A program made the translations under genes and the position numbers. DNA of 64,000 nucleotides from the IMG/VR virus record IMGVR_UViG_3300011871_000003; one strand, written 5' to 3'. Below, in pieces: positions 1 through 64,000 of this stretch. Within the stretch, counting starts at the first letter, position 1; each line of letters starts with the position of its first letter. The notes beneath the pieces are model-generated. The model saw nothing but the letters and a program-made list of their open reading frames with translations. It was not told the origin of the DNA and ran no database searches. This DNA is from an uncultured virus (IMG/VR IMGVR_UViG_3300011871_000003) (taxonomy: Duplodnaviria > Heunggongvirae > Uroviricota > Caudoviricetes).

Positions 1-108
1 TAGAGATTAGAGAAAAAAAGTTAAATAAAAATCTCTAAATAAAAAGCTTTCTTACGAGAAGGTTTTTTGCTATAATGACAACATTAAATAAAAGAGAGGT
101 TTTTAAAA

Positions 109-513
109 ATGAGTCTACTGACGATTCAACAAGTTCATCAGAACAATCTCGTAGCTAAAGAGTTTCTCAAGCATATTATAAAAGAAAACAAAAGTTATGT
201 TGAAGATAAAGCATTCAAAAAACGACTTTTCAAAAACGCCTCTTTTTTTGGTAAAATCCGTCATATTTTATTTTCTATTTTAATGGTTTTTCTGGCATCA
301 GATCAAATTTCTAAAGAAATAATGATTAAAGATCAGTTTAAACATTTAGAAAAAGATTTGAAAAAATACTTTAAATATCATTACAGTGATGCTGGAACTA
401 GAAGTAAAATTATTTCGCCAGAAATAGCATTTAAGTTTTATAAATCAGGATTTTTCTCAGGTACAATACATACTATTTTCTTAAAAAAAGTACCATTCCC
501 CACACATTTATAA
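109..513 (+). CDS. hypothetical protein
   Basis: 134 aa ORF, AGAGG RBS, TATAAT-GACAAC promoter element at 71-82. Confidence 0.7.
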   Translation: MSLLTIQQVHQNNLVAKEFLKHIIKENKSYVEDKAFKKRLFKNASFFGKIRHILFSILMVFLASDQISKEIMIKDQFKHLEKDLKKYFKYHYSDAGTRSKIISPEIAFKFYKSGFFSGTIHTIFLKKVPFPTHL

Positions 514-556
514 TGTTTTACTTCACAATAAAGGCAATAAAACAAGAGGCTATAAA

Positions 557-949
557 ATGAAAAATGTTATTGAAGGTTTAAATCTGATGAAAAAACTTTA
601 TGCTCACAACATCGAAAAGCATAAGATTGATTTATCTGTTATTTTCCCAGAAGATCTTGCTAAAGAAGAAATTCGTAAAGCAAATGAAAAATCCGAAAAA
701 ACAGGAACTCTTTTTGAAAATCTAATCAAAAAAGTCAATGGTGAAGATATTTCTTTTTCTAAGCAAGATTCTATCACCTTTAAAAAAGTATTAGGATACT
801 GTAGTAATTATCTTTCTTCATTAGAAAAAATCGGTCTGGTTGGTCATGAAGAAAGCGATTATGAAAAATACTATAATAAAGAACTCAAAAACAAACAAGA
901 AATGGTTAACAACGTGTTCAAGGAACTACGTCAGAACAAAATTATCTAA
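557..949 (+). CDS. hypothetical protein
   Basis: 130 aa ORF, GAGG RBS. Confidence 0.7.
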   Translation: MKNVIEGLNLMKKLYAHNIEKHKIDLSVIFPEDLAKEEIRKANEKSEKTGTLFENLIKKVNGEDISFSKQDSITFKKVLGYCSNYLSSLEKIGLVGHEESDYEKYYNKELKNKQEMVNNVFKELRQNKII

Positions 950-955
950 AAAAGC

Positions 956-990
956 TTGTGCATAACTGAATAAATTGTTATAATGACAAC
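956..990 (+). promoter_or_regulatory. sigma70-type promoter of the recurrent TTGTGC-N17-TATAAT class
   Basis: TTGTGC 956-961, 17-bp spacer, TATAAT 979-984, then GACAAC. Confidence 0.75.
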
Positions 991-1015
991 CTAACTTAAT
1001 GAGAGAGCCGTTATT

Positions 1016-1411
1016 ATGAATACTATCGAAATCACAAGCATTAACGTTGAATCAAATGTTATTGAGCAGATTAAGCGTAGAAAAGATGATTATGTTTCAG
1101 GTATGTTGTGTCGTAATATCGGTTATAACCATGCTGGCTTTATGTCTTGGATGGCTGTTAAGGTTATGAATTTCTATAACACTAATAAAACAGGATCTTT
1201 TGAGGTAAGTCAAAACATTATGGCTTCAAGCGATGATGTTATTGAAATTAAAAAACATAATGATTCTTTTATTGCTAATATGAAAAAATCCGACGTTCCA
1301 GAAGAAGTTATTAATCATATGAAAGCTACTTTTGAGCGCGGTCTTAGCATCATTGAGTCACAATATAAAGAATGGAAAGAATCTCAAACAAAAAGTGGGA
1401 GTAAAGCATAA
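1016..1411 (+). CDS. hypothetical protein
   Basis: 131 aa ORF directly downstream of promoter. Confidence 0.7.
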   Translation: MNTIEITSINVESNVIEQIKRRKDDYVSGMLCRNIGYNHAGFMSWMAVKVMNFYNTNKTGSFEVSQNIMASSDDVIEIKKHNDSFIANMKKSDVPEEVINHMKATFERGLSIIESQYKEWKESQTKSGSKA

Positions 1412-1728
1412 TGGTTCAGAAATTAATTCATAACGAAAAACTTACTCATTTTTTTAAAAACTTTTTTACAACTGCTGTTCAATCTGCCTACGTTTCTCGC
1501 ACAGAAGATGCGGATAGTAGCAATGATGACGATTTAAGAGAAGAAAGCCAGAAAATTACTGATGTATTATCCCAAATTAATCTTAGCAGCAGTATTGGTG
1601 CTGTTGATTTCAAGTCTGTTATTGTTCTTGATGTTATGGGCGATCTGGTTGAGTTAACAATGGTTCCAGAAGCTACATCAATGATCTTTGCTAAAGTTGA
1701 TAAATCAGAGTGTGTATTTATCAAATAA
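1411..1728 (+). CDS. hypothetical protein
   Basis: 105 aa ORF, TAATG stop/start overlap with upstream gene. Confidence 0.7.
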   Translation: MVQKLIHNEKLTHFFKNFFTTAVQSAYVSRTEDADSSNDDDLREESQKITDVLSQINLSSSIGAVDFKSVIVLDVMGDLVELTMVPEATSMIFAKVDKSECVFIK

Positions 1729-1764
1729 AAACAAAATAGCATCAAAAAATTGGTGCTAACTAAT

Positions 1765-1839
1765 GTCCTGTTAGTTAAATGGATATAACGACTTCCTCCT
1801 AAGAAGTAGTTGCTGGTTCGATTCCTGCACGGGACGCCA
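1765..1839 (+). tRNA. tRNA-Arg (anticodon CCT)
   Basis: acceptor GTCCTGT/ACGGGAC, anticodon arm ACTTC-CTCCTAA-GAAGT, T loop TTCGATT, encoded CCA. Confidence 0.93.
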
Positions 1840-1843
1840 AAAA

Positions 1844-2083
1844 TTAGTAAATAGATATCTCAATATCTGTTTTAGGAACAGCGCAACAAAGTAAAAACTC
1901 TTCTTTAGCTTTAAATCCAATTTCGTCTTTAATAAATAAAACCTCACCAGAAATTAATTTGCTATGGCAAGTTCCACAAAATCCATCGAGACAATGAAAA
2001 TTAACAATAATACCTTTGTCTAAAAGATAATGTAAAATTGATGTGTGCTTAAAGTCTTCTTTTTTAATCTGTATATTACTCAT
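1844..2083 (-). CDS. 2Fe-2S ferredoxin, YfaE-like
   Basis: C-x4-C-x2-C (CLDGFCGTC) plus distal LLCC..PKTDIEI, 79 aa, resembles E. coli YfaE. Confidence 0.85.
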   Translation of the reverse strand: MSNIQIKKEDFKHTSILHYLLDKGIIVNFHCLDGFCGTCHSKLISGEVLFIKDEIGFKAKEEFLLCCAVPKTDIEISIY

Positions 2084-2308
2084 TTTGACCTCTCAAATAA
2101 ACATTCATTATACCACAAGTATAAATGTATTTTAAGTAATATATAGATGAGATATAAAATGATCTATAAAATTTATTTTTTGATCAAAAGATGTCAAAAA
2201 ACATTCAGAAACAATTTTTTGTTGGCTTAAAACTTTTATTATTTCCTTATTGTTGTAACTTTGTAACTTAACTGTTACTAAAATTAATAATAAGGAGCGC
2301 TAAATAAT

Positions 2309-2869
2309 ATGAGTAAGATTTCAGAAATAAAAAGAAGAAAGGGTTTTTCATTATTAGAGTTATTGCTTGTTTTAGGTATAATAGCTGCTTTAATTGTTGC
2401 CGCTTTTATAGTTTATCCCAAAGTAAGAACCTCTCAAATAGTGGATGCTGAATCTAAAAACATAGCTACAATAAGAGGAGGATTGTTATCATTGTATTCA
2501 GCAACAACGGATATAACAACCGTTAACAATACTGTAGGAATCAATGCACAAATATTTCCTGATAATATGTTAGTGAAGAGTGGAAGCTCTGTAGTAGATG
2601 TTGTTAATGGTTTTAAAGGTAAAGTAACTCTATCAGCAACTAACTATGCTTCATATGGAAAGGTTGTATTTAATATAGGTTATGCGAATGTCCCTCAAGA
2701 TGCTTGCGTAAAACTTGTTGCTGCAGTTGCTCCAAGTATGTCAATAATCAATATTGGCGGAAGCATAGTGAAAAGCGATATATCGAATATAGATTGGAAT
2801 ATAGCGAATGCTGCTACAGCATGTAATTCTTCTGGAGTAAGCTCAACGATTTCTTTCTCTTTTTATTAA
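2309..2869 (+). CDS. type IV prepilin, PilS-like
   Basis: class III signal RRKG|FSLLE, hydrophobic helix, NGFKG.V, YANVPQDAC, second C-terminal Cys. Confidence 0.88.
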   Translation: MSKISEIKRRKGFSLLELLLVLGIIAALIVAAFIVYPKVRTSQIVDAESKNIATIRGGLLSLYSATTDITTVNNTVGINAQIFPDNMLVKSGSSVVDVVNGFKGKVTLSATNYASYGKVVFNIGYANVPQDACVKLVAAVAPSMSIINIGGSIVKSDISNIDWNIANAATACNSSGVSSTISFSFY

Positions 2870-2944
2870 AAAAGAGTTGTTTATCATAAAAAATATTGTT
2901 ATTATCTTTATCTCGTTAACAAAGAAGATGTTATAGAATATTTT

Positions 2945-3020
2945 GGTTTCTTGGCTCAATTGGTAGAGCAGTAGCGGCAGGGTTCCGCTATGAGTGTAGG
3001 TTCAAGTCCTACAGAAACCA
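2945..3020 (+). tRNA. atypical tRNA-like gene (7-bp anticodon stem, loop CAGGGTT, nominal GGG/Pro)
   Basis: acceptor GGTTTCT/AGAAACC, D arm GCTC-AATTGGTA-GAGC and T arm GTAGG-TTCAAGT-CCTAC are canonical; anticodon arm is not; no encoded CCA. Confidence 0.75.
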
Positions 3021-3027
3021 CATGAAA

Positions 3028-3148
3028 CTTATTAGGTCGCGCCCGATGACTAAGAGTGGGCGTAAAAGGTAATAGCACGTTTGGAGAAAAACCAGACTTT
3101 CCTATTATCGTTTAAGAGGTGGGCCGATACAACACCTGACCTAGTAAG
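3028..3148 (+). ncRNA. candidate structured RNA (four-way junction) between tRNA genes
   Basis: closing stem CTTATTAGGTC/GACCTAGTAAG enclosing three hairpins; GC-rich relative to background. Confidence 0.6.
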
Positions 3149-3154
3149 CCTAAT

Positions 3155-3230
3155 GCATTTGTAGCTCAGTTGGTAGAGCACTGGATTGAAGATCCGGGTG
3201 TCGTAGGTTCAAATCCTACCGAATGCACCA
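3155..3230 (+). tRNA. tRNA-Phe (anticodon GAA)
   Basis: acceptor GCATTTG/CGAATGC, anticodon arm CTGGA-TTGAAGA-TCCGG, T loop TTCAAAT, encoded CCA, 76 nt. Confidence 0.95.
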
Positions 3231-3235
3231 TTTAT

Positions 3236-4189
3236 TTAATAGTTAAAACTAAGTTTGGGTTCTTGATGAAAAAGCTTCTCATAATTACCAGACCTATGAC
3301 CTCTCATAAATGGAGCCATTTTAGCTTTAGTAAACGTTTCATCATATTCTCTATCTTTTATGCCATGTGAAAATAACAATCTTTCATTATCATCCCAATA
3401 CGTATATTCTAGAGCACTTTTACCTTCGTTATCAATCTGATGAATATTTATACCTGCTGCTATAAGTAATTTAGCTTTTTCTAAATCAGCACCAGCACCA
3501 AATAAAGCATTTTGTCCACGTTCATCTACCTGATTAACATTTATACCTTTTTCAATGAGAGTATTCATTAATTCTAGACTTCCATCTTTATCATTGCTGT
3601 CTAAATAAAAAAGCATATTTCTTCCATGCTTATCTACTTGATGAATATTTATACCATGTTTAACCAGAAATAAGCCTTTTTTATAATCTAATGTAAATAG
3701 GGCATTTCTTTGAGTTTTAGAATTAACTCTATGAATATCTATTCCGTATTTTACATAAAGTTCAGCTATTTTTTCATCATCATCAAAAGTAAAGTGATGT
3801 TTATCTAAAATATTTTTTCTATTCTTATTACTTTGATTAACATTTATACCTTTTTCTAATAAATAAGAAGTATTATGAATACTGTGGGTATGATGAAATA
3901 AAGCATTTTCACCATTCATATCAAGTGAGTTGATATTGGCATCATTCTCAATAAAAAGTTTAATTTTTTCAAGTTCATCGGTTTTCATAAAAGGAGTAAA
4001 ACCACTTTTGGTTTTTACATTAAAATCCAGTGCGGCTGGTTTCTTTAATCCAAATAATGTTCTCTTTTTCATCCTTTTAACAATTTCTTCCGCTGTAGCA
4101 TCAAACATGAAAATCTGATCTTCTCTAAGTCCTTCAAATTCCCTGCTACGATTATCCATGATTTGTAATATATCTGTAAGATTAAACAT
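3236..4189 (-). CDS. ankyrin repeat protein
   Basis: repeated L..GININQ.D..G.NALF units (about 6). Confidence 0.85.
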   Translation of the reverse strand: MFNLTDILQIMDNRSREFEGLREDQIFMFDATAEEIVKRMKKRTLFGLKKPAALDFNVKTKSGFTPFMKTDELEKIKLFIENDANINSLDMNGENALFHHTHSIHNTSYLLEKGINVNQSNKNRKNILDKHHFTFDDDEKIAELYVKYGIDIHRVNSKTQRNALFTLDYKKGLFLVKHGINIHQVDKHGRNMLFYLDSNDKDGSLELMNTLIEKGINVNQVDERGQNALFGAGADLEKAKLLIAAGINIHQIDNEGKSALEYTYWDDNERLLFSHGIKDREYDETFTKAKMAPFMRGHRSGNYEKLFHQEPKLSFNY

Positions 4190-4314
4190 AAAATCCCTCC
4201 GGTTTTGTTTTTAATATATACATACAAAAGTCGTTAGGCAAATTTTAAATATTTTTGTTGATTATAAAAAGCTATAAAGATAAAATATCTATAATCTTAA
4301 AATAGGAGATTCAT

Positions 4315-4503
4315 ATGATTGATTTATGGGGAGAGTGTGAAGCAGTTTCGTCCTGCAACATAAAATCTAAAAAACAAGATAAAAATGAAAATATAGATCT
4401 AGATTTGGTAAGTAGTCCCCAATATTCTATGTCAGGAAAAGGATTTGATAGTAATACAACTCAAATTTTAATTGATGAATGGATAGATATAGATAATTAT
4501 TAA
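4315..4503 (+). CDS. small hypothetical protein
   Basis: 62 aa ORF with AGGAG RBS. Confidence 0.55.
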   Translation: MIDLWGECEAVSSCNIKSKKQDKNENIDLDLVSSPQYSMSGKGFDSNTTQILIDEWIDIDNY

Positions 4504-4519
4504 ATTAATAAAAGAGCGG

Positions 4520-4888
4520 TTAGGCCGCTCTTTTATTCTTAAATATATTCCTAATCTTTGAAATAAAAGCTTTGATTTTTCGTTTTCTTTCAGCTTTTGC
4601 TGCTTCATAAGCTTTTCTTCGCTGCTCTTGTTTAATGCGTTCTTCCCTTTCGTTTTCTTCATAGGCATCATTCCATGAATCTGCTACAGATTCTGCTTGA
4701 GACCAAGAGCTATAACATCTTACTCTACTTGAACCATGCCTATCTACATATGAGTCATAGATATTTAAATTATTGTCAACATATTCCCCGTCAACAAACA
4801 TCGGACTGTCATTAATAGACATAGGTTTATTGCCATAGGCAACAATTTTTAAGCCTCTAAAACTTACTGCTCTATAAGGTCTAGACAT
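4520..4888 (-). CDS. hypothetical protein with C-terminal coiled coil
   Basis: start re-assigned to MSRPY (AAGGA RBS); charged helical C-terminus. Confidence 0.6.
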   Translation of the reverse strand: MSRPYRAVSFRGLKIVAYGNKPMSINDSPMFVDGEYVDNNLNIYDSYVDRHGSSRVRCYSSWSQAESVADSWNDAYEENEREERIKQEQRRKAYEAAKAERKRKIKAFISKIRNIFKNKRAA

Positions 4889-5024
4889 ATGTTTCCTTAT
4901 GAAATGAAAGATATCTACATTATAGATAAAATTAGTAATGAAAATCAACATAATATATGAATAAAAAAAGGTTTTCATTAAAAGGTCTTTATGGTATATT
5001 TAACTAAATTTTAAAGGAGAAAGT

Positions 5025-6911
5025 ATGACTTATTCAGAACGTTTAAATGATATTGCAATTGTAAAACTAGATACTACAGGTTTTTCTGATATGGATTTGA
5101 AAAAGAAAAAGCTGGTATATCATCTATCAGAAGCAGGTATGTGGGGTAAGGTTATTTCTCTTCACCAAGCGTCAGATTATAATATTCGTCTACTTGATAA
5201 TCTGATTTTTCTATTTGAAGAAGTTAATCATGAAGAAAAAGTATGGGAACAGTTGCGAGATACTCTTTTCACATTTTTTGCTCATGGTGGTGTTTACCAT
5301 ACAACAACAGGTGAGCGTCTTGATTTTCCAATTCAGTTGGAAGAACTTAGGAAAATCAAAGATACAATTGAAACTTTTACTGCTGCTAAAGCTGTAGAAG
5401 AAATTCTATTTAGCAAAGATCTAATGCCTCACTATAGAACAGTTCAAAAAGATGGTGTCGATGTTGTTAAAGAATCTGGTGCTAACTTTTATGTAGGTCT
5501 AACAACTGATGAAGTGAAGCAGTTCCGTGAGGAGGTCTATCCAAAAGTAGAGGGTGATGAAATTCCTCCTTATGGATTTAATGAAAGACTCGTAAAAAAT
5601 AGTGATGGTTCAATTGATCGTCAAGTAATTAGTTCTGTTGGTCTTTATGCTCATTATGTTGGAAAAATTATTAAAGAGCTTGAAAAAGCACTTTTCTATA
5701 GTGAGAATGAACAACAAAAAGAATCAATTGAAACACTAATTCAATTTTATAAAACGGGTGATGCTGCTGATTTTGATAAACATTGTGTAGCATGGACAAA
5801 AGATAAAGAAAGTTCTATTTATTTTGTAAATGGCTTGATTGAGTCCTATAAAGATCCTTTAGGTATTGCTTGTAATTTTGAAAGCATAGTTGCATTTAAA
5901 GATCCATCACAAACGGCAAAAGTTGAAAAGATTATTGAAAATATTCAATGGTTTGAAAATAACTTGCCATTTGATAGTAAATTTAAAAAAGATAAAGCTG
6001 TTGGTTTATCGGCAAGTTCTATTAATGTTATTTCAATGGCAGGTGATCCATCTCCTGTATTACCTCTTGGCATTAATTTACCAAACAGTGATTGGATTCG
6101 CAAAAAACATGGATCTAAATCAGTTACGTTAGCTAATGTTGATTCTTCAAGGAATACTTATGATGTTCCATTAATGAAGGCGCTTTATCTTGATAAGTAT
6201 CAAGCTTTAATTAAGCGTTATGGTAATGAAACAGGTGTTCTTCATACAGATCTACATGAAATTGCGGGTCATGGGTCGGGCAAGGTGTTAGATGGTGTTA
6301 ATACCGATGTTCTTTCAACCTATTATTCTGTAATTGAAGAATGTCGAGCAGATCTAGTAGCACTTTATTATATTCCTGATGAGAAATTGAAAGAAATCGG
6401 TGTGTTTGCTCAAGATGTGGATGTAAAAGATGCAGCTCTAGCTAAATATATCGCATATTTTACAAATGGTGCTATTGGTCAGCTAAGAAGAATCAAGTTA
6501 GGGAATGATCTAACGCAAGCGCATTTTAGGAATCGTCAAATTATTTCAACATGGCTGTTAGATCATGCTGAAAAAGATAAAATGGCAATGGTTACAAAAG
6601 ATGGTCGCTTTTATATTGAAGTTAACGATCTTGAATATGTAAGAACACTTGTTGGAGTTCTTTTATCTGAGATTCAGCGTATTAAATCAGAAGGCGATTT
6701 TGAAGCGGCTAAAAAGCTTGTAGAAGCATATGGAACTAAAGTTAACCCATTAGTGCATAAAGAAGTATTAGAGCGTGTAAGCAGCTTGGGATTAGCTAAT
6801 GTTATGGGATTCATGACACCTATTTTGGTAGATAAAGGAAATGATGTGGAAATCATGTATCAAGATGATTTTTTAAGTCAGCATATAGAGTTGTATAAAA
6901 AATATAAATAA
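5025..6911 (+). CDS. dipeptidyl peptidase III (peptidase M49)
   Basis: HEIAGHGSG hexapeptide zinc motif, EECRAD motif, GINLPN, QAH; 628 aa. Confidence 0.9.
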   Translation: MTYSERLNDIAIVKLDTTGFSDMDLKKKKLVYHLSEAGMWGKVISLHQASDYNIRLLDNLIFLFEEVNHEEKVWEQLRDTLFTFFAHGGVYHTTTGERLDFPIQLEELRKIKDTIETFTAAKAVEEILFSKDLMPHYRTVQKDGVDVVKESGANFYVGLTTDEVKQFREEVYPKVEGDEIPPYGFNERLVKNSDGSIDRQVISSVGLYAHYVGKIIKELEKALFYSENEQQKESIETLIQFYKTGDAADFDKHCVAWTKDKESSIYFVNGLIESYKDPLGIACNFESIVAFKDPSQTAKVEKIIENIQWFENNLPFDSKFKKDKAVGLSASSINVISMAGDPSPVLPLGINLPNSDWIRKKHGSKSVTLANVDSSRNTYDVPLMKALYLDKYQALIKRYGNETGVLHTDLHEIAGHGSGKVLDGVNTDVLSTYYSVIEECRADLVALYYIPDEKLKEIGVFAQDVDVKDAALAKYIAYFTNGAIGQLRRIKLGNDLTQAHFRNRQIISTWLLDHAEKDKMAMVTKDGRFYIEVNDLEYVRTLVGVLLSEIQRIKSEGDFEAAKKLVEAYGTKVNPLVHKEVLERVSSLGLANVMGFMTPILVDKGNDVEIMYQDDFLSQHIELYKKYK

Positions 6912-6914
6912 TAG

Positions 6915-6936
6915 AAGCCTCTTCGGAGGCTTTTTT
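6915..6936 (+). terminator. intrinsic terminator
   Basis: AAGCCTC-TTCG-GAGGCTT followed by T tract. Confidence 0.85.
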
Positions 6937-7053
6937 ATTGTAACTGATGGCATAAAATTATATAATCAATAAAAAATTGCTTTAAGGTAAAAATATAAGC
7001 AATAAATTTTGATAAAATGAGAAAAATCATTGGAATAAATCAGAGGGGTATAT

Positions 7054-7230
7054 ATGTTTTATGATGCTACCGGAGATTATCGTGCTCCATACACACCAGA
7101 AGAAAGAAAAATCCATAATAAATATATGGAAGAATCAGTTAAGGCAAAATCTTATGGTGAAGAACATTGGGCAAAACATCGTAGAGATGAAGCATTGAAA
7201 AAGCTTCCATCTTACCAACGCTCTAAATAA
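7054..7230 (+). CDS. small hypothetical protein (58 aa), paralog of 7294-7434
   Basis: not in ORF track; GAGGGG RBS; MFYDATGDYRAP...KSYGEEHWAKHRRDEALKKL. Confidence 0.7.
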   Translation: MFYDATGDYRAPYTPEERKIHNKYMEESVKAKSYGEEHWAKHRRDEALKKLPSYQRSK

Positions 7231-7293
7231 AATATTGTAAAAAATATATAAATATTAATACCATAAATTAAACAATTTAATGAGGAAATAAAT

Positions 7294-7434
7294 ATGTCAG
7301 AAAATAAAACAGTTTTAACAAAAAAAGAAATCCTTGATCAATATGATGAAGATGTGAAATCTTCAAAAAGCTATGGAGATCAAATTCGCGCCCAAGTTCG
7401 TCGTGATAATGCTTTAGCAAAATTAACAAAATAA
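7294..7434 (+). CDS. small hypothetical protein (46 aa), paralog of 7054-7230
   Basis: not in ORF track; GAGGA RBS; MSENK...KSYGDQIRAQVRRDNALAKL. Confidence 0.7.
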   Translation: MSENKTVLTKKEILDQYDEDVKSSKSYGDQIRAQVRRDNALAKLTK

Positions 7435-7511
7435 TATATAACAATAAGTTGTGCATTATATCTATTCCTGCTATACTGATCTTATAAAATTTGCATAGTG
7501 AGGTAATCAAA

Positions 7512-7763
7512 ATGACAGTTGCGGAATTGATTGAATGGTTGAAGACACAGCCTCAAGAAGCTGTTGTTACTTGTATTAGCCATACTAGTGGATCAGGGCA
7601 TTACGATCAAGGTGGTAATATTGAGGTTGTCGATATGATGGTCAAACCATCGAAAGAAGGTGCTTACGATGAAACATTTGAAGTGGTAAGTTATACTTCT
7701 GATTATTTCAAAGATAAACCTTACTATGGTCGTGTAGAATTGTTTATCGGAAGAAGAGAATAA
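7512..7763 (+). CDS. phage-type hypothetical protein (MTVAELIEWLK N-terminus)
   Basis: ATG after GAGGT RBS; TTGTGC-N17-TATACT promoter at 7449-7477. Confidence 0.7.
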   Translation: MTVAELIEWLKTQPQEAVVTCISHTSGSGHYDQGGNIEVVDMMVKPSKEGAYDETFEVVSYTSDYFKDKPYYGRVELFIGRRE

Positions 7764-7816
7764 TAAAAATATAGAGCTACTTACGGGTAGCTTTTTTAAT
7801 AATAAGGATAACAAAA

Positions 7817-8053
7817 ATGAGTATAAAGTTACGCGCAAACAAAAAAGAATTACTTGAACAAATTGAAAGTTTTATTCGTTCAAACGAAGATTATTATGAA
7901 CAATTTGGTTATGATGCTGGTGAAGCTCATCCCGGAATGAATGGACAGTTTTATGAAGAAGTTAAAAATGGTAAAGAGCTTAATCTAAACGATAAACGAG
8001 TTCAATATCTTTTAACATTCCATTCTGAAAGAGTTTCAATCATCATCGAATAA
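7817..8053 (+). CDS. hypothetical protein
   Basis: 78 aa ORF, AAGGA RBS. Confidence 0.65.
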   Translation: MSIKLRANKKELLEQIESFIRSNEDYYEQFGYDAGEAHPGMNGQFYEEVKNGKELNLNDKRVQYLLTFHSERVSIIIE

Positions 8054-8112
8054 ACTTGTGCATAACAAAACATCATAGTATAATAGCTTCATAAACCTTT
8101 TGGAGACATAAA

Positions 8113-8307
8113 ATGAAGCTTTTCTTATTGTCAGTGATGTACCTAGCCATCTTCATGTATAATACGGACTTGCCTTTTGTTCGCCCAACCGAAAATGTTA
8201 TTCCTCATATGCTATCTTTTTTATTAGCGATGCTAAGTTTTATTTATGCAGCATTTTTTATTGTTGTTTCAGCTTTTTGCCCTTCAATAAAAGAGCATAA
8301 AGTTTAA
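8113..8307 (+). CDS. small membrane protein
   Basis: two hydrophobic segments; promoter TTGTGC 8056-N17-TATAAT; GGAG RBS. Confidence 0.65.
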   Translation: MKLFLLSVMYLAIFMYNTDLPFVRPTENVIPHMLSFLLAMLSFIYAAFFIVVSAFCPSIKEHKV

Positions 8308-8367
8308 CTTGATTTAGATAAAGCTTTCTTTTATAATGACAACAATAAATAAATATAGGTGATAAAA

Positions 8368-8706
8368 ATGGAAAAATTAATTCGTCCTTCTGCTGTTGTT
8401 GTTGGTCAGCCTCATGCTGCTGTTTTTGGTCGTCTTGAGTATTGCGATAAGTTAACCAATATCCAGTTTCAAGGCTTAACAGAAGAACAAAAAACCGAGA
8501 TTTTTGTTGCCCTTAAAATTCATGATTGTTCTGGAGCTAAACCGTTCATTCAGGGTAATTCTAATGATTGGTTGATGGTAGAGTTTACCTCCTCTAATGA
8601 AGTTGATGTTGCTCATGCCTGTACTGTTCTGGCTAAAGCTGTTGGTTTAACAGAAGATAAAGTTCCCGGACTTAATCATCCTGATTTTCCTTGTGTATTT
8701 GGTTAA
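8368..8706 (+). CDS. hypothetical protein
   Basis: ATG after AGGTG RBS; TATAAT-GACAAC upstream. Confidence 0.65.
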   Translation: MEKLIRPSAVVVGQPHAAVFGRLEYCDKLTNIQFQGLTEEQKTEIFVALKIHDCSGAKPFIQGNSNDWLMVEFTSSNEVDVAHACTVLAKAVGLTEDKVPGLNHPDFPCVFG

Positions 8707-8747
8707 GAGCTTTGTATTTATAATTTTTATTAGAAATTGGAGAATCC

Positions 8748-9143
8748 ATGAATATTAATAAAGATATTAAATTTTGGTCAGTAGAAGAAACTGACTACAA
8801 AGTAGGTGATAAGGTTTATCTTATTTATCCAATAACAATAAAAAGCCCTTCGGCAGAAATAGATATTATTACATTTCCAGTAGGGCATGAGTTTAAAATT
8901 AAGGAAATTTCGGATTTTGAACTGTCTCTTAATTTTCTTCTTGAAGATGAAAAAGGGAATTATATTAAATTTGGCAATTATTCATTTTTCAGACCTGTTG
9001 GCCTAAAAATAACAAGTGGTGAAGAAGTTGTCGCTAATAATAGTATATTTTTATGGCTATGGTCGAAATATAAAGCATATAAAATAAATTCTAATAACAA
9101 AAAGCTAATTTTAGATTCTATCATTTTAGCACACCGTTATTAA
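8748..9143 (+). CDS. hypothetical protein
   Basis: 131 aa ORF, GGAG RBS. Confidence 0.65.
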   Translation: MNINKDIKFWSVEETDYKVGDKVYLIYPITIKSPSAEIDIITFPVGHEFKIKEISDFELSLNFLLEDEKGNYIKFGNYSFFRPVGLKITSGEEVVANNSIFLWLWSKYKAYKINSNNKKLILDSIILAHRY

Positions 9144-9189
9144 AACAATTAAAAGAGGAGAAATCCTCTTTTTTTATTCATATAAAATA

Positions 9190-9203
9190 TTGATCGAAAT
9201 CAA
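9190..9203. promoter_or_regulatory. FNR-box consensus
   Basis: TTGAT-CGAA-ATCAA, intergenic, upstream of radical SAM gene. Confidence 0.5.
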
Positions 9204-9282
9204 CATCACCTCATTCAGATATTGTTAATATATACAGGCGATTTATTATATATTATACCCCCTCAATATTTGGAGCAAATCA

Positions 9283-10300
9283 ATGAAACATATTCAATCA
9301 GAAGATAAAAAAGTAACAAAATACCTCCNNNNNNNNNNNNNNNNNNNNNNNNNNNNNNNNNNNNNNNNNNNNNNNNNNNNNNNNNNNNNNNNNNNNNNNN
9401 NNNNNNNNNNNNNNNNNATACCTCCATGATAATGGCGCTGAAACATCAATAAAGTTAGCCTTATCAGGTGAATATGATGAAAACTTAAATTTACAACATA
9501 AAGATAATAATAAATACAGTATAGTGATTTCTGGAAGTGTTGGTTGTTTAATGTCATGTAAGTTTTGTCATATTACAACCAATAATATAAAACACAAAGA
9601 ACTAACCACAGGAGAAATCATATCTAATGTTATGGAATCTATTCAAAAGCAAGCTGAACTTACACCTGAAATAAAAAATAAGTTTATTAAGTTATGCTGG
9701 ATGGGATCTGGAGAACCATTAACTTATAGTGAAAAAGTCAAAGAAGCAACAAAAGAAATTGTGAAACAAGTTTTAGTGCAGAAACTTGCTGTAGGATTAG
9801 ATGGTGTAGATATCGCAACAACTTATCCTAAAACAAATAAATGGAAAAAAGATTTTTCTGAGCTAAATAAAGCGCTTAATAACATAGAATTAAATCCAAA
9901 GCATAATGGTAGTGCTTTACGTCTTTTTTATTCTTTACATAGTGCTTCAAATGCCACAAGAGAAAACTTAATACCAAACTCACGCTCTCCAGATAAAGCG
10001 ATGAGTGCTATATCAGAATGGTGTAAAACTAATAATGTAGATTTCATTATTCATCATATGTTTATCAATAATGTGAATGATAATATTTCTGATATTCGCT
10101 CTCTAAAAGATTTGTTAAGCAAAAATATAGGTGTAGCCACAGAATTTCGTATATTGCGCTATAACGCTCCTGACAATGGCACTAAAGAAAGCATCAAATT
10201 GAAAGAAATTGTGAGTGATTTAAAAACTTTCATACCTAAGATGAAAATCCAACATTCATCAGGAGCAGAAATAAAATCAGCATGTGGTCAATTTTTATGA
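9283..10300 (+). CDS. RlmN/Cfr-like radical SAM protein (spans N gap)
   Basis: CLMSCKFC cluster motif, MGSGEP, SLHSA, C-terminal SACGQF; ATG 9283 with GGAG RBS; gap flanks share ATACCTCC and join in frame as KYLHDNGAETSIK. Confidence 0.85.
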
Positions 10301-10386
10301 TTTTAATATAAATATTGTATTGACTTTAATATGAGTTGTCTTTATAATGGTCTTATTCGGCAATAAGGCCATTTATTTTAAGAGAG

Positions 10387-10962
10387 ATGAAAATGAACGC
10401 TAACAACTCTATCTTTGTAATCTATCACGTTGAAGGTTTCGACTACGAAGGCGAAACTAAAACTGTGGTGGCTACCCGTTTAACGACGGAAGAAGGTATT
10501 GAGCAGGAAGTTTCTCATCTCAATAAAACTGTAGATGGTGTGCATTCTCGCTCGCCTGAAGATATTAGCTGGGAATATTTTGAATATCAGAAATTAGAAG
10601 TTTCTGATAAGGGGATCTATACCTCATCGTTTGATTTCTCAAGCGAGAAAGATTCCGTGTTAAGCAAAACAGGTCTACGTAATAAGCTGATCGCTGATTT
10701 TGATCGTGCTTGCACTTTCTATGAAAATAGTGAGTGGGTTAATGGTCGTCTGACTCTCAAAGAGTATTTGATGAATGAGTGTTTTCATACCCATTTGAAA
10801 GGGGAAGTTTACTTTTCAGATTTAATGGAGATTACTAAAGAGCTTCATAGTGAAGGTGTAATTAAAACGGATGTTAACAAACTTATGTCTCAGTTTGAGC
10901 AGTATGACATCTATGAAAAGCTGTCTTCAAAATTCAATGTGGTAATAAAAAAAGCCGCATAA
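10387..10962 (+). CDS. hypothetical protein
   Basis: 191 aa ORF with upstream TATAAT and downstream hairpin. Confidence 0.7.
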   Translation: MKMNANNSIFVIYHVEGFDYEGETKTVVATRLTTEEGIEQEVSHLNKTVDGVHSRSPEDISWEYFEYQKLEVSDKGIYTSSFDFSSEKDSVLSKTGLRNKLIADFDRACTFYENSEWVNGRLTLKEYLMNECFHTHLKGEVYFSDLMEITKELHSEGVIKTDVNKLMSQFEQYDIYEKLSSKFNVVIKKAA

Positions 10963-10993
10963 ATATAATCCCCAAGCCATTTGGGGATTATTA

Positions 10994-11533
10994 TTAATAA
11001 GATAAAAAGTATATTATACCATATTCATGTCTACTGCATTCATTAGCTAATAATGAAACATCAAGTTTACCATCATTCATAACATCAACAAGATTTTCAC
11101 CAATTCTTATTAAAGGAAAGTTAGAGCCTACAGCAGAAACAAGCTTAACACATTCTGCGGGAGGAACTCCGTTATAAACTATTTGAAATCCATCAGAAGC
11201 TGAAGAATTCATTGAAATAATAGCGCCAAACACACTAACATAACCTTTGAAACTATTGGTTAGCTGACCATCTTCATTAATCATATTATCTGGAGCAATC
11301 TTTGACTTTATAACTATATCATCAGATAAAGTATCATATGATGGCATAGAAGCATATAAAGATTTAACACCTGCTTGTAAAGCGGATATATTTTTAGCCT
11401 CTTGATCAACTCTTTGAGCAGATTGAACTTTAGGAAAAATAATAAAAGCAGCAACTATAAGAGCTGCAATAATACCTAAAACAAGCAATAACTCAAGAAG
11501 AGAAAACCCCTTATTTCTATTTATTTTATACAT
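10994..11533 (-). CDS. type IV prepilin, PilS-like
   Basis: RNKG|FSLLELLLVLGIIAAL, NSFKG.V, YNGVPPAEC, second Cys; start set at MYKIN (AGGAG RBS). Confidence 0.88.
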   Translation of the reverse strand: MYKINRNKGFSLLELLLVLGIIAALIVAAFIIFPKVQSAQRVDQEAKNISALQAGVKSLYASMPSYDTLSDDIVIKSKIAPDNMINEDGQLTNSFKGYVSVFGAIISMNSSASDGFQIVYNGVPPAECVKLVSAVGSNFPLIRIGENLVDVMNDGKLDVSLLANECSRHEYGIIYFLSY

Positions 11534-11632
11534 AAATACTCCTTTTTTATTAAACATATTATTGAAATCATTATCTTTTTATGATATGTTTACACAATAT
11601 ATAAACTTAACTAAAATTAAATGGAGAAAGTA

Positions 11633-11926
11633 ATGAATCCTAATAAAAAACTTCTTAAAATCCTGACTATTGTTTTATTATCTTTATCAAGTCAAACTTA
11701 TGCAGACAATAATAAAGTCTCATCGGTAGTAACTTTTAAAGCAATAGCAGTAAAAAATAGTTTTAATAATATAGATTTAAAAAATCAGGAATCGCCATTA
11801 AAATTAGTTTCACAATCAAAGACAGAAAACAGGGATTATTTACTGTTGAAAAATAATAAAGTAGTAGAAAAAATAAGTATTCCAACTAAAGTGACGACAG
11901 ATAACTATTACTGGTCAAACAATTAA
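11633..11926 (+). CDS. small secreted protein
   Basis: Sec signal ending TYA|D; divergent from pilin gene. Confidence 0.6.
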   Translation: MNPNKKLLKILTIVLLSLSSQTYADNNKVSSVVTFKAIAVKNSFNNIDLKNQESPLKLVSQSKTENRDYLLLKNNKVVEKISIPTKVTTDNYYWSNN

Positions 11927-12318
11927 TATATCTACGTAATTTTAGTTATTATCACTATTATTATGCTATATATCTCTAGAAATATTAACACTCAGCAGTG
12001 ATGAAATTCTCAGATTCCCTGCTGAAGGTTTATTACTATAATAAAAAAATATTTAAATATTCCTGAAGCTTTTCTTACTCATTAATAATAAAAATTATTG
12101 ATATACAACATTTATTATTATTGGAATGTTTTTTACATTTTTTATAAGAAATCATAATTAAGAAATATGTTACGTAAAAATTAGGTATTATCAATAAAAT
12201 AAATGATTACTTTTAATATTAATGGATGAAAGGTGTCTTGTTTAAAAAGATGTTAAATAAAAATAGATGAATTATTAAATTAATAAATAAAAAAGGAGGG
12301 GTAACCTCCTTATATTAT

Positions 12319-13914
12319 TTAATGTGTGCCATAGGTTGCATCATAAACATCTTGTTTTCTTGAGAAGTGAATATCTGTCTCAAGTGGATAGTTGTCGCAG
12401 AATTTAGGGCTGCGTTTAAACCATATAGATATATGATCGTCGAAATTAAATATATCAAAGTTACTGTTAGAAACCATAGGTTTTATTTTATTGTCACAAA
12501 TATGATTCCACTCATCTAAATTATCTAAAACAAATCCACCTTGTAGATTAGGTATATTACGTGCTCCAACATTATATGTTTTAAAGAAGTTGGTATTATC
12601 CGCATACATTAATCTATAAATGAAATTATGTTCAACTAAAGCAAGTCTAACAAATGAGGAAGTAGCTGTTCTACCATAGAGATTAACTTTTTTATCGCCT
12701 ATTTCTTCTCTATGATCTTCCATCTTCATGGCAATACTGTCATAAACATAACGTTTGTAATTAAAATCATGTTTTAAGGCGCTTCCATATACAAACGAGA
12801 ACCCACATACAGCTAATAAGGTAGCTCCAATAAAGAACATATTAATATATCCTTTTTTATCTAAGAAATAGAAAGACATTGCTCCAGCCATAAAGAAAAT
12901 ACCAACTATAGGAAAATCTCGTGGATTAAAGAACAATTCTCTTAAAAGTATAAATGGTCCCCAAATAGTTAAGAATAAAGTAAATGGAAGAGTGATTAAA
13001 AGCATACTTAATATCCACTTGCTTTCAAATCTGTATTCTTTATTCTGACTATTTTTAATGATTAAATAAATAATATTAATGAACATCATTCCAAAAGCGA
13101 CTTTAGCTAAATAATACATTTTTTCGCTTTTAAATGACTGGCACATATCTATAAATTCTTTAATAGAATATTCATAGCTAAAGAATAAGCTATTTATTGT
13201 AGGTTCTATCATATCACTTCTGAAAGCTACATCAGGATATACATATTTAAAAGCAGCCGCACATCCTAAATAATAAATAACACAAGATAATACATATATA
13301 GAACCATGATAGATAGTAGATTTTAAGATATTCTTATTTGTTTCTTTAAATTGGAACATTAAGTTAATTAAAAATAATCCAATATACATATTACTTGTAG
13401 GTTGATAAAGAGCGCTAACACCTACCAAGAATAACAATTGTATAATATAGGTTTTTATCTTAGATTCATTTTGATAAAAGAAAGCTAAAAGGATAAACCC
13501 AACAGAAAACATATTTCCGATAGAGTCGAATTGATATGATAAGTTCTGAATAAAAAATGGGTTACATGCTAATAATGTGAAAGGTAAAATATTAACCAAA
13601 TTTTTCTTTGGAAGCATTTTATCTGTAGCATAACAAACGGTATATGCAAAGAATAAAGTGCCAAATATTAATGGTATAGGTCCAATATTGTATATTGGAT
13701 TAATATTAAAGTTGAGTAATGCTATAAGAATAGTGGTTAAAGGTCTACCTTCATATTCCCATTGTCCTAAACCATTATCCATACGTGTAGTGTCATCCAT
13801 ATAAGGCACATCAGCCAATATAAGAGATAAAATAAATATCATACAGAAACCCAGCACAATACTAAACTTATATCCACCGCTGAATTCCCTTTCAATAAAA
13901 ACTCTTTTCAACAT
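12319..13914 (-). CDS. GtrII-like (GT-C fold) membrane glucosyltransferase
   Basis: YMDD..R..G...W..EGRPL, NPFFIQNLSYQFDS, LYQ motifs; about 10 TM segments plus soluble C-terminal tail. Confidence 0.85.
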   Translation of the reverse strand: MLKRVFIEREFSGGYKFSIVLGFCMIFILSLILADVPYMDDTTRMDNGLGQWEYEGRPLTTILIALLNFNINPIYNIGPIPLIFGTLFFAYTVCYATDKMLPKKNLVNILPFTLLACNPFFIQNLSYQFDSIGNMFSVGFILLAFFYQNESKIKTYIIQLLFLVGVSALYQPTSNMYIGLFLINLMFQFKETNKNILKSTIYHGSIYVLSCVIYYLGCAAAFKYVYPDVAFRSDMIEPTINSLFFSYEYSIKEFIDMCQSFKSEKMYYLAKVAFGMMFINIIYLIIKNSQNKEYRFESKWILSMLLITLPFTLFLTIWGPFILLRELFFNPRDFPIVGIFFMAGAMSFYFLDKKGYINMFFIGATLLAVCGFSFVYGSALKHDFNYKRYVYDSIAMKMEDHREEIGDKKVNLYGRTATSSFVRLALVEHNFIYRLMYADNTNFFKTYNVGARNIPNLQGGFVLDNLDEWNHICDNKIKPMVSNSNFDIFNFDDHISIWFKRSPKFCDNYPLETDIHFSRKQDVYDATYGTH

Positions 13915-13930
13915 TATTTAATTTCCTCTA

Positions 13931-15505
13931 TTATTTACTTTCTAAAGCATGTTGTTTAATATCAAATCGACTATCAACATCAGTTGGGTAATTATTACAA
14001 AATGTAGGTTCTCTTTTAAACCAAACAGAAATATGATCATCAAAGTTAAATATTTCATAGTTTCCGTTTTTTACAAGTGGAGCTATTTTATTCTTACAAA
14101 TAGCGTTCCATTCGTCTAAGTTATCCATGATAACACCGCCCTGAATATTATAAACATTACGAGCAGCTATACTATATTCTTTAAAGAAATTAGTATTATC
14201 AGGAAATATTAGTTTTGATAAAAATGGTCTAACCTCAAATGCTTTTCCGATATATGATGTCATAGCATGTCTTCCATAAACATATATTTTTTTATCTCTT
14301 ATTTCATCCATATTTTGCTCTATATTATTACTAATGCTATCATATACATATTTCCTATATGTATAATCTTGATTAAGAGCATTCCCATACATATAAGAGA
14401 AGGAAAACACACATAAGAATATAGCAATATTAAAAATGATGTTTATAAAGTATTTTTTATCTACAAGAGAAAAACTAAAAGCTATAAGCATACAAAAAAC
14501 ACCCATAACAGGAAAATCTCTTGGATTAAAAAAGAGTTCTTTTAATAAAATAAAAGGTCCCCATATACTAAATAAAAGTAATAGAGGTATTAAAATCAGT
14601 ATTAGTATAGAATGAATTTGTTCTTTATGTTCTATATTTGATTTTGTAATATTATAAATTCTATAAATAATATTGATAGGTAATAAAATAGCAGCAATAA
14701 TAATTAAATATAGGGAGATATCCTCTTTAAAATAAGCAAAAAGATTCATGAGTTCGTTCATGGAGAACTCATATGAAGCCATTATCTGATTAATATTGAT
14801 GAGATGATTTCTATTAGCTTGTTCAGTAAATAAAAAAGAAAATCCAATAAAATATAAAACATAATAAATAAGTATTCCAAATAAATAATAAGAAATGTGT
14901 CTTAAAGTATATTCCAGTATACTTTCATTATCCTTTTTAGAAATATTAAATAATATGCTAACACAAAATAAAGCAATATACATATTGCTTGTTGGTTGAT
15001 AACTTGCGCATGAAGAAGCTATTAATAAAGAAGATACTAAAAACTGTTTATATTTATTATCATTTTGATAGAAAAAAGCTAAAAGAATAAACCCAACAGA
15101 AAATAGATGCCCTATTGAATCATATTGATAAGACATATTTTGTAAAAAGAATGGATTACAAACAAGTAAAATAAATGGAAAAATATTTAGAATCGTATTT
15201 TTTAAATTCATTTTATTTGTTGCATAATAAACAGAATATGAAAAGAAAAATATGCCAACCAATAAAGGAAGTGGGGCAACATTGTAAATAGTTGTGAAAT
15301 TAAAATTTAAAAGTTTAAATAATAATGTTGTAAGAGGTCTTCCTTCGATTTCCCAATAGCCATAACCATTATCAAGACGAGTGTGATCATCCATGTATGG
15401 AACATTAGCAATGATAAGAGGGAGAACAAAAAGCAAACAAACAAAAAGAATAAGATTGAACTTATCCTTTCCTTCAAATTCCTTTAATGATAAAATGTTA
15501 AGCAT
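13931..15505 (-). CDS. GtrII-like membrane glucosyltransferase, tandem paralog
   Basis: same motifs (YMDD, EGRPL, NPFFLQNMSYQYDS); colinear with 12319-13914; start set at MLNIL (AGGAG RBS). Confidence 0.85.
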   Translation of the reverse strand: MLNILSLKEFEGKDKFNLILFVCLLFVLPLIIANVPYMDDHTRLDNGYGYWEIEGRPLTTLLFKLLNFNFTTIYNVAPLPLLVGIFFFSYSVYYATNKMNLKNTILNIFPFILLVCNPFFLQNMSYQYDSIGHLFSVGFILLAFFYQNDNKYKQFLVSSLLIASSCASYQPTSNMYIALFCVSILFNISKKDNESILEYTLRHISYYLFGILIYYVLYFIGFSFLFTEQANRNHLININQIMASYEFSMNELMNLFAYFKEDISLYLIIIAAILLPINIIYRIYNITKSNIEHKEQIHSILILILIPLLLLFSIWGPFILLKELFFNPRDFPVMGVFCMLIAFSFSLVDKKYFINIIFNIAIFLCVFSFSYMYGNALNQDYTYRKYVYDSISNNIEQNMDEIRDKKIYVYGRHAMTSYIGKAFEVRPFLSKLIFPDNTNFFKEYSIAARNVYNIQGGVIMDNLDEWNAICKNKIAPLVKNGNYEIFNFDDHISVWFKREPTFCNNYPTDVDSRFDIKQHALESK

Positions 15506-15681
15506 GTAAAACTGGCTCCTAATTTTTGAATATATTCTCATTGTTTATACAAACATAGCAAATTTTTAACAGGAAAAGCAAAAAAAACAAGATTGATGTA
15601 AACTTTTTGTTGTGCATGATAAAAAATTTAAGTATAATGTTTTTATCAAAATCAAACTGTTCATAATCTAAGGAAATAAAC

Positions 15682-16302
15682 ATGTTTAAGAAAATTACTG
15701 CTGTTCTCTTTGTTTTAGCATTAGTTGGTTGTTCTTCTGTCCCTAAAGAACCTGCTAAATACGTTGCTTTTCAAGAAAGTAAAACAAGTATTAAAGGAAA
15801 CCAAAGAGTTACTGAAACTTTCTTTGGTAGTGGAGTTCAATGGAATAAAGATTATGTAGTAACTGTTAAGCATGTATCTTTTATTAAAGATATTGCTTAT
15901 CAATCAGCAGATGGTATCGATATTCAGTTTGTTAAAAAATCGGCTGACAACGTAGTTATTCCACAATGGCGAGATCGTGTAGCGGGTGAGAGCGTCATTG
16001 TTGTAGGCTTGAATCAAAAAAGTAAAACAGAAGTATCTCAAGGTAAAGATCTAGATATTTCAGATGGTGATGGTGAGAAGATTTTGTATGTTACCTCGGC
16101 TCAAACAGTAGGTGGACAATCTGGTGGACCTGTATTTGGATCTGATGGTAAAGTTATTGGTATTCACTTTGGGGAAACTACAGGTATGAGTAATGGTAAA
16201 CTGGATGAGGCTTTTAAAGGACATAATTATAAAAAGTTTTCACTATATATTCCATATTCTGTAGTTAAGCAGGAATGGGATAAGTTCAATAAAGCGAAAT
16301 AA
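15682..16302 (+). CDS. lipoprotein trypsin-like serine protease
   Basis: lipobox LVG|C, VTVKH (His), DI (Asp), GQSGGP (Ser). Confidence 0.82.
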   Translation: MFKKITAVLFVLALVGCSSVPKEPAKYVAFQESKTSIKGNQRVTETFFGSGVQWNKDYVVTVKHVSFIKDIAYQSADGIDIQFVKKSADNVVIPQWRDRVAGESVIVVGLNQKSKTEVSQGKDLDISDGDGEKILYVTSAQTVGGQSGGPVFGSDGKVIGIHFGETTGMSNGKLDEAFKGHNYKKFSLYIPYSVVKQEWDKFNKAK

Positions 16303-16358
16303 TAAACAAACCCTGCCGACAGACAGGGTTTTATTTTTAAATAAATGGAGTTTTACAA

Positions 16359-16925
16359 ATGAAATTTTTTATCTTTATGATTGTTATCTTTATTTCTGGC
16401 TGCCAAACAAATTTAAAAAATAAGCATAGTTATGAAGTAAGTAATAATCCGCAAAATAAAATACTTTCACAAGGTATAGGAACACAATTTCCATACAAAC
16501 AAAAATATAGCTTAACGGCAGCTCATGTAGTAGATAAAGAAAAACAGATTCTATCTAAGCATGATAAATGTGATGTTGCTTTAATATACAAATCTTATAA
16601 AGCTTCTAATAATGATCCAATATTTGCTGAATCAAAAATTAATGAAAAAGTAGTAGCCTACGGTTTCCCTCATGGTAATAAAAAAGAAGTTGAATTATCA
16701 GGTAAAATAATTGGTTATAAAAATGTAACTAATGGTGATTATACAAAAGGGTGTGCCGTAGCTATTATGGATTTTAATGTCGAAAAGGGAATGTCGGGAG
16801 GACCAGTTTATAACAATAAAAATCAAATTGTAGGTGTTATTTTTGCTACTGATAAATACAAAAGACAATCCTATATGGTTCCTTATGAAAGTATAAAAGA
16901 TTGGTTAAATAAAAATAGAATATAA
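16359..16925 (+). CDS. lipoprotein trypsin-like serine protease
   Basis: lipobox ISG|C, LTAAHV, DVAL, GMSGGPV. Confidence 0.85.
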   Translation: MKFFIFMIVIFISGCQTNLKNKHSYEVSNNPQNKILSQGIGTQFPYKQKYSLTAAHVVDKEKQILSKHDKCDVALIYKSYKASNNDPIFAESKINEKVVAYGFPHGNKKEVELSGKIIGYKNVTNGDYTKGCAVAIMDFNVEKGMSGGPVYNNKNQIVGVIFATDKYKRQSYMVPYESIKDWLNKNRI

Positions 16926-17133
16926 AACTAATGTCGTAATATATAATAATATAATAATTTACTATATATTAAATAATAAAATATAACTTCACTAATATCA
17001 ATTATTAAAGATTTATATACTTAATAAAACCGCTTATCTAAATTATTATCATTATTGTTTATGAGTTGTTGTTTTTATTTGCATTAACTATATTATTTAA
17101 GGAGGATATTCTTATTTAATAATAGGTGAAAAA

Positions 17134-18999
17134 ATGAAGATTTTAAAAAGAAAAGGATTTTCCTTAATGGAAATGATGTTAGTGTTAGGGGCTTTTGCAG
17201 CGATTGTTGCAATAGGTTTTTGGATATATAGCATTGCCTCAGAAAGACAACGAATAAATACAGCACAAAAACAGCTTGCTTCTATACAAAAAGGAATAAG
17301 TGATATGTCAGGAATTTATTCTGATATCGATGAAGCGAGAACAATGTTATTAGGCAGTAAAACATTGCCAAGTAATATGATTAGTGGTTCAACGTTAGTT
17401 AATCCTTGGAAAGGTAAAATAACAATAACACCTCATAATGGAAGTGCTACTTTTTATGATGTTTCCTATTATAATGTTCCATCTAGCTCTTGTATAGATT
17501 TAGTCAATAAATCTCGTGTTTTTTATAGAACTGTAACGTCTACTAATTCTTCATTAACCAGTACAGATAGTGTAAATGGTATTGTAGATTTTTGTTCTAA
17601 AATATCTAAAAATGATGCTATAGTATTTTCTAACTTTTATACTGGTGACACCGTATATGAGGCCAGTGTTTCAAATAGTGTATCAACTTCAACGAGTGTA
17701 TCATCATCAATAAGTGCATCCACAAGTATATCAGCCTCAACTAGTGCTTCTAAATCAATAAGCACATCAGCGAGTATTTCGAATAGTATAAGTGCTTCTA
17801 CATCTACAAGTATTTCAAATAGTATAAGTACATCTCTATCAACTAGTGCTTCTAAATCAATAAGCACATCAGCAAGTATTTCGGCAAGCACCAGTACTTC
17901 TAAATCAATAAGCACATCGGTAAGTAATAGTTTGAGCGCTTCAACGTCAAATAGTATATCTAACAGTATAAGTGCTTCAAAATCATTAAGTACCTCAGTA
18001 AGCAATAGTATTTCAAGTAGTGCGAGTGCTTCAATATCGAGAAGTATATCTACAAGTGTAAGTGCTTCAACATCAGCAAGTCTTTCTAATAGTATAAGCT
18101 CAAGTGTTTCGGCATCAAAAAGTGCTTCAACCTCAGCTAGTTTATCTATTAGTGCCAGTGCTTCTAAAGTTGCCTCATTGAGTGCTTCGCAATCAGCGAG
18201 TATAAGTGCATCCAAATCTGCTTCTACTTCTGCAAGCTTGAGTGCCTCAACATCTTTATCATTAAGTTCATCCAGATCTGCTTCAATATCAGCAAGTGTT
18301 TCCAATAGTATAAGCTCAAGTGTTTCGGCATCAAAAAGTGCTTCAGCCTCAGCTAGTTTATCTATTAGTGCCAGTGCTTCTAAAGCAGCCTCATTGAGTG
18401 CTTCTCAATCAGCTAGCATAAGTGCTTCAAAATCTGCCTCTACTTCAGCAAGCTTGAGTGCTTCAACATCTTTATCATTAAGTTCATCCAGATCTGCCTC
18501 TACTTCTGCAAGCTTAAGTGCTTCAAGATCTGTTTCAACAAGTGTGAGTGCATCAGCGTCTTTAAGTGCCTCAAGATCATTAAGTACAAGTAGATCCGTA
18601 AGCACATCAGTTTCTATATCAAAAAGTATTTCAACAAGCCTTGCTAATAATGTAAACAAAGGAAATACGGTATTAACAACAGCGACACCAAATATTAAAT
18701 GTATAATTGGTAATGGTGGTGCAATGATGGGTAAATATTTATGTAGTATGACAGCTATGAGTGTAGGTGGAATAACATGGAAATTTACTTATTCTACATT
18801 CTATAATGCTCCAATAAAAGTAACGAATGCTCAAATAAATACGCCAAACGCTTTATTAAATTATTTAAATACATATAAGAGAACTTCCTACAAATTAACA
18901 GATTTTAATCTTACAGGAGATGCCGCTAGTATTTATAAACAAATATTAGCAAAATTTGCAAGTTCTGTATCAGGAACAAATTACGTAATAACATATTAA
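17134..18999 (+). CDS. type IV prepilin fused to about 325 aa Ser-X repeat stalk and unique C-terminal domain
   Basis: RKG|FSLMEM signal, pilin domain NPWKG...YYNVPSSSC...FC, then (S-x)n, then about 120 aa non-repeat tail. Confidence 0.85.
18088..18516 (+). repeat. 216-bp (72-codon) tandem duplication within the Ser-rich stalk
   Basis: AATAGTATAAGCTCAAGTGTTTCGGCATCAAAAAGTGCTTCA occurs at 18088 and 18304. Confidence 0.85.
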
Positions 19000-19212
19000 A
19001 ATATAAATAAAATACATAATAACTTAAATATATGTAAACATGTTAAAAGAGTAAATATACGACCGTATGTTTACTCTTTTTTTATTAATAAAATAATACA
19101 AAACATCATATATTATAGAATATAAAAATTATTAGCTTAGTAATATTGTTTTATTCTCTTATGAGAGTATTATTTAATAGACACATTTTGAAATATTTAG
19201 AGGATTTATAGT

Positions 19213-20595
19213 ATGAAAAAAGTAAAGGGAAAAGGTTTTTCTTTAATGGAAATGATGCTGGTTTTAGGATCTATAGCAGCAATTGTTGCTATAGGGTTTT
19301 GGATATATAGCATAGCATCAGAAAGACAAAGGGTAAATACTGCTCAAAAACAACTAGCATCTATACAGAAAGGTATAGAAGATATGTCAGGGATCTATTC
19401 TGACATTGATGAAGCAAGAACAATGTTGTTACAAAGTAAAGTTTTACCAAGCAATATGGTAAGCGGCTCTGATTTAGTAAACCCTTGGAGAGGTAAAATA
19501 ACAATAACTCCAAGAAATGGAAGTAATAATTTTTACAACGTTTCTTATTATAATGTCCCATCAAACTCATGTATAGATCTTGTAAATAAGTCTCGTGTAT
19601 TCTATAGAACTGTAGAGTCTTCAAACTCTTCTTTAGCTAATACTGGAAGTGTTAATAATGTTGTAGATTTTTGTTCTAAAATTGGAAAAAATGATTCTAT
19701 AGTATTTTCTAACTTTTATACTGGTGATACGGTATATGAAGCCAGTGTTTCGAATAGTATTTCTACATCAAATAGTATATCTACCTCAACAAGCGTTTCT
19801 ACTTCAATAAGTATATCAAATAGCATAAGTACAAGTATTTCAACATCTAAAAGTATAAGCTCAAGTATTTCAGCATCAACAAGTGCTTCAATAAGTAATA
19901 GTATAAGCTCATCAATATCTACTAGTACTTCAATAAGCAATAGTAAAAGTGCTTCAACATCAACAAGCATATCCAATAGTATCAGTGCTTCTAAATCAAC
20001 CAGTACTTCTATAAGTAATAGTATCAGTGCTTCGACGAGCACTTCAAAATCAATATCAGCAAGTGCTAGCGCATCAGCTTCTTTAAGTGCATCAAGATCT
20101 GTTTCAGCAAGTATAAGTTCGTCAAAATCATTAAGTACTTCAAGATCTGCCTCGATTTCAGCATCTACTTCTGCAAGTTTAAGTGCATCAAGATCTGTTT
20201 CTACATCTAAAAGTATAAGCATATCTAAATCTATTTCAGCCCCAGTTGTGGCCTCTGGTCAAAAAGATAACAATATGGTAAGCAGAATAAAAGGTAATAA
20301 AGTTTACTCAGCGCAGCCAGTTCCGCATTTAAATGGTTATATACTTGGTTATTTGGAATATATGTCATTTAATGTAAATGGTAAGATGTATTATGTTATG
20401 GCTAAAAATATGGGATTCGGTCTTGCTGGAGCGACAACAGCAAATACATATAGAATACCTGTAAACGTAGGTCAAGTTAAAAATATATCTAATGAAATAC
20501 AAGCAGCAACAACGGCTGCGCAAATGCAAGCTGTATTTAATAAGTATGGATTAGGAGCACTATATAATATATTACGAACTGGTTTCTATTATTAA
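19213..20595 (+). CDS. type IV prepilin with about 165 aa Ser-X stalk and distinct C-terminal domain
   Basis: pilin domain closely similar to 17134 gene; different tail. Confidence 0.85.
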   Translation: MKKVKGKGFSLMEMMLVLGSIAAIVAIGFWIYSIASERQRVNTAQKQLASIQKGIEDMSGIYSDIDEARTMLLQSKVLPSNMVSGSDLVNPWRGKITITPRNGSNNFYNVSYYNVPSNSCIDLVNKSRVFYRTVESSNSSLANTGSVNNVVDFCSKIGKNDSIVFSNFYTGDTVYEASVSNSISTSNSISTSTSVSTSISISNSISTSISTSKSISSSISASTSASISNSISSSISTSTSISNSKSASTSTSISNSISASKSTSTSISNSISASTSTSKSISASASASASLSASRSVSASISSSKSLSTSRSASISASTSASLSASRSVSTSKSISISKSISAPVVASGQKDNNMVSRIKGNKVYSAQPVPHLNGYILGYLEYMSFNVNGKMYYVMAKNMGFGLAGATTANTYRIPVNVGQVKNISNEIQAATTAAQMQAVFNKYGLGALYNILRTGFYY

Positions 20596-20738
20596 GTTAA
20601 AATTTAGGTAAATAAAAGGCTACTACGGTAGCCTTTTTAAATGATAATAATTATTATTTGTATTTGTTTGATCTTTTAAAAATAACAGGTTATTGTATTT
20701 AAGGATGTTTTATAAAATTATTTAGGAGTTTTTAGATT

Positions 20739-22106
20739 ATGTTTAAAAGGAAAAGTAAGGGATTTTCTTTAATGGAAATGATGCTCTCTTTAGGAGCTAT
20801 TGTTGCATTAATGGCTGTTATTTTGTGGGTATTTAACGTTATGTCTGAGAGGCAAAAGGTAAGTACGGCAATAAAAGGCTTAGGGTATATTCAACAAGCA
20901 ATGAATAAAATAGAAGGGTCTTATTCAAGTGTTGAAGAAGGGAGAAATATGATCCTTGGTGGAAATTTATTGCCAAGTAATATGAAACAGGGAAATAGAT
21001 TAGTTAATCCTTGGGATGGTGAAATAACAATAACAGATCATGATGGAACAAATGAATTTTATGACATTACTTATTATAAAGTAACAGAGAAATCCTGTCC
21101 AGATCTTGTAGGAAGATCAAGGCCATTATTTAAAAGTGTAATAAGAAAATCAGATACTAAAACAATAAATAGTGATTCATCAATAACTGATATAGTAACT
21201 TTTTGTAAAAACTCACTAAATGATGGGATTATATTCTCAAGTTATTACGAAGGCGATACAGTTTATAAAACAAGTGTTTCAACCAGTGTATCTAATAGTA
21301 TAAGCACCTCTGTATCCACAAGTGTATCAACATCAAAAAGTATAAGTACATCCGTATCAGCTTCTGTTAGTGCATCTGTTAGTGCGAGTGTGAGTGCCTC
21401 TACATCAGCATCTAAAAGTATTTCAACAAGCAAATCTATAAGTTCAAGCATTTCAACAAGTATAAGTGCTTCCGCTTCTGCTTCAAAAAGTGTATCAACA
21501 AGTGATAGTATATCAAACAGTATATCAGCATCTGCTGCCAATAATATAGATGCGGTGATGACCAGTAAAAGTATGTATTATGTAAGTGATGGTGGTCTAG
21601 ATGGTGTAGAAGAATGGTATGAATATAAAACTACAACAGGTACTTGTAGTTTTGAACATTACCAATATAATATGCCAGCTACGATACTAACAACTTTACC
21701 TCATGTAAATGCTATTCAAATGTCAAATATATTAAGTGATAGATACTATGTATTAAAAACAGGTTATAGTTGGGGGACAGGTAAATTAGCTTGTTCTTCT
21801 CATGCTACATATTGTGATTTAGGTGATTATGCAACTGCTGGAATTGGAAATATGTTTAGAATACCTAAAACATTAACGAATGCAAAAGTATATAGTGAAT
21901 TAAATGATCATATATTAGGCTCTGCCAATTTTCCAACAATAATGAATGAGTTTAGAAGATTATATTACAATGTTCCTTTCTCTCCAGCAGCTCGTGTGGT
22001 ATGGAGTTGCACGACAGGAGAAAGATCCTCATTAGCTCTTGATAATAAAAACAGAAAAGTAATATATCGAGTTGGTAATAATATAGTGTCTCAATATGGT
22101 TTGTAA
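20739..22106 (+). CDS. type IV prepilin with about 87 aa Ser-X stalk and Cys/aromatic-rich C-terminal domain
   Basis: [18 protein letters not shown]...SC, GDTVY, (S-x)n, about 190 aa tail with 4 Cys. Confidence 0.85.
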   Translation: MFKRKSKGFSLMEMMLSLGAIVALMAVILWVFNVMSERQKVSTAIKGLGYIQQAMNKIEGSYSSVEEGRNMILGGNLLPSNMKQGNRLVNPWDGEITITDHDGTNEFYDITYYKVTEKSCPDLVGRSRPLFKSVIRKSDTKTINSDSSITDIVTFCKNSLNDGIIFSSYYEGDTVYKTSVSTSVSNSISTSVSTSVSTSKSISTSVSASVSASVSASVSASTSASKSISTSKSISSSISTSISASASASKSVSTSDSISNSISASAANNIDAVMTSKSMYYVSDGGLDGVEEWYEYKTTTGTCSFEHYQYNMPATILTTLPHVNAIQMSNILSDRYYVLKTGYSWGTGKLACSSHATYCDLGDYATAGIGNMFRIPKTLTNAKVYSELNDHILGSANFPTIMNEFRRLYYNVPFSPAARVVWSCTTGERSSLALDNKNRKVIYRVGNNIVSQYGL

Positions 22107-22236
22107 GATAAGATAAGATAAAAAAGCAAAGCTATACTTTTCAGGTATAGCTTTTTTTTTGAAAAAAATAGCTTGCATGTTACAAAATGATTAGATATAA
22201 TGTTGTCATTATTTAATCTAAAACAATAGGTAAAAA

Positions 22237-22630
22237 ATGAAGAAAAGTGAACTGATTAAAAAATTAAATGAAATCAATGGAGATCCAGAAGTTCTTGTAT
22301 GGAATGGTTTTGTTGGTGATTATCAGAAAATTTCTTCAAACGTGGAAGAAACAATGTTGTTTAAGGAGTGNNNNNNNNNNTAAGAATTTAGTATTTGAGG
22401 AAATGAAAAATCGTAAAAGTTTTGACGAGCTTCCAGAAGATCTAATGGTTAAATTAAGAGCAGAAGCGAAGGAGTATGCCTCTAAAAGAGAGTGGGAACT
22501 ACGCAATTTATATTTTGATGATGAGACAGCAAAAAGAGTATACGGAAAAAACAAGAAAAAAGTTGTTATACTGGAACTAAAAAATAGAGGTAAAGAAGCT
22601 TTCGATAGACTTGGTACGTTTAGTTATTAA
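22237..22630 (+). CDS. phage-type hypothetical protein (spans 10-N gap)
   Basis: ATG 22237 gives MKKSELIKKLNEINGDPEVLVWNG; continues after gap in the tracked frame. Confidence 0.6.
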
Positions 22631-22715
22631 TAATTAAGTTTTTGTTGTGCATAACAAAAGAAGGTAGTATAATAGCTTCATTGAAACAAACAACCTACTT
22701 AATAGGAACTAAAAA

Positions 22716-23027
22716 ATGAAAAAAATTGCTGTAGCTATTCTGAGTGTCGCTCTGATTGTCTCATCTATGTCAGTTCAGGCTAAATCATCAACGGGTAAAA
22801 CCCTTGCTTGGTTAGCGGCTGGTGCTGTTGCTGGATATGCGATTAAAAGCGCTATGGGAGATAATAATAGCAATAATCAAAGCTCTCAATACCAAAATAA
22901 TCGTGAGGTTCAATATCAAGATTCTGATGGCTGTATTGTAAAAGTATCTAAGCAACGTTTAGATAATGGTGATATTCAGGAAGTTCATGTAAAACAGTGT
23001 AGAAATAGCCAGAATTACAATTACTAA
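22716..23027 (+). CDS. secreted protein with glycine-zipper-like segment
   Basis: signal peptide VQA|K, LAAGAVAGYA; promoter TTGTGC 22645-N17-TATAAT. Confidence 0.7.
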   Translation: MKKIAVAILSVALIVSSMSVQAKSSTGKTLAWLAAGAVAGYAIKSAMGDNNSNNQSSQYQNNREVQYQDSDGCIVKVSKQRLDNGDIQEVHVKQCRNSQNYNY

Positions 23028-23035
23028 AAATAAAT

Positions 23036-23060
23036 AAAAAAGCACCTTCGGGTGCTTTTT
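23036..23060. terminator. bidirectional intrinsic terminator
   Basis: AAAAAAGCACC-TTCG-GGTGCTTTTT between convergent genes. Confidence 0.85.
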
Positions 23061-23068
23061 AGTTTTGA

Positions 23069-24163
23069 TTAAATATTGAATTTTGAAATAGTCTGATTTA
23101 AAAAAGATACTTTATTCTTAATATTATCAGAAAGTCTTACAGTATTAATAGATAAGTTAGAGTTTTGTTGAGTAATAATATTAATTTCATCAACAGAAAT
23201 ATTCACATTTTCTATTTTTTCTCTCTGATAAAAAGACGCCTGACTAATTTTAGATAAAGAATCATTGATTCGTTCAATCATAATAGAAATTTCTTTTATA
23301 TATTCTTCATTTTTATTATTCAATGAGACAACCTTTTTAATTTGCCATGAAGAATTCTCTACCAATTTTTTAATATCTTTTGCTGATGTAGCACAGCTTT
23401 GAGCTAAGTTTCTTATTTCAGATGCTACAACAGAAAATCCCTGTCCATAAGAACCTGCTCTTGCTGCTTCAATAGAAGCATTCAAAGAAAGTATATTAGT
23501 TTTAAATGCCATCTCACTAATAAAGTCTGATATCTTATTTATCTCGGAAGATTGTTCACTAATATTATTTATAGATAACGTTAGCGTTTTTGTATTATCC
23601 AATGTTTCTGAAATGCTTTCCAAAGTATGCTGGGTATGATTATAAACTTCTTTTGCCTCATTTTCATTTTGATGAGAAAAAGCATACAAGTTTTTTATAT
23701 TATCAGCAGTATTTTGAATAGAGCGGTGCTCTTGTTCTGTTCTAACTGAAAGTTCATCATTACCTTTCTGTAGATTATTTACTTCAATAGAAATATCTTT
23801 TGCTGATTGATTTATAACATTAACAATATTGATAATAGAGTTTTGCATATCTTTAATTTGAGGTATAAGTTTACCAGCACAGTTCATTCCAAATAAGTCT
23901 ATAGGTGTATTTATTTTACCTAATGTTATTTCTTTGAGAGCATCTTGAATTTTATTAATAGGTTTAACTAAATAAATAGTCATGTAGGTATATATAAAAA
24001 AAGTTATAAATAATAATAAAAAAGGAATGGATATAAAAAACTTCATTGCAATGGGCTTATATTCAGAAAAATATAGCAATAAAGGAATAAAACAATAAAC
24101 TGAAAACGAAAAAAGAATAAAACAAATAAGTGTTCTAACAGAAATATCTTTTAAAAATTTCAT
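23069..24163 (-). CDS. methyl-accepting chemotaxis protein (2 TM, HAMP, signalling domain)
   Basis: TNILSLNASIEAARAGSYGQGFSVVASEIRNLAQ hairpin motif; start set at MKFLK (GGAGG RBS). Confidence 0.9.
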   Translation of the reverse strand: MKFLKDISVRTLICFILFSFSVYCFIPLLLYFSEYKPIAMKFFISIPFLLLFITFFIYTYMTIYLVKPINKIQDALKEITLGKINTPIDLFGMNCAGKLIPQIKDMQNSIINIVNVINQSAKDISIEVNNLQKGNDELSVRTEQEHRSIQNTADNIKNLYAFSHQNENEAKEVYNHTQHTLESISETLDNTKTLTLSINNISEQSSEINKISDFISEMAFKTNILSLNASIEAARAGSYGQGFSVVASEIRNLAQSCATSAKDIKKLVENSSWQIKKVVSLNNKNEEYIKEISIMIERINDSLSKISQASFYQREKIENVNISVDEINIITQQNSNLSINTVRLSDNIKNKVSFLNQTISKFNI

Positions 24164-24377
24164 ACAGCCTCCTATGTTTTTAAATAAATAGCACGAAATA
24201 ACAAAAAAATAAAGATGACGCAAAAGAAATTTAACATTTAATGATAGATTGGAATAATCAGGAGAAAAAAGAAAGAAAAGGAATAAGTTCTTGAGAAGCA
24301 TGGGTAAGTACGATATAATCAAAACCTTAGTTAGATAATTTATAAATATGTCATTTTAAATAAAAAGAGGAAAAAAT

Positions 24378-25371
24378 ATGTCACATTTCGTCGTTGTTGT
24401 AGTCGGTGAAGAAAATCTTAAGCAAACTCTTGCTCCATTCCAAGAAAGTCCCTCAGATCCAAAAGAAAGTGGCTTTTGTGTATTTGTAAATAAAAACGAA
24501 GATAAAGAAGCTCAAGAAGATTATAAAACAGGTAAAACCGCTATTGTTGAACTTAATGGAATAAAATACAGTCGTTATAGTAGTGAAGTTCGTAAGTATG
24601 AAAAGTATGTAAATTCCAAAGATATTTTTGGAGAGAAAGTTTTAGAACTTCCAGAAGGATCTAAAGAGTATGAAGGTTCTTTAAGTATTCTGTATCCTAC
24701 TTTTGAGGATTATTTATCAGAATATTGTGGACATGAATATGACGAATCTCAAGGTGCTTACGGTTATTGGAAAAATCCTAATGCTAAATGGGATTGGTAT
24801 GAAATTGGTGGTGGTTGGACAGGTTTCTTTAAAGGTAAGGCGGCGGCTAAAGGTGTCTACTGGATCTCCGGGACTAATGACACCATCAGCAAAAGAAGGT
24901 TATTATGACAGGATCAGGATCAAAGACATCGACTTTGAAGGTATCGAAAAAGAGGCAATTCAAGACGCAAATAAAGTATATGATAAGATTGAATCCATTT
25001 TAAAAGGAAGAAAATATCCATCTTGGACAGAAATTCGAGAAAAGCATGGTGAAAAAATTGATGCTGCAAGAGAAGAGTATCGTAACCATGAAGTGGTGAA
25101 AGATTTTGACAAAGCTAAATTCTTTATTTGGGGTGATTTTTATGATGAATATGCTGCTTCAAGAGAGGAATATGTTGAAAAACGCCGTGTAGGAGCAATT
25201 GTTCCATTCGCCTTTGTTAAAGATGGTCAGTGGGTAGAGAAAGGTGAAATGGGTTGGTTTGGTATGACAAGTAATGAGAAAGAACAAAATGATTGGAACA
25301 AAGAGTTTTATGACATGATTAAATCTCTTCCAGAAGATACTCTGCTAACTGTTGTAGATTGTCATATTTAA
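24378..25371 (+). pseudogene. conserved phage-type protein split by a frameshift near 24830-24860
   Basis: NPNAKWDWYEIGG in first frame, continuation ...AFVKDGQW.EKGEMGWFG...VDCHI in +1 frame; intact shorter paralog at 27619. Confidence 0.7.
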
Positions 25372-25440
25372 TAAAATAAATAGTAAATAAAATCCCCTTC
25401 CGAGGGGATTTATTAATTTAAACAAATAAAGGTGATATAA

Positions 25441-26520
25441 ATGGGATCGTTTAATACTACTTGTGCAGTTAGCCATGCCTCTATTAGAGATGGAGATAAA
25501 GTTCGTCTATTCTTTTTACTTTCAAACCAATTTAGTTATAATTTTGATCCACAAAGAGATTCGATTAATAAAGGAGGGCAATGTTATCCTTGGGATGATT
25601 TTACAATAATTGGTGGTGTTTCTATTCCGGCGACTTATGTTGATTATGGTTCTTACGATTTTGATGAAAAATCCATTGAGGCTCTTTATATTCATGATTT
25701 CATTACTACTAATTATGTAGAAAATGTTTCAGAAAAAGGTAGAGAATATAATGAATTCCATGATCACATGAATGTAAAAGTAGAAGATCTATCTTGGAGT
25801 AAAATTCAGCATATGATTAATAGTGGGCGTTTATTCTTGAATGGTAGTGGATATAATAAAGATAAAAGCAATCTCCCTTTTGTCGCTGTTTTTGCTGTTC
25901 ATGAAAATGTATATCAGGTGATGATCGGTTCAGATGAACAGATTGAAAATGAATTATCAAATAGTGAAATTGATAAGGCCGGTAATCATTTCTCTATCAT
26001 TGAAAAAAGATTTTTCAATTTACAACCTATAGCTAATGCAGAAGAACCTACTATGGGAATGAAACAGTTAGCTAAAAAATTGAATTTAAATACAGATAAT
26101 AAAAAAATAGAACGAGCAGCTTTAGAAACAGATAAATTTCTAATCAGTATGTATTGTTATAATCTGATGTTGCGTCCAGTAAGAACATCAGGACAAGACG
26201 GAGATTTAGAAAGTGAAGTTAATTTTATGAGAAGAATCGCATCTGCTGTTGAAAATATTCCAGAGAAGTGGGATGATACATTACCAACAAATAAGTTTAG
26301 TTTAAATTGGCAAGAAGTAAATTTTTCTGATTTACAGAAAATGATTAAACAATGTTATAATCATTTAGATGATGAGGAATATTTATATTTTGCTAAGATG
26401 ATAGAAGGTAAAGATAAAATTATAATTGAATCGGAAGATTGGGAAAAGAATGAATATTATGAATATTTAGCAGATTTTTTCTCTAATAAAGTTTTACCAC
26501 TTCATATTTTAAACAAATAA
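25441..26520 (+). CDS. hypothetical protein (MGSFNTTC N-terminus, phage-type)
   Basis: 359 aa ORF, AGGTG RBS, flanked by terminators. Confidence 0.7.
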   Translation: MGSFNTTCAVSHASIRDGDKVRLFFLLSNQFSYNFDPQRDSINKGGQCYPWDDFTIIGGVSIPATYVDYGSYDFDEKSIEALYIHDFITTNYVENVSEKGREYNEFHDHMNVKVEDLSWSKIQHMINSGRLFLNGSGYNKDKSNLPFVAVFAVHENVYQVMIGSDEQIENELSNSEIDKAGNHFSIIEKRFFNLQPIANAEEPTMGMKQLAKKLNLNTDNKKIERAALETDKFLISMYCYNLMLRPVRTSGQDGDLESEVNFMRRIASAVENIPEKWDDTLPTNKFSLNWQEVNFSDLQKMIKQCYNHLDDEEYLYFAKMIEGKDKIIIESEDWEKNEYYEYLADFFSNKVLPLHILNK

Positions 26521-26568
26521 ATAAAAAGCCTCTTGCGAGGCTTTTTATTATATTAAGAATAAGAATAT

Positions 26569-27474
26569 TTAATCAAGATGAATAACAGGAGTAGTTGATT
26601 TTTCAGAAACAATAACCAACATTAGATTTTTGAGTAAATCTTTTTTATCTTTTTCATCAAACTTAACATTAACTTCTCTTTCAAGATCGTTAATAGCGTC
26701 CCTAACAGTCGATACAGCAGCTTTAACTATTTCCTTACGACTTTCCCCTACCTTCTTAGCTTGTTGGCGCTGTAGCATCGAATGAGCGATTTCTGGAGCA
26801 TAAGATATCTTAGTAATGTTAGCACTAATAATAACTACACCAATATCATGAATCTTATTATTTATATTATTCACTAACTCTTTAGAAAAGTTTTCTAAGT
26901 TTTTACTTAATGTTTCTTCATTTTCATCATCACTATCAAAAACATGTTGTGTAACGATTTTTCTTAGTTCACTTTCACTTGTGTTTAATATAATCTCAGC
27001 GGGTTTTTCAGCATTATAATGATAAGGAGCTGCCATTTCTACACGATAATTAACAACCATAGAGACATTAAGAGGAATGCCCTCTCTATCATTTATTTTG
27101 GTTTCTTGAGTTTCAAAAGTAGCAATTTTAGTGCTTATTTTTTCAAAAGAGAAAAAAGGATTAACCAAAGAAACACCTTCATCATTAATAGTTCCTCTAT
27201 ATTTCCCTAAGAAACTAACAACTACTTTTTCATTAGGAGAAACAATAATAAAACTATTAAAGAAAAATATAAGTGAAATAATAGAGAAAGACACAACACC
27301 AGCAACAGCCCAATATGAATAAACATTTGATGCTATTTCACTATAACCGCTATACTGAACACCAGAAATAACATTAAGGCCAGAATAAAAAGCAGCAGCA
27401 ATACATAAGACTGTAAGAATTAAACCTAAATATGATGCACTTAAGTTAACTTTTTCATCTTTTAAAATTTTCAT
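26569..27474 (-). CDS. SPFH/band 7 membrane protein
   Basis: 2 TM, FLGKYRGT, KINDREGIP, SYAPEIAHSMLQRQQA. Confidence 0.88.
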   Translation of the reverse strand: MKILKDEKVNLSASYLGLILTVLCIAAAFYSGLNVISGVQYSGYSEIASNVYSYWAVAGVVSFSIISLIFFFNSFIIVSPNEKVVVSFLGKYRGTINDEGVSLVNPFFSFEKISTKIATFETQETKINDREGIPLNVSMVVNYRVEMAAPYHYNAEKPAEIILNTSESELRKIVTQHVFDSDDENEETLSKNLENFSKELVNNINNKIHDIGVVIISANITKISYAPEIAHSMLQRQQAKKVGESRKEIVKAAVSTVRDAINDLEREVNVKFDEKDKKDLLKNLMLVIVSEKSTTPVIHLD

Positions 27475-27618
27475 TAAAACTCCTAATTATTAAATGTTAA
27501 GGAAATATTCTATCTTAAAAATATAGAGTATTACAACTTATTTTTATAATTTTTAATATTGTTTAATCAGATAGAAATATGCTATTCTATATTTAAAATA
27601 AAATAAGGAATCTTAAAA

Positions 27619-28119
27619 ATGCATTACGCTCTTATGACGATTTTAACAAAAGATATAAAAAAACAAATGGAAAAATATAAAGAAACAGAAGATAATCATT
27701 ACCCTATAGCAAAATGGGATAATTTTGGCGTAGGGAGAAGATTTGCAAAATTTTTTATTAGAAAAGATGGTGTAAGTACTTTTGCTGTAAAAATAAGTGA
27801 TATTGATTTTGAAGCAATGAAAAGTGAAATGAAAGAAGCAGCAGAAATTGAATATTCTTTCTTCGAAAACATGGAAGGCTTATCAGAAGAAAAGTTTAAA
27901 AGGATGATCAAAAGAACATTAGGAGAATACTTAACAAAAGAAGAGTATATTGAGAAAAGATGTAAAGAATACAGACTTCCTTCTGCTTTCCTTAAAGATG
28001 GTGAATGGTATGATGCAAAAAGATCAGGATCAGATGCTCAATGGGTAATAGACTTTGAAAAAATGTTTGAAGAACTCCCTGAAAGTACAGAGATAATTAT
28101 TTTAGATTGTCATATATAA
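27619..28119 (+). CDS. hypothetical protein, paralog of 24378-25371
   Basis: AKWD, IDFEAM, AFLKDGEW, LP....IILDCHI. Confidence 0.75.
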   Translation: MHYALMTILTKDIKKQMEKYKETEDNHYPIAKWDNFGVGRRFAKFFIRKDGVSTFAVKISDIDFEAMKSEMKEAAEIEYSFFENMEGLSEEKFKRMIKRTLGEYLTKEEYIEKRCKEYRLPSAFLKDGEWYDAKRSGSDAQWVIDFEKMFEELPESTEIIILDCHI

Positions 28120-28124
28120 AGTGT

Positions 28125-28153
28125 TTGCATTTGATAGAAAGATGTATTAGAAT
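28125..28153 (+). promoter_or_regulatory. sigma70 promoter
   Basis: TTGCAT-N17-TAGAAT immediately before the GC-rich structured region. Confidence 0.65.
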
Positions 28154-28159
28154 GGTTTT

Positions 28160-28410
28160 ATTGACACAGACTGGAACGTTTTAAACGGGTGTCAATGTCG
28201 GGTGAAAACCTCCTAGCCCAAGAGCAGGATATATAAAGACAAGGCCAGATTTTTGAGATGGTTGTGGTTCGTTGATTACCGAGAATGGGAATTCTGAATA
28301 AAAGCACACCGGACGATGAGCCGGGAGAACAGAGTCATTCGCTGTATTTCGTTGTCAGAGGCGAAAGAGTGTACGGGTAAATAGTCAATGAAACCACAAC
28401 CATTTCTTCA
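28160..28410 (+). ncRNA. candidate structured ncRNA or leader
   Basis: TTGACAC/GTGTCAA hairpin, then about 24-bp stem GAGATGGTTGTGGTTCGTTGATTA / TAGTCAATGAAACCACAACCATTTC enclosing branched hairpins; GC-rich; no tracked ORF. Confidence 0.6.
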
Positions 28411-28433
28411 TCTAAAATATAGGAAACTATAAA

Positions 28434-28724
28434 ATGAAATTAACTTCTCTCAAACCCGGCGATCTTGTTTTCAACGTGGCAAAAACAAAAATGGGTAATA
28501 CCACTTTAAAAACTATTTCTATTTATCCGGTTAAAATCATTGAAGTTCATGAAAATCACGTTATTGCTTCATGGAACGGTAATGCGCCTAAACGTTTTGG
28601 TGAAAATGTTGTAAGTAAATGGAAGAAAAAACAACCTGTAACTATTTTGAGTGGTTTTGGTATTCGCCGCCTTGCCACAAAAGAAGAAATTGCTGAAATG
28701 GAAAAAAATAAAGTAGATAAATAA
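28434..28724 (+). CDS. phage-type hypothetical protein
   Basis: 96 aa basic ORF, AGGA RBS, terminator at about 28757-28784. Confidence 0.7.
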   Translation: MKLTSLKPGDLVFNVAKTKMGNTTLKTISIYPVKIIEVHENHVIASWNGNAPKRFGENVVSKWKKKQPVTILSGFGIRRLATKEEIAEMEKNKVDK

Positions 28725-28836
28725 TATTAATTTCTAATAATAGGTTAAATAAAAATAAAAGGTCACTTCGAAGTGGCCTTTTTTGTTTGACCAAATTAAG
28801 AATATTTAAGATAATATAGAAAATAGGAGGAAATAT

Positions 28837-29286
28837 ATGAATGATGGGCTACCAATAAGAAATAACTTACCAATAGATGAAACAGGGTTTAATGAAGGAT
28901 CTGGTATATCTATACTTGCTGAGCCTAACTCAATAGCAGCTTTTAGACTGTACATGAATGAAAAAGTAAAAGATCTTGGTAATGGAATAAAAATATGTAA
29001 ATCAGAATATTCACATCGCTTTTTGTTGTACAAAGATGATAAGCCTGTTAGCGCAATAGTAGTTTATTTAAAAGATGCTAAAAGAAATGTTGAAAATAAT
29101 GTCATCGTGACAGCTTATACAAAACAAGAAGAAAGAATGAAAGGTTATGGTAATCAGTTGTTATCAGTAGTAAAGGAAAAGTTTAAAAAGAATCTTGTTG
29201 TAAGTGAAACTTTAACCAAAGAAGGCCAAGCTCTTTTTAAGCCATATATTGTAGAGCCTAAGAAATCAAGAAAACCTAAAGTATAA
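28837..29286 (+). CDS. GNAT-like acetyltransferase
   Basis: AYTKQEERMKGYGNQLL acetyl-CoA motif, LTKEGQALF. Confidence 0.6.
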   Translation: MNDGLPIRNNLPIDETGFNEGSGISILAEPNSIAAFRLYMNEKVKDLGNGIKICKSEYSHRFLLYKDDKPVSAIVVYLKDAKRNVENNVIVTAYTKQEERMKGYGNQLLSVVKEKFKKNLVVSETLTKEGQALFKPYIVEPKKSRKPKV

Positions 29287-29329
29287 AAAATAATAGCAGA
29301 GGCGTTTGCTATTATTTATCATTTGTTAG

Positions 29330-29692
29330 TTATTTTAATTTTACTACAGAATTATTTACAGATATTACTTTATGAGTTTCTTCTAATTGAATCCTTCTTT
29401 GAGCATCTTTAAAACGTTCAGAAAATGTTTCTTTTTTATTACTTGAATTAATTGATGAGTGACCTTCAATAACAGTAGCGTTATCATTTTTAACTGGATT
29501 TAACACTTGTTGCTGTTGCTCAGTGCTTAACTTTCTATCCTTCATAAGTTCTGCTAGAAAATCATCAGAAATTTTAGACGTAAAATCTCTTTGAATTTTT
29601 TCTGTTGGAATAATACTACCATCCACTGGAAGTAATTGTAACGGATCTGTAATACCAAGTTTTTCTCTTAATTCTTTTTCTGTATCTTTCAT
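29330..29692 (-). CDS. hypothetical protein
   Basis: 120 aa ORF, AAGG RBS. Confidence 0.6.
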   Translation of the reverse strand: MKDTEKELREKLGITDPLQLLPVDGSIIPTEKIQRDFTSKISDDFLAELMKDRKLSTEQQQQVLNPVKNDNATVIEGHSSINSSNKKETFSERFKDAQRRIQLEETHKVISVNNSVVKLK

Positions 29693-29828
29693 ATAAAAAC
29701 CTTTTATAAAAATAATTGAAATATATCAATTCATTATATGTAAAAAAAACAAATATGACAATGAAAAAAGGTTGTGCATCATAAAAAAACAATGTATAAT
29801 GACAACATATTTTAAAAGGAGTATAACG

Positions 29829-30725
29829 ATGAATACATTAGAACAGCAACGGTTTAATAAAAATTTTATTCGCAACTTCAAGTTGCCTATCGCTGTTGAT
29901 AAAGAGCCATACTTTACCTATTTTTTAAATCTGTTAAATCCTTATTTTGATACAGTACGTAAATATGAAATCTTTAAAAAAGTGTATCAAAAGTATGGTG
30001 AAGGTCTGTTTAAGCATAACTCTCAAAAACTTAATGAAACACTGCAATATTTATCAGCAAAGCCTGAGTATCAAGCATTTACTAAAATGGATATGTCTCG
30101 TTTTAACAAGAAACTTAATATTAAGAGCAAAGATCTGTACGTCACAGGTAATGAGGGTAAGCGTTATATTAGTATCGATCTGGTAAAAGCTAACTTTCAA
30201 TCATTTATGTTTGTTATGCCTGAAATTTTTGATGGTTTTAAAGATTTTAATAGTTTTGCTAAAAGTCGAGATTTTAATGAAGTATTACTAGAAAGTAAGA
30301 TTTCAAGACAGGTTATTTTTGGTGGTTTATCTGCTGCTCGTCAGCAACAGGTGCAAAAATACATGATGGAACAAATCATCTTATCTGTTTTTGATAAAGG
30401 TGTAGAAGAAAAAGATATTTATAGTCTTTCTTCGGATGAAGTATTTTTTGAAGATAAGAATTACGATATTGAAGAAATTCAAAAATTAGCATCTGACTTA
30501 GGTTATCAGGTTAGGGTTGAAAAGTTTGATTTGGTGAAACCATTCGAAAAAGCATATTTTGTAAAAGAAGGTGTGAATGGTAGCCGTGAGTTTAAAATGG
30601 TTCCAACATCAGTTATGGCGGAATTTATTAAAAAATATGAAGGTAAACCATTAGAAGATATGGATTTATACTTCTATGATGAAAATAAGCGTCTTTCTAA
30701 ATTTATGGAAGAAGGTGTGTTTTAA
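29829..30725 (+). CDS. hypothetical protein with possible polymerase-palm-like motifs
   Basis: start set at MNTLE (AGGAG RBS; promoter 29772-29800); YISIDLVKANF and SSDEVFF motifs. Confidence 0.6.
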   Translation: MNTLEQQRFNKNFIRNFKLPIAVDKEPYFTYFLNLLNPYFDTVRKYEIFKKVYQKYGEGLFKHNSQKLNETLQYLSAKPEYQAFTKMDMSRFNKKLNIKSKDLYVTGNEGKRYISIDLVKANFQSFMFVMPEIFDGFKDFNSFAKSRDFNEVLLESKISRQVIFGGLSAARQQQVQKYMMEQIILSVFDKGVEEKDIYSLSSDEVFFEDKNYDIEEIQKLASDLGYQVRVEKFDLVKPFEKAYFVKEGVNGSREFKMVPTSVMAEFIKKYEGKPLEDMDLYFYDENKRLSKFMEEGVF

Positions 30726-30803
30726 GTATATTTAATACTTGTGCATTAAGAAGAGGTTATGTAAAATAGCCTCTATTATAAGATATCAGGAAATAAAAAA
30801 GTA

Positions 30804-31265
30804 ATGAACAAGGCTGGTTTTATTTTAATGTATTGCGAAGGTTTTTCCACTGAAAGGCTTAGGGTATTAATGAGTTCTCGTTGGAATGGTGGATATGGAT
30901 TTATTGGTGGAGTAGCGAATGACGGTGAAACATCTTTTGATGCTGTTATTCGTGAAGTAAAAGAAGAAATTGGGTATGACCTAACGCCTTACAAAGATAA
31001 GATAAAACCTTTTATTAGTACTAAGTCTGCTAAAGGTCAAGAGATTGACAGTTTTATCTTAAAGCTGCCACAAAACGAAGTGAGATATATCATGGGAACA
31101 TGGTTTGAAAAAGGGAAGCATTCAGAAGAAGAAATGCAAGGGCTTTGTGCTGTAGTGATTGATGAAAAAACAGTATCTCGTTTTTTGACCAATAATTTTG
31201 CTGGAACTACGAAAGTTGAGTTGATGCATTTCTTAAATAAAAATGAAGTTAATTATACTATTTAA
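30804..31265 (+). CDS. NUDIX hydrolase
   Basis: GGVANDGETSFDAVIREVKEEIG Nudix box. Confidence 0.88.
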   Translation: MNKAGFILMYCEGFSTERLRVLMSSRWNGGYGFIGGVANDGETSFDAVIREVKEEIGYDLTPYKDKIKPFISTKSAKGQEIDSFILKLPQNEVRYIMGTWFEKGKHSEEEMQGLCAVVIDEKTVSRFLTNNFAGTTKVELMHFLNKNEVNYTI

Positions 31266-31329
31266 TAGCATGTAATAAGAGAATTTGCTATACTTTATCC
31301 TATTCAATAAATAACATTAAGAGGTCATT

Positions 31330-31953
31330 ATGTCTAAAGAGTTTATTTTAAATCCTCGCGGAAAGCTTGAAAATGCTGATGTAAATATCTATAAAGAGGT
31401 AACTGGTAGAAATCTAACACAACAAGAACTACGTTTGCTTCCGTTTATTCAAAACTGTTTCGCTAATGAAAAGTTAATGAATGGGCATAATCTTAATGAA
31501 GATGAAAAAGATATTCTGAAAGAAATGAATGATGTTGGATTGATTAATTTTGGTCGTGCCAAAGGTTATGTTGGTTTTTATTTTGTTGAAATTAATGAAC
31601 CTCTATGGAATATTATTGTTAAAACTCTTTACGATACATATGTTGCTAAATCAAGTATTGAACCCAATTCAGGAGCAAAAACTTGTAAAGAGTTAACAGG
31701 AAGTTCTTTCTCTGTTAATAGAACTACATTTGATAAAATTCACTATGCCGTACTTAATGGCGGTTCTATTATCGAATCAGAGTTAAATAAAAAGGAACGT
31801 GAATTAGTTAACAAGCTTGAAAAAATGGATTTGATTTATTTTGAACGTCGTTCACCGGAAAGTGAAAGATTCAATATTGGTACATCTAAAGTGTTGTGGG
31901 ATGTGATTAACCAAGAAATGTTTAATAGTTTAAAAATAGAAGAAAATGTTTGA
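31330..31953 (+). CDS. hypothetical protein with two internal repeats
   Basis: LN..E..L...L....LI.F.R....LW..I pattern occurs twice. Confidence 0.65.
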   Translation: MSKEFILNPRGKLENADVNIYKEVTGRNLTQQELRLLPFIQNCFANEKLMNGHNLNEDEKDILKEMNDVGLINFGRAKGYVGFYFVEINEPLWNIIVKTLYDTYVAKSSIEPNSGAKTCKELTGSSFSVNRTTFDKIHYAVLNGGSIIESELNKKERELVNKLEKMDLIYFERRSPESERFNIGTSKVLWDVINQEMFNSLKIEENV

Positions 31954-31987
31954 TAAGAAAAAGGGAGCCGCGCTCCCTTTTTTATTA

Positions 31988-32191
31988 TTAGTTGTTACTA
32001 TCGTGCTGTTGGAACACACTGTCATCACTTTGAACCTGACCACCTACTGATTGATGGTTGATGAAGTTTTTATAACTTTGTGTATGTTCTACATTTTCTG
32101 GACCATTTCCAGTTTCAGATGCTTGAACAGAAAATGAACCAACAAACAATGAAACAAGTAATAATGGTAAAGCAACTTTTGTATTTTTCAT
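31988..32191 (-). CDS. small secreted protein (67 aa)
   Basis: signal peptide MKNTKVALPLLLVSLFVGSFSVQA|S; AAGGA RBS. Confidence 0.7.
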   Translation of the reverse strand: MKNTKVALPLLLVSLFVGSFSVQASETGNGPENVEHTQSYKNFINHQSVGGQVQSDDSVFQQHDSNN

Positions 32192-32221
32192 AATATTTTT
32201 CCTTTTAGTTAATTTATATTT

Positions 32222-32237
32222 TGTGATCCACATCACA
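32222..32237. promoter_or_regulatory. CRP-box consensus
   Basis: TGTGA-TCCACA-TCACA, just downstream of minus-strand TTGCAT-N17-TATTAT promoter (32276-32248). Confidence 0.6.
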
Positions 32238-32419
32238 AAGTAAATACATAATATAATAACTTATGAAATAATGCAATAGGTTATTTTTGATGGTGTACTT
32301 CAAAAATATTGAATGGCGAAAATAATTGTTGATGTTGATTTTATGAAATGTTATACTTCTTTTGTAGGTTAGTCGTCTAACCTGAATTTAAAAATACTTA
32401 ATAAATGAGGATATGAAAA

Positions 32420-32563
32420 ATGCAAGGCTCTTTTGGTCGTGTTGAAAAGTTTGATAAAGATAAACGTGCTAATCGCAATGAGTTTGGCGGTAAGCAAGAC
32501 AACCGTAAAAAAGGTAAAGTAAAGCGTGGTAAACGCCCTGAAGATGAGTATGAAGGCGTATAA
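32420..32563 (+). CDS. small basic protein (47 aa), paralog of 37773-37925
   Basis: not in ORF track; MQGSFGRVEKFDKDKRANR...KKGKVKRGKR. Confidence 0.7.
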   Translation: MQGSFGRVEKFDKDKRANRNEFGGKQDNRKKGKVKRGKRPEDEYEGV

Positions 32564-32646
32564 GATGTAATATGAGCTATGTGCGTACCATAGCTCATTT
32601 CCTTAATAGAAAAAATCGGTGTATTTAAACTATTGAGGAAAATAAA

Positions 32647-33066
32647 ATGATTAAAGTAGAGTTTGCCCATTCAATTAACTTTATTGATGAAAATGATATC
32701 TTTGTTGGTTTCGATTTAAGATTCCAATGCTGTGAAGATTTTGGATGGTATATAAAAGATAATGAGTCTGTTGATGATCTCATTAATCAAGCAGAAAATA
32801 GTAATCAGTTAGACGAAGAAGATTATTTAGGTTGGTTGTTTGATTTAAATTACTTTAAATCTGATAGCTTTGATACTGGTAATATAACTTGTGCAGATGC
32901 TGTTGTTTTCCGTCTTAAAAAGGGCGATAAGAGTAAATACCTTTTTTTATTTAATATTGGAAATGGCATGTATGCCCATGATTTCTTTTTCGGAAGAAGT
33001 ATAAATTCATATTCAACAAAACAAGTAGAAGAAAACGCTATTTGTTTTCATAAAGGCGAAGTGTAA
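32647..33066 (+). CDS. hypothetical protein
   Basis: 139 aa, QCCE.FGW and NG.YAH motifs, GAGGA RBS. Confidence 0.7.
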   Translation: MIKVEFAHSINFIDENDIFVGFDLRFQCCEDFGWYIKDNESVDDLINQAENSNQLDEEDYLGWLFDLNYFKSDSFDTGNITCADAVVFRLKKGDKSKYLFLFNIGNGMYAHDFFFGRSINSYSTKQVEENAICFHKGEV

Positions 33067-33077
33067 GAGAGGTTAAT

Positions 33078-33455
33078 ATGATAACTCCTAAAATTAATGC
33101 TAAAGAACTCATTTCTCGTAGTGAAACTTTAAAAAAAGACATTCATGAAAAAAATCACACATCTTTTGAAAAAGCTTTTTCTAAAATTGAAGAAGATATT
33201 AGCGCCAAATTGAAAAGTCTAAAAGGTGTTGAGGATGAATTCGATATTACAGTATACCTTCATAAAGAACCTGTAGATCAAGAAACGTTGGAAAAATTGA
33301 AGACTATCTATAATGATGCAGGATTTGATATTGAACAGGTCTCGTTTGAACAACTAGTTCCTTATACTGGTGAAAATAACAGGTTTGGTTCTTTTACTCC
33401 TGCTGAATACGAAACAGAATATAAACTTATTGTTTCAATTAATAAAGTTGCGTAA
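33078..33455 (+). CDS. hypothetical protein
   Basis: 125 aa, GAGG RBS, terminator about 33466-33492. Confidence 0.7.
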   Translation: MITPKINAKELISRSETLKKDIHEKNHTSFEKAFSKIEEDISAKLKSLKGVEDEFDITVYLHKEPVDQETLEKLKTIYNDAGFDIEQVSFEQLVPYTGENNRFGSFTPAEYETEYKLIVSINKVA

Positions 33456-33505
33456 TATTAATATTAAAAACCTCACTCCGTGAGGTTTTTTTATTTAAAG
33501 AGATA

Positions 33506-35131
33506 TTAAAAATCTAAACATACAGAATTACATCCTGTTTTATGCCATTGCCTTATCCAACTGTTTCCGCTTTTATAAACATTACAATAATGTGAATCCT
33601 CTGCATTACCCACATAATTCATAGTACAGAATGTATGAACACCCATATTTTGAGATCCAGAATATTCTCCACCATTATAAAAAGAAACCTTTGGTGCTCC
33701 AGCCGCCTGCCAAGCTCCATTAACACAAGATAATGCTGCTCCATTGGATTGGCGACCTAATAAACCATTTGGGCTACAAGAGGCTCCAACTGTTGCAGTC
33801 TTTTGAAGATTGATAAACTCTCCTACGTTTACACGATTACTTGCATCAATATTGCCATTAGATTTTACATAACCTCCAATAATATTTCCTGAAGCCGTTA
33901 TAGAGCCACTACTATTTCCATCCCCAGAGATAGAGAAATCTCCTATATGATTTTGTTTACCCCAAACTTGGAATCGTTGCTCAGTGGTCAAACCACCCGA
34001 TCTCCATAAAGTTAATGGCTTATTTGAACCTAGTCTAAACTCATAGTCATTGGCATCGCCCCCTCCAATATAAAAAATATCTCCTCCTCCATTGCGACCG
34101 ATTAATTGTTTTCCAGAGGTTATATTACCATTAGCATTAACTTCTCCTATAGAGTTTATAGTCCCTGATTGTATAGCCCCTGAGACTTTTAGTAATGTGT
34201 TATTTTTATTGGCATCTGAAGGGCTTCCACCTGTAGAGGATGACCATAAAGATAAAGGTTTATTAGCTGTACCGAGATAAATCTCATAATCATTATTTGA
34301 AGTATCTCCCCCAATACGAATAACATCTCCATAACCGTTATGAGCTATAACTTCTTTTGCAGCTGTTATAGTTCCTCCAGATGTTATATTTCCTCCAAAA
34401 CTCCCCGTTCCTGATGCTGTTATATTTTTAGCATTATCAATATCTTGTCCTCCCATATTAAGATTTCCGGTCATAGGGAGCGTTCCATCACGGCGCAAGA
34501 AAGCAGAGTATAAAGATGCATTGTATCCTGCTCTAAATACTAATTGTCCGGGTTTAGTTATGTTGCTAAATGAAGATGATAGTTCACTCCAATTACCATT
34601 ATATCCATCAGCTTTGGTATTGGATTTTGTCATGCCACTGTCAACACCTGCTTTCTGCATTGCAAAACCCAATAAATCATATCGAGGATTATTTCCTGAC
34701 TCTATCCATGCTGCTGATGTTGTTATTAAAGCATCTAAGATATAGTTTGGACTTGAACCTGTTCTTTTTATTACTATGGAATATGGAGATCTAAAAGAAT
34801 TATTATCTACATAGCTATTGGGTAATATTCCTTCATTTTTTAATGTTTGTACTGATATAACGCATGTATTGCCGGAACATGTTCTTGGTCCGGGATCACT
34901 ACTTTGGCTGGAACTAGATGTTAGTGTTGATAGCTTATCATATCGAAGGGCTATATAGTTATTTACAGCATAGCCAATCCTTTGTATTTGCTCTCCTGCT
35001 GCCGATGCCTTCATTAAATCCTGTTCATTTTTCATATCCTGAAATTTAATAAATGAAGCCATTGTTCCGACACCTAAAACTAAAACTAACTCTACCAAAG
35101 AGAACGCTTTTTTATGATTTTTATATTTCAT
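33506..35131 (-). CDS. pilV: PilV-like (shufflon-type) type IV pilus tip adhesin
   Basis: KKA|FSLVE signal, shufflon N-domain, LRRDGTLPMTGNLNMGG, GASCSPNG...LSCVNGAW junction, Cys-rich C-terminal tip. Confidence 0.85.
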   Translation of the reverse strand: MKYKNHKKAFSLVELVLVLGVGTMASFIKFQDMKNEQDLMKASAAGEQIQRIGYAVNNYIALRYDKLSTLTSSSSQSSDPGPRTCSGNTCVISVQTLKNEGILPNSYVDNNSFRSPYSIVIKRTGSSPNYILDALITTSAAWIESGNNPRYDLLGFAMQKAGVDSGMTKSNTKADGYNGNWSELSSSFSNITKPGQLVFRAGYNASLYSAFLRRDGTLPMTGNLNMGGQDIDNAKNITASGTGSFGGNITSGGTITAAKEVIAHNGYGDVIRIGGDTSNNDYEIYLGTANKPLSLWSSSTGGSPSDANKNNTLLKVSGAIQSGTINSIGEVNANGNITSGKQLIGRNGGGDIFYIGGGDANDYEFRLGSNKPLTLWRSGGLTTEQRFQVWGKQNHIGDFSISGDGNSSGSITASGNIIGGYVKSNGNIDASNRVNVGEFINLQKTATVGASCSPNGLLGRQSNGAALSCVNGAWQAAGAPKVSFYNGGEYSGSQNMGVHTFCTMNYVGNAEDSHYCNVYKSGNSWIRQWHKTGCNSVCLDF

Positions 35132-35146
35132 ACAGAGTATTCCTTT

Positions 35147-35165
35147 TTTACATTTTGAAACATTT
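35147..35165. promoter_or_regulatory. OmpR-box-like site upstream of pilV
   Basis: TTTACATTTTGAAACATTT vs E. coli ompC C1 site TTTACATTTTGAAACATCT as recalled (18/19). Confidence 0.5.
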
Positions 35166-35250
35166 ATATTTATATGTTCACTTTTAAAAAAAGCTCTGTC
35201 AAATAATAAGGAGGTTAAAAAAGTTACAAAACTCTGATTGATAAATAATA

Positions 35251-35264
35251 TTGATGTGAATCAA
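35251..35264. promoter_or_regulatory. FNR-box consensus between divergent pilV and pilin genes
   Basis: TTGAT-GTGA-ATCAA. Confidence 0.5.
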
Positions 35265-35472
35265 TAATTAAAATAAAAAGTATAAAACGTTTTTTTTTAC
35301 TTTCTAAAGAGGAATAGATCATATAATAAGCTAAATTTATATCTTTTTTATAGTAATAAAAGAATATATTTAAATTATATTAACAATTATTGATTGCTTA
35401 AATACTATTTATATCCTATATAAAGGTTTAAAGTGAAGTAATATTTTTATTAATAAAACATAAGGAAAATTA

Positions 35473-36033
35473 ATGAATATTTTTTATAAAGATAAAAAAG
35501 GAAAAGGATTTTCTTTATTAGAGTTATTATTAGTACTAGGAGTTATAGCAGCTCTTATAGTAGGAGCATTTATTGTTTATCCAAAAGTAAGAAACTCGCA
35601 ATCAATAGATGCCGAGGCAAAGAATATTGCAACAATAAGATCAGGAATATTAGCTTTATATGCCTCTCAAGCAACAATATCAGGAGGATTAAATAACTCA
35701 ATAGCAATACAGGCGCAAATATTTCCAGACAACATGCTTATAAAAAATGGAAGCGCTGTTTCAAAAGTTGTAAATAGTTTTGGAGGGGACGTAATTTTAG
35801 TTACAGGTTTATGGTATGGAAAAACAGTAGCTACTTTACAATATAATAATGTTCCAACAGAGCTTTGTACAAAGTTAATTACCGCAGTAGGATCTAATAT
35901 GTTTTTAGTAACAGCAGGCGGATATTGGGCTTTGAATGAAAATGTTGGTGTTCCTTATAGTGTAGCAAACGTTTCAAAAGCTTGTGGTCAAATAACAGAC
36001 AATAATACAGTAATAAATTTCTATTTTGAATAA
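35473..36033 (+). CDS. type IV prepilin, PilS-like
   Basis: KGKG|FSLLE, IFPDNM, NSFGG.V, YNNVPTELC, second Cys. Confidence 0.88.
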   Translation: MNIFYKDKKGKGFSLLELLLVLGVIAALIVGAFIVYPKVRNSQSIDAEAKNIATIRSGILALYASQATISGGLNNSIAIQAQIFPDNMLIKNGSAVSKVVNSFGGDVILVTGLWYGKTVATLQYNNVPTELCTKLITAVGSNMFLVTAGGYWALNENVGVPYSVANVSKACGQITDNNTVINFYFE

Positions 36034-36249
36034 AATAAATGTTAAAGAAATATTTCTATTTAAATATAAGATATTAAAAGAATATATCCTTTATTTATGA
36101 TATTTATACATAAAATATGGCTCAATGCTAAAAATCTTTATTCTAATTTCGTTATATCAGTATTGCGCAAGTGTTTTTTATTTATTATGGTTAATTAATA
36201 GCTTAATAGAAAGCTAATTTAACAATTAATCTACAATAAAGGAAAAATA

Positions 36250-36816
36250 ATGAGTAAATTTTTAAAAATGAAAAAAGGAAAGGGATTTTCTTTATTGGAA
36301 TTATTATTGGTATTAGGAATAATAGCAGCATTAATCGTAGCAGCTTTTATTGTCTATCCAAAAGTAAGAACATCTCAGGCAGTGGATGCTGAGGCAAAAA
36401 ATATAGCAACAATAAGATCTGGAATATTAGCATTGTATGCCTCTCAAGCAACAATAGCTGGGAATATCAATAATACTATAGCAATAAATGCGAATATATT
36501 CCCTGAAAATATGTTACAAAAAAGTGGAAATACAGTAACAGGAGTTGTTAATAGTTTTGGAGGTAAAGTAACATTAAGTGCAACAAATTGGGTATCTTTT
36601 GGTAAAGTGGTCGCAAACGTTCAGTATGATAATGTTCCTAAAGATGTATGTGTTAAACTAATAACGGCTGTTGGTCCAACTATGGAAATTATTGCTGTAG
36701 GCTCTTATTGGGCTAAAAATGAGATGGCTAACGTATCTTATAGTGTATCCAATACTGCTGATGTTTGTGATAAGATATCAGGAGAAAATGGTACAATAAC
36801 ATTCTCATTCCAATAA
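36250..36816 (+). CDS. type IV prepilin, PilS-like, tandem paralog
   Basis: KGKG|FSLLE; close paralog of 35473 and 2309 genes. Confidence 0.88.
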   Translation: MSKFLKMKKGKGFSLLELLLVLGIIAALIVAAFIVYPKVRTSQAVDAEAKNIATIRSGILALYASQATIAGNINNTIAINANIFPENMLQKSGNTVTGVVNSFGGKVTLSATNWVSFGKVVANVQYDNVPKDVCVKLITAVGPTMEIIAVGSYWAKNEMANVSYSVSNTADVCDKISGENGTITFSFQ

Positions 36817-36893
36817 ATAATCATTGTAGATCATAAAGGAAACTGATAAGATGTTGTCTTATTGGTTTCTTTTTTATTGCATGAGGATTATAA

Positions 36894-37196
36894 ATGAAAG
36901 AGTTAAGTAAACTTAAGAATTGTAGAGAATTTGAAGATATTATTAAAGAATATCTAAGCAATAAGCATCTAACGATTCAAAAATCATGGGAGATTGGCAA
37001 TGAAGAACCAAAAGATCCTAAAGAGTTCCTTGACGTTTTAGAACTTTTTTGTTCAGATATGACCTTCCTTCAATTTAAAAGGCTAGAGTTGTATAATATT
37101 TGGGAATATGATGATTACTCATCTCATTATGTTACTAAAAAGCTAAATATACGTTTACTTTTTAATGCCTTAAAAGAGATTTTTCCAGAAGATTAA
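36894..37196 (+). CDS. hypothetical protein
   Basis: 100 aa, GAGGA RBS. Confidence 0.65.
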   Translation: MKELSKLKNCREFEDIIKEYLSNKHLTIQKSWEIGNEEPKDPKEFLDVLELFCSDMTFLQFKRLELYNIWEYDDYSSHYVTKKLNIRLLFNALKEIFPED

Positions 37197-37212
37197 TAAA
37201 TATTTCTTTCAG

Positions 37213-37650
37213 ATGAAGAGGTTTAAAATGTTTGATGAACAAAAAGTATGTTATACAGTATCATTAGTAGATGATCAAAGTCCTGATTATATTTCAGATG
37301 ATTTGATTTTTGATGTTGAAAAACTTGATGGAAAAATCATTATTACCAAAGAAGATTGCAATTCTACTCAAGTAGATCCTAATCAAATGTGTTTCGTTAC
37401 ACCGTATGTAAAATATGAAGTTACAACAATTAAAGATATAAAAGATGCTTTATCTAAAAAGAAAGTAGTAAGAGAATATGATGATGAAGATGCTTTGATT
37501 ATTTCCAACTTTTCAGATGAAGATACATTCCTTTCTATTTTTGGTGATGAAGAACTTCAAGAGATTGGTTATAAAGGTTTGATATATTTTGTAAAAGGAA
37601 AAACAAAAAAAATGAAAATTGGAGATTTCGTTGAGCGAGAAATGCTGTAA
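37213..37650 (+). CDS. hypothetical protein
   Basis: acidic ORF; true start may be the downstream ATG (MFDEQ). Confidence 0.65.
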   Translation: MKRFKMFDEQKVCYTVSLVDDQSPDYISDDLIFDVEKLDGKIIITKEDCNSTQVDPNQMCFVTPYVKYEVTTIKDIKDALSKKKVVREYDDEDALIISNFSDEDTFLSIFGDEELQEIGYKGLIYFVKGKTKKMKIGDFVEREML

Positions 37651-37772
37651 AAATAACCATTTAAACGAAAATAACAAAAAAGTTGTTGTAATAAAAAAGT
37701 CATATTGATATACTGTTTTCACTGTCTTAAAGAGTGGTAAGTTTTAATTAATAAGTAAATAAGGATAAAGTT

Positions 37773-37925
37773 ATGCAAAGTTCTAATGGTAATCGTGTTG
37801 AAAAATTTGATAATTCTAAAAAACAGAATCGTGCTTTGGCCTCAAATACAAAACGAGATAACAAAAAGCTTAATAAAACAGTCCGAGGACGAAAAGAAGT
37901 TTTTGAACTTGAAGAAGCATATTAA
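37773..37925 (+). CDS. small basic protein (50 aa), reminiscent of T7 gp1.1
   Basis: not in ORF track; MQSSNGNRVEKFDNSKKQNR...KKLNKTVRGRK; own promoter and terminator. Confidence 0.7.
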   Translation: MQSSNGNRVEKFDNSKKQNRALASNTKRDNKKLNKTVRGRKEVFELEEAY

Positions 37926-38015
37926 ATAAAAGGCCGCGACAGCGGCCTTTTTGCTTGTACATGATAAGTAAATAGTATAAAATAATGTCATTAAATTAAA
38001 TGAAAAGGTGATAAA

Positions 38016-38636
38016 ATGAGTAAAGGTTATTATGGATTAAGTTCAAACTTATGGAATGAGCTGGATGATAAGACAAAATCTCTTTATCATCTTGTTCGTC
38101 CTATGCAAAGTTCAAACTACGCAGTGAGTATTGAACTTCATCATCTTGAACGCCAGCTCGAACGTTACGATAGTGAAGCCAAAAAAGATGGTGGTGAGTT
38201 AAAACTGAATCCAGATTTTCAGCGTGGACATGTATGGTCTTTAGAAAAACAAATTAGTTATATTGAGAACTTGATTCGTGGCGTAGCACCTATTAATATC
38301 AAATTTAACTGTGCTAAATTTATTGATTATCATGCAAAAGTTACAGGAATGAATGGATTCGATATGGTCTGTGTTGATGGTCTCCAACGTATGACTGCTG
38401 TTTTATCTTTCATGAAAGGTGATTTTAAAATCTTTGATAATACTCATGATGTAAATAGCTTGGCTGGAACACCATTTGCTATACGCCGTTATTCTTTCCT
38501 TTTTGAAATCTATGATATTAGAGATTATGGCGATTTAATTCAGTTCTATATTGACCTCAATACAGGTGGTGTAGTTCACTCAAATGAAGAAATTGAAAGA
38601 GTAAAAAAACTACAGGAAGAATATAGAAATAAATAA
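38016..38636 (+). CDS. DUF262 / ParB-like domain protein
   Basis: LNPDFQRGHVW, VDGLQR, F..LNTGG motifs. Confidence 0.85.
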   Translation: MSKGYYGLSSNLWNELDDKTKSLYHLVRPMQSSNYAVSIELHHLERQLERYDSEAKKDGGELKLNPDFQRGHVWSLEKQISYIENLIRGVAPINIKFNCAKFIDYHAKVTGMNGFDMVCVDGLQRMTAVLSFMKGDFKIFDNTHDVNSLAGTPFAIRRYSFLFEIYDIRDYGDLIQFYIDLNTGGVVHSNEEIERVKKLQEEYRNK

Positions 38637-38670
38637 AATATAAATAAGGCGATTGGTATCGCCTTATTTT

Positions 38671-40167
38671 TTAAGAAGCTAAATATTCTAATGTATTAAT
38701 AAAAAGCTTTTTATCCTCTTGTGAAATATCCTTTTCTCCTAAAGCCTTAAATACATCACTCATATATAAAAACTCAATATTCCTATTTTTACAAAAAGTT
38801 ATAATATCATCCATAATGGCATTATTACCTTTTACTGCCGAATAATGTTGAGAATATTTATTATATATCAGTTTCTCATCAAAATATAAAGGCAAAATAT
38901 GTTCAACTTTATTTAAAATATAATGACAATAAGAAGAGTGTTCTTGTTCTTTATGATTATCTTGGGTTATTTTTTCTTTATTAAATTCAAAATTATAAAA
39001 AGAGCAATATTTATTAAATAGTGATAAATCATAATAGTTATTTCTAAAAATATTAGGATAAAGAAATAGTCGTCTATATATATAACGAAGTATACCTTTA
39101 AAATAAAATGTATCAAAAATATAAGTCGGATTATTTATTGATGAATCTAATATACTTTTATATAGAATAGTAAAAAATATTAAATCTTTATCTGGATTTT
39201 CCCTATTTTCTACAGAAATTATGTTATTAAAAAGATTTATGAAGAACTCTTTATTTTCAATGTGATTACAAATATAATGATTTAATTCAATAAGTATTTC
39301 ATTTTTTTCATCCCAAGATAAAACCTTATTTTTATTTTCTTTAATATATTCCGACTCGCAATATTTATTCCAAGATTCTATATAAGATGAAGAAAGTGAT
39401 TCTGTATCCTTTCCATGATTATTTAAAAATTTAAGAATATCTTCAAAATCTTTTTGATTAAGAACTTCTTCTTTTTCTATTTTATAGAAGAAATCAGGTA
39501 TTGCTTCATCTAATAGGAATTGAAAATTTCCTGTTTTGACTAAAGCATCATAATCTATTTTATTAGCGATTCTTATTTTTTCTTTAATTAATATATCCTG
39601 TGTATCAGAAAGGAAAGATTTTAAATAGTTAAGTTCTTCCTCTGTTAAAGAGTTATCATACCTAAGATACTTATCTATAAGATTAAGATAATAAGAGATG
39701 TCGAACTTATTAATCCCATAAGAAATATATAATAAGCGTGTTAAAATATTCGTAATTTCTTCATGAGAATGTATAGATATATTAAATATGTTTAAAGAAA
39801 GTACATTATTATTTATAGTATTTAATATGCTTATCTCTTGCTCTGTATCATATATATTACGTTCCATATATAAATAATAAGACCTATAAATATCTTTGAA
39901 AAAATGATATTTATTGTCTGATTTTATTTTTTCTATATTATTTGCCACCACATTAGATTCTACATAACGGTCTAATAATAAAGAAATATGTTTAGGAAAA
40001 TGTTTATAATACAACTTTATATTATCATTATTAATTGTAGAACCATATGAGTATAAAAAGGCATGAAGATTCTTTATAATATTATTATCTGCTATTTTAT
40101 TTTGTGGGTCAGATAAAACCGAACCAAAAGAATCCGCCTTATCTAGAATAAAATCTTTTAATGACAT
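38671..40167 (-). CDS. hypothetical protein
   Basis: 498 aa, very AT-rich ORF, GAGG RBS. Confidence 0.7.
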   Translation of the reverse strand: MSLKDFILDKADSFGSVLSDPQNKIADNNIIKNLHAFLYSYGSTINNDNIKLYYKHFPKHISLLLDRYVESNVVANNIEKIKSDNKYHFFKDIYRSYYLYMERNIYDTEQEISILNTINNNVLSLNIFNISIHSHEEITNILTRLLYISYGINKFDISYYLNLIDKYLRYDNSLTEEELNYLKSFLSDTQDILIKEKIRIANKIDYDALVKTGNFQFLLDEAIPDFFYKIEKEEVLNQKDFEDILKFLNNHGKDTESLSSSYIESWNKYCESEYIKENKNKVLSWDEKNEILIELNHYICNHIENKEFFINLFNNIISVENRENPDKDLIFFTILYKSILDSSINNPTYIFDTFYFKGILRYIYRRLFLYPNIFRNNYYDLSLFNKYCSFYNFEFNKEKITQDNHKEQEHSSYCHYILNKVEHILPLYFDEKLIYNKYSQHYSAVKGNNAIMDDIITFCKNRNIEFLYMSDVFKALGEKDISQEDKKLFINTLEYLAS

Positions 40168-40179
40168 TAATTATTCCTC

Positions 40180-40761
40180 TTATTTATAGTCAATATTTTT
40201 CTGTCCAAAGAAGGTTATAAGATTATTAGACACATCAATCCATAATGCTTTATCTTTAGGAATATAAGCTAAATAAGTGAAAGGTAATTCATTTTCTTTA
40301 AAAAGTCTTGCACTAATAATATCACCATCAATTATTTTATTATCTTTTTTATTAGATGATATTAATTTAGAAAGTTTTTTAAATAATAAATCATCGTCTC
40401 TAAAAGCCTCTATATCATCTTCATACATAGCAAATAGATGAACACCATCTTCATTTTTAATCTTCTCAAAAGAAGAATAGGGCGCTCTAATCATATCTGA
40501 TATAGCCTGTTCTGCCGATACTTCTCCTTCTTTGAATAAATCAAAGAACTTTCCGTTTTCATGTGGTTTAAAATAAGTATAACCAGAGTTATTAACAACA
40601 AAATCATATGTTTGTTTTGAATCTAATTTCTCTGAAACCTTTATTGTATCTTTCATATAATGATTTTTATCTGAAAAAAGCTTCCAAAAGTCACTAACAA
40701 AAATACTTTTAAGATGTTTTACGTATGAATCTTTAATGGTAAAAAATATAATGTTTTTCAT
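40180..40761 (-). CDS. hypothetical protein
   Basis: 193 aa, GAGGA RBS, co-oriented with 38671 gene. Confidence 0.7.
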   Translation of the reverse strand: MKNIIFFTIKDSYVKHLKSIFVSDFWKLFSDKNHYMKDTIKVSEKLDSKQTYDFVVNNSGYTYFKPHENGKFFDLFKEGEVSAEQAISDMIRAPYSSFEKIKNEDGVHLFAMYEDDIEAFRDDDLLFKKLSKLISSNKKDNKIIDGDIISARLFKENELPFTYLAYIPKDKALWIDVSNNLITFFGQKNIDYK

Positions 40762-40892
40762 TGTTAATCCTCATTTATTATTTAATGAATTATATGTTTT
40801 TAACTATATTTTATGCAAATTTAAAATAAGTTTTACTAGACTACAAAAAAAGAGTAATGTTAAATGTATGATGTTGAGTAAATGAGGTAGAT

Positions 40893-41474
40893 ATGTCAGA
40901 TAATAGTAATAACTTCAAAGAAGTGCTTTTAAAGAATTCAAAAACTAACAGTGAGTCTCAAAAATATTTTTTATTATTCCTAAAAATAGAAAAAATGCTA
41001 AAAGAAGAAAAATATCGTTGGTTATCAAATAATAAATTATTCATGGAAATAAGACAGAAGCCTTTTATTTATTTAGATAAAAGACTGTTTAATAGTGTGC
41101 TTAATTTTGCATTATGGTGTTTTATAGCTCATTTGTTAATAATGCCATTATATACTGTTTCTAACTTTCCAGATTTAAAACAATATTATGGTCTTGCTAC
41201 CGTTCTAAACGGAGCTATCCTTCATTTTTTTATGAGTTTTAGGCTTAAAAGACTGATGTTATTAAGTATAAATGTAGCATTCGATAGATCTGTGATGGAT
41301 AAACAGTTTTTTAATAAATTGTTGGAAGCAATACCTGATGATAGACTTCAAGATAAAAAAGATATGTTGGACATACTAAGTAAATATTCATATGGATATA
41401 CCGGAGTAAAAAAATACATGTATGTATTAGCTTATAAGATAATGAATAGTGCTCAAAAAACTACCATTGATTGA
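40893..41474 (+). CDS. membrane protein (2 TM)
   Basis: two central hydrophobic segments, GAGGT RBS. Confidence 0.65.
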   Translation: MSDNSNNFKEVLLKNSKTNSESQKYFLLFLKIEKMLKEEKYRWLSNNKLFMEIRQKPFIYLDKRLFNSVLNFALWCFIAHLLIMPLYTVSNFPDLKQYYGLATVLNGAILHFFMSFRLKRLMLLSINVAFDRSVMDKQFFNKLLEAIPDDRLQDKKDMLDILSKYSYGYTGVKKYMYVLAYKIMNSAQKTTID

Positions 41475-41532
41475 TTATTATAAGATGAATGTGGTATAAT
41501 GGCGTCATAAAATAAACCAATCATGAGGTTGT

Positions 41533-42699
41533 ATGAGCATAAAACAGTATGATCCACAATATGAAACAAATGTTCCTCATTTTAATCGTAAAGTGGTGGA
41601 ACAATGGGTTTCAGAAAATGATTTAGAAAAAATTTCTCATTGGTTAGAAAATGGTAGGCCACATCAAAGACTGGCTAATGAAGCCGTTCATTTTGCTATT
41701 TATAAAGATAATCCTAATGTAATAGAATTAGTTTATAATTCAGAATGGGTAGAAAAAGAAAAAATTCTTGAATATGTGCTATCAAAGTGTGAAACAAGTC
41801 TTTTCCCTAAAAAAGATGGAAGAGATTATTTTCCAAATGTAAGAGAATGGTCAGTTATTAAAACCTTTAATGAGATTAAATCAAAGGGTATTAAGGAAAA
41901 AACAATCAAAGAACTTATTTTTATCATAAGTAAAACATTAAGTTGTGATAAGGCATATAATTTCGGGGTTGATTACTCCATCAAAACTGTATCTGAATAC
42001 GTTTCAAATTTATCTAATTATTTGAAAAATGAAATGGCAGTTCTTGATAAATATTATAATAGGGAAGAAAGTAAAGAACAAATTCAAAAACATATCGTTT
42101 CATGTGTATCTTATTTAGATGCTATTGTTTTCTTGGTAAAAAATAAAGCAAATGTTGGGGATGTTTTTTTTCGAACTTTAGTGATGTATAGTAATCGTAA
42201 AGGGTTTGAATTTATAAAACCCTATATCGAAGAAGTGTTATCTGCAGATAGTGTTATTATTAATGATCATAAAAAAATGGGTTTATTGGCAACAGAACTT
42301 GCTGTATGGAAACAAAGTAAAGAAGTGGATAAAGAAACCTTTATTAATTTGGTTAAGCTATTTATTAGAAGTAGATTAAAAGAAAAGCTTATAATCAAGA
42401 AAAAAGAAGTAATTGATGAATATCCTAAAAAAGGAGAGCTTTATGACTATTTTAGGGTGAGAAATGGTGTCGTAGGAGGTATTGAAAGAAATAGAAGTCA
42501 AAGGCAAAACTTTAGACCTAATCAAAACTTATTTTACAATGATTATGAGCTATTTATAAAAGATAAGGTAATAATAGATATCAGGGAATATATTTTTATC
42601 AATCATGATAAAGGTGATAGCTACAATCTTATTCCAGTTTCGAAAGAAGAAATTCAGGAATCTATTAAAAAATATGAAAGTTTAAAGTTGAAAATGTAA
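41533..42699 (+). CDS. hypothetical protein
   Basis: 388 aa, own promoter (TATAAT about 41495) and TTCG terminator. Confidence 0.7.
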   Translation: MSIKQYDPQYETNVPHFNRKVVEQWVSENDLEKISHWLENGRPHQRLANEAVHFAIYKDNPNVIELVYNSEWVEKEKILEYVLSKCETSLFPKKDGRDYFPNVREWSVIKTFNEIKSKGIKEKTIKELIFIISKTLSCDKAYNFGVDYSIKTVSEYVSNLSNYLKNEMAVLDKYYNREESKEQIQKHIVSCVSYLDAIVFLVKNKANVGDVFFRTLVMYSNRKGFEFIKPYIEEVLSADSVIINDHKKMGLLATELAVWKQSKEVDKETFINLVKLFIRSRLKEKLIIKKKEVIDEYPKKGELYDYFRVRNGVVGGIERNRSQRQNFRPNQNLFYNDYELFIKDKVIIDIREYIFINHDKGDSYNLIPVSKEEIQESIKKYESLKLKM

Positions 42700-42783
42700 G
42701 GCTCTTCGGAGCCTTTTTCATTGCACTAGATAATGACAACTGATAAAATACATTAAATAACCCAAAACAGAAAGGTGTTGTAA

Positions 42784-43470
42784 ATGAACATATCTGGTGC
42801 GACAGAAATGCAGATTGAGTGTATCAAAGAACATATTGAGTACATAGATGCTTGTCTAGAAAAAACATTATCTAATCTAAAGAAAAAAGAGTCATATTAT
42901 GCTTTGAATGAAAAAGGCCAATTCGAAATTGAGTACATATTAAACTACATTTTAATCGCTGATAAATATTGTGAAGATGTTATTCGTAAGATTTATCAAA
43001 ATGTAGGTTTCGTTGATATTAAATTTAAGGGGCAGAATATTACCTTATTAGTTGATCCTAAGATCCAAAAAATAAATGAGGACTTGGAATATTTTAGCCA
43101 TTTTTCTTCATTAGAAGAAATAGTAAAAATAAATAATGAGATTATGGCTTTAGATTTAAAGACTTCTTGTGAGCATATCATCGATGTTATTGATGACAAG
43201 ATCGAAAATAACAATNNNNNNNNNNNNNNNNNNNNNNNNNNNNNNNNNNNNNNNNNNNNNNNNNNNNNNNNNNNNNNNNNNNNNNNNNNNNNNNNNNNNN
43301 NNNNNNNNNNNAAAAAAGAAGATATTTCCACCGAGATTTGGAATGTTCGTTTAAATTTTGAAACAAGTTATAAAATTATTAAAAAATATATACGTCAAGG
43401 ATTTAAAAAAGTCGATTTTTGTTTAGGTATTCATGACAAAGAAAACTTGATTGTAAAACTAAAAGTATAA
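42784..43470 (+). CDS. hypothetical protein (spans N gap)
   Basis: ORF open on both sides of 43216-43311 gap. Confidence 0.55.
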   Translation: MNISGATEMQIECIKEHIEYIDACLEKTLSNLKKKESYYALNEKGQFEIEYILNYILIADKYCEDVIRKIYQNVGFVDIKFKGQNITLLVDPKIQKINEDLEYFSHFSSLEEIVKINNEIMALDLKTSCEHIIDVIDDKIENNNXXXXXXXXXXXXXXXXXXXXXXXXXXXXXXXXKKEDISTEIWNVRLNFETSYKIIKKYIRQGFKKVDFCLGIHDKENLIVKLKV

Positions 43471-43542
43471 ATTTCTTGTTACGAACGTTTTTTTCTGTTA
43501 CAATCAACAAAATAATGAATGTTAATCTAAAACGAGGTAGTT

Positions 43543-44256
43543 ATGAGTTTAAATGAAATGGAGTTGTGCTTAATCAATCATATTGGCCCTATGCCTAAAT
43601 ATGATGCAGAATCTATTGAAAAAGCTTCTATGTTAGTATCTCTTGCCGGGACTGCTGCGTTCACAAGAAAAGTATTTAAAAAGACAAACAAATTAAGTTT
43701 TTTCATTAGATTTGATGATGTAAAAGAATATATTTTATCAAATATCTTTGATAAAAAAGTATATTCATCATTAGATTTCCATTCATTCACCTCGCATGAA
43801 GTACATTCTAAGAACTTTAATGGTGTAAAAGAGTTCAGCGCTCCACTTCAAAAAAGCATTAATGAAGTAATTGTTGAGCTGGTTAAAAATACAAAGGATG
43901 GGGCAAACTTTGATCCAAATTCACCATTCACTGTGGAATGTCAAAATACAAGTTCTTCATTTGTGATTAAACAGAAGCTACCAGAAGAAGAAGTTCTTGA
44001 AACAGAAAAACAAAGAACAGATCGTATTGTTAGTGTGTTAAATAGCTATTTTAAGGAATGGAATAACGCTCTACAAGATTATAAAAATCTTCTACTAACG
44101 CTTGAGTCTCTAGAAAAGAGTGTAGAACTTCAAGACGAAGTTAAATCTGGTATTATTGAAGATTTCTTTAAGAATAAAGAAGAACCATCTAATGCTAAAA
44201 ATCTGGTAAATAAAATTACATTGCGTGAATATATCGAAAAGCACGCTAAAAAATAA
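43543..44256 (+). CDS. hypothetical protein
   Basis: 237 aa, GAGGT RBS. Confidence 0.7.
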   Translation: MSLNEMELCLINHIGPMPKYDAESIEKASMLVSLAGTAAFTRKVFKKTNKLSFFIRFDDVKEYILSNIFDKKVYSSLDFHSFTSHEVHSKNFNGVKEFSAPLQKSINEVIVELVKNTKDGANFDPNSPFTVECQNTSSSFVIKQKLPEEEVLETEKQRTDRIVSVLNSYFKEWNNALQDYKNLLLTLESLEKSVELQDEVKSGIIEDFFKNKEEPSNAKNLVNKITLREYIEKHAKK

Positions 44257-44267
44257 GAGAAAACAAT

Positions 44268-44618
44268 ATGAAAGAATATTATATTTTAAGTGTTTCGCAT
44301 ACTTATAAGGTAGATAGTCACATCCTTTTATGGGCTGATAACAATAAAGGTTATACTTTTATTGTAGAAGAAGCAGGTCGATATAGTGAACAAAAAGTGT
44401 TAGAAAGCTTGGAATATTATAACAATGGTCGAGGAACGCTCGCTGTTCCATGTGATGTGGTAGATAGTATGAAAACTCGTCCTGATATCAAATCAGGTTT
44501 AAATGGTTCCATTATTCTTCACTCAAAAGATAACTGGAAAGATTTTTTAAGATATGCGATTGCTAAACCAGAAAATGTTCCAAAAATTAAGTATAAAGAA
44601 GTTGAGAAAGTAGCTTAA
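44268..44618 (+). CDS. phage-type hypothetical protein
   Basis: YILS..HT...LLW..NNKGYT...EAGRYS pattern. Confidence 0.7.
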   Translation: MKEYYILSVSHTYKVDSHILLWADNNKGYTFIVEEAGRYSEQKVLESLEYYNNGRGTLAVPCDVVDSMKTRPDIKSGLNGSIILHSKDNWKDFLRYAIAKPENVPKIKYKEVEKVA

Positions 44619-44713
44619 CTATTAGGAAAATAAAGGAAAAACCAGTATCAGAATGCTGGTTTTTTACTTTAACAACTGGTATAATCATTCTTAATTTAAA
44701 ACTGGAGAATAAA

Positions 44714-45484
44714 ATGAATAAGCAGAAAGTGATTGATTATCTATGGAATGATATTAATACATCTAATGATCAGCGTCGAAAATCTTTCAATAGATGGAAA
44801 AACAATAATTCATTTTTCTATGCCGGTATCATAAGTAATAATTCTCAAGATAAACCTTATTCTTGTTTGTTATATCTTTTTTCTAATAAAGATGTAGACA
44901 CTACAGAAATAAAATCACTTGATGAGTTTCGTGCTGCCTTTGATGATACATTTCGATATAAAAGCTTAAATGATGAAATAAAAGCTATCTTCAAAGATAA
45001 TATTTATAAAATTCCTGTATCAGAAATCCCTGATTGGAATTTTAAGATTGGTTCTTATCAAGAACTATTAGATGCTGAAGTATTAGAAGTAGAATCTTTA
45101 GAAGAATTGAAAGATGCTATTTGCCAATATACAGGGATAGATAAGTATGAGTTAAGTGAACTTTATGATAAGCATCTTGATAATGTAAAAATAGAACGAA
45201 TTTATGAAAAAACTGATAGTGATTTCAAATATGGGGATATTACTTCCAGAATTTCTTATAAAGGTGAAGTAATCGGACATTTCAATCGTGGTGGAAAATG
45301 GATGGACACTTATGTTTATTACACCCATGATTTAAATAAATGGAAAGAAATGTTGGAGCATATTATTTCGGAATTAAACCTTCAACGTCCAGTAGATGAA
45401 TATGTTTATCTTTTCAAGAAAGAAGATGATCTTTATGATGTAGCACATATTAAGGGTTATCATGATACAGAGGATGGAGAATAA
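44714..45484 (+). CDS. hypothetical protein
   Basis: 256 aa, GGAG RBS. Confidence 0.7.
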   Translation: MNKQKVIDYLWNDINTSNDQRRKSFNRWKNNNSFFYAGIISNNSQDKPYSCLLYLFSNKDVDTTEIKSLDEFRAAFDDTFRYKSLNDEIKAIFKDNIYKIPVSEIPDWNFKIGSYQELLDAEVLEVESLEELKDAICQYTGIDKYELSELYDKHLDNVKIERIYEKTDSDFKYGDITSRISYKGEVIGHFNRGGKWMDTYVYYTHDLNKWKEMLEHIISELNLQRPVDEYVYLFKKEDDLYDVAHIKGYHDTEDGE

Positions 45485-45486
45485 GT

Positions 45487-45627
45487 ATGAATGCTACATT
45501 TCAAAAATTCCTGAAAGAAGCTAATCGAACAGCAACAAAATCAGAGGTATATTTTGCTTTAGGTGTACTATTTGGTTTTTGTTCTGCAATGGTCGTTGCT
45601 ATGAGTTTACTGTTAACATTTAAATAA
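45487..45627 (+). CDS. small membrane protein (46 aa)
   Basis: not in ORF track; GGAG RBS; C-terminal TM; terminator follows. Confidence 0.55.
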   Translation: MNATFQKFLKEANRTATKSEVYFALGVLFGFCSAMVVAMSLLLTFK

Positions 45628-45661
45628 GCTACTCCGGTAGCTTTTTATTATAGGATAAAAT

Positions 45662-45874
45662 ATGGAGAATAAAATTTCATTAAGTAAAAAACTTGGAGAG
45701 ATGGAGAAGTTTTTCATTTACGCTCCTATTTTATTAATAACATTATTTGTAAGTCAGCAAGCAGATAAAAACTCATATTATTATCCTATTTCTTTAGGAG
45801 TTGGATTAGCAATAATGGCAGTATTATCTATTGCTTTAAACAAAATAAAAGTAAATCGAAAGGAAATATTATGA
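45662..45874 (+). CDS. small membrane protein
   Basis: 2 TM, AGGA RBS. Confidence 0.65.
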   Translation: MENKISLSKKLGEMEKFFIYAPILLITLFVSQQADKNSYYYPISLGVGLAIMAVLSIALNKIKVNRKEIL

Positions 45875-46062
45875 AACAAGCTCTACTAGAATATAACGAA
45901 ACGACTCAAGAGTATCATGTAAAAAGAGATGGAGAAAGTAAACATACATGTAAAAAATATCGTGATGCTTGGCGCTTTGTAAATGGTCTTTTAACCTCTG
46001 GAGAAATTGAGTCCATTGATAATAAAGTTGTTCCAGAACAATCAGTATTTATCAAAAAATAA
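45871..46062 (+). CDS. hypothetical protein
   Basis: ATGA overlap with upstream gene. Confidence 0.65.
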   Translation: MKQALLEYNETTQEYHVKRDGESKHTCKKYRDAWRFVNGLLTSGEIESIDNKVVPEQSVFIKK

Positions 46063-46129
46063 ACATTTTCTTGTGCTTGACTACTATCTATTATATAATG
46101 ACTTCAACAAAATATGATGGATAAAGAAG

Positions 46130-46420
46130 ATGAAAAAAGCAAAAATTGAGTTAAGTTTTGGCGAAAAATCGGTAGTAAGATTTTTAGACAATAAAAAATA
46201 CGATTTTGAAAAAGGATCTTCTCGTCCATTACCTGTAGGTGTTTGCTTTAATATTGGAAACAAAAAGAAGTTTTCTCATTCGTGTAACTTAACTTGTGAT
46301 GAGCTTAATATTGCTCTCAATCTTTTACAAAGTAAAGAGTTATTAAAAGTTGATAAAAGCTCCAATCCGTATTCGTATGGATTAACCGAATCGGGCTATA
46401 AAATATCTCAATATTGCTAA
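46130..46420 (+). CDS. hypothetical protein, possible winged helix
   Basis: L..LQSKELL.....Y.LTESG pattern; promoter TTGTGC 46071-N17-TATAAT. Confidence 0.6.
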   Translation: MKKAKIELSFGEKSVVRFLDNKKYDFEKGSSRPLPVGVCFNIGNKKKFSHSCNLTCDELNIALNLLQSKELLKVDKSSNPYSYGLTESGYKISQYC

Positions 46421-46526
46421 ATATTTAAAGACTGCCCTGCAGTCTTTTTTTGTATTTAAAGTAATCAAAAATTTGTAGTTAAAAGATAAGATAAGGTATC
46501 ATATCTTAATAAGATGAGGGTAGAGT

Positions 46527-47666
46527 ATGATACTAACTAAAAATAAAACAATGCTCAACGAGAAGCATAAAACCAAATTTAAAAAAAGCAGTTTTATCAA
46601 AAAAAGTATAATTGGTGGGGCTATTTTATTTAGCGCTATATTTAGTTGGGAAGTTTCTGTTACATTAACCAATAGTATAAATATTTCTAACAGAATAGAT
46701 GCTAGTATAGATAACTTCGCAGGAATGAACAACTATGATAATTTTAAAACAAGAATAAATAATACTCCTTACACAGAACAGCAGTTTCAAAGAGATTTGA
46801 AGCTATTTGGATACATATTTGAAAACAATAATACTCCACTGATGCAAGTAAAATATGGGAAATATGAATTATATAATTTTATGATAGATAGAATGGTTCT
46901 AAAAAATGAAAATATTGATAAAACGTTTTTATCAATGATTAATGAATCAAATAAATTTAAAAATGAAAATATTGACATTACAGCTTTTGGCAATAAAAAA
47001 TATTCTAATTTTTTTAAACCTACTTCGTTTTATTCCTCTGAAAATGAAAAAATAAAATCCACTTATAGGTCAGCTTTATTTAGATTTAATGGTGATCACC
47101 CGTCTATGGGAGACGCTGTTTTAATTGATAATACAATCTATGAGAATATAAGAAAATTAATAAAAGAAGAGGGATTATCAGAAGATGCATTGTATATAGG
47201 AAAAGATAAACGAAAGGAATATATGAAGGCTCTTGCTAAAGTAATGGGTGGAAAAGAATCTTATAAAAATGAAGGAGAATATATGAAAGCTCTAGATAAG
47301 CTTGACTATGATTTTTATAAAGAAAAAACAGAGTCTTTAAACAAAATAAAGGAATATTATAAAAATGGAAATTATGAAAAAATTAGAAGAATATTTAAAG
47401 TATTAAATGGATTTTCTGTACTTATTTTTGATGATATTGTAAATAAAAATAATTTTGAAACATATGGAGTAAGGCCATCATATATAGTTGAAGAGAAAAT
47501 GAAAGATTTAGGTTTAATAGAAAAAGATAAATATGATGAAGATAGCGAATCATTTAAAAAATATTATATAGATGATGCCAGAAAGGTGGCAAAAATAAAA
47601 GGAACTTATAACCAAGAATCAAAAAAATATTATGATGGGGAAAAATGGTTAATGTTAAACTATTAA
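46527..47666 (+). CDS. single-TM exported protein, MILTK family copy 1
   Basis: basic N-terminus, TM, PYT..QF..DLKLF, YYKNG...KIR.IFK. Confidence 0.75.
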   Translation: MILTKNKTMLNEKHKTKFKKSSFIKKSIIGGAILFSAIFSWEVSVTLTNSINISNRIDASIDNFAGMNNYDNFKTRINNTPYTEQQFQRDLKLFGYIFENNNTPLMQVKYGKYELYNFMIDRMVLKNENIDKTFLSMINESNKFKNENIDITAFGNKKYSNFFKPTSFYSSENEKIKSTYRSALFRFNGDHPSMGDAVLIDNTIYENIRKLIKEEGLSEDALYIGKDKRKEYMKALAKVMGGKESYKNEGEYMKALDKLDYDFYKEKTESLNKIKEYYKNGNYEKIRRIFKVLNGFSVLIFDDIVNKNNFETYGVRPSYIVEEKMKDLGLIEKDKYDEDSESFKKYYIDDARKVAKIKGTYNQESKKYYDGEKWLMLNY

Positions 47667-47791
47667 AGGATAATTATGATACTAAATATAACTAAAGAAG
47701 TTTATTTAGGAATGAAAGGAAATTATAGTAAAATATTTGAAAAATACTATAAAAGAAAATCTTATGATTTACTAAAATATTAGAGGCTGAG

Positions 47792-48874
47792 ATGATATTA
47801 ACAAAAGATAAAACAATAAATAGTTCAAAAATAAAAAAGCTGTATAATAAAAGACCATTAAAAAAAATGAAGAAAGCTTTATTTGCCGTTGCTATTGTTA
47901 GTGGATTATTTGTTGCGGGTAATACAGTAATACTTTCTTCTGATGTTGTTAAAACATCGAATTTAGTAAAAGAAAAAATAGAATATTATAACAATTTAAA
48001 CAGTTATAATAACTTTTATAAAGCTATGGAAGCTGTTCCTTATACCGAAGATGATTTCAAAAAAGATTTATCATTATTTGAATATTTATATGTTAATAAT
48101 AATGCAGTTTCAGATAAGGTATTTTCTACAAAAGAAGTAGGATTTTATAATTTTACTGAAATGAAATTAAAATATTTAGATAGGCAAGAGTTTTTCCCAC
48201 AATTTTTAAAAGAAACAAGTTCTATGAATTATTCGGATAATAATCCAAATGATAATAATGGTTATAACCCCTATAAAAAAGCAGGAATATATAAAGAACT
48301 ATTAAATGATAAAAATGGGGGCGTGGTAAAGTTTAATAGAATATTATCTTCTACATTTATGATGGGAAGTAATAATCATGTTATAAATTATCCTTTAATA
48401 AAAGATGAGTTAAATAATATTAGAGAATATACTCTAAGTAAAGGATTTTCTGCTGATTTATATTCAGTTCCAACAAATTTAATAAGTAAAAACCTTGAGG
48501 AAGAAAAAATATATGATCAAAATAGGGATTTCGAAAAATCTAAAGAATCAAGGGAAAGATTTTATGAAGAAAAAAAGAGAATAGGTGAAGCTAACATGAA
48601 AACCCTATTAAGTTATTACAAGAATAAAGATTATGACAAACTTAGAGAAGTTTTTAAAATAGGTAATGCTTACAGTAAAGTAATGATAGAAAACGCTCCT
48701 ACGCTCGAAAGAAAAGGGTTATATTTTAATAATATGAATAAAGGTCTTTCTGGACACATAAGTGGATATATAAATCTAAGCCCTCTTGTTTTAAAATACA
48801 GTGAAATGCAAGGCTTAGTAAACAAAGAAAATAGACAATACTATGAAAACATGAATTTATTCTATTGGTTTTAA
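47792..48874 (+). CDS. single-TM exported protein, MILTK family copy 2
   Basis: same motifs as copy 1. Confidence 0.75.
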   Translation: MILTKDKTINSSKIKKLYNKRPLKKMKKALFAVAIVSGLFVAGNTVILSSDVVKTSNLVKEKIEYYNNLNSYNNFYKAMEAVPYTEDDFKKDLSLFEYLYVNNNAVSDKVFSTKEVGFYNFTEMKLKYLDRQEFFPQFLKETSSMNYSDNNPNDNNGYNPYKKAGIYKELLNDKNGGVVKFNRILSSTFMMGSNNHVINYPLIKDELNNIREYTLSKGFSADLYSVPTNLISKNLEEEKIYDQNRDFEKSKESRERFYEEKKRIGEANMKTLLSYYKNKDYDKLREVFKIGNAYSKVMIENAPTLERKGLYFNNMNKGLSGHISGYINLSPLVLKYSEMQGLVNKENRQYYENMNLFYWF

Positions 48875-48905
48875 ATAAAATATAAAAGATAAAAGAGAAA
48901 GCATA

Positions 48906-49913
48906 ATGATACTAACTAAAGATAAAATAAAAACAAAAACTAATCATAAAATAAATAGAGGATTGAAGAAAAGTATCCTATTAGCTTTTATGATTCCTTT
49001 TATTTTCACTACTGGATGGGAACTTTCCGTCGTTTCAAGCCAAGTAGTACAAGTAAATAACACAATAGAATATAAAACAAACTATTATAGTCAATTAGAA
49101 AACTATAAAACATTTAAGGCTAAAATAGATGAAGTTCCGTATACAGATAGTCAATTTAAAGAAGATTTAAGACTATTTGGAAATATGTATATGCAAGATG
49201 AAAATGCCACTTTTAATCATTTGTTTGGCGAGGATAAAGGATTAAATAGTATGCTACAAATGAAATATAGATATGCTGATGCTAATAAAACATTAGAAAG
49301 CATTGCTTATAATGCAAGGGGGTTATCAGCAAGTGAGGCAGTGAAAAAGAAATCAGTAATAGATTTGTACGAAGATCTAAAAATAAACGATAAAAAAGAT
49401 TTAGATAAGTTTAGAAATTCAGTATTAATGTTAAGTTCTAATGCTTCAGAGTTTGGTAGTGTATATGCTGGAAATGTTATTTTTAATAATTTAGGAAAAC
49501 TATTAACTGAAAAAGGATATGATCCAAGCACGTATTTTATAGATCAAAACGTATGGAAAGAATACAGACAAATAAAAAATCGTACTCAAGCTAATGACTT
49601 TTACGAAAATAAAATTATTGGTAATTACAATAAGCAAATAGAGCAGATGAAAGTATATTATAGAAATGGAGAAACTAAAAAGCTAAGAGAAATATTTAAA
49701 ATTGGTCATAGTTTTAGCCAATTACTCATTGATATTCCTTTAGAAAACAGAAATCGTGATATATATTCTGGAGGTGATAGTATATCTACATATAATAACT
49801 ATATCACTTTTGATCAAATCGTTCAGTTAAGTCAAAAATATGATGGTTTAAGGGGAGCAGAAACTAAAGAAAAAGATAAATATTATAATGATCATTTGGG
49901 AATTAAGTTTTGA
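48906..49913 (+). CDS. single-TM exported protein, MILTK family copy 3
   Basis: same motifs as copy 1. Confidence 0.75.
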   Translation: MILTKDKIKTKTNHKINRGLKKSILLAFMIPFIFTTGWELSVVSSQVVQVNNTIEYKTNYYSQLENYKTFKAKIDEVPYTDSQFKEDLRLFGNMYMQDENATFNHLFGEDKGLNSMLQMKYRYADANKTLESIAYNARGLSASEAVKKKSVIDLYEDLKINDKKDLDKFRNSVLMLSSNASEFGSVYAGNVIFNNLGKLLTEKGYDPSTYFIDQNVWKEYRQIKNRTQANDFYENKIIGNYNKQIEQMKVYYRNGETKKLREIFKIGHSFSQLLIDIPLENRNRDIYSGGDSISTYNNYITFDQIVQLSQKYDGLRGAETKEKDKYYNDHLGIKF

Positions 49914-50150
49914 TTATTTTTAAATAACATCTGCATTTAAAGAAGTAACGTGGTAAGAATTAAATATATTAAAATTTAAAAAGATATCTCGTGTTTGTAT
50001 TTATCAAAAGGGTTAGTATATTATTTTGTCATATTTTGATTGTATTCAATAAAAGAAGGTGGTATAGTAGGTTTTGAAGTGATTTTAAGGGCGTTCATGA
50101 AATCTGTTAGTTTTAAAAGCTTTACATACTCAATAACAGAGGAGTTATTT

Positions 50151-50375
50151 ATGAAAAAAGAATTATGCCCTTGGGAAAGTAGAGAGTTAGGATGTGATGA
50201 AAGATATGTTGAAGTAGTATCGCAAAAAGAAAAAAAAGAGATTGATAAAGCTTTAGGTATGGTGAACATAAGTGTTAGATTGCCAGAAGAAACATATCAA
50301 TATCTAATAAATGAAGCGGATAAAGCAGGATTAAATCTGCAAGCGTTTATTAGAAATAAATTGTCAAGTAAATGA
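50151..50375 (+). CDS. ribbon-helix-helix (CopG-like) DNA-binding protein
   Basis: WES.ELG.DE...ID.ALG...ISVRLP......L...A...GL..Q.FIR; GAGGAG RBS. Confidence 0.7.
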   Translation: MKKELCPWESRELGCDERYVEVVSQKEKKEIDKALGMVNISVRLPEETYQYLINEADKAGLNLQAFIRNKLSSK

Positions 50376-50394
50376 AATAAAGCCCTTCGGGGCT

Positions 50395-51132
50395 TTATTT
50401 TTTTAATCTTGCATTATCTATTCTTATTAAAGCTTTAGTAAAAAACTTAAGTTCTTGTTCTATTCCAATAAATTGTCTATCAAGATTAATAGCTGCTTCA
50501 CCAGTACTACCAGAACCCATGCAGTTATCAAGAACCACGTCTCCTTTATTAGTATAAGTTTTAATAAGGTATTCTAATAATGGAACAGGTTTTTCAGTAG
50601 GATGTAGTGTATTTCTTTGTACAGTGTTAAATTTAAGTATTTGTTTTGGATATCTAAAGCCAGTATTTTCATTTCTTTTGTTTTTGTATTTACCATAAGA
50701 TGCTGTCATAGATGATGAACCATTAATATCTTTTCCTGTTTTATTTTTATAAGGCTCACCTTTACTCATTTGAGGATTATAGGTAGGTTGTTTTTTATAA
50801 AATACAAGAATATCTTCCTTATTTCGTAATGGCTGTTTTTTAGCATTTAAATGGCCCGTAGCTTTTGTTTTTTCCCATACCCAATCATATTTAAAGTATT
50901 TTAAGTTAGAGCTGATAAGAAGCGATGTGAAAGGTTGCGCAGCAAAGAGAACGATAGCGCCTTTACTAATACGCATATATTGTTCCCATAATAAATCAAA
51001 AGGAATTATAGTGTCCCATTCATTTTGAGTTGTTCCATAAGGTAAATCACATAAAATAAGATCAATGCTTGCTGTTGGAATAGTTTCCATGATTTTTAAG
51101 CAATCATCATGATATAGTTTGACAGTTTTCAA
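50395..51132 (-). CDS. site-specific DNA methyltransferase (N6-A/N4-C, beta class)
   Basis: DLPY catalytic motif, HPTEKP, DNCMGSGSTG SAM-binding motif. Confidence 0.92.
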   Translation of the reverse strand: MKTVKLYHDDCLKIMETIPTASIDLILCDLPYGTTQNEWDTIIPFDLLWEQYMRISKGAIVLFAAQPFTSLLISSNLKYFKYDWVWEKTKATGHLNAKKQPLRNKEDILVFYKKQPTYNPQMSKGEPYKNKTGKDINGSSSMTASYGKYKNKRNENTGFRYPKQILKFNTVQRNTLHPTEKPVPLLEYLIKTYTNKGDVVLDNCMGSGSTGEAAINLDRQFIGIEQELKFFTKALIRIDNARLKK

Positions 51133-51298
51133 TTAAAGATTCCTTGCTTTGTTTTTATTATAATTAATCATATCAAAGGTATCAAGTAACACAATAAAAT
51201 AACTTTGTTTTCTATAAAAAAATAAGTCAATATTTTTGAACAATAAAAGTAGTATGTGATTATGTTGCATCTTATTATGAAAATTATTCAAAAATATC

Positions 51299-51362
51299 GT
51301 AAAACCACTTCCTTAGAAAACGATGGAACTGTTTTCATGATTTAGGTGGTGGAGTTGTCAAA
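51299..51362. mobile_element. IS200/IS605-family end-like hairpin (orphan)
   Basis: GTAAAACCACTTCC...TTTAGGTGGTGGAGTTGTCAA stem with inserted GAAAAC/GTTTTC hairpin; no transposase nearby. Confidence 0.45.
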
Positions 51363-51479
51363 CATGTGTAGGTGGAGTTGAGCATGATTTTACGGCAAGT
51401 TAAAAATTTTATATAAAATTGATTGTTTTTTATATGGATAAAGGTTATGATGGAAGCATAAAATTTTCGAGGAAAAGAA

Positions 51480-52622
51480 ATGTCTAAGCTAACAAAAGCT
51501 GAAAAAATCATTAAAGCAGAGCAAGAGCTTGCAATGCTTTCTCATCATGGAAAAAAACTTAAGGAAAAAGAAAAAGAAGTATCTCCTATAGAGCATGATT
51601 TCCCTAATGAAATTTTGGTAAAATGCATACGTCCTGTATGTGATTTTAAGTTAAAAACCCGCTCATCTGACCGTATCAAGCAACGTCTTGAAATGGTTAA
51701 GCATTTGTTTGTAAAATATCCAGTTCCTAAAATTTTAGAGCAGGTTTGGTATAAACAAGAAAATAATCGTCCATATCCATATGGTGGAAATAACCATAAT
51801 AAGAAAATCATCAGAACAGAATGTCATGATTGGTATATTTGTGCAGGAACAGGTGGTTCTCTTCATAAAGAATACCTAAAAGAATTTATGACTAAAAAAG
51901 AAACGCATGTTTTCATGGCATGTATAAAACCATTGACTATTAATGAAGCTATTTACTATGCTACAGCTATATGTGCTGGTGCTAGTGATGGTATTGCTTT
52001 CCGTATTGCTCGTTCTAAGCTTGGTAAGAAACCTAAAGATAACGTATTCTGGAGAGATTGCGCTCGTTTCTTCTCAACGAATATTCCAGAAAGTATTGAG
52101 CAGCTCGATGATATTTTAGATTTTTTGGAAAGTAAGAAAAATGAAAATAGAGACTTTTCTATTTTTGGTCAAGGTTTCACTATTAAGACTCTATTGGAAA
52201 GGGTTAAAGATTGGCACTATGAGCTTCGTCGCATCAAGGAGCATTCTGGTTATTCTTGGAAGGGGTTTGATATTCCTAATGGAGAATATATTCGTAAAGA
52301 TGAAAAAGGAAATGAGGTGGTTTGGACTATTACTCAAATTCTGCAAGGTAAAGCCTTAGCAGAAGAAGGTAATAAAATGCACCATTGTGTTTATAGCTAT
52401 CGTGCCAAATGTATCAATAATAGTTGTTCTATTTGGTCATTAAAAGTACGTCCTAATACTCCTTGGGGGTATGCGGAAGAAAAAAGAGTTGCCACTATTG
52501 AAGTGGGGAGTTCTTATACTATAGTGCAAGCAAGAGGTTTTGCTAACAGATCTTTAAAACCTCATGAAGCAAATATTCTCTCAATTTGGTGTCGTGAAAA
52601 CGGCATTGGTTATTATAAATAA
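51480..52622 (+). CDS. PcfJ-like domain protein
   Basis: V.DWH, LAEEGNKMHHCVYSY, SIWSL, TIEV, QARGFANR. Confidence 0.85.
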   Translation: MSKLTKAEKIIKAEQELAMLSHHGKKLKEKEKEVSPIEHDFPNEILVKCIRPVCDFKLKTRSSDRIKQRLEMVKHLFVKYPVPKILEQVWYKQENNRPYPYGGNNHNKKIIRTECHDWYICAGTGGSLHKEYLKEFMTKKETHVFMACIKPLTINEAIYYATAICAGASDGIAFRIARSKLGKKPKDNVFWRDCARFFSTNIPESIEQLDDILDFLESKKNENRDFSIFGQGFTIKTLLERVKDWHYELRRIKEHSGYSWKGFDIPNGEYIRKDEKGNEVVWTITQILQGKALAEEGNKMHHCVYSYRAKCINNSCSIWSLKVRPNTPWGYAEEKRVATIEVGSSYTIVQARGFANRSLKPHEANILSIWCRENGIGYYK

Positions 52623-52644
52623 ATATAAAAAAATAAGGGTAAGA

Positions 52645-53400
52645 ATGAAAATTTTAAAATGGATGTTAGTTGGATGTTTGGCAAGTTTTACAATGTTTTC
52701 TCAGGCTAAAGATGTATCGGTTGTTTTAATGTATCATCAAATTGCACATTATAAAAATGACATGAATACAACACCTGAGTTGTTTAAGCAGCAAATGGAG
52801 TATCTTTACGAAAATAATTATAATGTTGTTCCTGCGATGGATTTAGTAGAAGCAATAACAAAAAAGAAAGCTTTGCCACCTAAAAGTGTAATAATTACAT
52901 TTGATGATGGTTGGGCTACACAAAAAGCAGCGATGGAAGTATTAAAAAAATATAATTATCCAGCAATGTTTGCCTTAATAACAGAATATCAGACGTTTAA
53001 AAATAGGACATATTTGCAAAGGGATGATATAGAGAAATATGGAGCAGATAACTTTACATTTGTTAATCATTCGCACACCCATTTTGTTAAAGATTTTCTT
53101 GGGTTCCCGGAACATGATGTAGAAACAAGTAAAGCTCAAATAATAAGAACTACTGGAAAATTCGTTCCTATTTATGTTTATCCGTATGGGAAAAAGAATA
53201 AAGAGTTAATTGAAGCTTTAAAGAAAAATGGTTATATTGCTGGATTCGGTGTTTATAGTTATCCAGTTAATGTTAAAACAGCTAATATATTTAATATAAA
53301 TCGTTACCTAATGAATGATAAGGTTGATTTAGAAAGGTTTAAGCAAATAGTATCTCAAACAGATCCAATAAAAAAGGAGCAGAAAAATGCGACACTTTAA
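52645..53400 (+). CDS. exported polysaccharide deacetylase (CE4, PgaB/IcaB-like)
   Basis: signal peptide SQA|K, VLMYH, ITFDDGW, NHSHTH, YPYG; start set at MKILK. Confidence 0.88.
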   Translation: MKILKWMLVGCLASFTMFSQAKDVSVVLMYHQIAHYKNDMNTTPELFKQQMEYLYENNYNVVPAMDLVEAITKKKALPPKSVIITFDDGWATQKAAMEVLKKYNYPAMFALITEYQTFKNRTYLQRDDIEKYGADNFTFVNHSHTHFVKDFLGFPEHDVETSKAQIIRTTGKFVPIYVYPYGKKNKELIEALKKNGYIAGFGVYSYPVNVKTANIFNINRYLMNDKVDLERFKQIVSQTDPIKKEQKNATL

Positions 53401-53730
53401 AGATGATAATGAAAAAGTAGAAGATGAGGATTTTCCTATGATTGGTTTACATTCTCAAAGAAATGAAGATTATTCTGGTGTCTATGATCATCTTTTAGAG
53501 AAAAATAGTAAAAATGTGGAGATAAATAATGCATTGGATATTAGAAAAGCTGACAGATAATATAGATAAATCTGGTCAAGATAAAGCATTAATAGCATTA
53601 GTCGATATATTAGTATCTAGTGCAGATACTTTATAAAAAAGTTTTACTGTATAAATAAAAAGCGGCAATGCCGCTTTTTTATATTTAAGTAAAAAATATT
53701 AATCATAGTAACAGGCTCATGGAGCCGTCA

Positions 53731-54282
53731 TTAAGACTTTTCCTTAAAAAGCCTGAACATTTTCAAAACTTGTTCATCATCAACACTTTTTCTAAGAATA
53801 TTTGATATTTCTATAAGAACTTCACGATCTTTTAAATCACGATCAGAATAATAAGGCATAAACTCATCGGAACGAGCGATGAAAATTTCATGACTATCTA
53901 CATCCTGAACAGTGTAAACTGTTTTATTGAAAATATCTTTAGTTTTCCCAAGAATGACAACATTAATATCAGAATCTAAAGCACAAACTTGACCAACTTG
54001 AGGTCTTCCTTCACCATCCCAAGAATTTTGTTTTTGATTAATCCTAGCTGCTTCAACGATAAACTTATGTTTTGACTTAAACATATGCTCATTAAAGTGT
54101 CCTTCATTATATGGATGAGCCGCTTTAGAATAACGAGTAAGAGGTTCAGGATTTGCTGTATCTGTAAAATATTTACTTCCATTAAAGCTAACAAGATGAG
54201 TTGCCCAATCAGGTGCTTTTTCAAACATTTCTACTGTGCCAACCGTAATTAAATGAGTGCAAATTAGTTTAATATTTGTCAT
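53731..54282 (-). CDS. phage-type hypothetical protein
   Basis: APDWATH and WDGEGRPQVGQVC motifs. Confidence 0.7.
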   Translation of the reverse strand: MTNIKLICTHLITVGTVEMFEKAPDWATHLVSFNGSKYFTDTANPEPLTRYSKAAHPYNEGHFNEHMFKSKHKFIVEAARINQKQNSWDGEGRPQVGQVCALDSDINVVILGKTKDIFNKTVYTVQDVDSHEIFIARSDEFMPYYSDRDLKDREVLIEISNILRKSVDDEQVLKMFRLFKEKS

Positions 54283-54467
54283 CTTTTTCTCCTATTGTTT
54301 TAAGTATTTTACCATATTTTTATATAAAAAAGCTAGTTTTATACTACTTTTCATTAATTTAAATTATCACTAAAAACAAAGAGTTAATACGATAAAAAAG
54401 TATAGTAAAGCATTTTAAAAACTGCTATAATGTTTCAATATTTTATAGACAATAATAAGGAATCCAG

Positions 54468-55928
54468 ATGAATAAAGTTAACTATACAGAAATAGCTATT
54501 AATAAAAATAAAGATTTCTGTGAAGATGTAAAAAAAGCGACGATTAAATTTTTTGAATCGGATCATCTATTATTCCCCCTTCATAAAGATGAGATTAGGG
54601 AAGTAAAATATATTCGCTTACCTGAAAATGACTATTTTTATATTTTTGAGAAAAAAGGAAAAGTGATCAATGTATATTGGGAAATGATTCATGATTTTGA
54701 AAAAGATAAAAAAGATCTTGACCATCTTTATTATGGTATTCAATGTATGAAAGAAAAGAAGGATGAGATTTATTCTTTTGAAAAAGTGATGACGATTAAT
54801 CTTTTTGAACAAGAACATAGTGTTGAAGATATTCTTGAACAATTTAATATTATGTTGACTAAATTTGAAGAAGAAAATAATCAAGAAATGATAAAAAAAG
54901 TAAAACAAGTCATTGAGTATACAAAAACGAATAGTGAAGATTTTCTCTCTAATGCTTTACTTACAAGTTCGAGTATTGATGCTATCTTAAATTATAACAA
55001 ATTGTTATCTAAATATGTGGGTATGAAAGAATATTCTCATGATTTTTATTTATCCTTAGCTGATGAGCCAACAAAGATTAGTGCTAAATATCTGAGTGAT
55101 TGGATTGTAAAGAAAAATTATTTGAAAAAAATGTGCGATGCTCATGGGTTTACAAAAGAGAATAGGTTTGAATTTAATGATTTAGATAATCATGTGTGGG
55201 TTCAGGATGGTAATTTATTTCTTGATGATCAAAACTGTACTTTTTATTTTAAAGGAAATGATGATAACAACTTCACTGTTTATTTCCTTCATACTGAATA
55301 TAGTTCTGTTGAAGATGAAATGGCTAAGTTAAATAATCATTTGAATGATAAAAAAGATGTATTTTTCGAACATACTGTTCTTCTTGTTAAAGACGGAAAA
55401 GTAATTTATGCCTCTGATAGTTCATTGATGTATGTATTTAAATTAGATATCAGATATTCAGTAGAAGCTATGAGAAATAAAGGGTTAGAAGAGGTAAAAT
55501 ATGATAAAGATATTTATAGCTATGAATATCAAAGAGACTATTTCTATACTCAATATGGTATGAATGAATTAAGTTTTCTTATGCATACCTTCCTCACTTT
55601 AGGTGGTGGTGCTGATTATAATAGCGAAAAAGGTTGTTTTGAATATAGTGATATTGGATATTTAGAAACTTTAAGGAAAGAAGAAAATAGTCGTATAAAT
55701 AAAAAAACATCACATAAAATAGTTTATCAGCCAGAATTCATTAGTATTGAAAAAGTTGAGAAATTGAATAAAGATTGGTTCGATGCCTTTAAGTATTTTG
55801 TTAAAATGTTTAAAGAAAATGAATATTATTCAGTATTTTATGAAGACAAAGATAAAGCTATATCATCTAGACAATTAGCATTAGATAAATTGAAAATGAT
55901 TGAAAATAACATACAGATGATAGGATAA
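54468..55928 (+). CDS. hypothetical protein, FNDLDNHVW family copy 1
   Basis: FNDLDNHVW...LDDQNCT, LLVKDGKVIYA, GGG.DY motifs. Confidence 0.75.
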   Translation: MNKVNYTEIAINKNKDFCEDVKKATIKFFESDHLLFPLHKDEIREVKYIRLPENDYFYIFEKKGKVINVYWEMIHDFEKDKKDLDHLYYGIQCMKEKKDEIYSFEKVMTINLFEQEHSVEDILEQFNIMLTKFEEENNQEMIKKVKQVIEYTKTNSEDFLSNALLTSSSIDAILNYNKLLSKYVGMKEYSHDFYLSLADEPTKISAKYLSDWIVKKNYLKKMCDAHGFTKENRFEFNDLDNHVWVQDGNLFLDDQNCTFYFKGNDDNNFTVYFLHTEYSSVEDEMAKLNNHLNDKKDVFFEHTVLLVKDGKVIYASDSSLMYVFKLDIRYSVEAMRNKGLEEVKYDKDIYSYEYQRDYFYTQYGMNELSFLMHTFLTLGGGADYNSEKGCFEYSDIGYLETLRKEENSRINKKTSHKIVYQPEFISIEKVEKLNKDWFDAFKYFVKMFKENEYYSVFYEDKDKAISSRQLALDKLKMIENNIQMIG

Positions 55929-56016
55929 AAAATAATCCAAGGATGGATTTTAAAACTTGTGCATGATGTGTATGTTTGTTATAATAGCTCTACTGTAAAC
56001 AAGAGAGCTTAAAAAC

Positions 56017-56466
56017 ATGTTAAATGTACAAGTTTTTTCTAAATCATTAAAAATGACATTTAAAGGCGAAGTAAAAGAAGCATATGAGTTATATGATGAT
56101 TTATTTAACGAAAATGTTCCTTACTTTGATGCTTCGTTTAATGGTGAAAACTTGTATTTTGCTGTCATTGATGGCGAAAAAGCTATTGGGCTACTCTGCC
56201 TTTCATATTACGAAAAAGGATGGAGTGGATATCCTGATTGCCAATGGGCAATGATGAATATTGGTGTCGATCCATCATTTAGAGGTCGTGGAATTGCAAG
56301 AGTATTGATTGAAAAAATGTTCTCTTTTTGTGATGAAAATAATATCTCTGGTATTTGCCAATCTTCATATAGTGAGGATGGTATTAAATATATTGAACCT
56401 ATTTTTTCATCCGAATCAAAAAAATACTCTAAAGTGATTTTTAAGGATAAAAAACAAGTAAACTGA
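56017..56466 (+). CDS. GNAT acetyltransferase
   Basis: IGVDPSFRGRGIARVLI; promoter TTGTGC 55957-N17-TATAAT. Confidence 0.85.
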   Translation: MLNVQVFSKSLKMTFKGEVKEAYELYDDLFNENVPYFDASFNGENLYFAVIDGEKAIGLLCLSYYEKGWSGYPDCQWAMMNIGVDPSFRGRGIARVLIEKMFSFCDENNISGICQSSYSEDGIKYIEPIFSSESKKYSKVIFKDKKQVN

Positions 56467-56478
56467 AAAGAGGTTTGT

Positions 56479-56640
56479 ATGGCTAATTGGAAATCTCCAC
56501 ATCAAGAACTACCAGAAGAGAATGTAACAGTAAAAACGATTTCTCCTCATGGAGAAGAAGCTGAATTATATCGAATCGGAAATCTTTGGTTTTCTGGTAC
56601 AAGTTATGTTTACTATACTCCAGATAAATGGAAGTATTAA
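56479..56640 (+). CDS. small phage-type protein (53 aa), DUF551-like
   Basis: not in ORF track; W......LP....V N-terminus and P..W C-terminus; GAGG RBS. Confidence 0.6.
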   Translation: MANWKSPHQELPEENVTVKTISPHGEEAELYRIGNLWFSGTSYVYYTPDKWKY

Positions 56641-56721
56641 AGACACCTTCGGGTGGATTTTGTTGTTACTCATAAAGGTCTAAGATATAATAGAAAAAAT
56701 ATAAACGTTAAGGAACTTATA

Positions 56722-58164
56722 ATGTCAGAAACTCATTTTATTCAAAATGCTATCAATAAAGAAAAATCATTCAGAGATGATATGATTAGTTCTCTCTATA
56801 CTCTTTTTGACAAATCTCTCATGACAAATCTTTATTCTGACGAAATCAGAGAAGTTAAATATTTTGATACTACTGACTTTATCTATGTTCTGGAAAAGTT
56901 AAATAAAGGGAATGCTATTAAAGCTTATATGGTTCGTCATAAACAAGATGATAAAGACGAGACTGTAGAATACTTGTTAAGTTATGGATTGAGTAATCTG
57001 AAAGCTAAGGAAAATAAAATTTATGGTTTCCCATTGGTAATCAGCAATCAGAGAACAACTCACAATTTTTTCTCTGATGAAATGATAAACCTCATGGAGG
57101 CTTTCGTTAACAAACTTGAACAAGAAGGTAAAGATTCAGCAGATGTAGAAAAAATGCTTGAAAACTTTACAGAAATGAAAAAACAAGAAACATCAAAAGA
57201 TGTTGAGGTCTGTTATTATCTTTATAAACTTGTATGTCTTAACAAATTTTTAAATACCATGACTGGAATGAAATTGTATAGTGATGATTTCTTCAAAGAG
57301 TTAATGGTTGAAGCAAAAAATGAAGTATCTAAACATTTAGAAGATATAAAAGTAAAAAGGGCGTTTTTCCAATCTATTTGTAAAAAAGAGAAGTTTACAA
57401 GAGAACAACCATTTACTTTTAATGATCTAGATAATCATGTTTGGATGGAAGATGATGTATTAGTATTAGACGATCAAGGCTGCACATTATTCTTTGTAGG
57501 TGATAAAGATAATTTTACTGTATATTATCTTGAAACTATTCATATTGAAGAAAGTAAAGAAGAAGCACGATTTAAGGCAGCATTAAAAAATAACAGTGTA
57601 GATTTTTTCAAACACGCTATTCTTGTTGTTAAAGATGGAGAGGTTGAGTATGCTGATGGTGGTCTTCCTATGAATGTATTTCTTTCAGATATTGAAAGCT
57701 CTTCTTACGTTATGGTAGAAGAAGGTCTTGGATCTCCTGATTATAAAACCGATATAACAGAATATGATTATCAAAGAAAATATTTTTTCACAAAGTATAA
57801 AACAAAAGAAAATGATTTTATATTCCATACGTTTTTATTAATTGGGGCAGGTCAAAGTTATAATCAAGAAACAGGTAATATTTGTTATAGAGATGTTTCT
57901 TATATTGAAGATTTGGAGACAGAGAAGGGAATAGATAATAAATTCGATGACAAAGTTTATACTCTATCTGGTGCAAAATTTATGTTAGATAAAATAACAT
58001 ATTTAAACACTGAATGGTTAAATGCTTTTGAGAAATTAGTTAAAATATTTAATGAGAATGAAGTATTATCTCAAGCTTTTAATGATGATAAAGAAAGGCA
58101 GAAAAATGAATATACCTCAATGGTAAAATACTTAAATAAGAAATTAAAAGCTCTTAAAAAATAA
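56722..58164 (+). CDS. hypothetical protein, FNDLDNHVW family copy 2
   Basis: start set at MSETH (AAGGA RBS); motifs shared with 54468. Confidence 0.75.
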   Translation: MSETHFIQNAINKEKSFRDDMISSLYTLFDKSLMTNLYSDEIREVKYFDTTDFIYVLEKLNKGNAIKAYMVRHKQDDKDETVEYLLSYGLSNLKAKENKIYGFPLVISNQRTTHNFFSDEMINLMEAFVNKLEQEGKDSADVEKMLENFTEMKKQETSKDVEVCYYLYKLVCLNKFLNTMTGMKLYSDDFFKELMVEAKNEVSKHLEDIKVKRAFFQSICKKEKFTREQPFTFNDLDNHVWMEDDVLVLDDQGCTLFFVGDKDNFTVYYLETIHIEESKEEARFKAALKNNSVDFFKHAILVVKDGEVEYADGGLPMNVFLSDIESSSYVMVEEGLGSPDYKTDITEYDYQRKYFFTKYKTKENDFIFHTFLLIGAGQSYNQETGNICYRDVSYIEDLETEKGIDNKFDDKVYTLSGAKFMLDKITYLNTEWLNAFEKLVKIFNENEVLSQAFNDDKERQKNEYTSMVKYLNKKLKALKK

Positions 58165-58201
58165 AATGGTATAAATTGGGTTCACGGAACAGAGGATAAA
58201 A

Positions 58202-59557
58202 ATGAATATTGAATCTTGGTTAAATGAAAAAAGCTTATTACGTAATACAGTATTAAATAACGAAGATTATTACAATAGTCTTGGTCGAGCTGTTATTAAA
58301 TTATGGTCAAGCGATAAAGTTATTGATATTGAAGAAAATATTAAATCCTTTAAAGGAAATGGTTCAGAAAAATATATCATCATCTTAGAAAGAGAAAAAA
58401 GAAAGGTTTCTATTTTCTCTACGAAAGCTAATAAGAATCCTAATATTAAAACATTAAAAGGTTCTTTAGATAATCCACTAGATTCATATGAATCCAACCA
58501 TGATTTTATATTTTCTATCTTTGAAGCTGATTTTAATATTGGAATTTCTCCTAAAGCATTATTAAAAGAAATTGATAATAAATGTAATGGAAATGAAGAT
58601 GAAAATAAAACAGCTATCATGAAAGATGGATTAAAAAAATGTTTATTTAATTGCTCTAACTATATTGATAAGACATCTAATTTTTATAAAGAGTTAAGTA
58701 TATTTTCAGGAGAAGAACTTTATATTGAGCCATTATATGAAGAATCTATATCCGAAGATTTAGGTTTTATTCAAAAAGCATTAAAGGGATTATCTATTAA
58801 ATTGGAAAAAGTATCTTCCGTCTTAACGTCAAAGTCGCAGTTTTTTCATTATGAAACATTTGTAAAAGATGATGTTTTATTTATTCAAGATTTTGATTGG
58901 AGATATGGGATTACTTTAGATAAAGATGGTGTTAATATTTATTCAGACAGTAATAAATTGAGTAAGAAGAAATTTATAGAACAAATAAAATCAGGTGCTT
59001 TGAAAGAGCGACCATTTGAAAATATGCTTTTAAAATGTGTAAATGGTAAAGCTGTTTATGCAGATAAAAAAGGTTTAATGAATGGTTTTGTAGTTATTTT
59101 GAGCACTGTTGCTTATATTTTGGAAAAAGAAGGTTTAATGGATGAAATCATTTATCCTGAAAATATAAAATCTTTTGATTATCAGCTACGTTATCAGAAT
59201 ACGTTATGCTCTTGCTCTAAATTTGAAATGATATCAGCAGCTTTATTAAGAAATGGTGGTGGTTTTGATTATGATGAAAGAGAAAAAGGGTTTGTTTACC
59301 ATCAAACTAATCTTTATATTGAAGATCTTCCTGAAGTATCAGACAAAGAAGAGAAGTTATTGATAGTATCATTCTATAAACAGAAAAGAGACTGGATTTT
59401 AAATAAAGAATGGATAGAAGCTCTTGAGTACTTTATTAATGTATTGAAAGATAAAAAACCGCTACCACTTAGTTGTGATGGAGGAGATACGCGAGAGAAA
59501 GCTCTTAATAATGCAATAGATTTCTGTGAAGATTTATTGTTATTTAATAAAGTTTAA
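58202..59557 (+). CDS. hypothetical protein, diverged member of the same family
   Basis: NGKAVYAD, DYQ, GGGFDY, LNKEW..A..Y match copies 1 and 2. Confidence 0.7.
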   Translation: MNIESWLNEKSLLRNTVLNNEDYYNSLGRAVIKLWSSDKVIDIEENIKSFKGNGSEKYIIILEREKRKVSIFSTKANKNPNIKTLKGSLDNPLDSYESNHDFIFSIFEADFNIGISPKALLKEIDNKCNGNEDENKTAIMKDGLKKCLFNCSNYIDKTSNFYKELSIFSGEELYIEPLYEESISEDLGFIQKALKGLSIKLEKVSSVLTSKSQFFHYETFVKDDVLFIQDFDWRYGITLDKDGVNIYSDSNKLSKKKFIEQIKSGALKERPFENMLLKCVNGKAVYADKKGLMNGFVVILSTVAYILEKEGLMDEIIYPENIKSFDYQLRYQNTLCSCSKFEMISAALLRNGGGFDYDEREKGFVYHQTNLYIEDLPEVSDKEEKLLIVSFYKQKRDWILNKEWIEALEYFINVLKDKKPLPLSCDGGDTREKALNNAIDFCEDLLLFNKV

Positions 59558-59664
59558 AAAATATAGATAATAAAAACAGTCTCCCACGAGGCTGTTTTTA
59601 TTGTTTTAATTGATATACAAATTTCATGATATACTGATGAAAATATTTAAGGAATATTAACCTA

Positions 59665-60681
59665 ATGCAAAATACTAACTTCCTATATGATGCGATAAAT
59701 AAACAAAATGATTTTCGTAGCGTAATAATAAATAAAAGTGATGAGTTTTTTTCTCATTCAGCCTTATTTCCTCTATTAAAAATTAAAGATATAGAGGTGA
59801 AATACATCATTAATGAAGATTCAAATTTATGTTATATTTTTATAAAAAATCAATATGGTAATATTGATGTGTTTGTAGAGGAAGTTAATCCCAATAATAT
59901 AAAAGATGACATATCCTATATAAAATCACGTATAGTTGATGCAACAGAAATGAATCGTGATATTTCTTTAAAGTCAGTATTTAAAAAAACATATCAAAAA
60001 AGTCGTGCTGAAATGAAAGCAGAATTAAAAAGTTTTATTGATGTGATAAAAAATAATAATAATCATGCGGATGAAAAATTTATAAAATCTTTAGAGAAGG
60101 ATTTAATTGAGATAGACACAAAAGAAGTTGACTGTAATGAAATTTGGCCTAGCCCTAATCTTTGGCTTATACAGGATTATGTTCATTTCTTACATAATTA
60201 TATTGAAATTGAAAAATATTCGGATGAGTTTTATCAAAGTTTAGGACAAGATAGTAATATCTTTTTTGAAGGTAAAAAAGAAGACTTTATCAGGAAAAAA
60301 AGAACCATAAAATTGTTCTGTGAAAAAATGGGTTATACAAAAGAACATCCTTTTGATTTCAATGATGCGGATAACTATGTATGGATTGAGAATGACAATT
60401 TAGTAATTGACGATCAAAACTGTACATTCCTTTTTAATGAAGATAATAATAATCTATCCATTTATTTTATTGATAAAGAAATAAACGGAAGTATAAAAAG
60501 TAGGGAAGATTTCGATTTAAAATTAAAAAATAATCAACTATCGTTGAGGAATAAGGTATTAACTATTAAAAATGGAGATGTTGTCTATGCAGATGGAGGA
60601 AGTATGATGTACGTTCTTTCTATGACAATGGATGTAGCTTTACAATCAATGTATAGGTATCTTAAAAAGATTGAAAAATAA
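59665..60681 (+). CDS. hypothetical protein, shorter member of the same family
   Basis: FNDADNYVW...IDDQNCT, NGDVVYADGG. Confidence 0.75.
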   Translation: MQNTNFLYDAINKQNDFRSVIINKSDEFFSHSALFPLLKIKDIEVKYIINEDSNLCYIFIKNQYGNIDVFVEEVNPNNIKDDISYIKSRIVDATEMNRDISLKSVFKKTYQKSRAEMKAELKSFIDVIKNNNNHADEKFIKSLEKDLIEIDTKEVDCNEIWPSPNLWLIQDYVHFLHNYIEIEKYSDEFYQSLGQDSNIFFEGKKEDFIRKKRTIKLFCEKMGYTKEHPFDFNDADNYVWIENDNLVIDDQNCTFLFNEDNNNLSIYFIDKEINGSIKSREDFDLKLKNNQLSLRNKVLTIKNGDVVYADGGSMMYVLSMTMDVALQSMYRYLKKIEK

Positions 60682-60826
60682 ACAGTCTGTTAATAAAAAA
60701 TGGCCCTTCGGGGTCATTTTTGTTAAAAGCATTATCTAAAAATAATAAAAAAAATCATTGTAAAGGAGCTATTATATTGGTATTATATATCTTGTCAAAC
60801 ATTGACGTAACTTTAAAGAGGAAAAA

Positions 60827-61807
60827 ATGAAAGCTGATTCAGCTAGTGGTAGTCCAGTAGGTTCAATTTTAAGAGCATTATTCGCAAACTTTAGTATTGC
60901 GATTATCAAAACAATCACTGCAGTAATGACAGGTTCGGGAGCGATGTTAGCAGAATCTATTCACTCATTTGCTGACTGTGCCAACCAATTACTACTTTTG
61001 TTAGGTTTAAGAGAAGCTAAAGCTCCAGAGAGCGAAGAACATCCATTGGGTCATGGAAGAGTAATGTATTTCTATTCATTGCTTGTAGGTATGATGCTAC
61101 TTCTTGTAGGTGGTGCGTTTTCTGTATATAAAGGATTTGAGCACTTTATTCATCCAGAGCCACTTGAATATGTCGGTTATGCTATTTTAGTATTATTGGC
61201 ATCTATTGCTTTGGAAGGTTATGCTCTTAGAGGTGCGTTAAAGCATATTCAAAAGGAAAGAGCAGGTAAAAGTTTATTTAAGTGGTTTAAAGAAACGAGA
61301 TCTTCAGAAATGTTGATTGTAACGGGTGAAGATATTGCGGCAATTAGTGGTCTTTTATTAGCGTTGTTATCCCTTTGCCTTGCCTATGTGACGGGTGATT
61401 CAAGATGGGATGCTGTAGGTAGCATGATGGTAGGTGGTTTACTTATTATGGTAGCTATCTTTGTTATTAGTGAAATTAAAAGCTTAATTGTTGGTGAATC
61501 AGCAAGTCCTGAAAAAAATGAAGCTATGGAAGAGTTTGTTAAATCCCGACCAGAAATTAAAACATTATATCGTTTAGTTTCTCTACAGTGGGGTGAAAAA
61601 ATCATTGTTTTAGTTCAGGCAGAAATGCATAAAACAGGTAGTGAAATTGGACTTGTTGATGCAACAAACCGCGTAGAGGATAGTCTAAAAGCAGCATTCC
61701 CTGATATTAAGTATATTTATTTTGAGCCTGACCGAAATAAAGAAGTTCATGAATACGAAGATGAAGAAATGGAAGATGAAGTAGAAGTAGAACAAGCAAA
61801 AGCATAA
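60827..61807 (+). CDS. cation diffusion facilitator (CDF) transporter
   Basis: SGAMLAESIHSFAD..NQ, HPLGHGR..Y, ED.AA, FEPD; about 6 TM. Confidence 0.92.
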   Translation: MKADSASGSPVGSILRALFANFSIAIIKTITAVMTGSGAMLAESIHSFADCANQLLLLLGLREAKAPESEEHPLGHGRVMYFYSLLVGMMLLLVGGAFSVYKGFEHFIHPEPLEYVGYAILVLLASIALEGYALRGALKHIQKERAGKSLFKWFKETRSSEMLIVTGEDIAAISGLLLALLSLCLAYVTGDSRWDAVGSMMVGGLLIMVAIFVISEIKSLIVGESASPEKNEAMEEFVKSRPEIKTLYRLVSLQWGEKIIVLVQAEMHKTGSEIGLVDATNRVEDSLKAAFPDIKYIYFEPDRNKEVHEYEDEEMEDEVEVEQAKA

Positions 61808-61837
61808 TAAAGGCTCCTCCGGGAGCCTTTTTATTTA

Positions 61838-62380
61838 TTAAAAATCTTTACATTTTAACATAAACTCTTTAAGTATTTTAAATCCATATTCAACGTTTTG
61901 GATTAAAGTAAAATTATCGTGAGTTTCAACTTCAGTGCAATCTAAAGCATAGTCATAAATCTTATCTTCGCCATGTTGTTTTATGAAGTTATCAAAATCA
62001 TTATTAGCAAATTCTGAGATATCAACCTTTTCATAACCATCCTTATCTATTAAATAAACAAATTCTGTATCGCCATAATACATACGAGAAAGTTGATCTA
62101 CAATAAGATTTAAGGAATCGTCATGATAATAATAAGGAAGATATTCTAATCTAGATAAATCAATCATACGTTTGCCATATTGATAAGCGACATAGTATAG
62201 GCATTGATATAAAGAGGCGTATTGTTCACTAGCCATAGAGGAATATACTGCAATAATTCCTGAATCAAAAGTATCAAATCGAATACAGAAATCAAAATCT
62301 TTAAATTGTTCTTCTAATGTTATTAAAATCTTTTCTTTTGGGGCATCTGCTTTAAGCTCAAGTTTTAATTCATATGACAT
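61838..62380 (-). CDS. hypothetical protein
   Basis: 180 aa, AAGGA RBS, shared terminator 61809-61832. Confidence 0.65.
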   Translation of the reverse strand: MSYELKLELKADAPKEKILITLEEQFKDFDFCIRFDTFDSGIIAVYSSMASEQYASLYQCLYYVAYQYGKRMIDLSRLEYLPYYYHDDSLNLIVDQLSRMYYGDTEFVYLIDKDGYEKVDISEFANNDFDNFIKQHGEDKIYDYALDCTEVETHDNFTLIQNVEYGFKILKEFMLKCKDF

Positions 62381-62509
62381 AAGGCATCCTTAAATTGTTT
62401 TATAATATGATATCATAAGAGTTATGATAAAATCGAAAATATATATAAAGTATTTGTGCAAAACAGAGAATTTTGATATACTATCTCATATAATTTAAAG
62501 GAGTCTATA

Positions 62510-63268
62510 ATGAAGATTAACAATCCTGTAAACCATCAAAGTAAAAACAATGTATCACCATTTGTATTGAATGGTTATGTAGAAGTATCGAATATTTCTC
62601 CCTGCATAGATTCTCTTTTCTTATCATCAAAAAATCTTATCAGTATTTATTATTTGGATAAGGAATGCGGTTTAAATATTAATTTTAAAAAATGGTTGAG
62701 TGTAATTGAAAAACAGGAAAAATTAGAACTAATTAATGAAGCAATAAAAGTATTTTCAAATTTTGTTAATCGTGAATGTTTTTTTGATAATAAAAAATGT
62801 GACCTTTTACATCTTACATTTTGGAAGGCTAAAACTAAAGAAGAGCATATTGCTTTAATTGATAATCATTTGAAAGATTTAAATAAAAGCGGTGAACAAA
62901 GGCTTCGTTCTTTTAGTGAACAACGCTATAAGACTGGTTGGGCATTAATAGATGGTTCCTTGGTAAGTATCGAAGGTGAAGTTAGTGTAATCATTACTCA
63001 AGATTTTACCTCTAAAATTTTCAAAGTGATTTCAGATCATGTTAAAGAGCATTTAGATAATGCTGAAAAAGAACTTGATGAAGTGCTTTCTAATATTGAA
63101 GGTTTTAAAAAGTTCTATAATACCGAAGATACTAAAAAATTCTTAACAGATGTTGTAAATGAGCTTTTTACTTTAGAACGTGATTCTGATAGTGAAAGTT
63201 ATGATCTCAAGAAATTAGAAAACCTAGTTGAAGATTATCTACTGTTGAAAAAAGTCAAAGTATGGTGA
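62510..63268 (+). CDS. hypothetical protein, paralog of 63355 gene
   Basis: promoter TTGTGC 62454-N17-TATACT; DHVKEHLDNA motif. Confidence 0.7.
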   Translation: MKINNPVNHQSKNNVSPFVLNGYVEVSNISPCIDSLFLSSKNLISIYYLDKECGLNINFKKWLSVIEKQEKLELINEAIKVFSNFVNRECFFDNKKCDLLHLTFWKAKTKEEHIALIDNHLKDLNKSGEQRLRSFSEQRYKTGWALIDGSLVSIEGEVSVIITQDFTSKIFKVISDHVKEHLDNAEKELDEVLSNIEGFKKFYNTEDTKKFLTDVVNELFTLERDSDSESYDLKKLENLVEDYLLLKKVKVW

Positions 63269-63354
63269 TTTAAGCTCCTGCGGGAGCTTTTTCATTGTAC
63301 TTCATTAGTGAATAAGTTATAATGAGACAACAAACTAACTACTATGGTAAAAAT

Positions 63355-64000
63355 ATGATTATTTATGAATCTTTTGGTTTTGGTGATCCGAAGAAGGTGT
63401 CAACAAAGGTGACAGAAGGTCTGATTCTTGTTTCCGATGTTGCTCCTTTTATTGATTCTCTTAAGTTTAGTTGGATGGATCTTCATTTATTGAAAGAGAT
63501 AAGAGGGCAAGAAATCAATATTGATTTTGATAAATGGTTAACACTGCTAAAAAAAGAGCAAGATCTTGGTTATATTTTCGCTGCTGTCCGAGCTTTAAAA
63601 AATTCATTAGCTTACGAAGCTTATATTGATGATAATAATGAATTGGTTTTTTCTTTTGATATTAAGTTTCATGATGGAGAAAAAGATTCTGTGGCAGAGT
63701 TTTATTCTTTGTTGAATAAAGGAAAATCACAAGAAGTTAAATCAATGAAGTTTGATAAAAATAATGAATGGAAAGTTAAGGATGACGAACTTGTTACTTC
63801 TGTAGAAGGTTTGGAGCTTAAAATTTCTAAAGATAAAAAAGATGAACTGTTTAAAATGATTGCCGATCATGTTAATCAGCATTTAGATAATGCTATCGAA
63901 AATGTTGAAGAATCTTTAAAACGTAATAAATTCTGGTCAGCTTTATACAAAAAAGCGAACCAAGAAAAGATTATTGAATTGTTCAACAAAGAAAAAGAAA
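63355..64000 (+). CDS. hypothetical protein (runs off window), paralog of 62510 gene
   Basis: MIIYESFGFG..., VSDVAPFIDSL, INIDFDKWL, DHVNQHLDNA; open to window end. Confidence 0.7.
   Translation, partial: MIIYESFGFGDPKKVSTKVTEGLILVSDVAPFIDSLKFSWMDLHLLKEIRGQEINIDFDKWLTLLKKEQDLGYIFAAVRALKNSLAYEAYIDDNNELVFSFDIKFHDGEKDSVAEFYSLLNKGKSQEVKSMKFDKNNEWKVKDDELVTSVEGLELKISKDKKDELFKMIADHVNQHLDNAIENVEESLKRNKFWSALYKKANQEKIIELFNKEKE

Follow-up and report, generated by a model that had tools for sequence, protein, structure and literature searches.

Modular type IV pilins with serine-repeat stalks beside two GtrII-family glycosyltransferase genes in a large phage-like element

The group IV pilin PilA of Pseudomonas aeruginosa is encoded beside TfpW, a GT-C arabinosyltransferase that uses a donor sugar made elsewhere and modifies Ser/Thr in the periplasm, and such glycosylation can block pilus phages (bioRxiv 10.1101/2020.04.19.049825, 10.1101/150227); CofB of ETEC and TcpB of V. 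cholerae are located at the pilus tip (PMC6048534, PMC5207764); in Streptococcus sanguinis PilB and PilC a complete pilin module carries a grafted functional module (PMC8179133, bioRxiv 10.1101/2022.08.25.505150); and the Gram-positive serine-rich repeat (SRR) adhesins Fap1, GspB, SraP and PsrP use long Ser-X dipeptide repeats as a stalk that carries the binding region (PMC7661464).

The DNA analysed here (the window, 64,000 nucleotides) carries a locus that shares traits with each of these systems. A sequence-only reading had listed nine genes, and all nine ORFs lie where it had placed them (Table 1). Its assignments of a PilS-like pilin, a tandem pair of GtrII-like membrane glycosyltransferases (both matched by Pfam Glucos_trans_II and phrog_4829), two trypsin-like proteases with a lipobox (both above the Trypsin_2 cut-off) and three pilins with long Ser-X stalks were borne out by profile searches and by the strict serine periodicity.

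Table 1. Features of the locus and of its surroundings in the window
Feature	Position	Strand	Description
PilS-like pilin, outside the locus	2309..2869	+	Pfam PilS 1.8e-19
PilS-like type IVb pilin	10994..11557	-	187 aa; 17-residue leader ending KG, followed by FSLLE; PilS 4e-20, Bundlin 3e-11, N_methyl 3e-06
Small secreted protein	11621..11926	+	101 aa; Sec-type signal-peptide-like N-terminus read from sequence
Two-way terminator-like hairpin, end of GT pair	12293..12311	.	consensus scan only
GT2, GtrII/GtrC-family GT-C	12319..13914	-	531 aa; Glucos_trans_II PF14264 2.1e-25; phrog_4829 8.9e-50
GT1, GtrII/GtrC-family GT-C	13931..15541	-	536 aa; Glucos_trans_II PF14264 5.4e-34; phrog_4829 7e-57
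Divergent intergenic region, GT1/protease 1	15542..15681	.	140 bp
Protease 1, lipoprotein S1 serine protease	15682..16302	+	206 aa; lipobox LVGC; Trypsin_2 1.4e-11; phrog_9683 1.1e-21
Terminator-like hairpin after protease 1	16308-16331		consensus scan only
Protease 2, lipoprotein S1 serine protease	16359..16925	+	188 aa; lipobox ISGC; Trypsin_2 6.3e-09; phrog_9683 3.4e-22
SRR1	17134..18999	+	621 aa; pilin module aa 1-177, (SX)n stalk aa 178-503 (nt 17665-18642), tip aa 504-621
Terminator-like hairpin after SRR1	19045-19080		16-bp stem; consensus scan only
SRR2	19213..20595	+	460 aa; pilin module aa 1-177, stalk aa 178-343 (nt 19744-20241), tip aa 344-460
SRR3	20739..22106	+	455 aa; pilin module aa 1-178, stalk aa 179-266 (nt 21273-21536), tip aa 267-455
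Terminator-like hairpin after SRR3	22128-22154		consensus scan only
PilV-like protein, outside the locus	33506..35131	-	541 aa; Shufflon_N 1.8e-11; phrog_523 'tail collar fiber' 4e-38
Further PilS-like pilin	35473-36033	+	Pfam PilS 1.9e-15
Further PilS-like pilin	36250-36816	+	Pfam PilS 2.6e-18

SRR1-3 are paralogous modular type IV pilins

In each SRR protein a complete type IVb pilin module is joined through a strict (Ser-X)n spacer to an orphan C-terminal domain. The first ten residues of each give a cleavage site with Gly-1, Phe+1 and Glu+5, and these positions together with two invariant Cys are common to the seven aligned N-domains. Pfam returned no family for SRR1 and SRR2 of the window and missed the pilin module; the orthologues in G001, a close relative of 341,648 bp in which the SRR1 counterpart has 552 aa, matched PilS above cut-off (1.5e-14, 7.2e-14 and 5.4e-12). 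The AF2 model of the SRR3 module has a 47-residue alpha-1 helix (pLDDT 60-80), and a Foldseek search with this N-domain found TcpA (8uhf, 3hrv), CofA (9iuf, 3s0t) and PilS (3fhu) at target-normalised TM values of 0.52-0.64. The module is 44-47% identical to a plasmid protein of 173 aa that stands alone and is named 'type 4 pilus major pilin'; only 11 of 5.8 billion proteins belong to the pilin family.

In the stalks of SRR1 (326 residues), SRR2 (166) and SRR3 (88), every second position is Ser in 99-100% of cases. The Ser codons are a mixture of AGY and TCN, and 17 homologues with stalks of 88-326 residues preserve the reading frame; the stalks are therefore neither a product of chance nor a simple DNA repeat. 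Homologues that share head and tail differ in the length of the spacer, and the SRR1 stalk DNA holds a 216-bp unit repeated 2.1 times (18063-18512). The tip domains fall into six unrelated types in the 17 sequences. That of SRR2 occurs elsewhere only in six other SRR-type proteins of 459-507 aa, that of SRR3 in 3 clusters among 1.84 billion representatives, and AF2 gave no usable model of the tips (pLDDT 25-40). It is the architecture that suggests an adhesin role for them.

Glycosyltransferases and lipoprotein proteases

GT1 and GT2 are paralogues (49% identity). Both match the full profile of phrog_4829, 'GtrC-like' (O-antigen conversion translocase), and are collinear with phage GtrC over the entire length, with no extra domain; GT1 is 27.6-27.8% identical to P22-type GtrC across 83% of its length, the matches coming from 67 Salmonella, Enterobacter and Hafnia phage records. 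About nine TM segments are followed by a soluble tail of ~150 aa. The motif Y-x-D-D...R after the first TM helix is invariant in 12 homologues, and in GT2 the sequence VPYMDD follows that helix. The AF2 model of GT1 (pLDDT 82.6, pTM 0.85) predicts a GT-C fold with confidence: the best 20 VIA matches (Z 7.4-12.1) were GT-C-type membrane glycosyltransferases and three GPI-transamidase PIG-U chains, and protein-modifying and glycan-modifying enzymes were matched equally well. The GTs belong to a clade of ~18 close clusters, separated from the next matches by a gap in E-value from 7e-89 to 4e-26, restricted to this element lineage and containing no named member. To our knowledge, all characterised GtrII/GtrC members modify O-antigen or another glycan, and none a protein.

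The two proteases score 45.7 and 37.1 bits with Trypsin_2 (cut-off 27.6). Their lipoboxes were read from the sequence and are also flagged in the near-identical L027. His and Ser of protease 1 line up with V8 protease, and protease 2 aligns with protease 1 in the H/D/S columns at 23% identity; by these residues both active sites are intact. No role for the proteases is supported: the suggestion that they trim or shed the stalks found nothing in its favour, and a third trypsin-like gene sits elsewhere in G001.

This AT-rich DNA gave 95 promoter-like matches against 77.7 ± 7.9 in shuffled sequences, which is barely above background, and no promoter is therefore claimed between GT1 and protease 1. 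Of the remaining two genes, the PilS-like pilin (72.7 bits; Pfam cut-off 22) is 98.9% identical to its G001 orthologue, and the small secreted protein is 79% identical to a 93-aa orthologue there and had no match above threshold in Pfam, PHROG or NCBIfam.

Carrier element and gene neighbourhood

The carrier is very large, AT-rich and phage-like, is linked to Enterobacteriaceae, and was found in many habitats and 14 studies. Window and G001 share 85-99% protein identity. No phage structural genes were recognisable in the 341,648 bp of G001, nor was an integrase or Rci-type recombinase found there. Its PilS-like, PilV-like and trypsin-like genes are spread across more than 200 kb, and the PilS-type matches number at least 9. 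A 90%-identity cluster-mate of the PilV-like protein of the window carries the NCBI name PilV tip adhesin. Further membrane or secreted accessory genes surround the locus, for example an MCP-like gene and a 103-aa secreted ORF. In RNA libraries the locus is present as contigs only, which do not show transcription. Overall, the locus is best explained as an accessory cell-surface module of this element.

Searches of G001 and the window for the pilus assembly ATPase (T2SSE), prepilin peptidase, GtrA and GT2/GtrB found none of them; sugar donor and pilus assembly are thus assumed to come from elsewhere, and the kit suggested by the sequence-only reading is not a self-contained one. Nor is a role in mating-pair specificity supported, as the carrier resembles a giant phage-like element and not a conjugative plasmid.

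The link between GTs and stalks is circumstantial and comes from gene neighbourhood and from the restriction of the GT clade to this element lineage. In G001 the sole ORF-borne (SX)n tracts of at least 8 repeats are the three SRR genes, and these lie 1.6 kb from its only two GtrII matches. The loci with the complete gene set all belong to one shallow lineage, so that conserved adjacency weighs little. The only outgroup is a stalk-less plasmid pilin; in its 7 loci no homologue of the GTs, proteases or tips was found in the neighbourhood, which agrees with the link but is a single lineage contrast. The GT pair and the SRR pilins are on opposite, divergent strands in separate transcription units, with terminator-like hairpins (consensus scan) between genes. 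GT2 of G001 is followed after 198 bp by a PilS-like gene of the same orientation, an arrangement like that of pilA-tfpW; in the window this co-directional gene is missing and ~300 bp of unrelated DNA takes its place. The topological logic put forward earlier is consistent with established knowledge of both families: before assembly, pilins sit in the inner membrane with the stalk side in the periplasm, where GT-C enzymes act.

Possible functions and comparison with known systems

We favour, with a probability of roughly 0.4, O-glycosylation of the stalks or pilins by the GTs; that the stalks are coated with sugar is plausible. The host prepilin peptidase would cut the SRR pilins at Gly-1/Phe+1, and the pilins would stay for a time in the inner membrane, their stalks and tips projecting into the periplasm. 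The two GT-C enzymes would then transfer hexose from a host-made undecaprenyl-phosphate sugar to the stalk serines, and possibly also to the neighbouring PilS-like pilins. Type IV machinery encoded beyond the 341 kb examined may set the SRR pilins, like PilV, CofB and TcpB, at the tips of filaments whose subunits are the PilS-like pilins of the element. Once glycosylated, the stalk would resist proteases and act as a spacer of tunable length, presenting adhesin tips that can be exchanged. To an element facing many different O-antigens, a transferase would be more useful if the element itself also brought the acceptor.

Almost as likely, the GtrC-like enzymes add sugar to host O-antigen or LPS, causing serotype conversion or excluding competing phages, and the stalks are unmodified flexible spacers; the GTs would then adjoin the pilins merely since envelope-directed accessory genes cluster. 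The full-length GtrII and 'GtrC-like' matches, the identity to P22-type GtrC, the opposite strand with its own terminator-like hairpin and the accessory genes in the neighbouring DNA all point this way, as do the likely hosts, Enterobacteriaceae, in which O-antigen conversion is common. However, P22-type phages annotate gtrB beside gtrC, and G001 has neither GtrA nor GT2/GtrB; a transferase for a single O-antigen would poorly suit an element of so many habitats, and it would be coincidence that the GTs adjoin the only (SX)n genes.

It is improbable that the GTs act on the ordinary PilS-like major pilins and not on the stalks, in the manner of TfpW with group IV pilins, and so mask the filament from pilus-specific phages. 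PilS-like genes do flank the GT pair, the window retains the second one (10994-11557), and there are precedents both for an adjacent GT-C enzyme that glycosylates a pilin and for phage defence (bioRxiv 10.1101/2020.04.19.049825, 10.1101/150227). Yet the absence of the co-directional pilin gene from the window makes its linkage to GT2 dispensable, and no Ser/Thr-rich patch that could serve as acceptor is obvious in the PilS-like pilins (Ser fraction 0.10). Equally doubtful is a reading in which the SRR proteins never get beyond the inner membrane or short pseudopili and there block or re-purpose the type IV pilus or type II secretion machinery of the host, for instance against competitors that depend on pili; the stalk would then do no more than span the periplasm. 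By simple arithmetic an 88-residue stalk would extend fully to ~30 nm, about the width of the periplasm, and the PilS-type matches of the element, at least 9, come with no assembly machinery in the 341,648 bp of G001; but six exchangeable tips and stalks of up to 326 residues resemble outward-facing, diversifying binding modules, and the PilV-like proteins of the same element suggest real filaments.

In R64/IncI PilV, CofB and TcpB a pilin module is followed by C-terminal binding domains, as it is by putative ones in the SRR pilins, and six tip types parallel the variable tips of PilV. The SRR pilins of the window match neither Shufflon_N nor another family, and they vary through paralogues and allelic tips and not through a shufflon. 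We know of no (SX)n spacer of 88-326 residues in PilV, CofB or TcpB; another difference is that no machinery is encoded near the SRR pilins. The S. sanguinis proteins likewise graft a module onto a complete pilin module. They come from a Gram-positive species, and their linkers are short and their modules recognisable, whereas the SRR pilins have a long Ser-X linker and orphan domains. The repeats of Fap1, GspB, SraP and PsrP are densely O-glycosylated, in the cytoplasm by GT-B enzymes, with accessory Sec export and an LPXTG anchor; here the prepilin module is the anchor, a C-terminal LPXTG is absent from the SRR pilin sequences and the candidate enzymes are periplasm-facing GT-Cs. With phage gtrABC (P22, SfII) the locus shares Pfam and PHROG family, full-length collinearity and an enterobacteria-linked phage-like carrier, but it has two tandem gtrC-type paralogues with neither gtrA nor gtrB, of a distinct clade across the E-value gap, and its neighbours are pilins and proteases. 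As with PilA/TfpW, GT-C genes adjoin type IV pilin genes and the donor is presumably made elsewhere; here, in contrast, there are two paralogues of Pfam GtrII, and the putative acceptor is the long (SX)n spacer of modular pilins instead of loops of the major pilin.

Organisation and distribution of the locus

All genes assigned to the locus by the sequence-only reading were recovered in place among the window ORFs, and the anatomy is well established: modular pilins whose Ser-X spacers are tunable and whose tips are exchangeable (SRR1, SRR2 and SRR3) lie beside two GT-C enzymes of the GtrII/GtrC family (GT1 and GT2) and two lipoprotein proteases. The GT pair is divergent from the series protease 1-protease 2-SRR1-SRR2-SRR3, with a gap of 140 bp between them. 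Terminator-like hairpins follow GT2, protease 1, SRR1 and SRR3 (15 hairpins in the scan versus 3.7±2.3 in shuffled sequences); together with the divergent strands they indicate that the locus comprises several transcription units and not one operon. The G+C content is ~30% along the entire window.

Features of the locus in the window, and tRNA genes of the 341,648-bp close relative G001 (L003-L005, L011-L025 and L039 denote stretches of G001)
Feature	Position	Strand	Family matches and motifs
PilS-like pilin, 187 aa	10994-11557	-	Pfam PilS 4e-20, Bundlin 3e-11, N_methyl 3e-06
101-aa protein, signal-peptide-like start	11621-11926	+	no family match
GtrII-family transferase (GT2)	12319-13914	-	Pfam Glucos_trans_II 2.1e-25; phrog_4829 9e-50
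GtrII-family transferase (GT1)	13931-15541	-	Pfam Glucos_trans_II 5.4e-34; phrog_4829 7e-57
Trypsin-like lipoprotein, protease 1	15682-16302	+	Trypsin_2 45.7 bits, cut-off 27.6; lipobox LVGC
Trypsin-like lipoprotein, protease 2	16359-16925	+	Trypsin_2 37.1 bits, cut-off 27.6; lipobox ISGC
SRR1 Ser-X stalk pilin	17134-18999	+	
SRR2 Ser-X stalk pilin	19213-20595	+	
SRR3 Ser-X stalk pilin	20739-22106	+	
tRNA genes in G001	L005 971-19778; L023 8528-9979; L015 5468-10447		

The window contains three runs of N (9329-9417, 22371-22380 and 43216-43311; 195 bases in total), the second of which lies just downstream of the locus. These runs break ORFs, e.g. the start of a radical-SAM gene and the ORF at 22268-22630. 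Contigs from four other runs break inside the SX repeats. Further downstream, an MCP-type membrane protein with the signalling domain of methyl-accepting chemotaxis is encoded at 23069-24322(-) (Pfam MCPsignal 1.8e-32; phrog_8572 2e-64). It is followed at 24378-25371(+) by a pair of overlapping ORFs (176 and 222 aa) that each match phrog_10079; the near-identical metagenome locus L027 has a single 330-aa ORF instead (15284-16276), which points to a frameshift or sequencing error in the window.

The two proteases are only 23% identical and share the His, Asp and Ser columns, the Asp being placed by position alone. The His and Ser of protease 1 align with those of the staphylococcal V8 and SplB proteases (E 4.5e-05). 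The suggestion that these enzymes trim the stalks gained no support, and no functional link to the pilins was found. A third trypsin-like gene lies ~50 kb away in G001.

The same locus is present in G001, the nearest relative found (30.6% G+C), with protein identities of 85-99%, and a near-identical cluster was found in three metagenome loci (L026-L028). In G001, GT2 is followed after 198 bp, and in the same orientation, by one additional PilS-like gene (L004:11830-12375), in place of which the window has ~300 bp of unrelated non-coding DNA (11927-12318). Skips in the stretch after GT2 are also seen in contigs from other runs, as is one of 273 bp within the PilS-like gene. Within G001, ORF-borne (SX)n tracts of at least 8 repeats are confined to the three SRR genes (one more SX tract, of 38 residues, lies outside any ORF of at least 50 aa), and GtrII matches are confined to the adjacent GT pair. 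Of the divergent relatives, only seven plasmid-type loci (L031-L037) come with DNA context. Their pilin is stalk-less, and homologues of the GTs, the proteases, the small ORF and the tips were not detected in these seven loci by tblastn. This pattern, which rests on two lineages, fits a link between stalk and GTs.

The pilin family is rare, with 11 members in 5.8 billion proteins. A pilin profile scan returned only G001 and one weak N-terminal match among IMG/VR contigs, and three weak N-terminal matches, in Rheinheimera and Methylococcaceae, among species genome contigs; the GT profile returned G001 alone from IMG/VR contigs. Megablast of the locus against PLSDB, GenBank phages and complete E. 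coli genomes, and 'distant' blastn against the latter, gave no match in the records covered by these searches, a set from which near-identical records may be absent. SRR2 and the PilS-like pilin had no tblastn match in phages.

Modular pilins with Ser-X stalks

In each of the three SRR proteins, ~177 N-terminal residues lead into an (SX)n tract; the C-terminal domain that follows the tract measures 117-189 residues. Their N-termini share a ten-residue start that provides the Gly-1, Phe+1 and Glu+5 of a prepilin peptidase site, and Glu+5 and two Cys are invariant in seven aligned N-domains. SRR1 matched TIGR02532 with 19.8 bits (cut-off 16.3) and the N_methyl match of SRR3 fell under its cut-off (17.7 versus 21.2); Pfam PilS was above cut-off for the SRR orthologues in G001 and not for SRR1 and SRR2 of the window. 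In the AlphaFold2 model of SRR3 a 47-residue N-terminal helix (residues 11-57) precedes a beta-sheet (pLDDT 60-80), and Foldseek searches with this model returned TcpA, CofA and Salmonella Typhi PilS (probability 0.99-1.00; target-normalised TM 0.52-0.64). SRR1-3 are modular type IV pilins in which a whole pilin module serves as the head.

Over their whole length, the heads share 44-47% identity with a 173-aa plasmid protein that stands alone and is annotated as 'type 4 pilus major pilin'; 114 plasmid records contain it (Klebsiella 40, Escherichia 35, Citrobacter 9, Salmonella 8, Enterobacter 8, Shigella 6, and others). The plasmids that carry it (L031-L037) are enterobacterial, ~40 kb in size and 32-35% in G+C, and also encode DotA/TraY-like, ParA and ankyrin proteins; no pilus machinery is seen in the annotated 25 kb, and the record behind L037 is non-mobilizable by PLSDB typing. 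The PilV-type constant region Shufflon_N (PF04917) had no match in SRR1-3 at E≤0.01; it is matched by a separate PilV-like gene of the window, 33506-35131(-). The product of this gene and two PilV-like proteins of G001 (L020:8577-10244 and L021:9713-11263) also match phage tail-fibre PHROGs, and one PilV-like protein bears a phage Tail Collar domain. These sequence matches suggest that parts may have been exchanged between pilus tip adhesins and tail fibres.

The stalks have Ser at 99-100% of alternate positions over 326 (SRR1), 166 (SRR2) and 88 residues (SRR3), the X residues being A, T, I, L, V, K, N or R, with a single Asp and no Pro or Gly. Both Ser codon boxes are used (in SRR1, AGT 57, TCA 49, TCT 28 and AGC 14), indicating that Ser is retained at the level of the protein rather than as the by-product of a simple DNA repeat. 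Stalk length ranges from 88 to 326 residues among 17 sequences of the same architecture and differs even where head and tip are the same (SRR1 type: 180, 232 and 326 residues; SRR2 type: 166-278). SRR1 holds a recent 216-bp duplication, and its orthologue in G001 is 552 aa long versus 621 aa in the window. The stalk has a pLDDT of ~23 in the AlphaFold model of SRR3 and is probably extended or disordered.

The C-terminal domains of the 17 sequences fall into six types that are unrelated by BLAST. None matched a Pfam or NCBIfam family, and a search of the ESM Atlas gave no usable match. The SRR3 tip is represented by three clusters among 1.84 billion representatives, and the SRR2 tip was found elsewhere only in six other SRR-type proteins. 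The AlphaFold2 model of the SRR3 tip was unusable (pLDDT 25-40).

Carrier element and partner functions

G001 contains 555 greedy ORFs, mostly on one strand, and 34 tRNA genes in arrays, mostly of repeated Met-CAT, Leu-TAA and Arg-TCT units. Two tRNAs have the anticodon CTA, which would read TAG; stop-codon recoding was dismissed as an explanation for the short ORFs, since treating TAG or TGA as sense did not yield longer ones. Many PHROGs of unknown function map to G001, and one G001 protein has 39-50% identity with proteins of ~355-kb jumbo phages of Erwinia, Serratia, Yersinia and Pectobacterium. Capsid, terminase, portal and polymerase families were not matched by the G001 ORFs searched (42 of at least 300 aa against PHROGs, 136 of at least 190 aa against Pfam, and 15 further ORFs against Pfam). 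No integrase was found in any ORF scanned, and no tyrosine recombinase in G001 or in the window scans. At L019:517-3030(-), G001 encodes MutS at full length with five domains (837 aa), ~42% identical to the MutS of Salmonella and Ralstonia; such a gene is uncommon in phage-like elements.

Proteins of the locus recur as exact copies on contigs of 1.30-1.37 Mb (six values), and NCBI gives some copies or cluster-mates the labels E. coli, Shigella or Salmonella. That the contigs of 1.0-1.37 Mb are concatemers was unsupported, the ratios to 341,648 bp being non-integer. Runs that contain the locus come from 14 studies, with wastewater, gut, groundwater and soil as sources. Overall, the carrier is a phage-like element of at least 341 kb, AT-rich, with tRNA arrays and many jumbo-phage-type ORFans; no matching description was found in the literature searched.

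The partners expected of pilins and GtrII-family transferases were searched for in G001 and the window. The T2SSE ATPase (PF00437) and prepilin peptidase (PF01478) had no match in G001 or in window ORFs of at least 100 aa; GtrA (PF04138) and GT2/GtrB (PF00535) had none in G001 or in the window scans. The sugar donor and pilus assembly would thus be supplied by the host, by a co-resident plasmid or by unseen parts of the element, which may extend past the 341 kb examined. With its many orphan pilins, yet without recognisable genes for a virion, for replication or for pilus assembly in the 341 kb examined, the carrier prompts one to ask how a virus-like element makes use of host pili.

Acceptor of the transferase pair

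GT1 and GT2 are 49% identical and score 118.2 and 90 bits, respectively, against PF14264 (cut-off 30), covering profile positions 2-313 of 317; this was the sole match at E≤0.01, and Wzy_C, the mark of PglL/PilO/TfpO, was absent from both. Against the P22-type GtrC of 67 phage records their identity is 27.6-27.8%, across 83% of GT1, and the label of phrog_4829 is 'GtrC-like O-antigen conversion translocase'. The clade to which they belong comprises ~18 close clusters without a named member, separated by an E-value gap (7e-89 to 4e-26) from other GtrII proteins. By hydropathy the enzymes have ~9 TM segments and a soluble tail of ~150 residues. A Y-x-D-D...R motif straight after the first TM helix is invariant in all 12 homologues aligned; it contains the invariant D51 and D52, which, by analogy with other GT-C enzymes, are probably the catalytic residues. 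The model of GT1 is confident (pLDDT 82.6, pTM 0.85), and the 20 structural neighbours ranked highest (VIA, Z 12.1 to 7.4) are without exception membrane enzymes of the GT-C type, after which Z drops to 5.0. These 20 include the protein-modifying Pmt1/2, AglB, STT3, Pmt4, PglB and DPY19, the glycan- or lipid-modifying AftA/B/D, ALG3/6/9/12, ArnT, PimE, GPI mannosyltransferase I and EmbA/B, and three PIG-U chains of the GPI transamidase. With protein- and glycan-modifying neighbours alike, the GT-C fold is uninformative on the acceptor.

We favour O-glycosylation of the pilin stalk by the GT pair, with a probability of about 0.4. This reading is preferred because the adjacency of GTs and SRR genes is exclusive in G001, the gene order in G001 is TfpW-like, the GT clade is restricted to this element lineage, and an element that meets varied O-antigens would benefit from bringing its own acceptor. 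It is quite possible, if short of probable, that the pair modifies O-antigen, as argued for by the precedent of the family and the full-length likeness to GtrC; to our knowledge, GtrC-family GT-C enzymes have so far been known only as modifiers of O-antigen or other glycans. In P22-type phages, however, gtrB adjoins gtrC, whereas G001 and the window have no GtrB match. Glycosylation of the PilS-like pilins only, with the stalks left aside, would come as a surprise. A role of the locus in mating-pair specificity, also put forward in the sequence-only reading, found no backing.

Stalk glycosylation can be placed in a wider scheme, which we consider doubtful. GtrC-family GT-Cs would act as dedicated periplasmic protein O-glycosyltransferases, and a giant phage-like element would bring both the enzyme and its (Ser-X)n acceptor, on modular pilins with exchangeable tips, while only lipid-linked sugar of the host and a type IV machinery would be borrowed.

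The combination of a conserved pilin head with exchangeable tips brings to mind PilV of IncI plasmids and the tip pilins CofB and TcpB (PMC6048534, PMC5207764), and the modular pilins of S. sanguinis offer a further parallel (PMC8179133). No type IV pilin that joins a long Ser-X stalk to a swappable orphan tip was described in the papers listed by a literature search; the SRR pilins widen the idea of the modular pilin by a spacer of tunable length. The Ser-X dipeptide repeat region is a feature that SRR1-3 share with the Gram-positive SRRP adhesins, whose LPXTG anchor is absent from the C-termini of the SRR sequences. The Gram-positive SRR adhesins are glycosylated by GT4 enzymes. A 777-aa ORF with two GT4 (Glycos_transf_1) domains is located at G001:79570-81903(+) (L039:571-2904), 72 kb from the SRR locus. 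Were the stalks modified by the GtrC-type enzymes, a new class of acceptor would be added for an enzyme family that is widespread and phage-borne, and serine-rich-repeat glycoadhesins would have been convergently re-invented in the diderm envelope. Should the wider scheme hold as well, the locus would encode a Gram-negative periplasmic counterpart of the Gram-positive SRRP glycoadhesins, shown on pili by a virus-like element.

Follow-up and report, generated by a model that had tools for sequence, protein, structure and literature searches.

Modular type IV pilins, in which a pilin module at the N-terminus bears a C-terminal functional module that is presented by the filament, are described for PilB and PilC of S. 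sanguinis and in the survey of Raynaud et al. (2021, PMC8179133). In the known cases the linker is short and the C-terminal modules are mostly of recognizable type, for example vWA domains or lectin folds; the survey also remarks that a flexible linker could permit a modular pilin to lie within the filament body. The minor pilins CofB and TcpB likewise combine a type IVb module, a flexible linker, and extra C-terminal domains (PMC8179133). In their case these domains are of the beta-repeat and beta-sandwich kinds, and the proteins assemble as trimers at the tip. In the enterobacterial type IVb thin pili of IncI1 and IncI2 (with the tip adhesin PilV, which has a shufflon, and the major pilin PilS), a constant N-terminal part is joined to alternative C-terminal ends, PilV having a Shufflon_N domain and segments inverted by Rci. 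Long stalks of Ser dipeptide type beneath a binding domain are known from the Gram-positive Ser-Asp (Clf/Sdr) and SRR adhesins, where they are O-glycosylated (PMC3794999). Finally, in the Pseudomonas TfpW and TfpO systems, a membrane glycosyltransferase gene adjoins the gene of its pilin substrate (bioRxiv 10.1101/2020.04.19.049825).

Here, we describe three genes that fit the modular pilins, with a pilin module followed by an independently conserved C-terminal module. The idea is known and the Ser-X stalk is the new variation. Unlike the modular pilins described so far, these have a Ser-X linker of 93-331 aa and orphan C-terminal modules, and form a tandem, tail-exchanging array on a giant phage-like element that seems to lack pilus machinery.

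Gene architecture and conservation

The window (the whole stretch of 64,000 nucleotides analyzed, from the uncultured virus IMGVR_UViG_3300011871_000003) contains three tandem plus-strand open reading frames, A, B, and C, the coordinates of which were reproduced exactly (Table 1). The shared architecture that the first-pass annotation had seen in them is real: each predicted protein opens with a prepilin signal of class III, which is followed by a head of the PilS/bundlin/TcpA type whose two Cys would form one disulfide pair, a (Ser-X)n stalk, and, at the C-terminus, a small orphan domain, the tail. Only the approximate segment lengths given there shifted, from 325, 165, and 87 aa to 331, 171, and 93 aa for the stalks, and from 120, 120, and 190 aa to 116, 115, and 187 aa for the tails.

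Table 1. Positions of the stalked pilin genes, their parts, and neighboring features in the window.
Feature	Position	Strand	Details
Short PilS-type pilin	2309..2869	+	186 aa; PF08805, 1.8e-19
Short PilS/bundlin-type pilin	10994..11557	-	187 aa; PF08805, 4e-20; downstream of the GT-C genes, same strand
GtrC/GtrII-like GT-C glycosyltransferase 2	12319..13914	-	531 aa; PF14264, 90 bits (cut-off 30); phrog_4829
GtrC/GtrII-like GT-C membrane glycosyltransferase 1	13931..15541	-	536 aa; PF14264, 118.2 bits (cut-off 30); phrog_4829
Trypsin-like protease with lipoprotein signal	15682..16302	+	PF13365; phrog_9683; signal (…LVGC) read from sequence
Second trypsin-like lipoprotein protease	16359..16925	+	PF13365; phrog_9683; signal …ISGC
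Modular pilin A	17134..18999	+	621 aa; TAA stop; TIGR02532 prepilin domain, 20.0 bits (cut-off 16.3)
A, leader and head	17134-17655	+	174 aa
A, Ser-X stalk	17656-18648	+	331 aa
A, tandem duplication in stalk	18063..18512	+	216 bp; 2.1 copies; 91% matches
A, tail	18649-18996	+	116 aa; 2 Cys
Terminator-like hairpin	19045..19080	+	16 pairs and T run; 3' of gene A
Modular pilin B	19213..20595	+	460 aa; tail model pLDDT 80.2
B, head	19213-19734	+	174 aa
B, stalk	19735-20247	+	171 aa
B, tail	20248-20592	+	115 aa; no Cys
Modular pilin C	20739..22106	+	455 aa; PF07963, 17.7 bits (under the 21.2 cut-off)
C, head	20739-21263	+	175 aa
C, stalk	21264-21542	+	93 aa
C, tail	21543-22103	+	187 aa; 4 Cys
Terminator-like hairpin	22128..22154	+	12 pairs and T run; 3' of gene C
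Short PilS-type pilin	35473..36033	+	186 aa; PF08805, 1.9e-15
Short PilS-type pilin	36250..36816	+	188 aa; PF08805, 2.6e-18

The same head-stalk-tail architecture was read in the sequences of 13 further database proteins. A virus record of 341,648 bp (G001) matches the window at ~93% identity, and, as estimated against this record, head, stalk, and tail are all under purifying selection, with pN/pS of 0.007/0.054, 0.010/0.087, and 0.004/0.133, respectively, in gene B, and of 0.012/0.391, 0.034/0.312, and 0/0.076 in gene C. Between gene A and its copy in G001, the only differences are point changes and three indels, of 4, 72, and 4 aa.

Prepilin signal and pilin head

A class III signal was defined by a short basic leader with Gly as its last residue, by Glu in position +5, and by ~20 hydrophobic residues at the N-terminal end of alpha-1. 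All three N-termini have this form, with the leader followed by G|FSLMEM (KG|FSLMEM, Glu at +5). Invariant in the alignment of the three heads were Gly8, Phe9, Glu13 (mature +5), two Cys (120 and 154 in A), and the terminal GDTVY, while among 12 diverse heads Gly8, Leu11, Glu13, Cys120, and Cys154 were invariant, and Phe9 was present in 11 and replaced by Tyr in one. Head identity was 85% between A and B and 51% between A and C.

Searches with prepilin and PilS models, which the first-pass annotation had proposed, gave a divided answer: A passes TIGR02532, B and C alone fell below the curated prepilin-domain cut-offs (TIGR02532, PF07963), and none of the three matched PF08805 as a single sequence at E <= 0.01. 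Precomputed PF08805 matches were present on four of nine database relatives. The head profile matched bundlin (1zwt, 6e-7), TcpA (8uhf, 1.4e-5), and PilS (1q5f, 0.069), and the head shared 44% identity with plasmid genes annotated as type 4 pilus major pilin (124 plasmid records) and 30% with PilS as encoded in a complete IncI2 pil operon. On this evidence, and with the invariant Cys pair that would bound a disulfide-closed C-terminal region, the heads are of type IVb, PilS/bundlin/TcpA-type. The original designation as minor or tip pilins is not supported, in that these nearest relatives are major pilins and the head resembles PilS, not PilV; the Shufflon_N domain (PF04917) was without a match in A, B, and C, whereas a neighboring tail fiber gene does match it (1.8e-11).

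Serine stalk and tail exchange

Ser makes up 48-50% of the stalks and alternates strictly, with register shifts only at Ser-Ser neighbors and, in A, one-register runs of up to 52 Ser. Within the window, runs of at least 12 Ser-X pairs occur in genes A, B, and C only. Both Ser codon families are used in A (AGT 60, TCA 55, TCT 36, AGC 15, TCC 7, TCG 7), and the X positions are mainly A, T, I, L, and V. The resemblance to Gram-positive SRR stalks, raised at first reading, extends to the repeat stalk by analogy only. Whereas the SRR and SD adhesins have other export and anchoring, no LPx[TSA]G motif was found in A, B, or C, each stalk is uncharged to basic (0-1 acidic residues and 5-17 Lys/Arg), and the prepilin-type signal argues against the SecA2/SecY2 export route.

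Stalk length is labile. The 216-bp tandem duplication in stalk A accounts for the 72-aa difference from the G001 copy, and all stalk indels are in frame. Stalks measured 185-331 aa before A tails, 171-215 aa before B tails (219 aa in P0168, by subtraction), and 93-137 aa before C tails. We could not sustain the view that the tails are held at graded distances, as length varies for a given tail and the A and B ranges overlap; the one rule without exception among the cases seen is that the C stalk is the shortest. That the tails are swappable, on the other hand, was borne out by P0001, P0166, and P0168, in which the head and proximal stalk are of A type and the distal stalk and tail of B type, with switch points that differ among these chimeras and lie inside the stalk. 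P0167 has an A-type head carrying yet another tail. Comparison thus shows tails exchanged on near-identical heads by crossovers within the stalk, the repetitive DNA of which also acts as a recombination hinge for both in-frame length change and tail exchange between paralogues. PilV differs in its Rci-inverted segments, while A, B, and C are separate genes recombining via the stalk.

Tail domains

In line with the first reading, no similarity was detected among the tails, with profile-profile probabilities of 0.12, 0.15, and 0.30% from shallow profiles of 3-5 sequences each. None of the three matched any known family, solved structure, or viral model. Structure prediction and fold search succeeded in part: tail B was modeled as a compact mixed alpha/beta domain (pLDDT 80.2), unlike the beta domains of CofB and TcpB, but had no structural match at Z >= 5 among 48,161 chains, and the model of tail C was unreliable (pLDDT 46.7). 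The Cys of the tails are even in number and conserved (two in A, four in C), which points to an extracytoplasmic location of the tails.

Host element and proposed assembly

G001 has distant protein links to jumbo phages of the RaK2/GAP32/CBB type, and the relatives are labelled Salmonella and E. coli. Its 11 pilin-domain matches include six or more ordinary short pilins, and the pilus ATPase (PF00437), prepilin peptidase (PF01478), and secretin (PF00263) were not found in its 341,648 bp, by searches that were positive in 14, 12, and 6 of 14 control genomes, respectively. The element thus seems to have no pilus machinery of its own, which is not certain, as G001 may be part of a larger genome given the 452- and 541-kb contigs that bear relatives. 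This giant-element setting had escaped the first-pass annotation.

We lean, with moderate confidence, towards A, B, and C being modular type IVb-like pilins of a giant phage-like element of Enterobacteriaceae that are assembled by host machinery, with the stalk as spacer and recombination hinge, possibly glycosylated. Host prepilin peptidase would cleave after Gly8, and type IV filament machinery of the host or of a co-resident plasmid would polymerize the head, probably along with the short PilS-like pilins that the element itself encodes; it is the lack of ATPase, peptidase, and secretin on the element that suggests borrowed machinery. The stalk would be an extended spacer keeping the tail off the filament, with the subunit at the tip or in the shaft, and at 0.25-0.34 nm per residue would reach ~23-32 nm in C and ~83-113 nm in A. 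The tails may attach to ligands of other cells or of surfaces and would thereby remodel the infected or carrier cell at its surface. In a bolder form, which we hold to be rather unlikely, a giant phage of Enterobacteriaceae with approximately eleven pilins of its own, among them a tandem cassette of adhesin-like subunits whose Ser-X stalks are glycosylated, builds a phage-specified pilus through the dormant or plasmid-borne type IV machinery of its host; if true, such a pilus could tether neighboring host cells or surfaces, and the stalk repeat would be a mucin-like spacer with a built-in tip-swapping site, a homologous-recombination counterpart of the shufflon.

Neighboring genes and possible stalk glycosylation

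Beside A, B, and C lie a pair of GT-C enzymes, two lipoprotein proteases, and further pilin genes (Table 1), all of which had been passed over at first reading. GT-C enzyme 1 is ~28% identical to P22-type GtrC, and its gene is divergent from the protease-pilin block. The GT-C genes have pilin genes on both sides, an order kept in G001; this adjacency was seen only in two genomes, which are 93% identical and do not amount to independent evidence.

We tentatively suggest, by analogy with pilin-adjacent TfpW and with SD and SRR stalks, that the two adjacent GT-C enzymes O-glycosylate the stalk, in the periplasm rather than, as in the SRR and SD adhesins, in the cytoplasm. Nearly an even prospect is that the pilin reading holds with an unglycosylated stalk, the GT-C enzymes being ordinary O-antigen converters of the GtrC type that are neighbors by chance and the Ser-X repeat a bare spacer or an amphipathic beta, silk-like segment. 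PF14264 and phrog_4829 are families known for O-antigen glucosylation and conversion, the closest homologues in phages are GtrC proteins of the Salmonella P22-like type (49 of the 54 matching records are from Salmonella phages), and the residues at X give an amphipathic-strand pattern. However, neither gtrA (PF04138) nor gtrB (PF00535) was found in all 341,648 bp of G001, leaving no gtrA-gtrB-gtrC operon, and two periplasm-facing proteases at its side would leave a bare, exposed stalk of 93-331 aa prone to cleavage. Moreover, a position between pilin genes is the usual site for pilin-modifying enzymes like TfpW (bioRxiv 10.1101/2020.04.19.049825), although, unlike TfpW and TfpO, the enzymes here are of the GtrII/GtrC family and the pilin is a candidate substrate only.

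Other readings of the locus

It is quite unlikely, in our judgment, that A, B, and C are made and processed without serving as productive filament subunits, and instead, through their bulky stalk and tail, jam or cap the type IV pilus or type II secretion machinery of the host, or stay anchored in the inner membrane, thereby blocking pilus-dependent superinfection or conjugation or commandeering the infected cell's envelope. This would suit pilins encoded without assembly machinery and within an envelope-modifying block of GT-C enzymes and lipoprotein proteases, and pilus modification is a known theme in phage defense (bioRxiv 10.1101/150227). A plug, however, needs neither three diversified, exchanged tails nor selection on them (pN/pS 0-0.03), a stalk of up to 331 aa would be superfluous, and the six or more ordinary short pilins look like building blocks.

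Some phages of the CBB/RaK2/GAP32 group bear whisker-like tail structures, and the distant relationship of the element to this group, with a tail fiber gene 11 kb away, would fit virion parts, such as hair-like fibers on a jumbo phage tail, instead of cell-surface pilins. We consider this very improbable: the class III signal (invariant Gly at -1 and Glu at +5, hydrophobic alpha-1) targets the inner membrane, not a virion assembled in the cytoplasm, the conserved even Cys numbers indicate a periplasmic or extracellular site, and the head was not found in 50,697 phage records, CBB/RaK2/GAP32 relatives included. Functionless low-complexity repeat DNA or decaying pseudogenes, which the simple repeats and mirrored opposite-strand frames might suggest, are scarcely credible given that both Ser codon families are used, changes relative to G001 are mostly synonymous, long Ser-X runs are confined within the window to these genes, the architecture recurs in the 13 database proteins, indels are in frame throughout, pN/pS is well below 1, and two genomes as well as the 13 database relatives keep the frames open.

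The Ser-X stalked pilin family is rare. The locus was present in 20 public runs from 13 studies, and contigs from RNA libraries span the genes, which is no proof of transcription. Minus-strand open reading frames within the stalks (e.g., 17637-18305) merely mirror the Ser-X codons and do not represent genes. The pilin genes have Shine-Dalgarno motifs and TAA stops, and the hairpin scan reported no terminator-like hairpin between B and C; across the region, 15 terminator-like sites were observed versus 3.6 expected from shuffles.

Architecture of the tandem pilin genes

Three adjacent genes (A, B, and C) each encode a prepilin with its pilin domain (the head), a (Ser-X)n stalk, and a C-terminal tail, and our ORF listing recovered all three in tandem at exactly the positions reported in the first-pass annotation.

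Modular pilin genes of the window, with the lengths of their three parts
Gene	Coordinates	Strand	Protein (aa)	Head (aa)	Stalk (aa)	Tail (aa)
Modular pilin A	17134-18999	+	621	174	331	116
Modular pilin B	19213-20595	+	460	174	171	115
Modular pilin C	20739-22106	+	455	175	93	187

In the head alignment, A was 85% identical to B and 51% identical to C, and the motif KG|FSLMEM, a Glu at mature position +5, two Cys, and a GDTVY end were invariant. Serine accounted for 48-50% of stalk residues and alternated strictly in all three proteins, with A, T, I, L, V, K, N, and R at the non-Ser positions; the stalks carried 0-1 acidic residues and 5-17 Lys/Arg. Because serine was written with both AGY and TCN codons, the repeat is maintained at the protein level. 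Each gene had a Shine-Dalgarno motif and a TAA stop, terminator-like hairpins were located 3′ of A and of C, and a sigma-70 promoter scan, uninformative in this AT-rich DNA, returned 91 sites against 74.5 expected. Runs of N (masked or unresolved) were present at 9328-9417, 22370-22380, and 43215-43311, the second of which lies immediately 3′ of gene C, within a small ORF.

Affiliation of the head domain

Among solved structures, a profile built from 12 heads matched bundlin (6e-7), TcpA (1.4e-5), and PilS (0.069), and PF08805 was precomputed for four of nine close relatives. The head was encoded by none of the 50,697 phage records searched and by 124 plasmid records. The best plasmid matches (44% identity) were annotated as 'type 4 pilus major pilin' and came from 37-55 kb enterobacterial plasmids that likewise had no pilus machinery. 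At 30% identity, the head matched PilS, the major pilin, of a complete IncI2 pil operon comprising PilN, an ATPase, a platform protein, an A24 peptidase, PilV (the shufflon tip adhesin), and the shufflon itself, while a domain search of A, B, and C returned no match to Shufflon_N. Based on the profile and the plasmid pilin and PilS matches, the head looks like that of a major type IVb pilin, and, given the Shufflon_N result, unlike PilV.

The 37-55 kb plasmids, represented by NZ_CP026209.1 and about 25 similar ones, each had three orphan 'type 4 pilus major pilin' genes alongside ankyrin-repeat proteins, several DNA methylases, and a DotA/TraY protein, with no pilus assembly genes. This mix is echoed in the window by an ankyrin protein (3236-4189) and a methylase (50395-51132).

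The three tails

The tails had been described as showing no similarity to each other, and profile-profile comparison agreed, with probabilities of 0.12-0.30% from shallow profiles. None matched Pfam, NCBIfam, or PHROGs. All seven matches to the B-tail profile among longer proteins were Ser-X pilins, while a word-indexed search with tail C recovered only its own protein, its PDB sequence profile gave a single match (E 0.28), and the ESM Atlas held no usable match for tails C and A. The model of tail B was confident (pLDDT 80.2, pTM 0.74), with an N-terminal helix, a four-stranded sheet, and three C-terminal helices. It had no match at E <= 0.001 in either the PDB using Foldseek (best 5.6e-2) or BFVD, and no chain with Z >= 5 among 48,161 compared using VIA-align (best 3.9). 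The tail C model was unreliable (pLDDT 46.7) and was kept out of the fold search. Cys counts were even and conserved in tails A (two) and C (four), which fits an oxidising, extracytoplasmic location.

Tail exchange and stalk length among relatives

An exhaustive HMM search using head A yielded 977 matches at E <= 1e-3, only six of which reached E <= 1e-30, and nearly all were ordinary pilins of about 180 aa. Upon inspection of the sequences, 13 longer relatives had Ser-X stalks (P0001-P0006, P0008, P0010, and P0165-P0169), and only nine clusters at 90% identity had a closely shared head. In more distant relatives the overall layout recurred but the low-complexity linker differed, being Gly/Thr/Pro-rich in P0009, Lys/Glu-rich in P0013, P0016, and P0026, and Pro-rich in P0087, P0113, and P0147. 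Scans of genome contigs found only remote pilins from unrelated phyla (29-35% identity), those of viral contigs found G001 (a virus record about 93% identical to the window) and one weak match, and that of metagenomes found short pilins only.

The proposal that the C-terminal domains are swappable was borne out by these relatives, in which near-identical heads carried tail A (P0165), tail B (P0001, P0166, and P0168), a new tail (P0167), or others (P0003, P0010, and P0169). Painting with seven-residue words placed the A-to-B switch of the three chimeras, P0001, P0166, and P0168, within the stalk, and no two of them had the same switch point. Three indels, each of even length (4, 72, and 4 residues) and each confined to the stalk, separated gene A from its G001 copy, the longest being a 216-bp tandem duplication. 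Stalk lengths were 185-331 aa with A-type tails, 171-215 aa with B-type tails (219 by subtraction in P0168), and 93-137 aa with C-type tails. Because switch points and indels fall in the stalk and its length varies for each tail type, the stalk is, on these alignments, best read as both an adjustable-length spacer and the site where homologous recombination reshuffles the tips.

The sole other long Ser-X run in G001 was a perfect (Ser-Val)19 at 57074-57187, in a - strand frame.

Selection and occurrence of the locus

Between the window and G001, changes in heads, stalks, and tails were predominantly synonymous. The pN/pS ratios were 0.13 (head), 0.12 (stalk), and 0.03 (tail) for B, and 0.03, 0.11, and 0, respectively, for C. 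In public sequencing run X2, 16 of the 20 changed codons in gene C were synonymous, and 19 of the 20 lay within the stalk. On sequence grounds, A, B, and C are functional genes.

The locus was present in 20 public runs from 13 studies, among them wastewater, gut, groundwater, and isolate libraries, and assembly contigs ended within the stalks in all runs examined. Two metatranscriptomic libraries from different studies (X15 and X17) had contigs over most of A, B, and C at 95-100% identity (window 15600-22200), coverage that does not prove transcription. A 779-bp 'joint' in X17 was discarded, one of its sides being only 22 letters long.

Pilin repertoire and pilus machinery

G001 had 11 pilin-domain matches. 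Its pilin set comprised the three Ser-X pilins and six short PilS-like ones of 181-188 aa, whose alpha-1 segments are almost the same, together with a truncated copy and two genes of 310 aa and 209 aa; four short pilins were inside the window. The 310-aa pilin, a fourth long one (G001 213294-214226; L046:13294-14223 in segment coordinates), had a prepilin signal and no Ser-X stalk. G001 contained no T2SSE-type ATPase, A24 prepilin peptidase, or secretin, for which the same searches gave control matches in 14, 12, and 6 of 14 genomes, respectively. Thus, if the pilins are used, processing and assembly must come from a host or plasmid system.

Glycosyltransferases beside the pilins

On the - strand, directed away from the pilin block, were two GtrII/GtrC-like GT-C glycosyltransferases and then short pilin genes (one in the window and two in G001), while two trypsin-like lipoprotein proteases were encoded on the + strand, 5′ of A, B, and C. 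Between the counterpart of the pilin at window 10994-11557 and the GT-C genes, G001 had one more short pilin gene (181 aa), at a place where the window shows a deletion of ~320 bp (at about 12089-12192, versus G001 161829-162374).

The GT-C enzymes were closest to Salmonella P22-type GtrC, and the main alternative for their function is O-antigen conversion, the known role of this family; a search of G001 found neither gtrA nor gtrB. Because the genes of pilin-modifying enzymes usually adjoin those of pilins, as with TfpW (bioRxiv 10.1101/2020.04.19.049825), and Ser-repeat stalks of Gram-positive adhesins are glycosylated (PMC3794999), we tentatively consider glycosylation of the Ser-X stalk by these two enzymes, at somewhat below an even chance. 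If true, a GtrC-type enzyme with a protein rather than O-antigen substrate would broaden the known scope of the family.

Relation to known modular pilins

Modular pilins are an established concept, and Raynaud et al. (PMC8179133) count >1,200 such proteins, which fall into 264 architectures and mostly have a short linker. A, B, and C share with them a pilin bearing a grafted module, but add a Ser-X dipeptide stalk that is basic and very long, tails that are orphan domains, a cassette of tandem genes that recombine, and carriage by a giant phage-like element lacking pilus machinery of its own. Module-grafted pilins and serine-repeat stalks are each known separately; no paper reached by our search described the two together. 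Specifically, our search of open-access text (main articles) found no description of a pilin with a Ser-repeat stalk or of a jumbo-phage pilin repertoire.

For A, B, and C, a tip location, a graded reach beyond O-antigen or capsule, ligand binding, and stalk glycosylation are hypothetical, as is the system that would assemble them. If the proteins are assembled, a phage would be directing the remodelling of a surface organelle of its host, and they would represent a simple natural design in which exchangeable domains are shown at an adjustable distance from the filament. Besides site-specific shufflons, tail exchange via the stalk offers another, testable route to diverse adhesins.

The giant phage-like element

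The window was collinear with G001, at 86-97% identity per segment. This 341,648-bp record was classed as 'provirus' and rated 97% complete, had a uniform GC of about 0.30, and encoded 34 tRNAs, tail-fibre pieces, HNH endonucleases, an RnlA-like ligase, and a MutS-like gene. The ORF at window 25441-26520 had matches in 85 phage records, and in 21 of these the match covered 80% or more of its length; the best ones (~40% identity) occupied syntenic positions in phages of 355-378 kb that belong to the group of Serratia BF, Pectobacterium CBB, Cronobacter GAP32, and Erwinia pEa_SNUABM. Neither phages nor E. coli genomes gave a megablast match. Neither Terminase_6N, GPW_gp25, nor the sheath family was found in G001, and a Gp23 search was uninformative, with no match even in the controls. 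PHROGs comparison of 48 of the 58 G001 ORFs of at least 300 aa gave matches for 15, with no capsid, portal, or terminase among them. No capsid, terminase, sheath, or baseplate gene was found in G001, and we term the element giant phage-like, short of a proven phage. It may be larger than the G001 record, since pilin relatives also sit on contigs of 312, 452, and 541 kb. Organism labels on the relatives were Salmonella enterica and Escherichia coli.

Many of the G001 tRNAs were repeat copies of Met-CAT, Leu-TAA, and Arg-TCT, and two were amber-suppressor-like tRNA(CTA) genes (L040:10374-10447 and L044:14814-14888, in G001 segment coordinates). Stop-codon recoding in G001 was rejected, as no sign of it was found. 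None of the window's 54 long ORFs ended in TAG, compared with 19 of 276 in G001, and TAG may be partly reassigned in other parts of the element.

The overlapping ORFs at window 24378-24908 and 24703-25371, in different frames, matched the N- and C-terminal parts of phrog_10079; as the G001 counterpart is one intact 330-aa ORF (L009:17582-18574), the window copy carries a frameshift or sequencing error. A tail-fibre protein (phrog_523) with a PilV Shufflon_N segment and a PcfJ-like gene were located at window 33506-35131 (-) and 51480-52622 (+), respectively, and in an IncI2 plasmid a PcfJ-domain gene adjoins the pil/shufflon region. The element shares several modules with IncI plasmids. Finally, a methyl-accepting chemotaxis-type signalling protein (PF00015; phrog_8572 at 2e-64) was encoded at window 23069-24322 (-).
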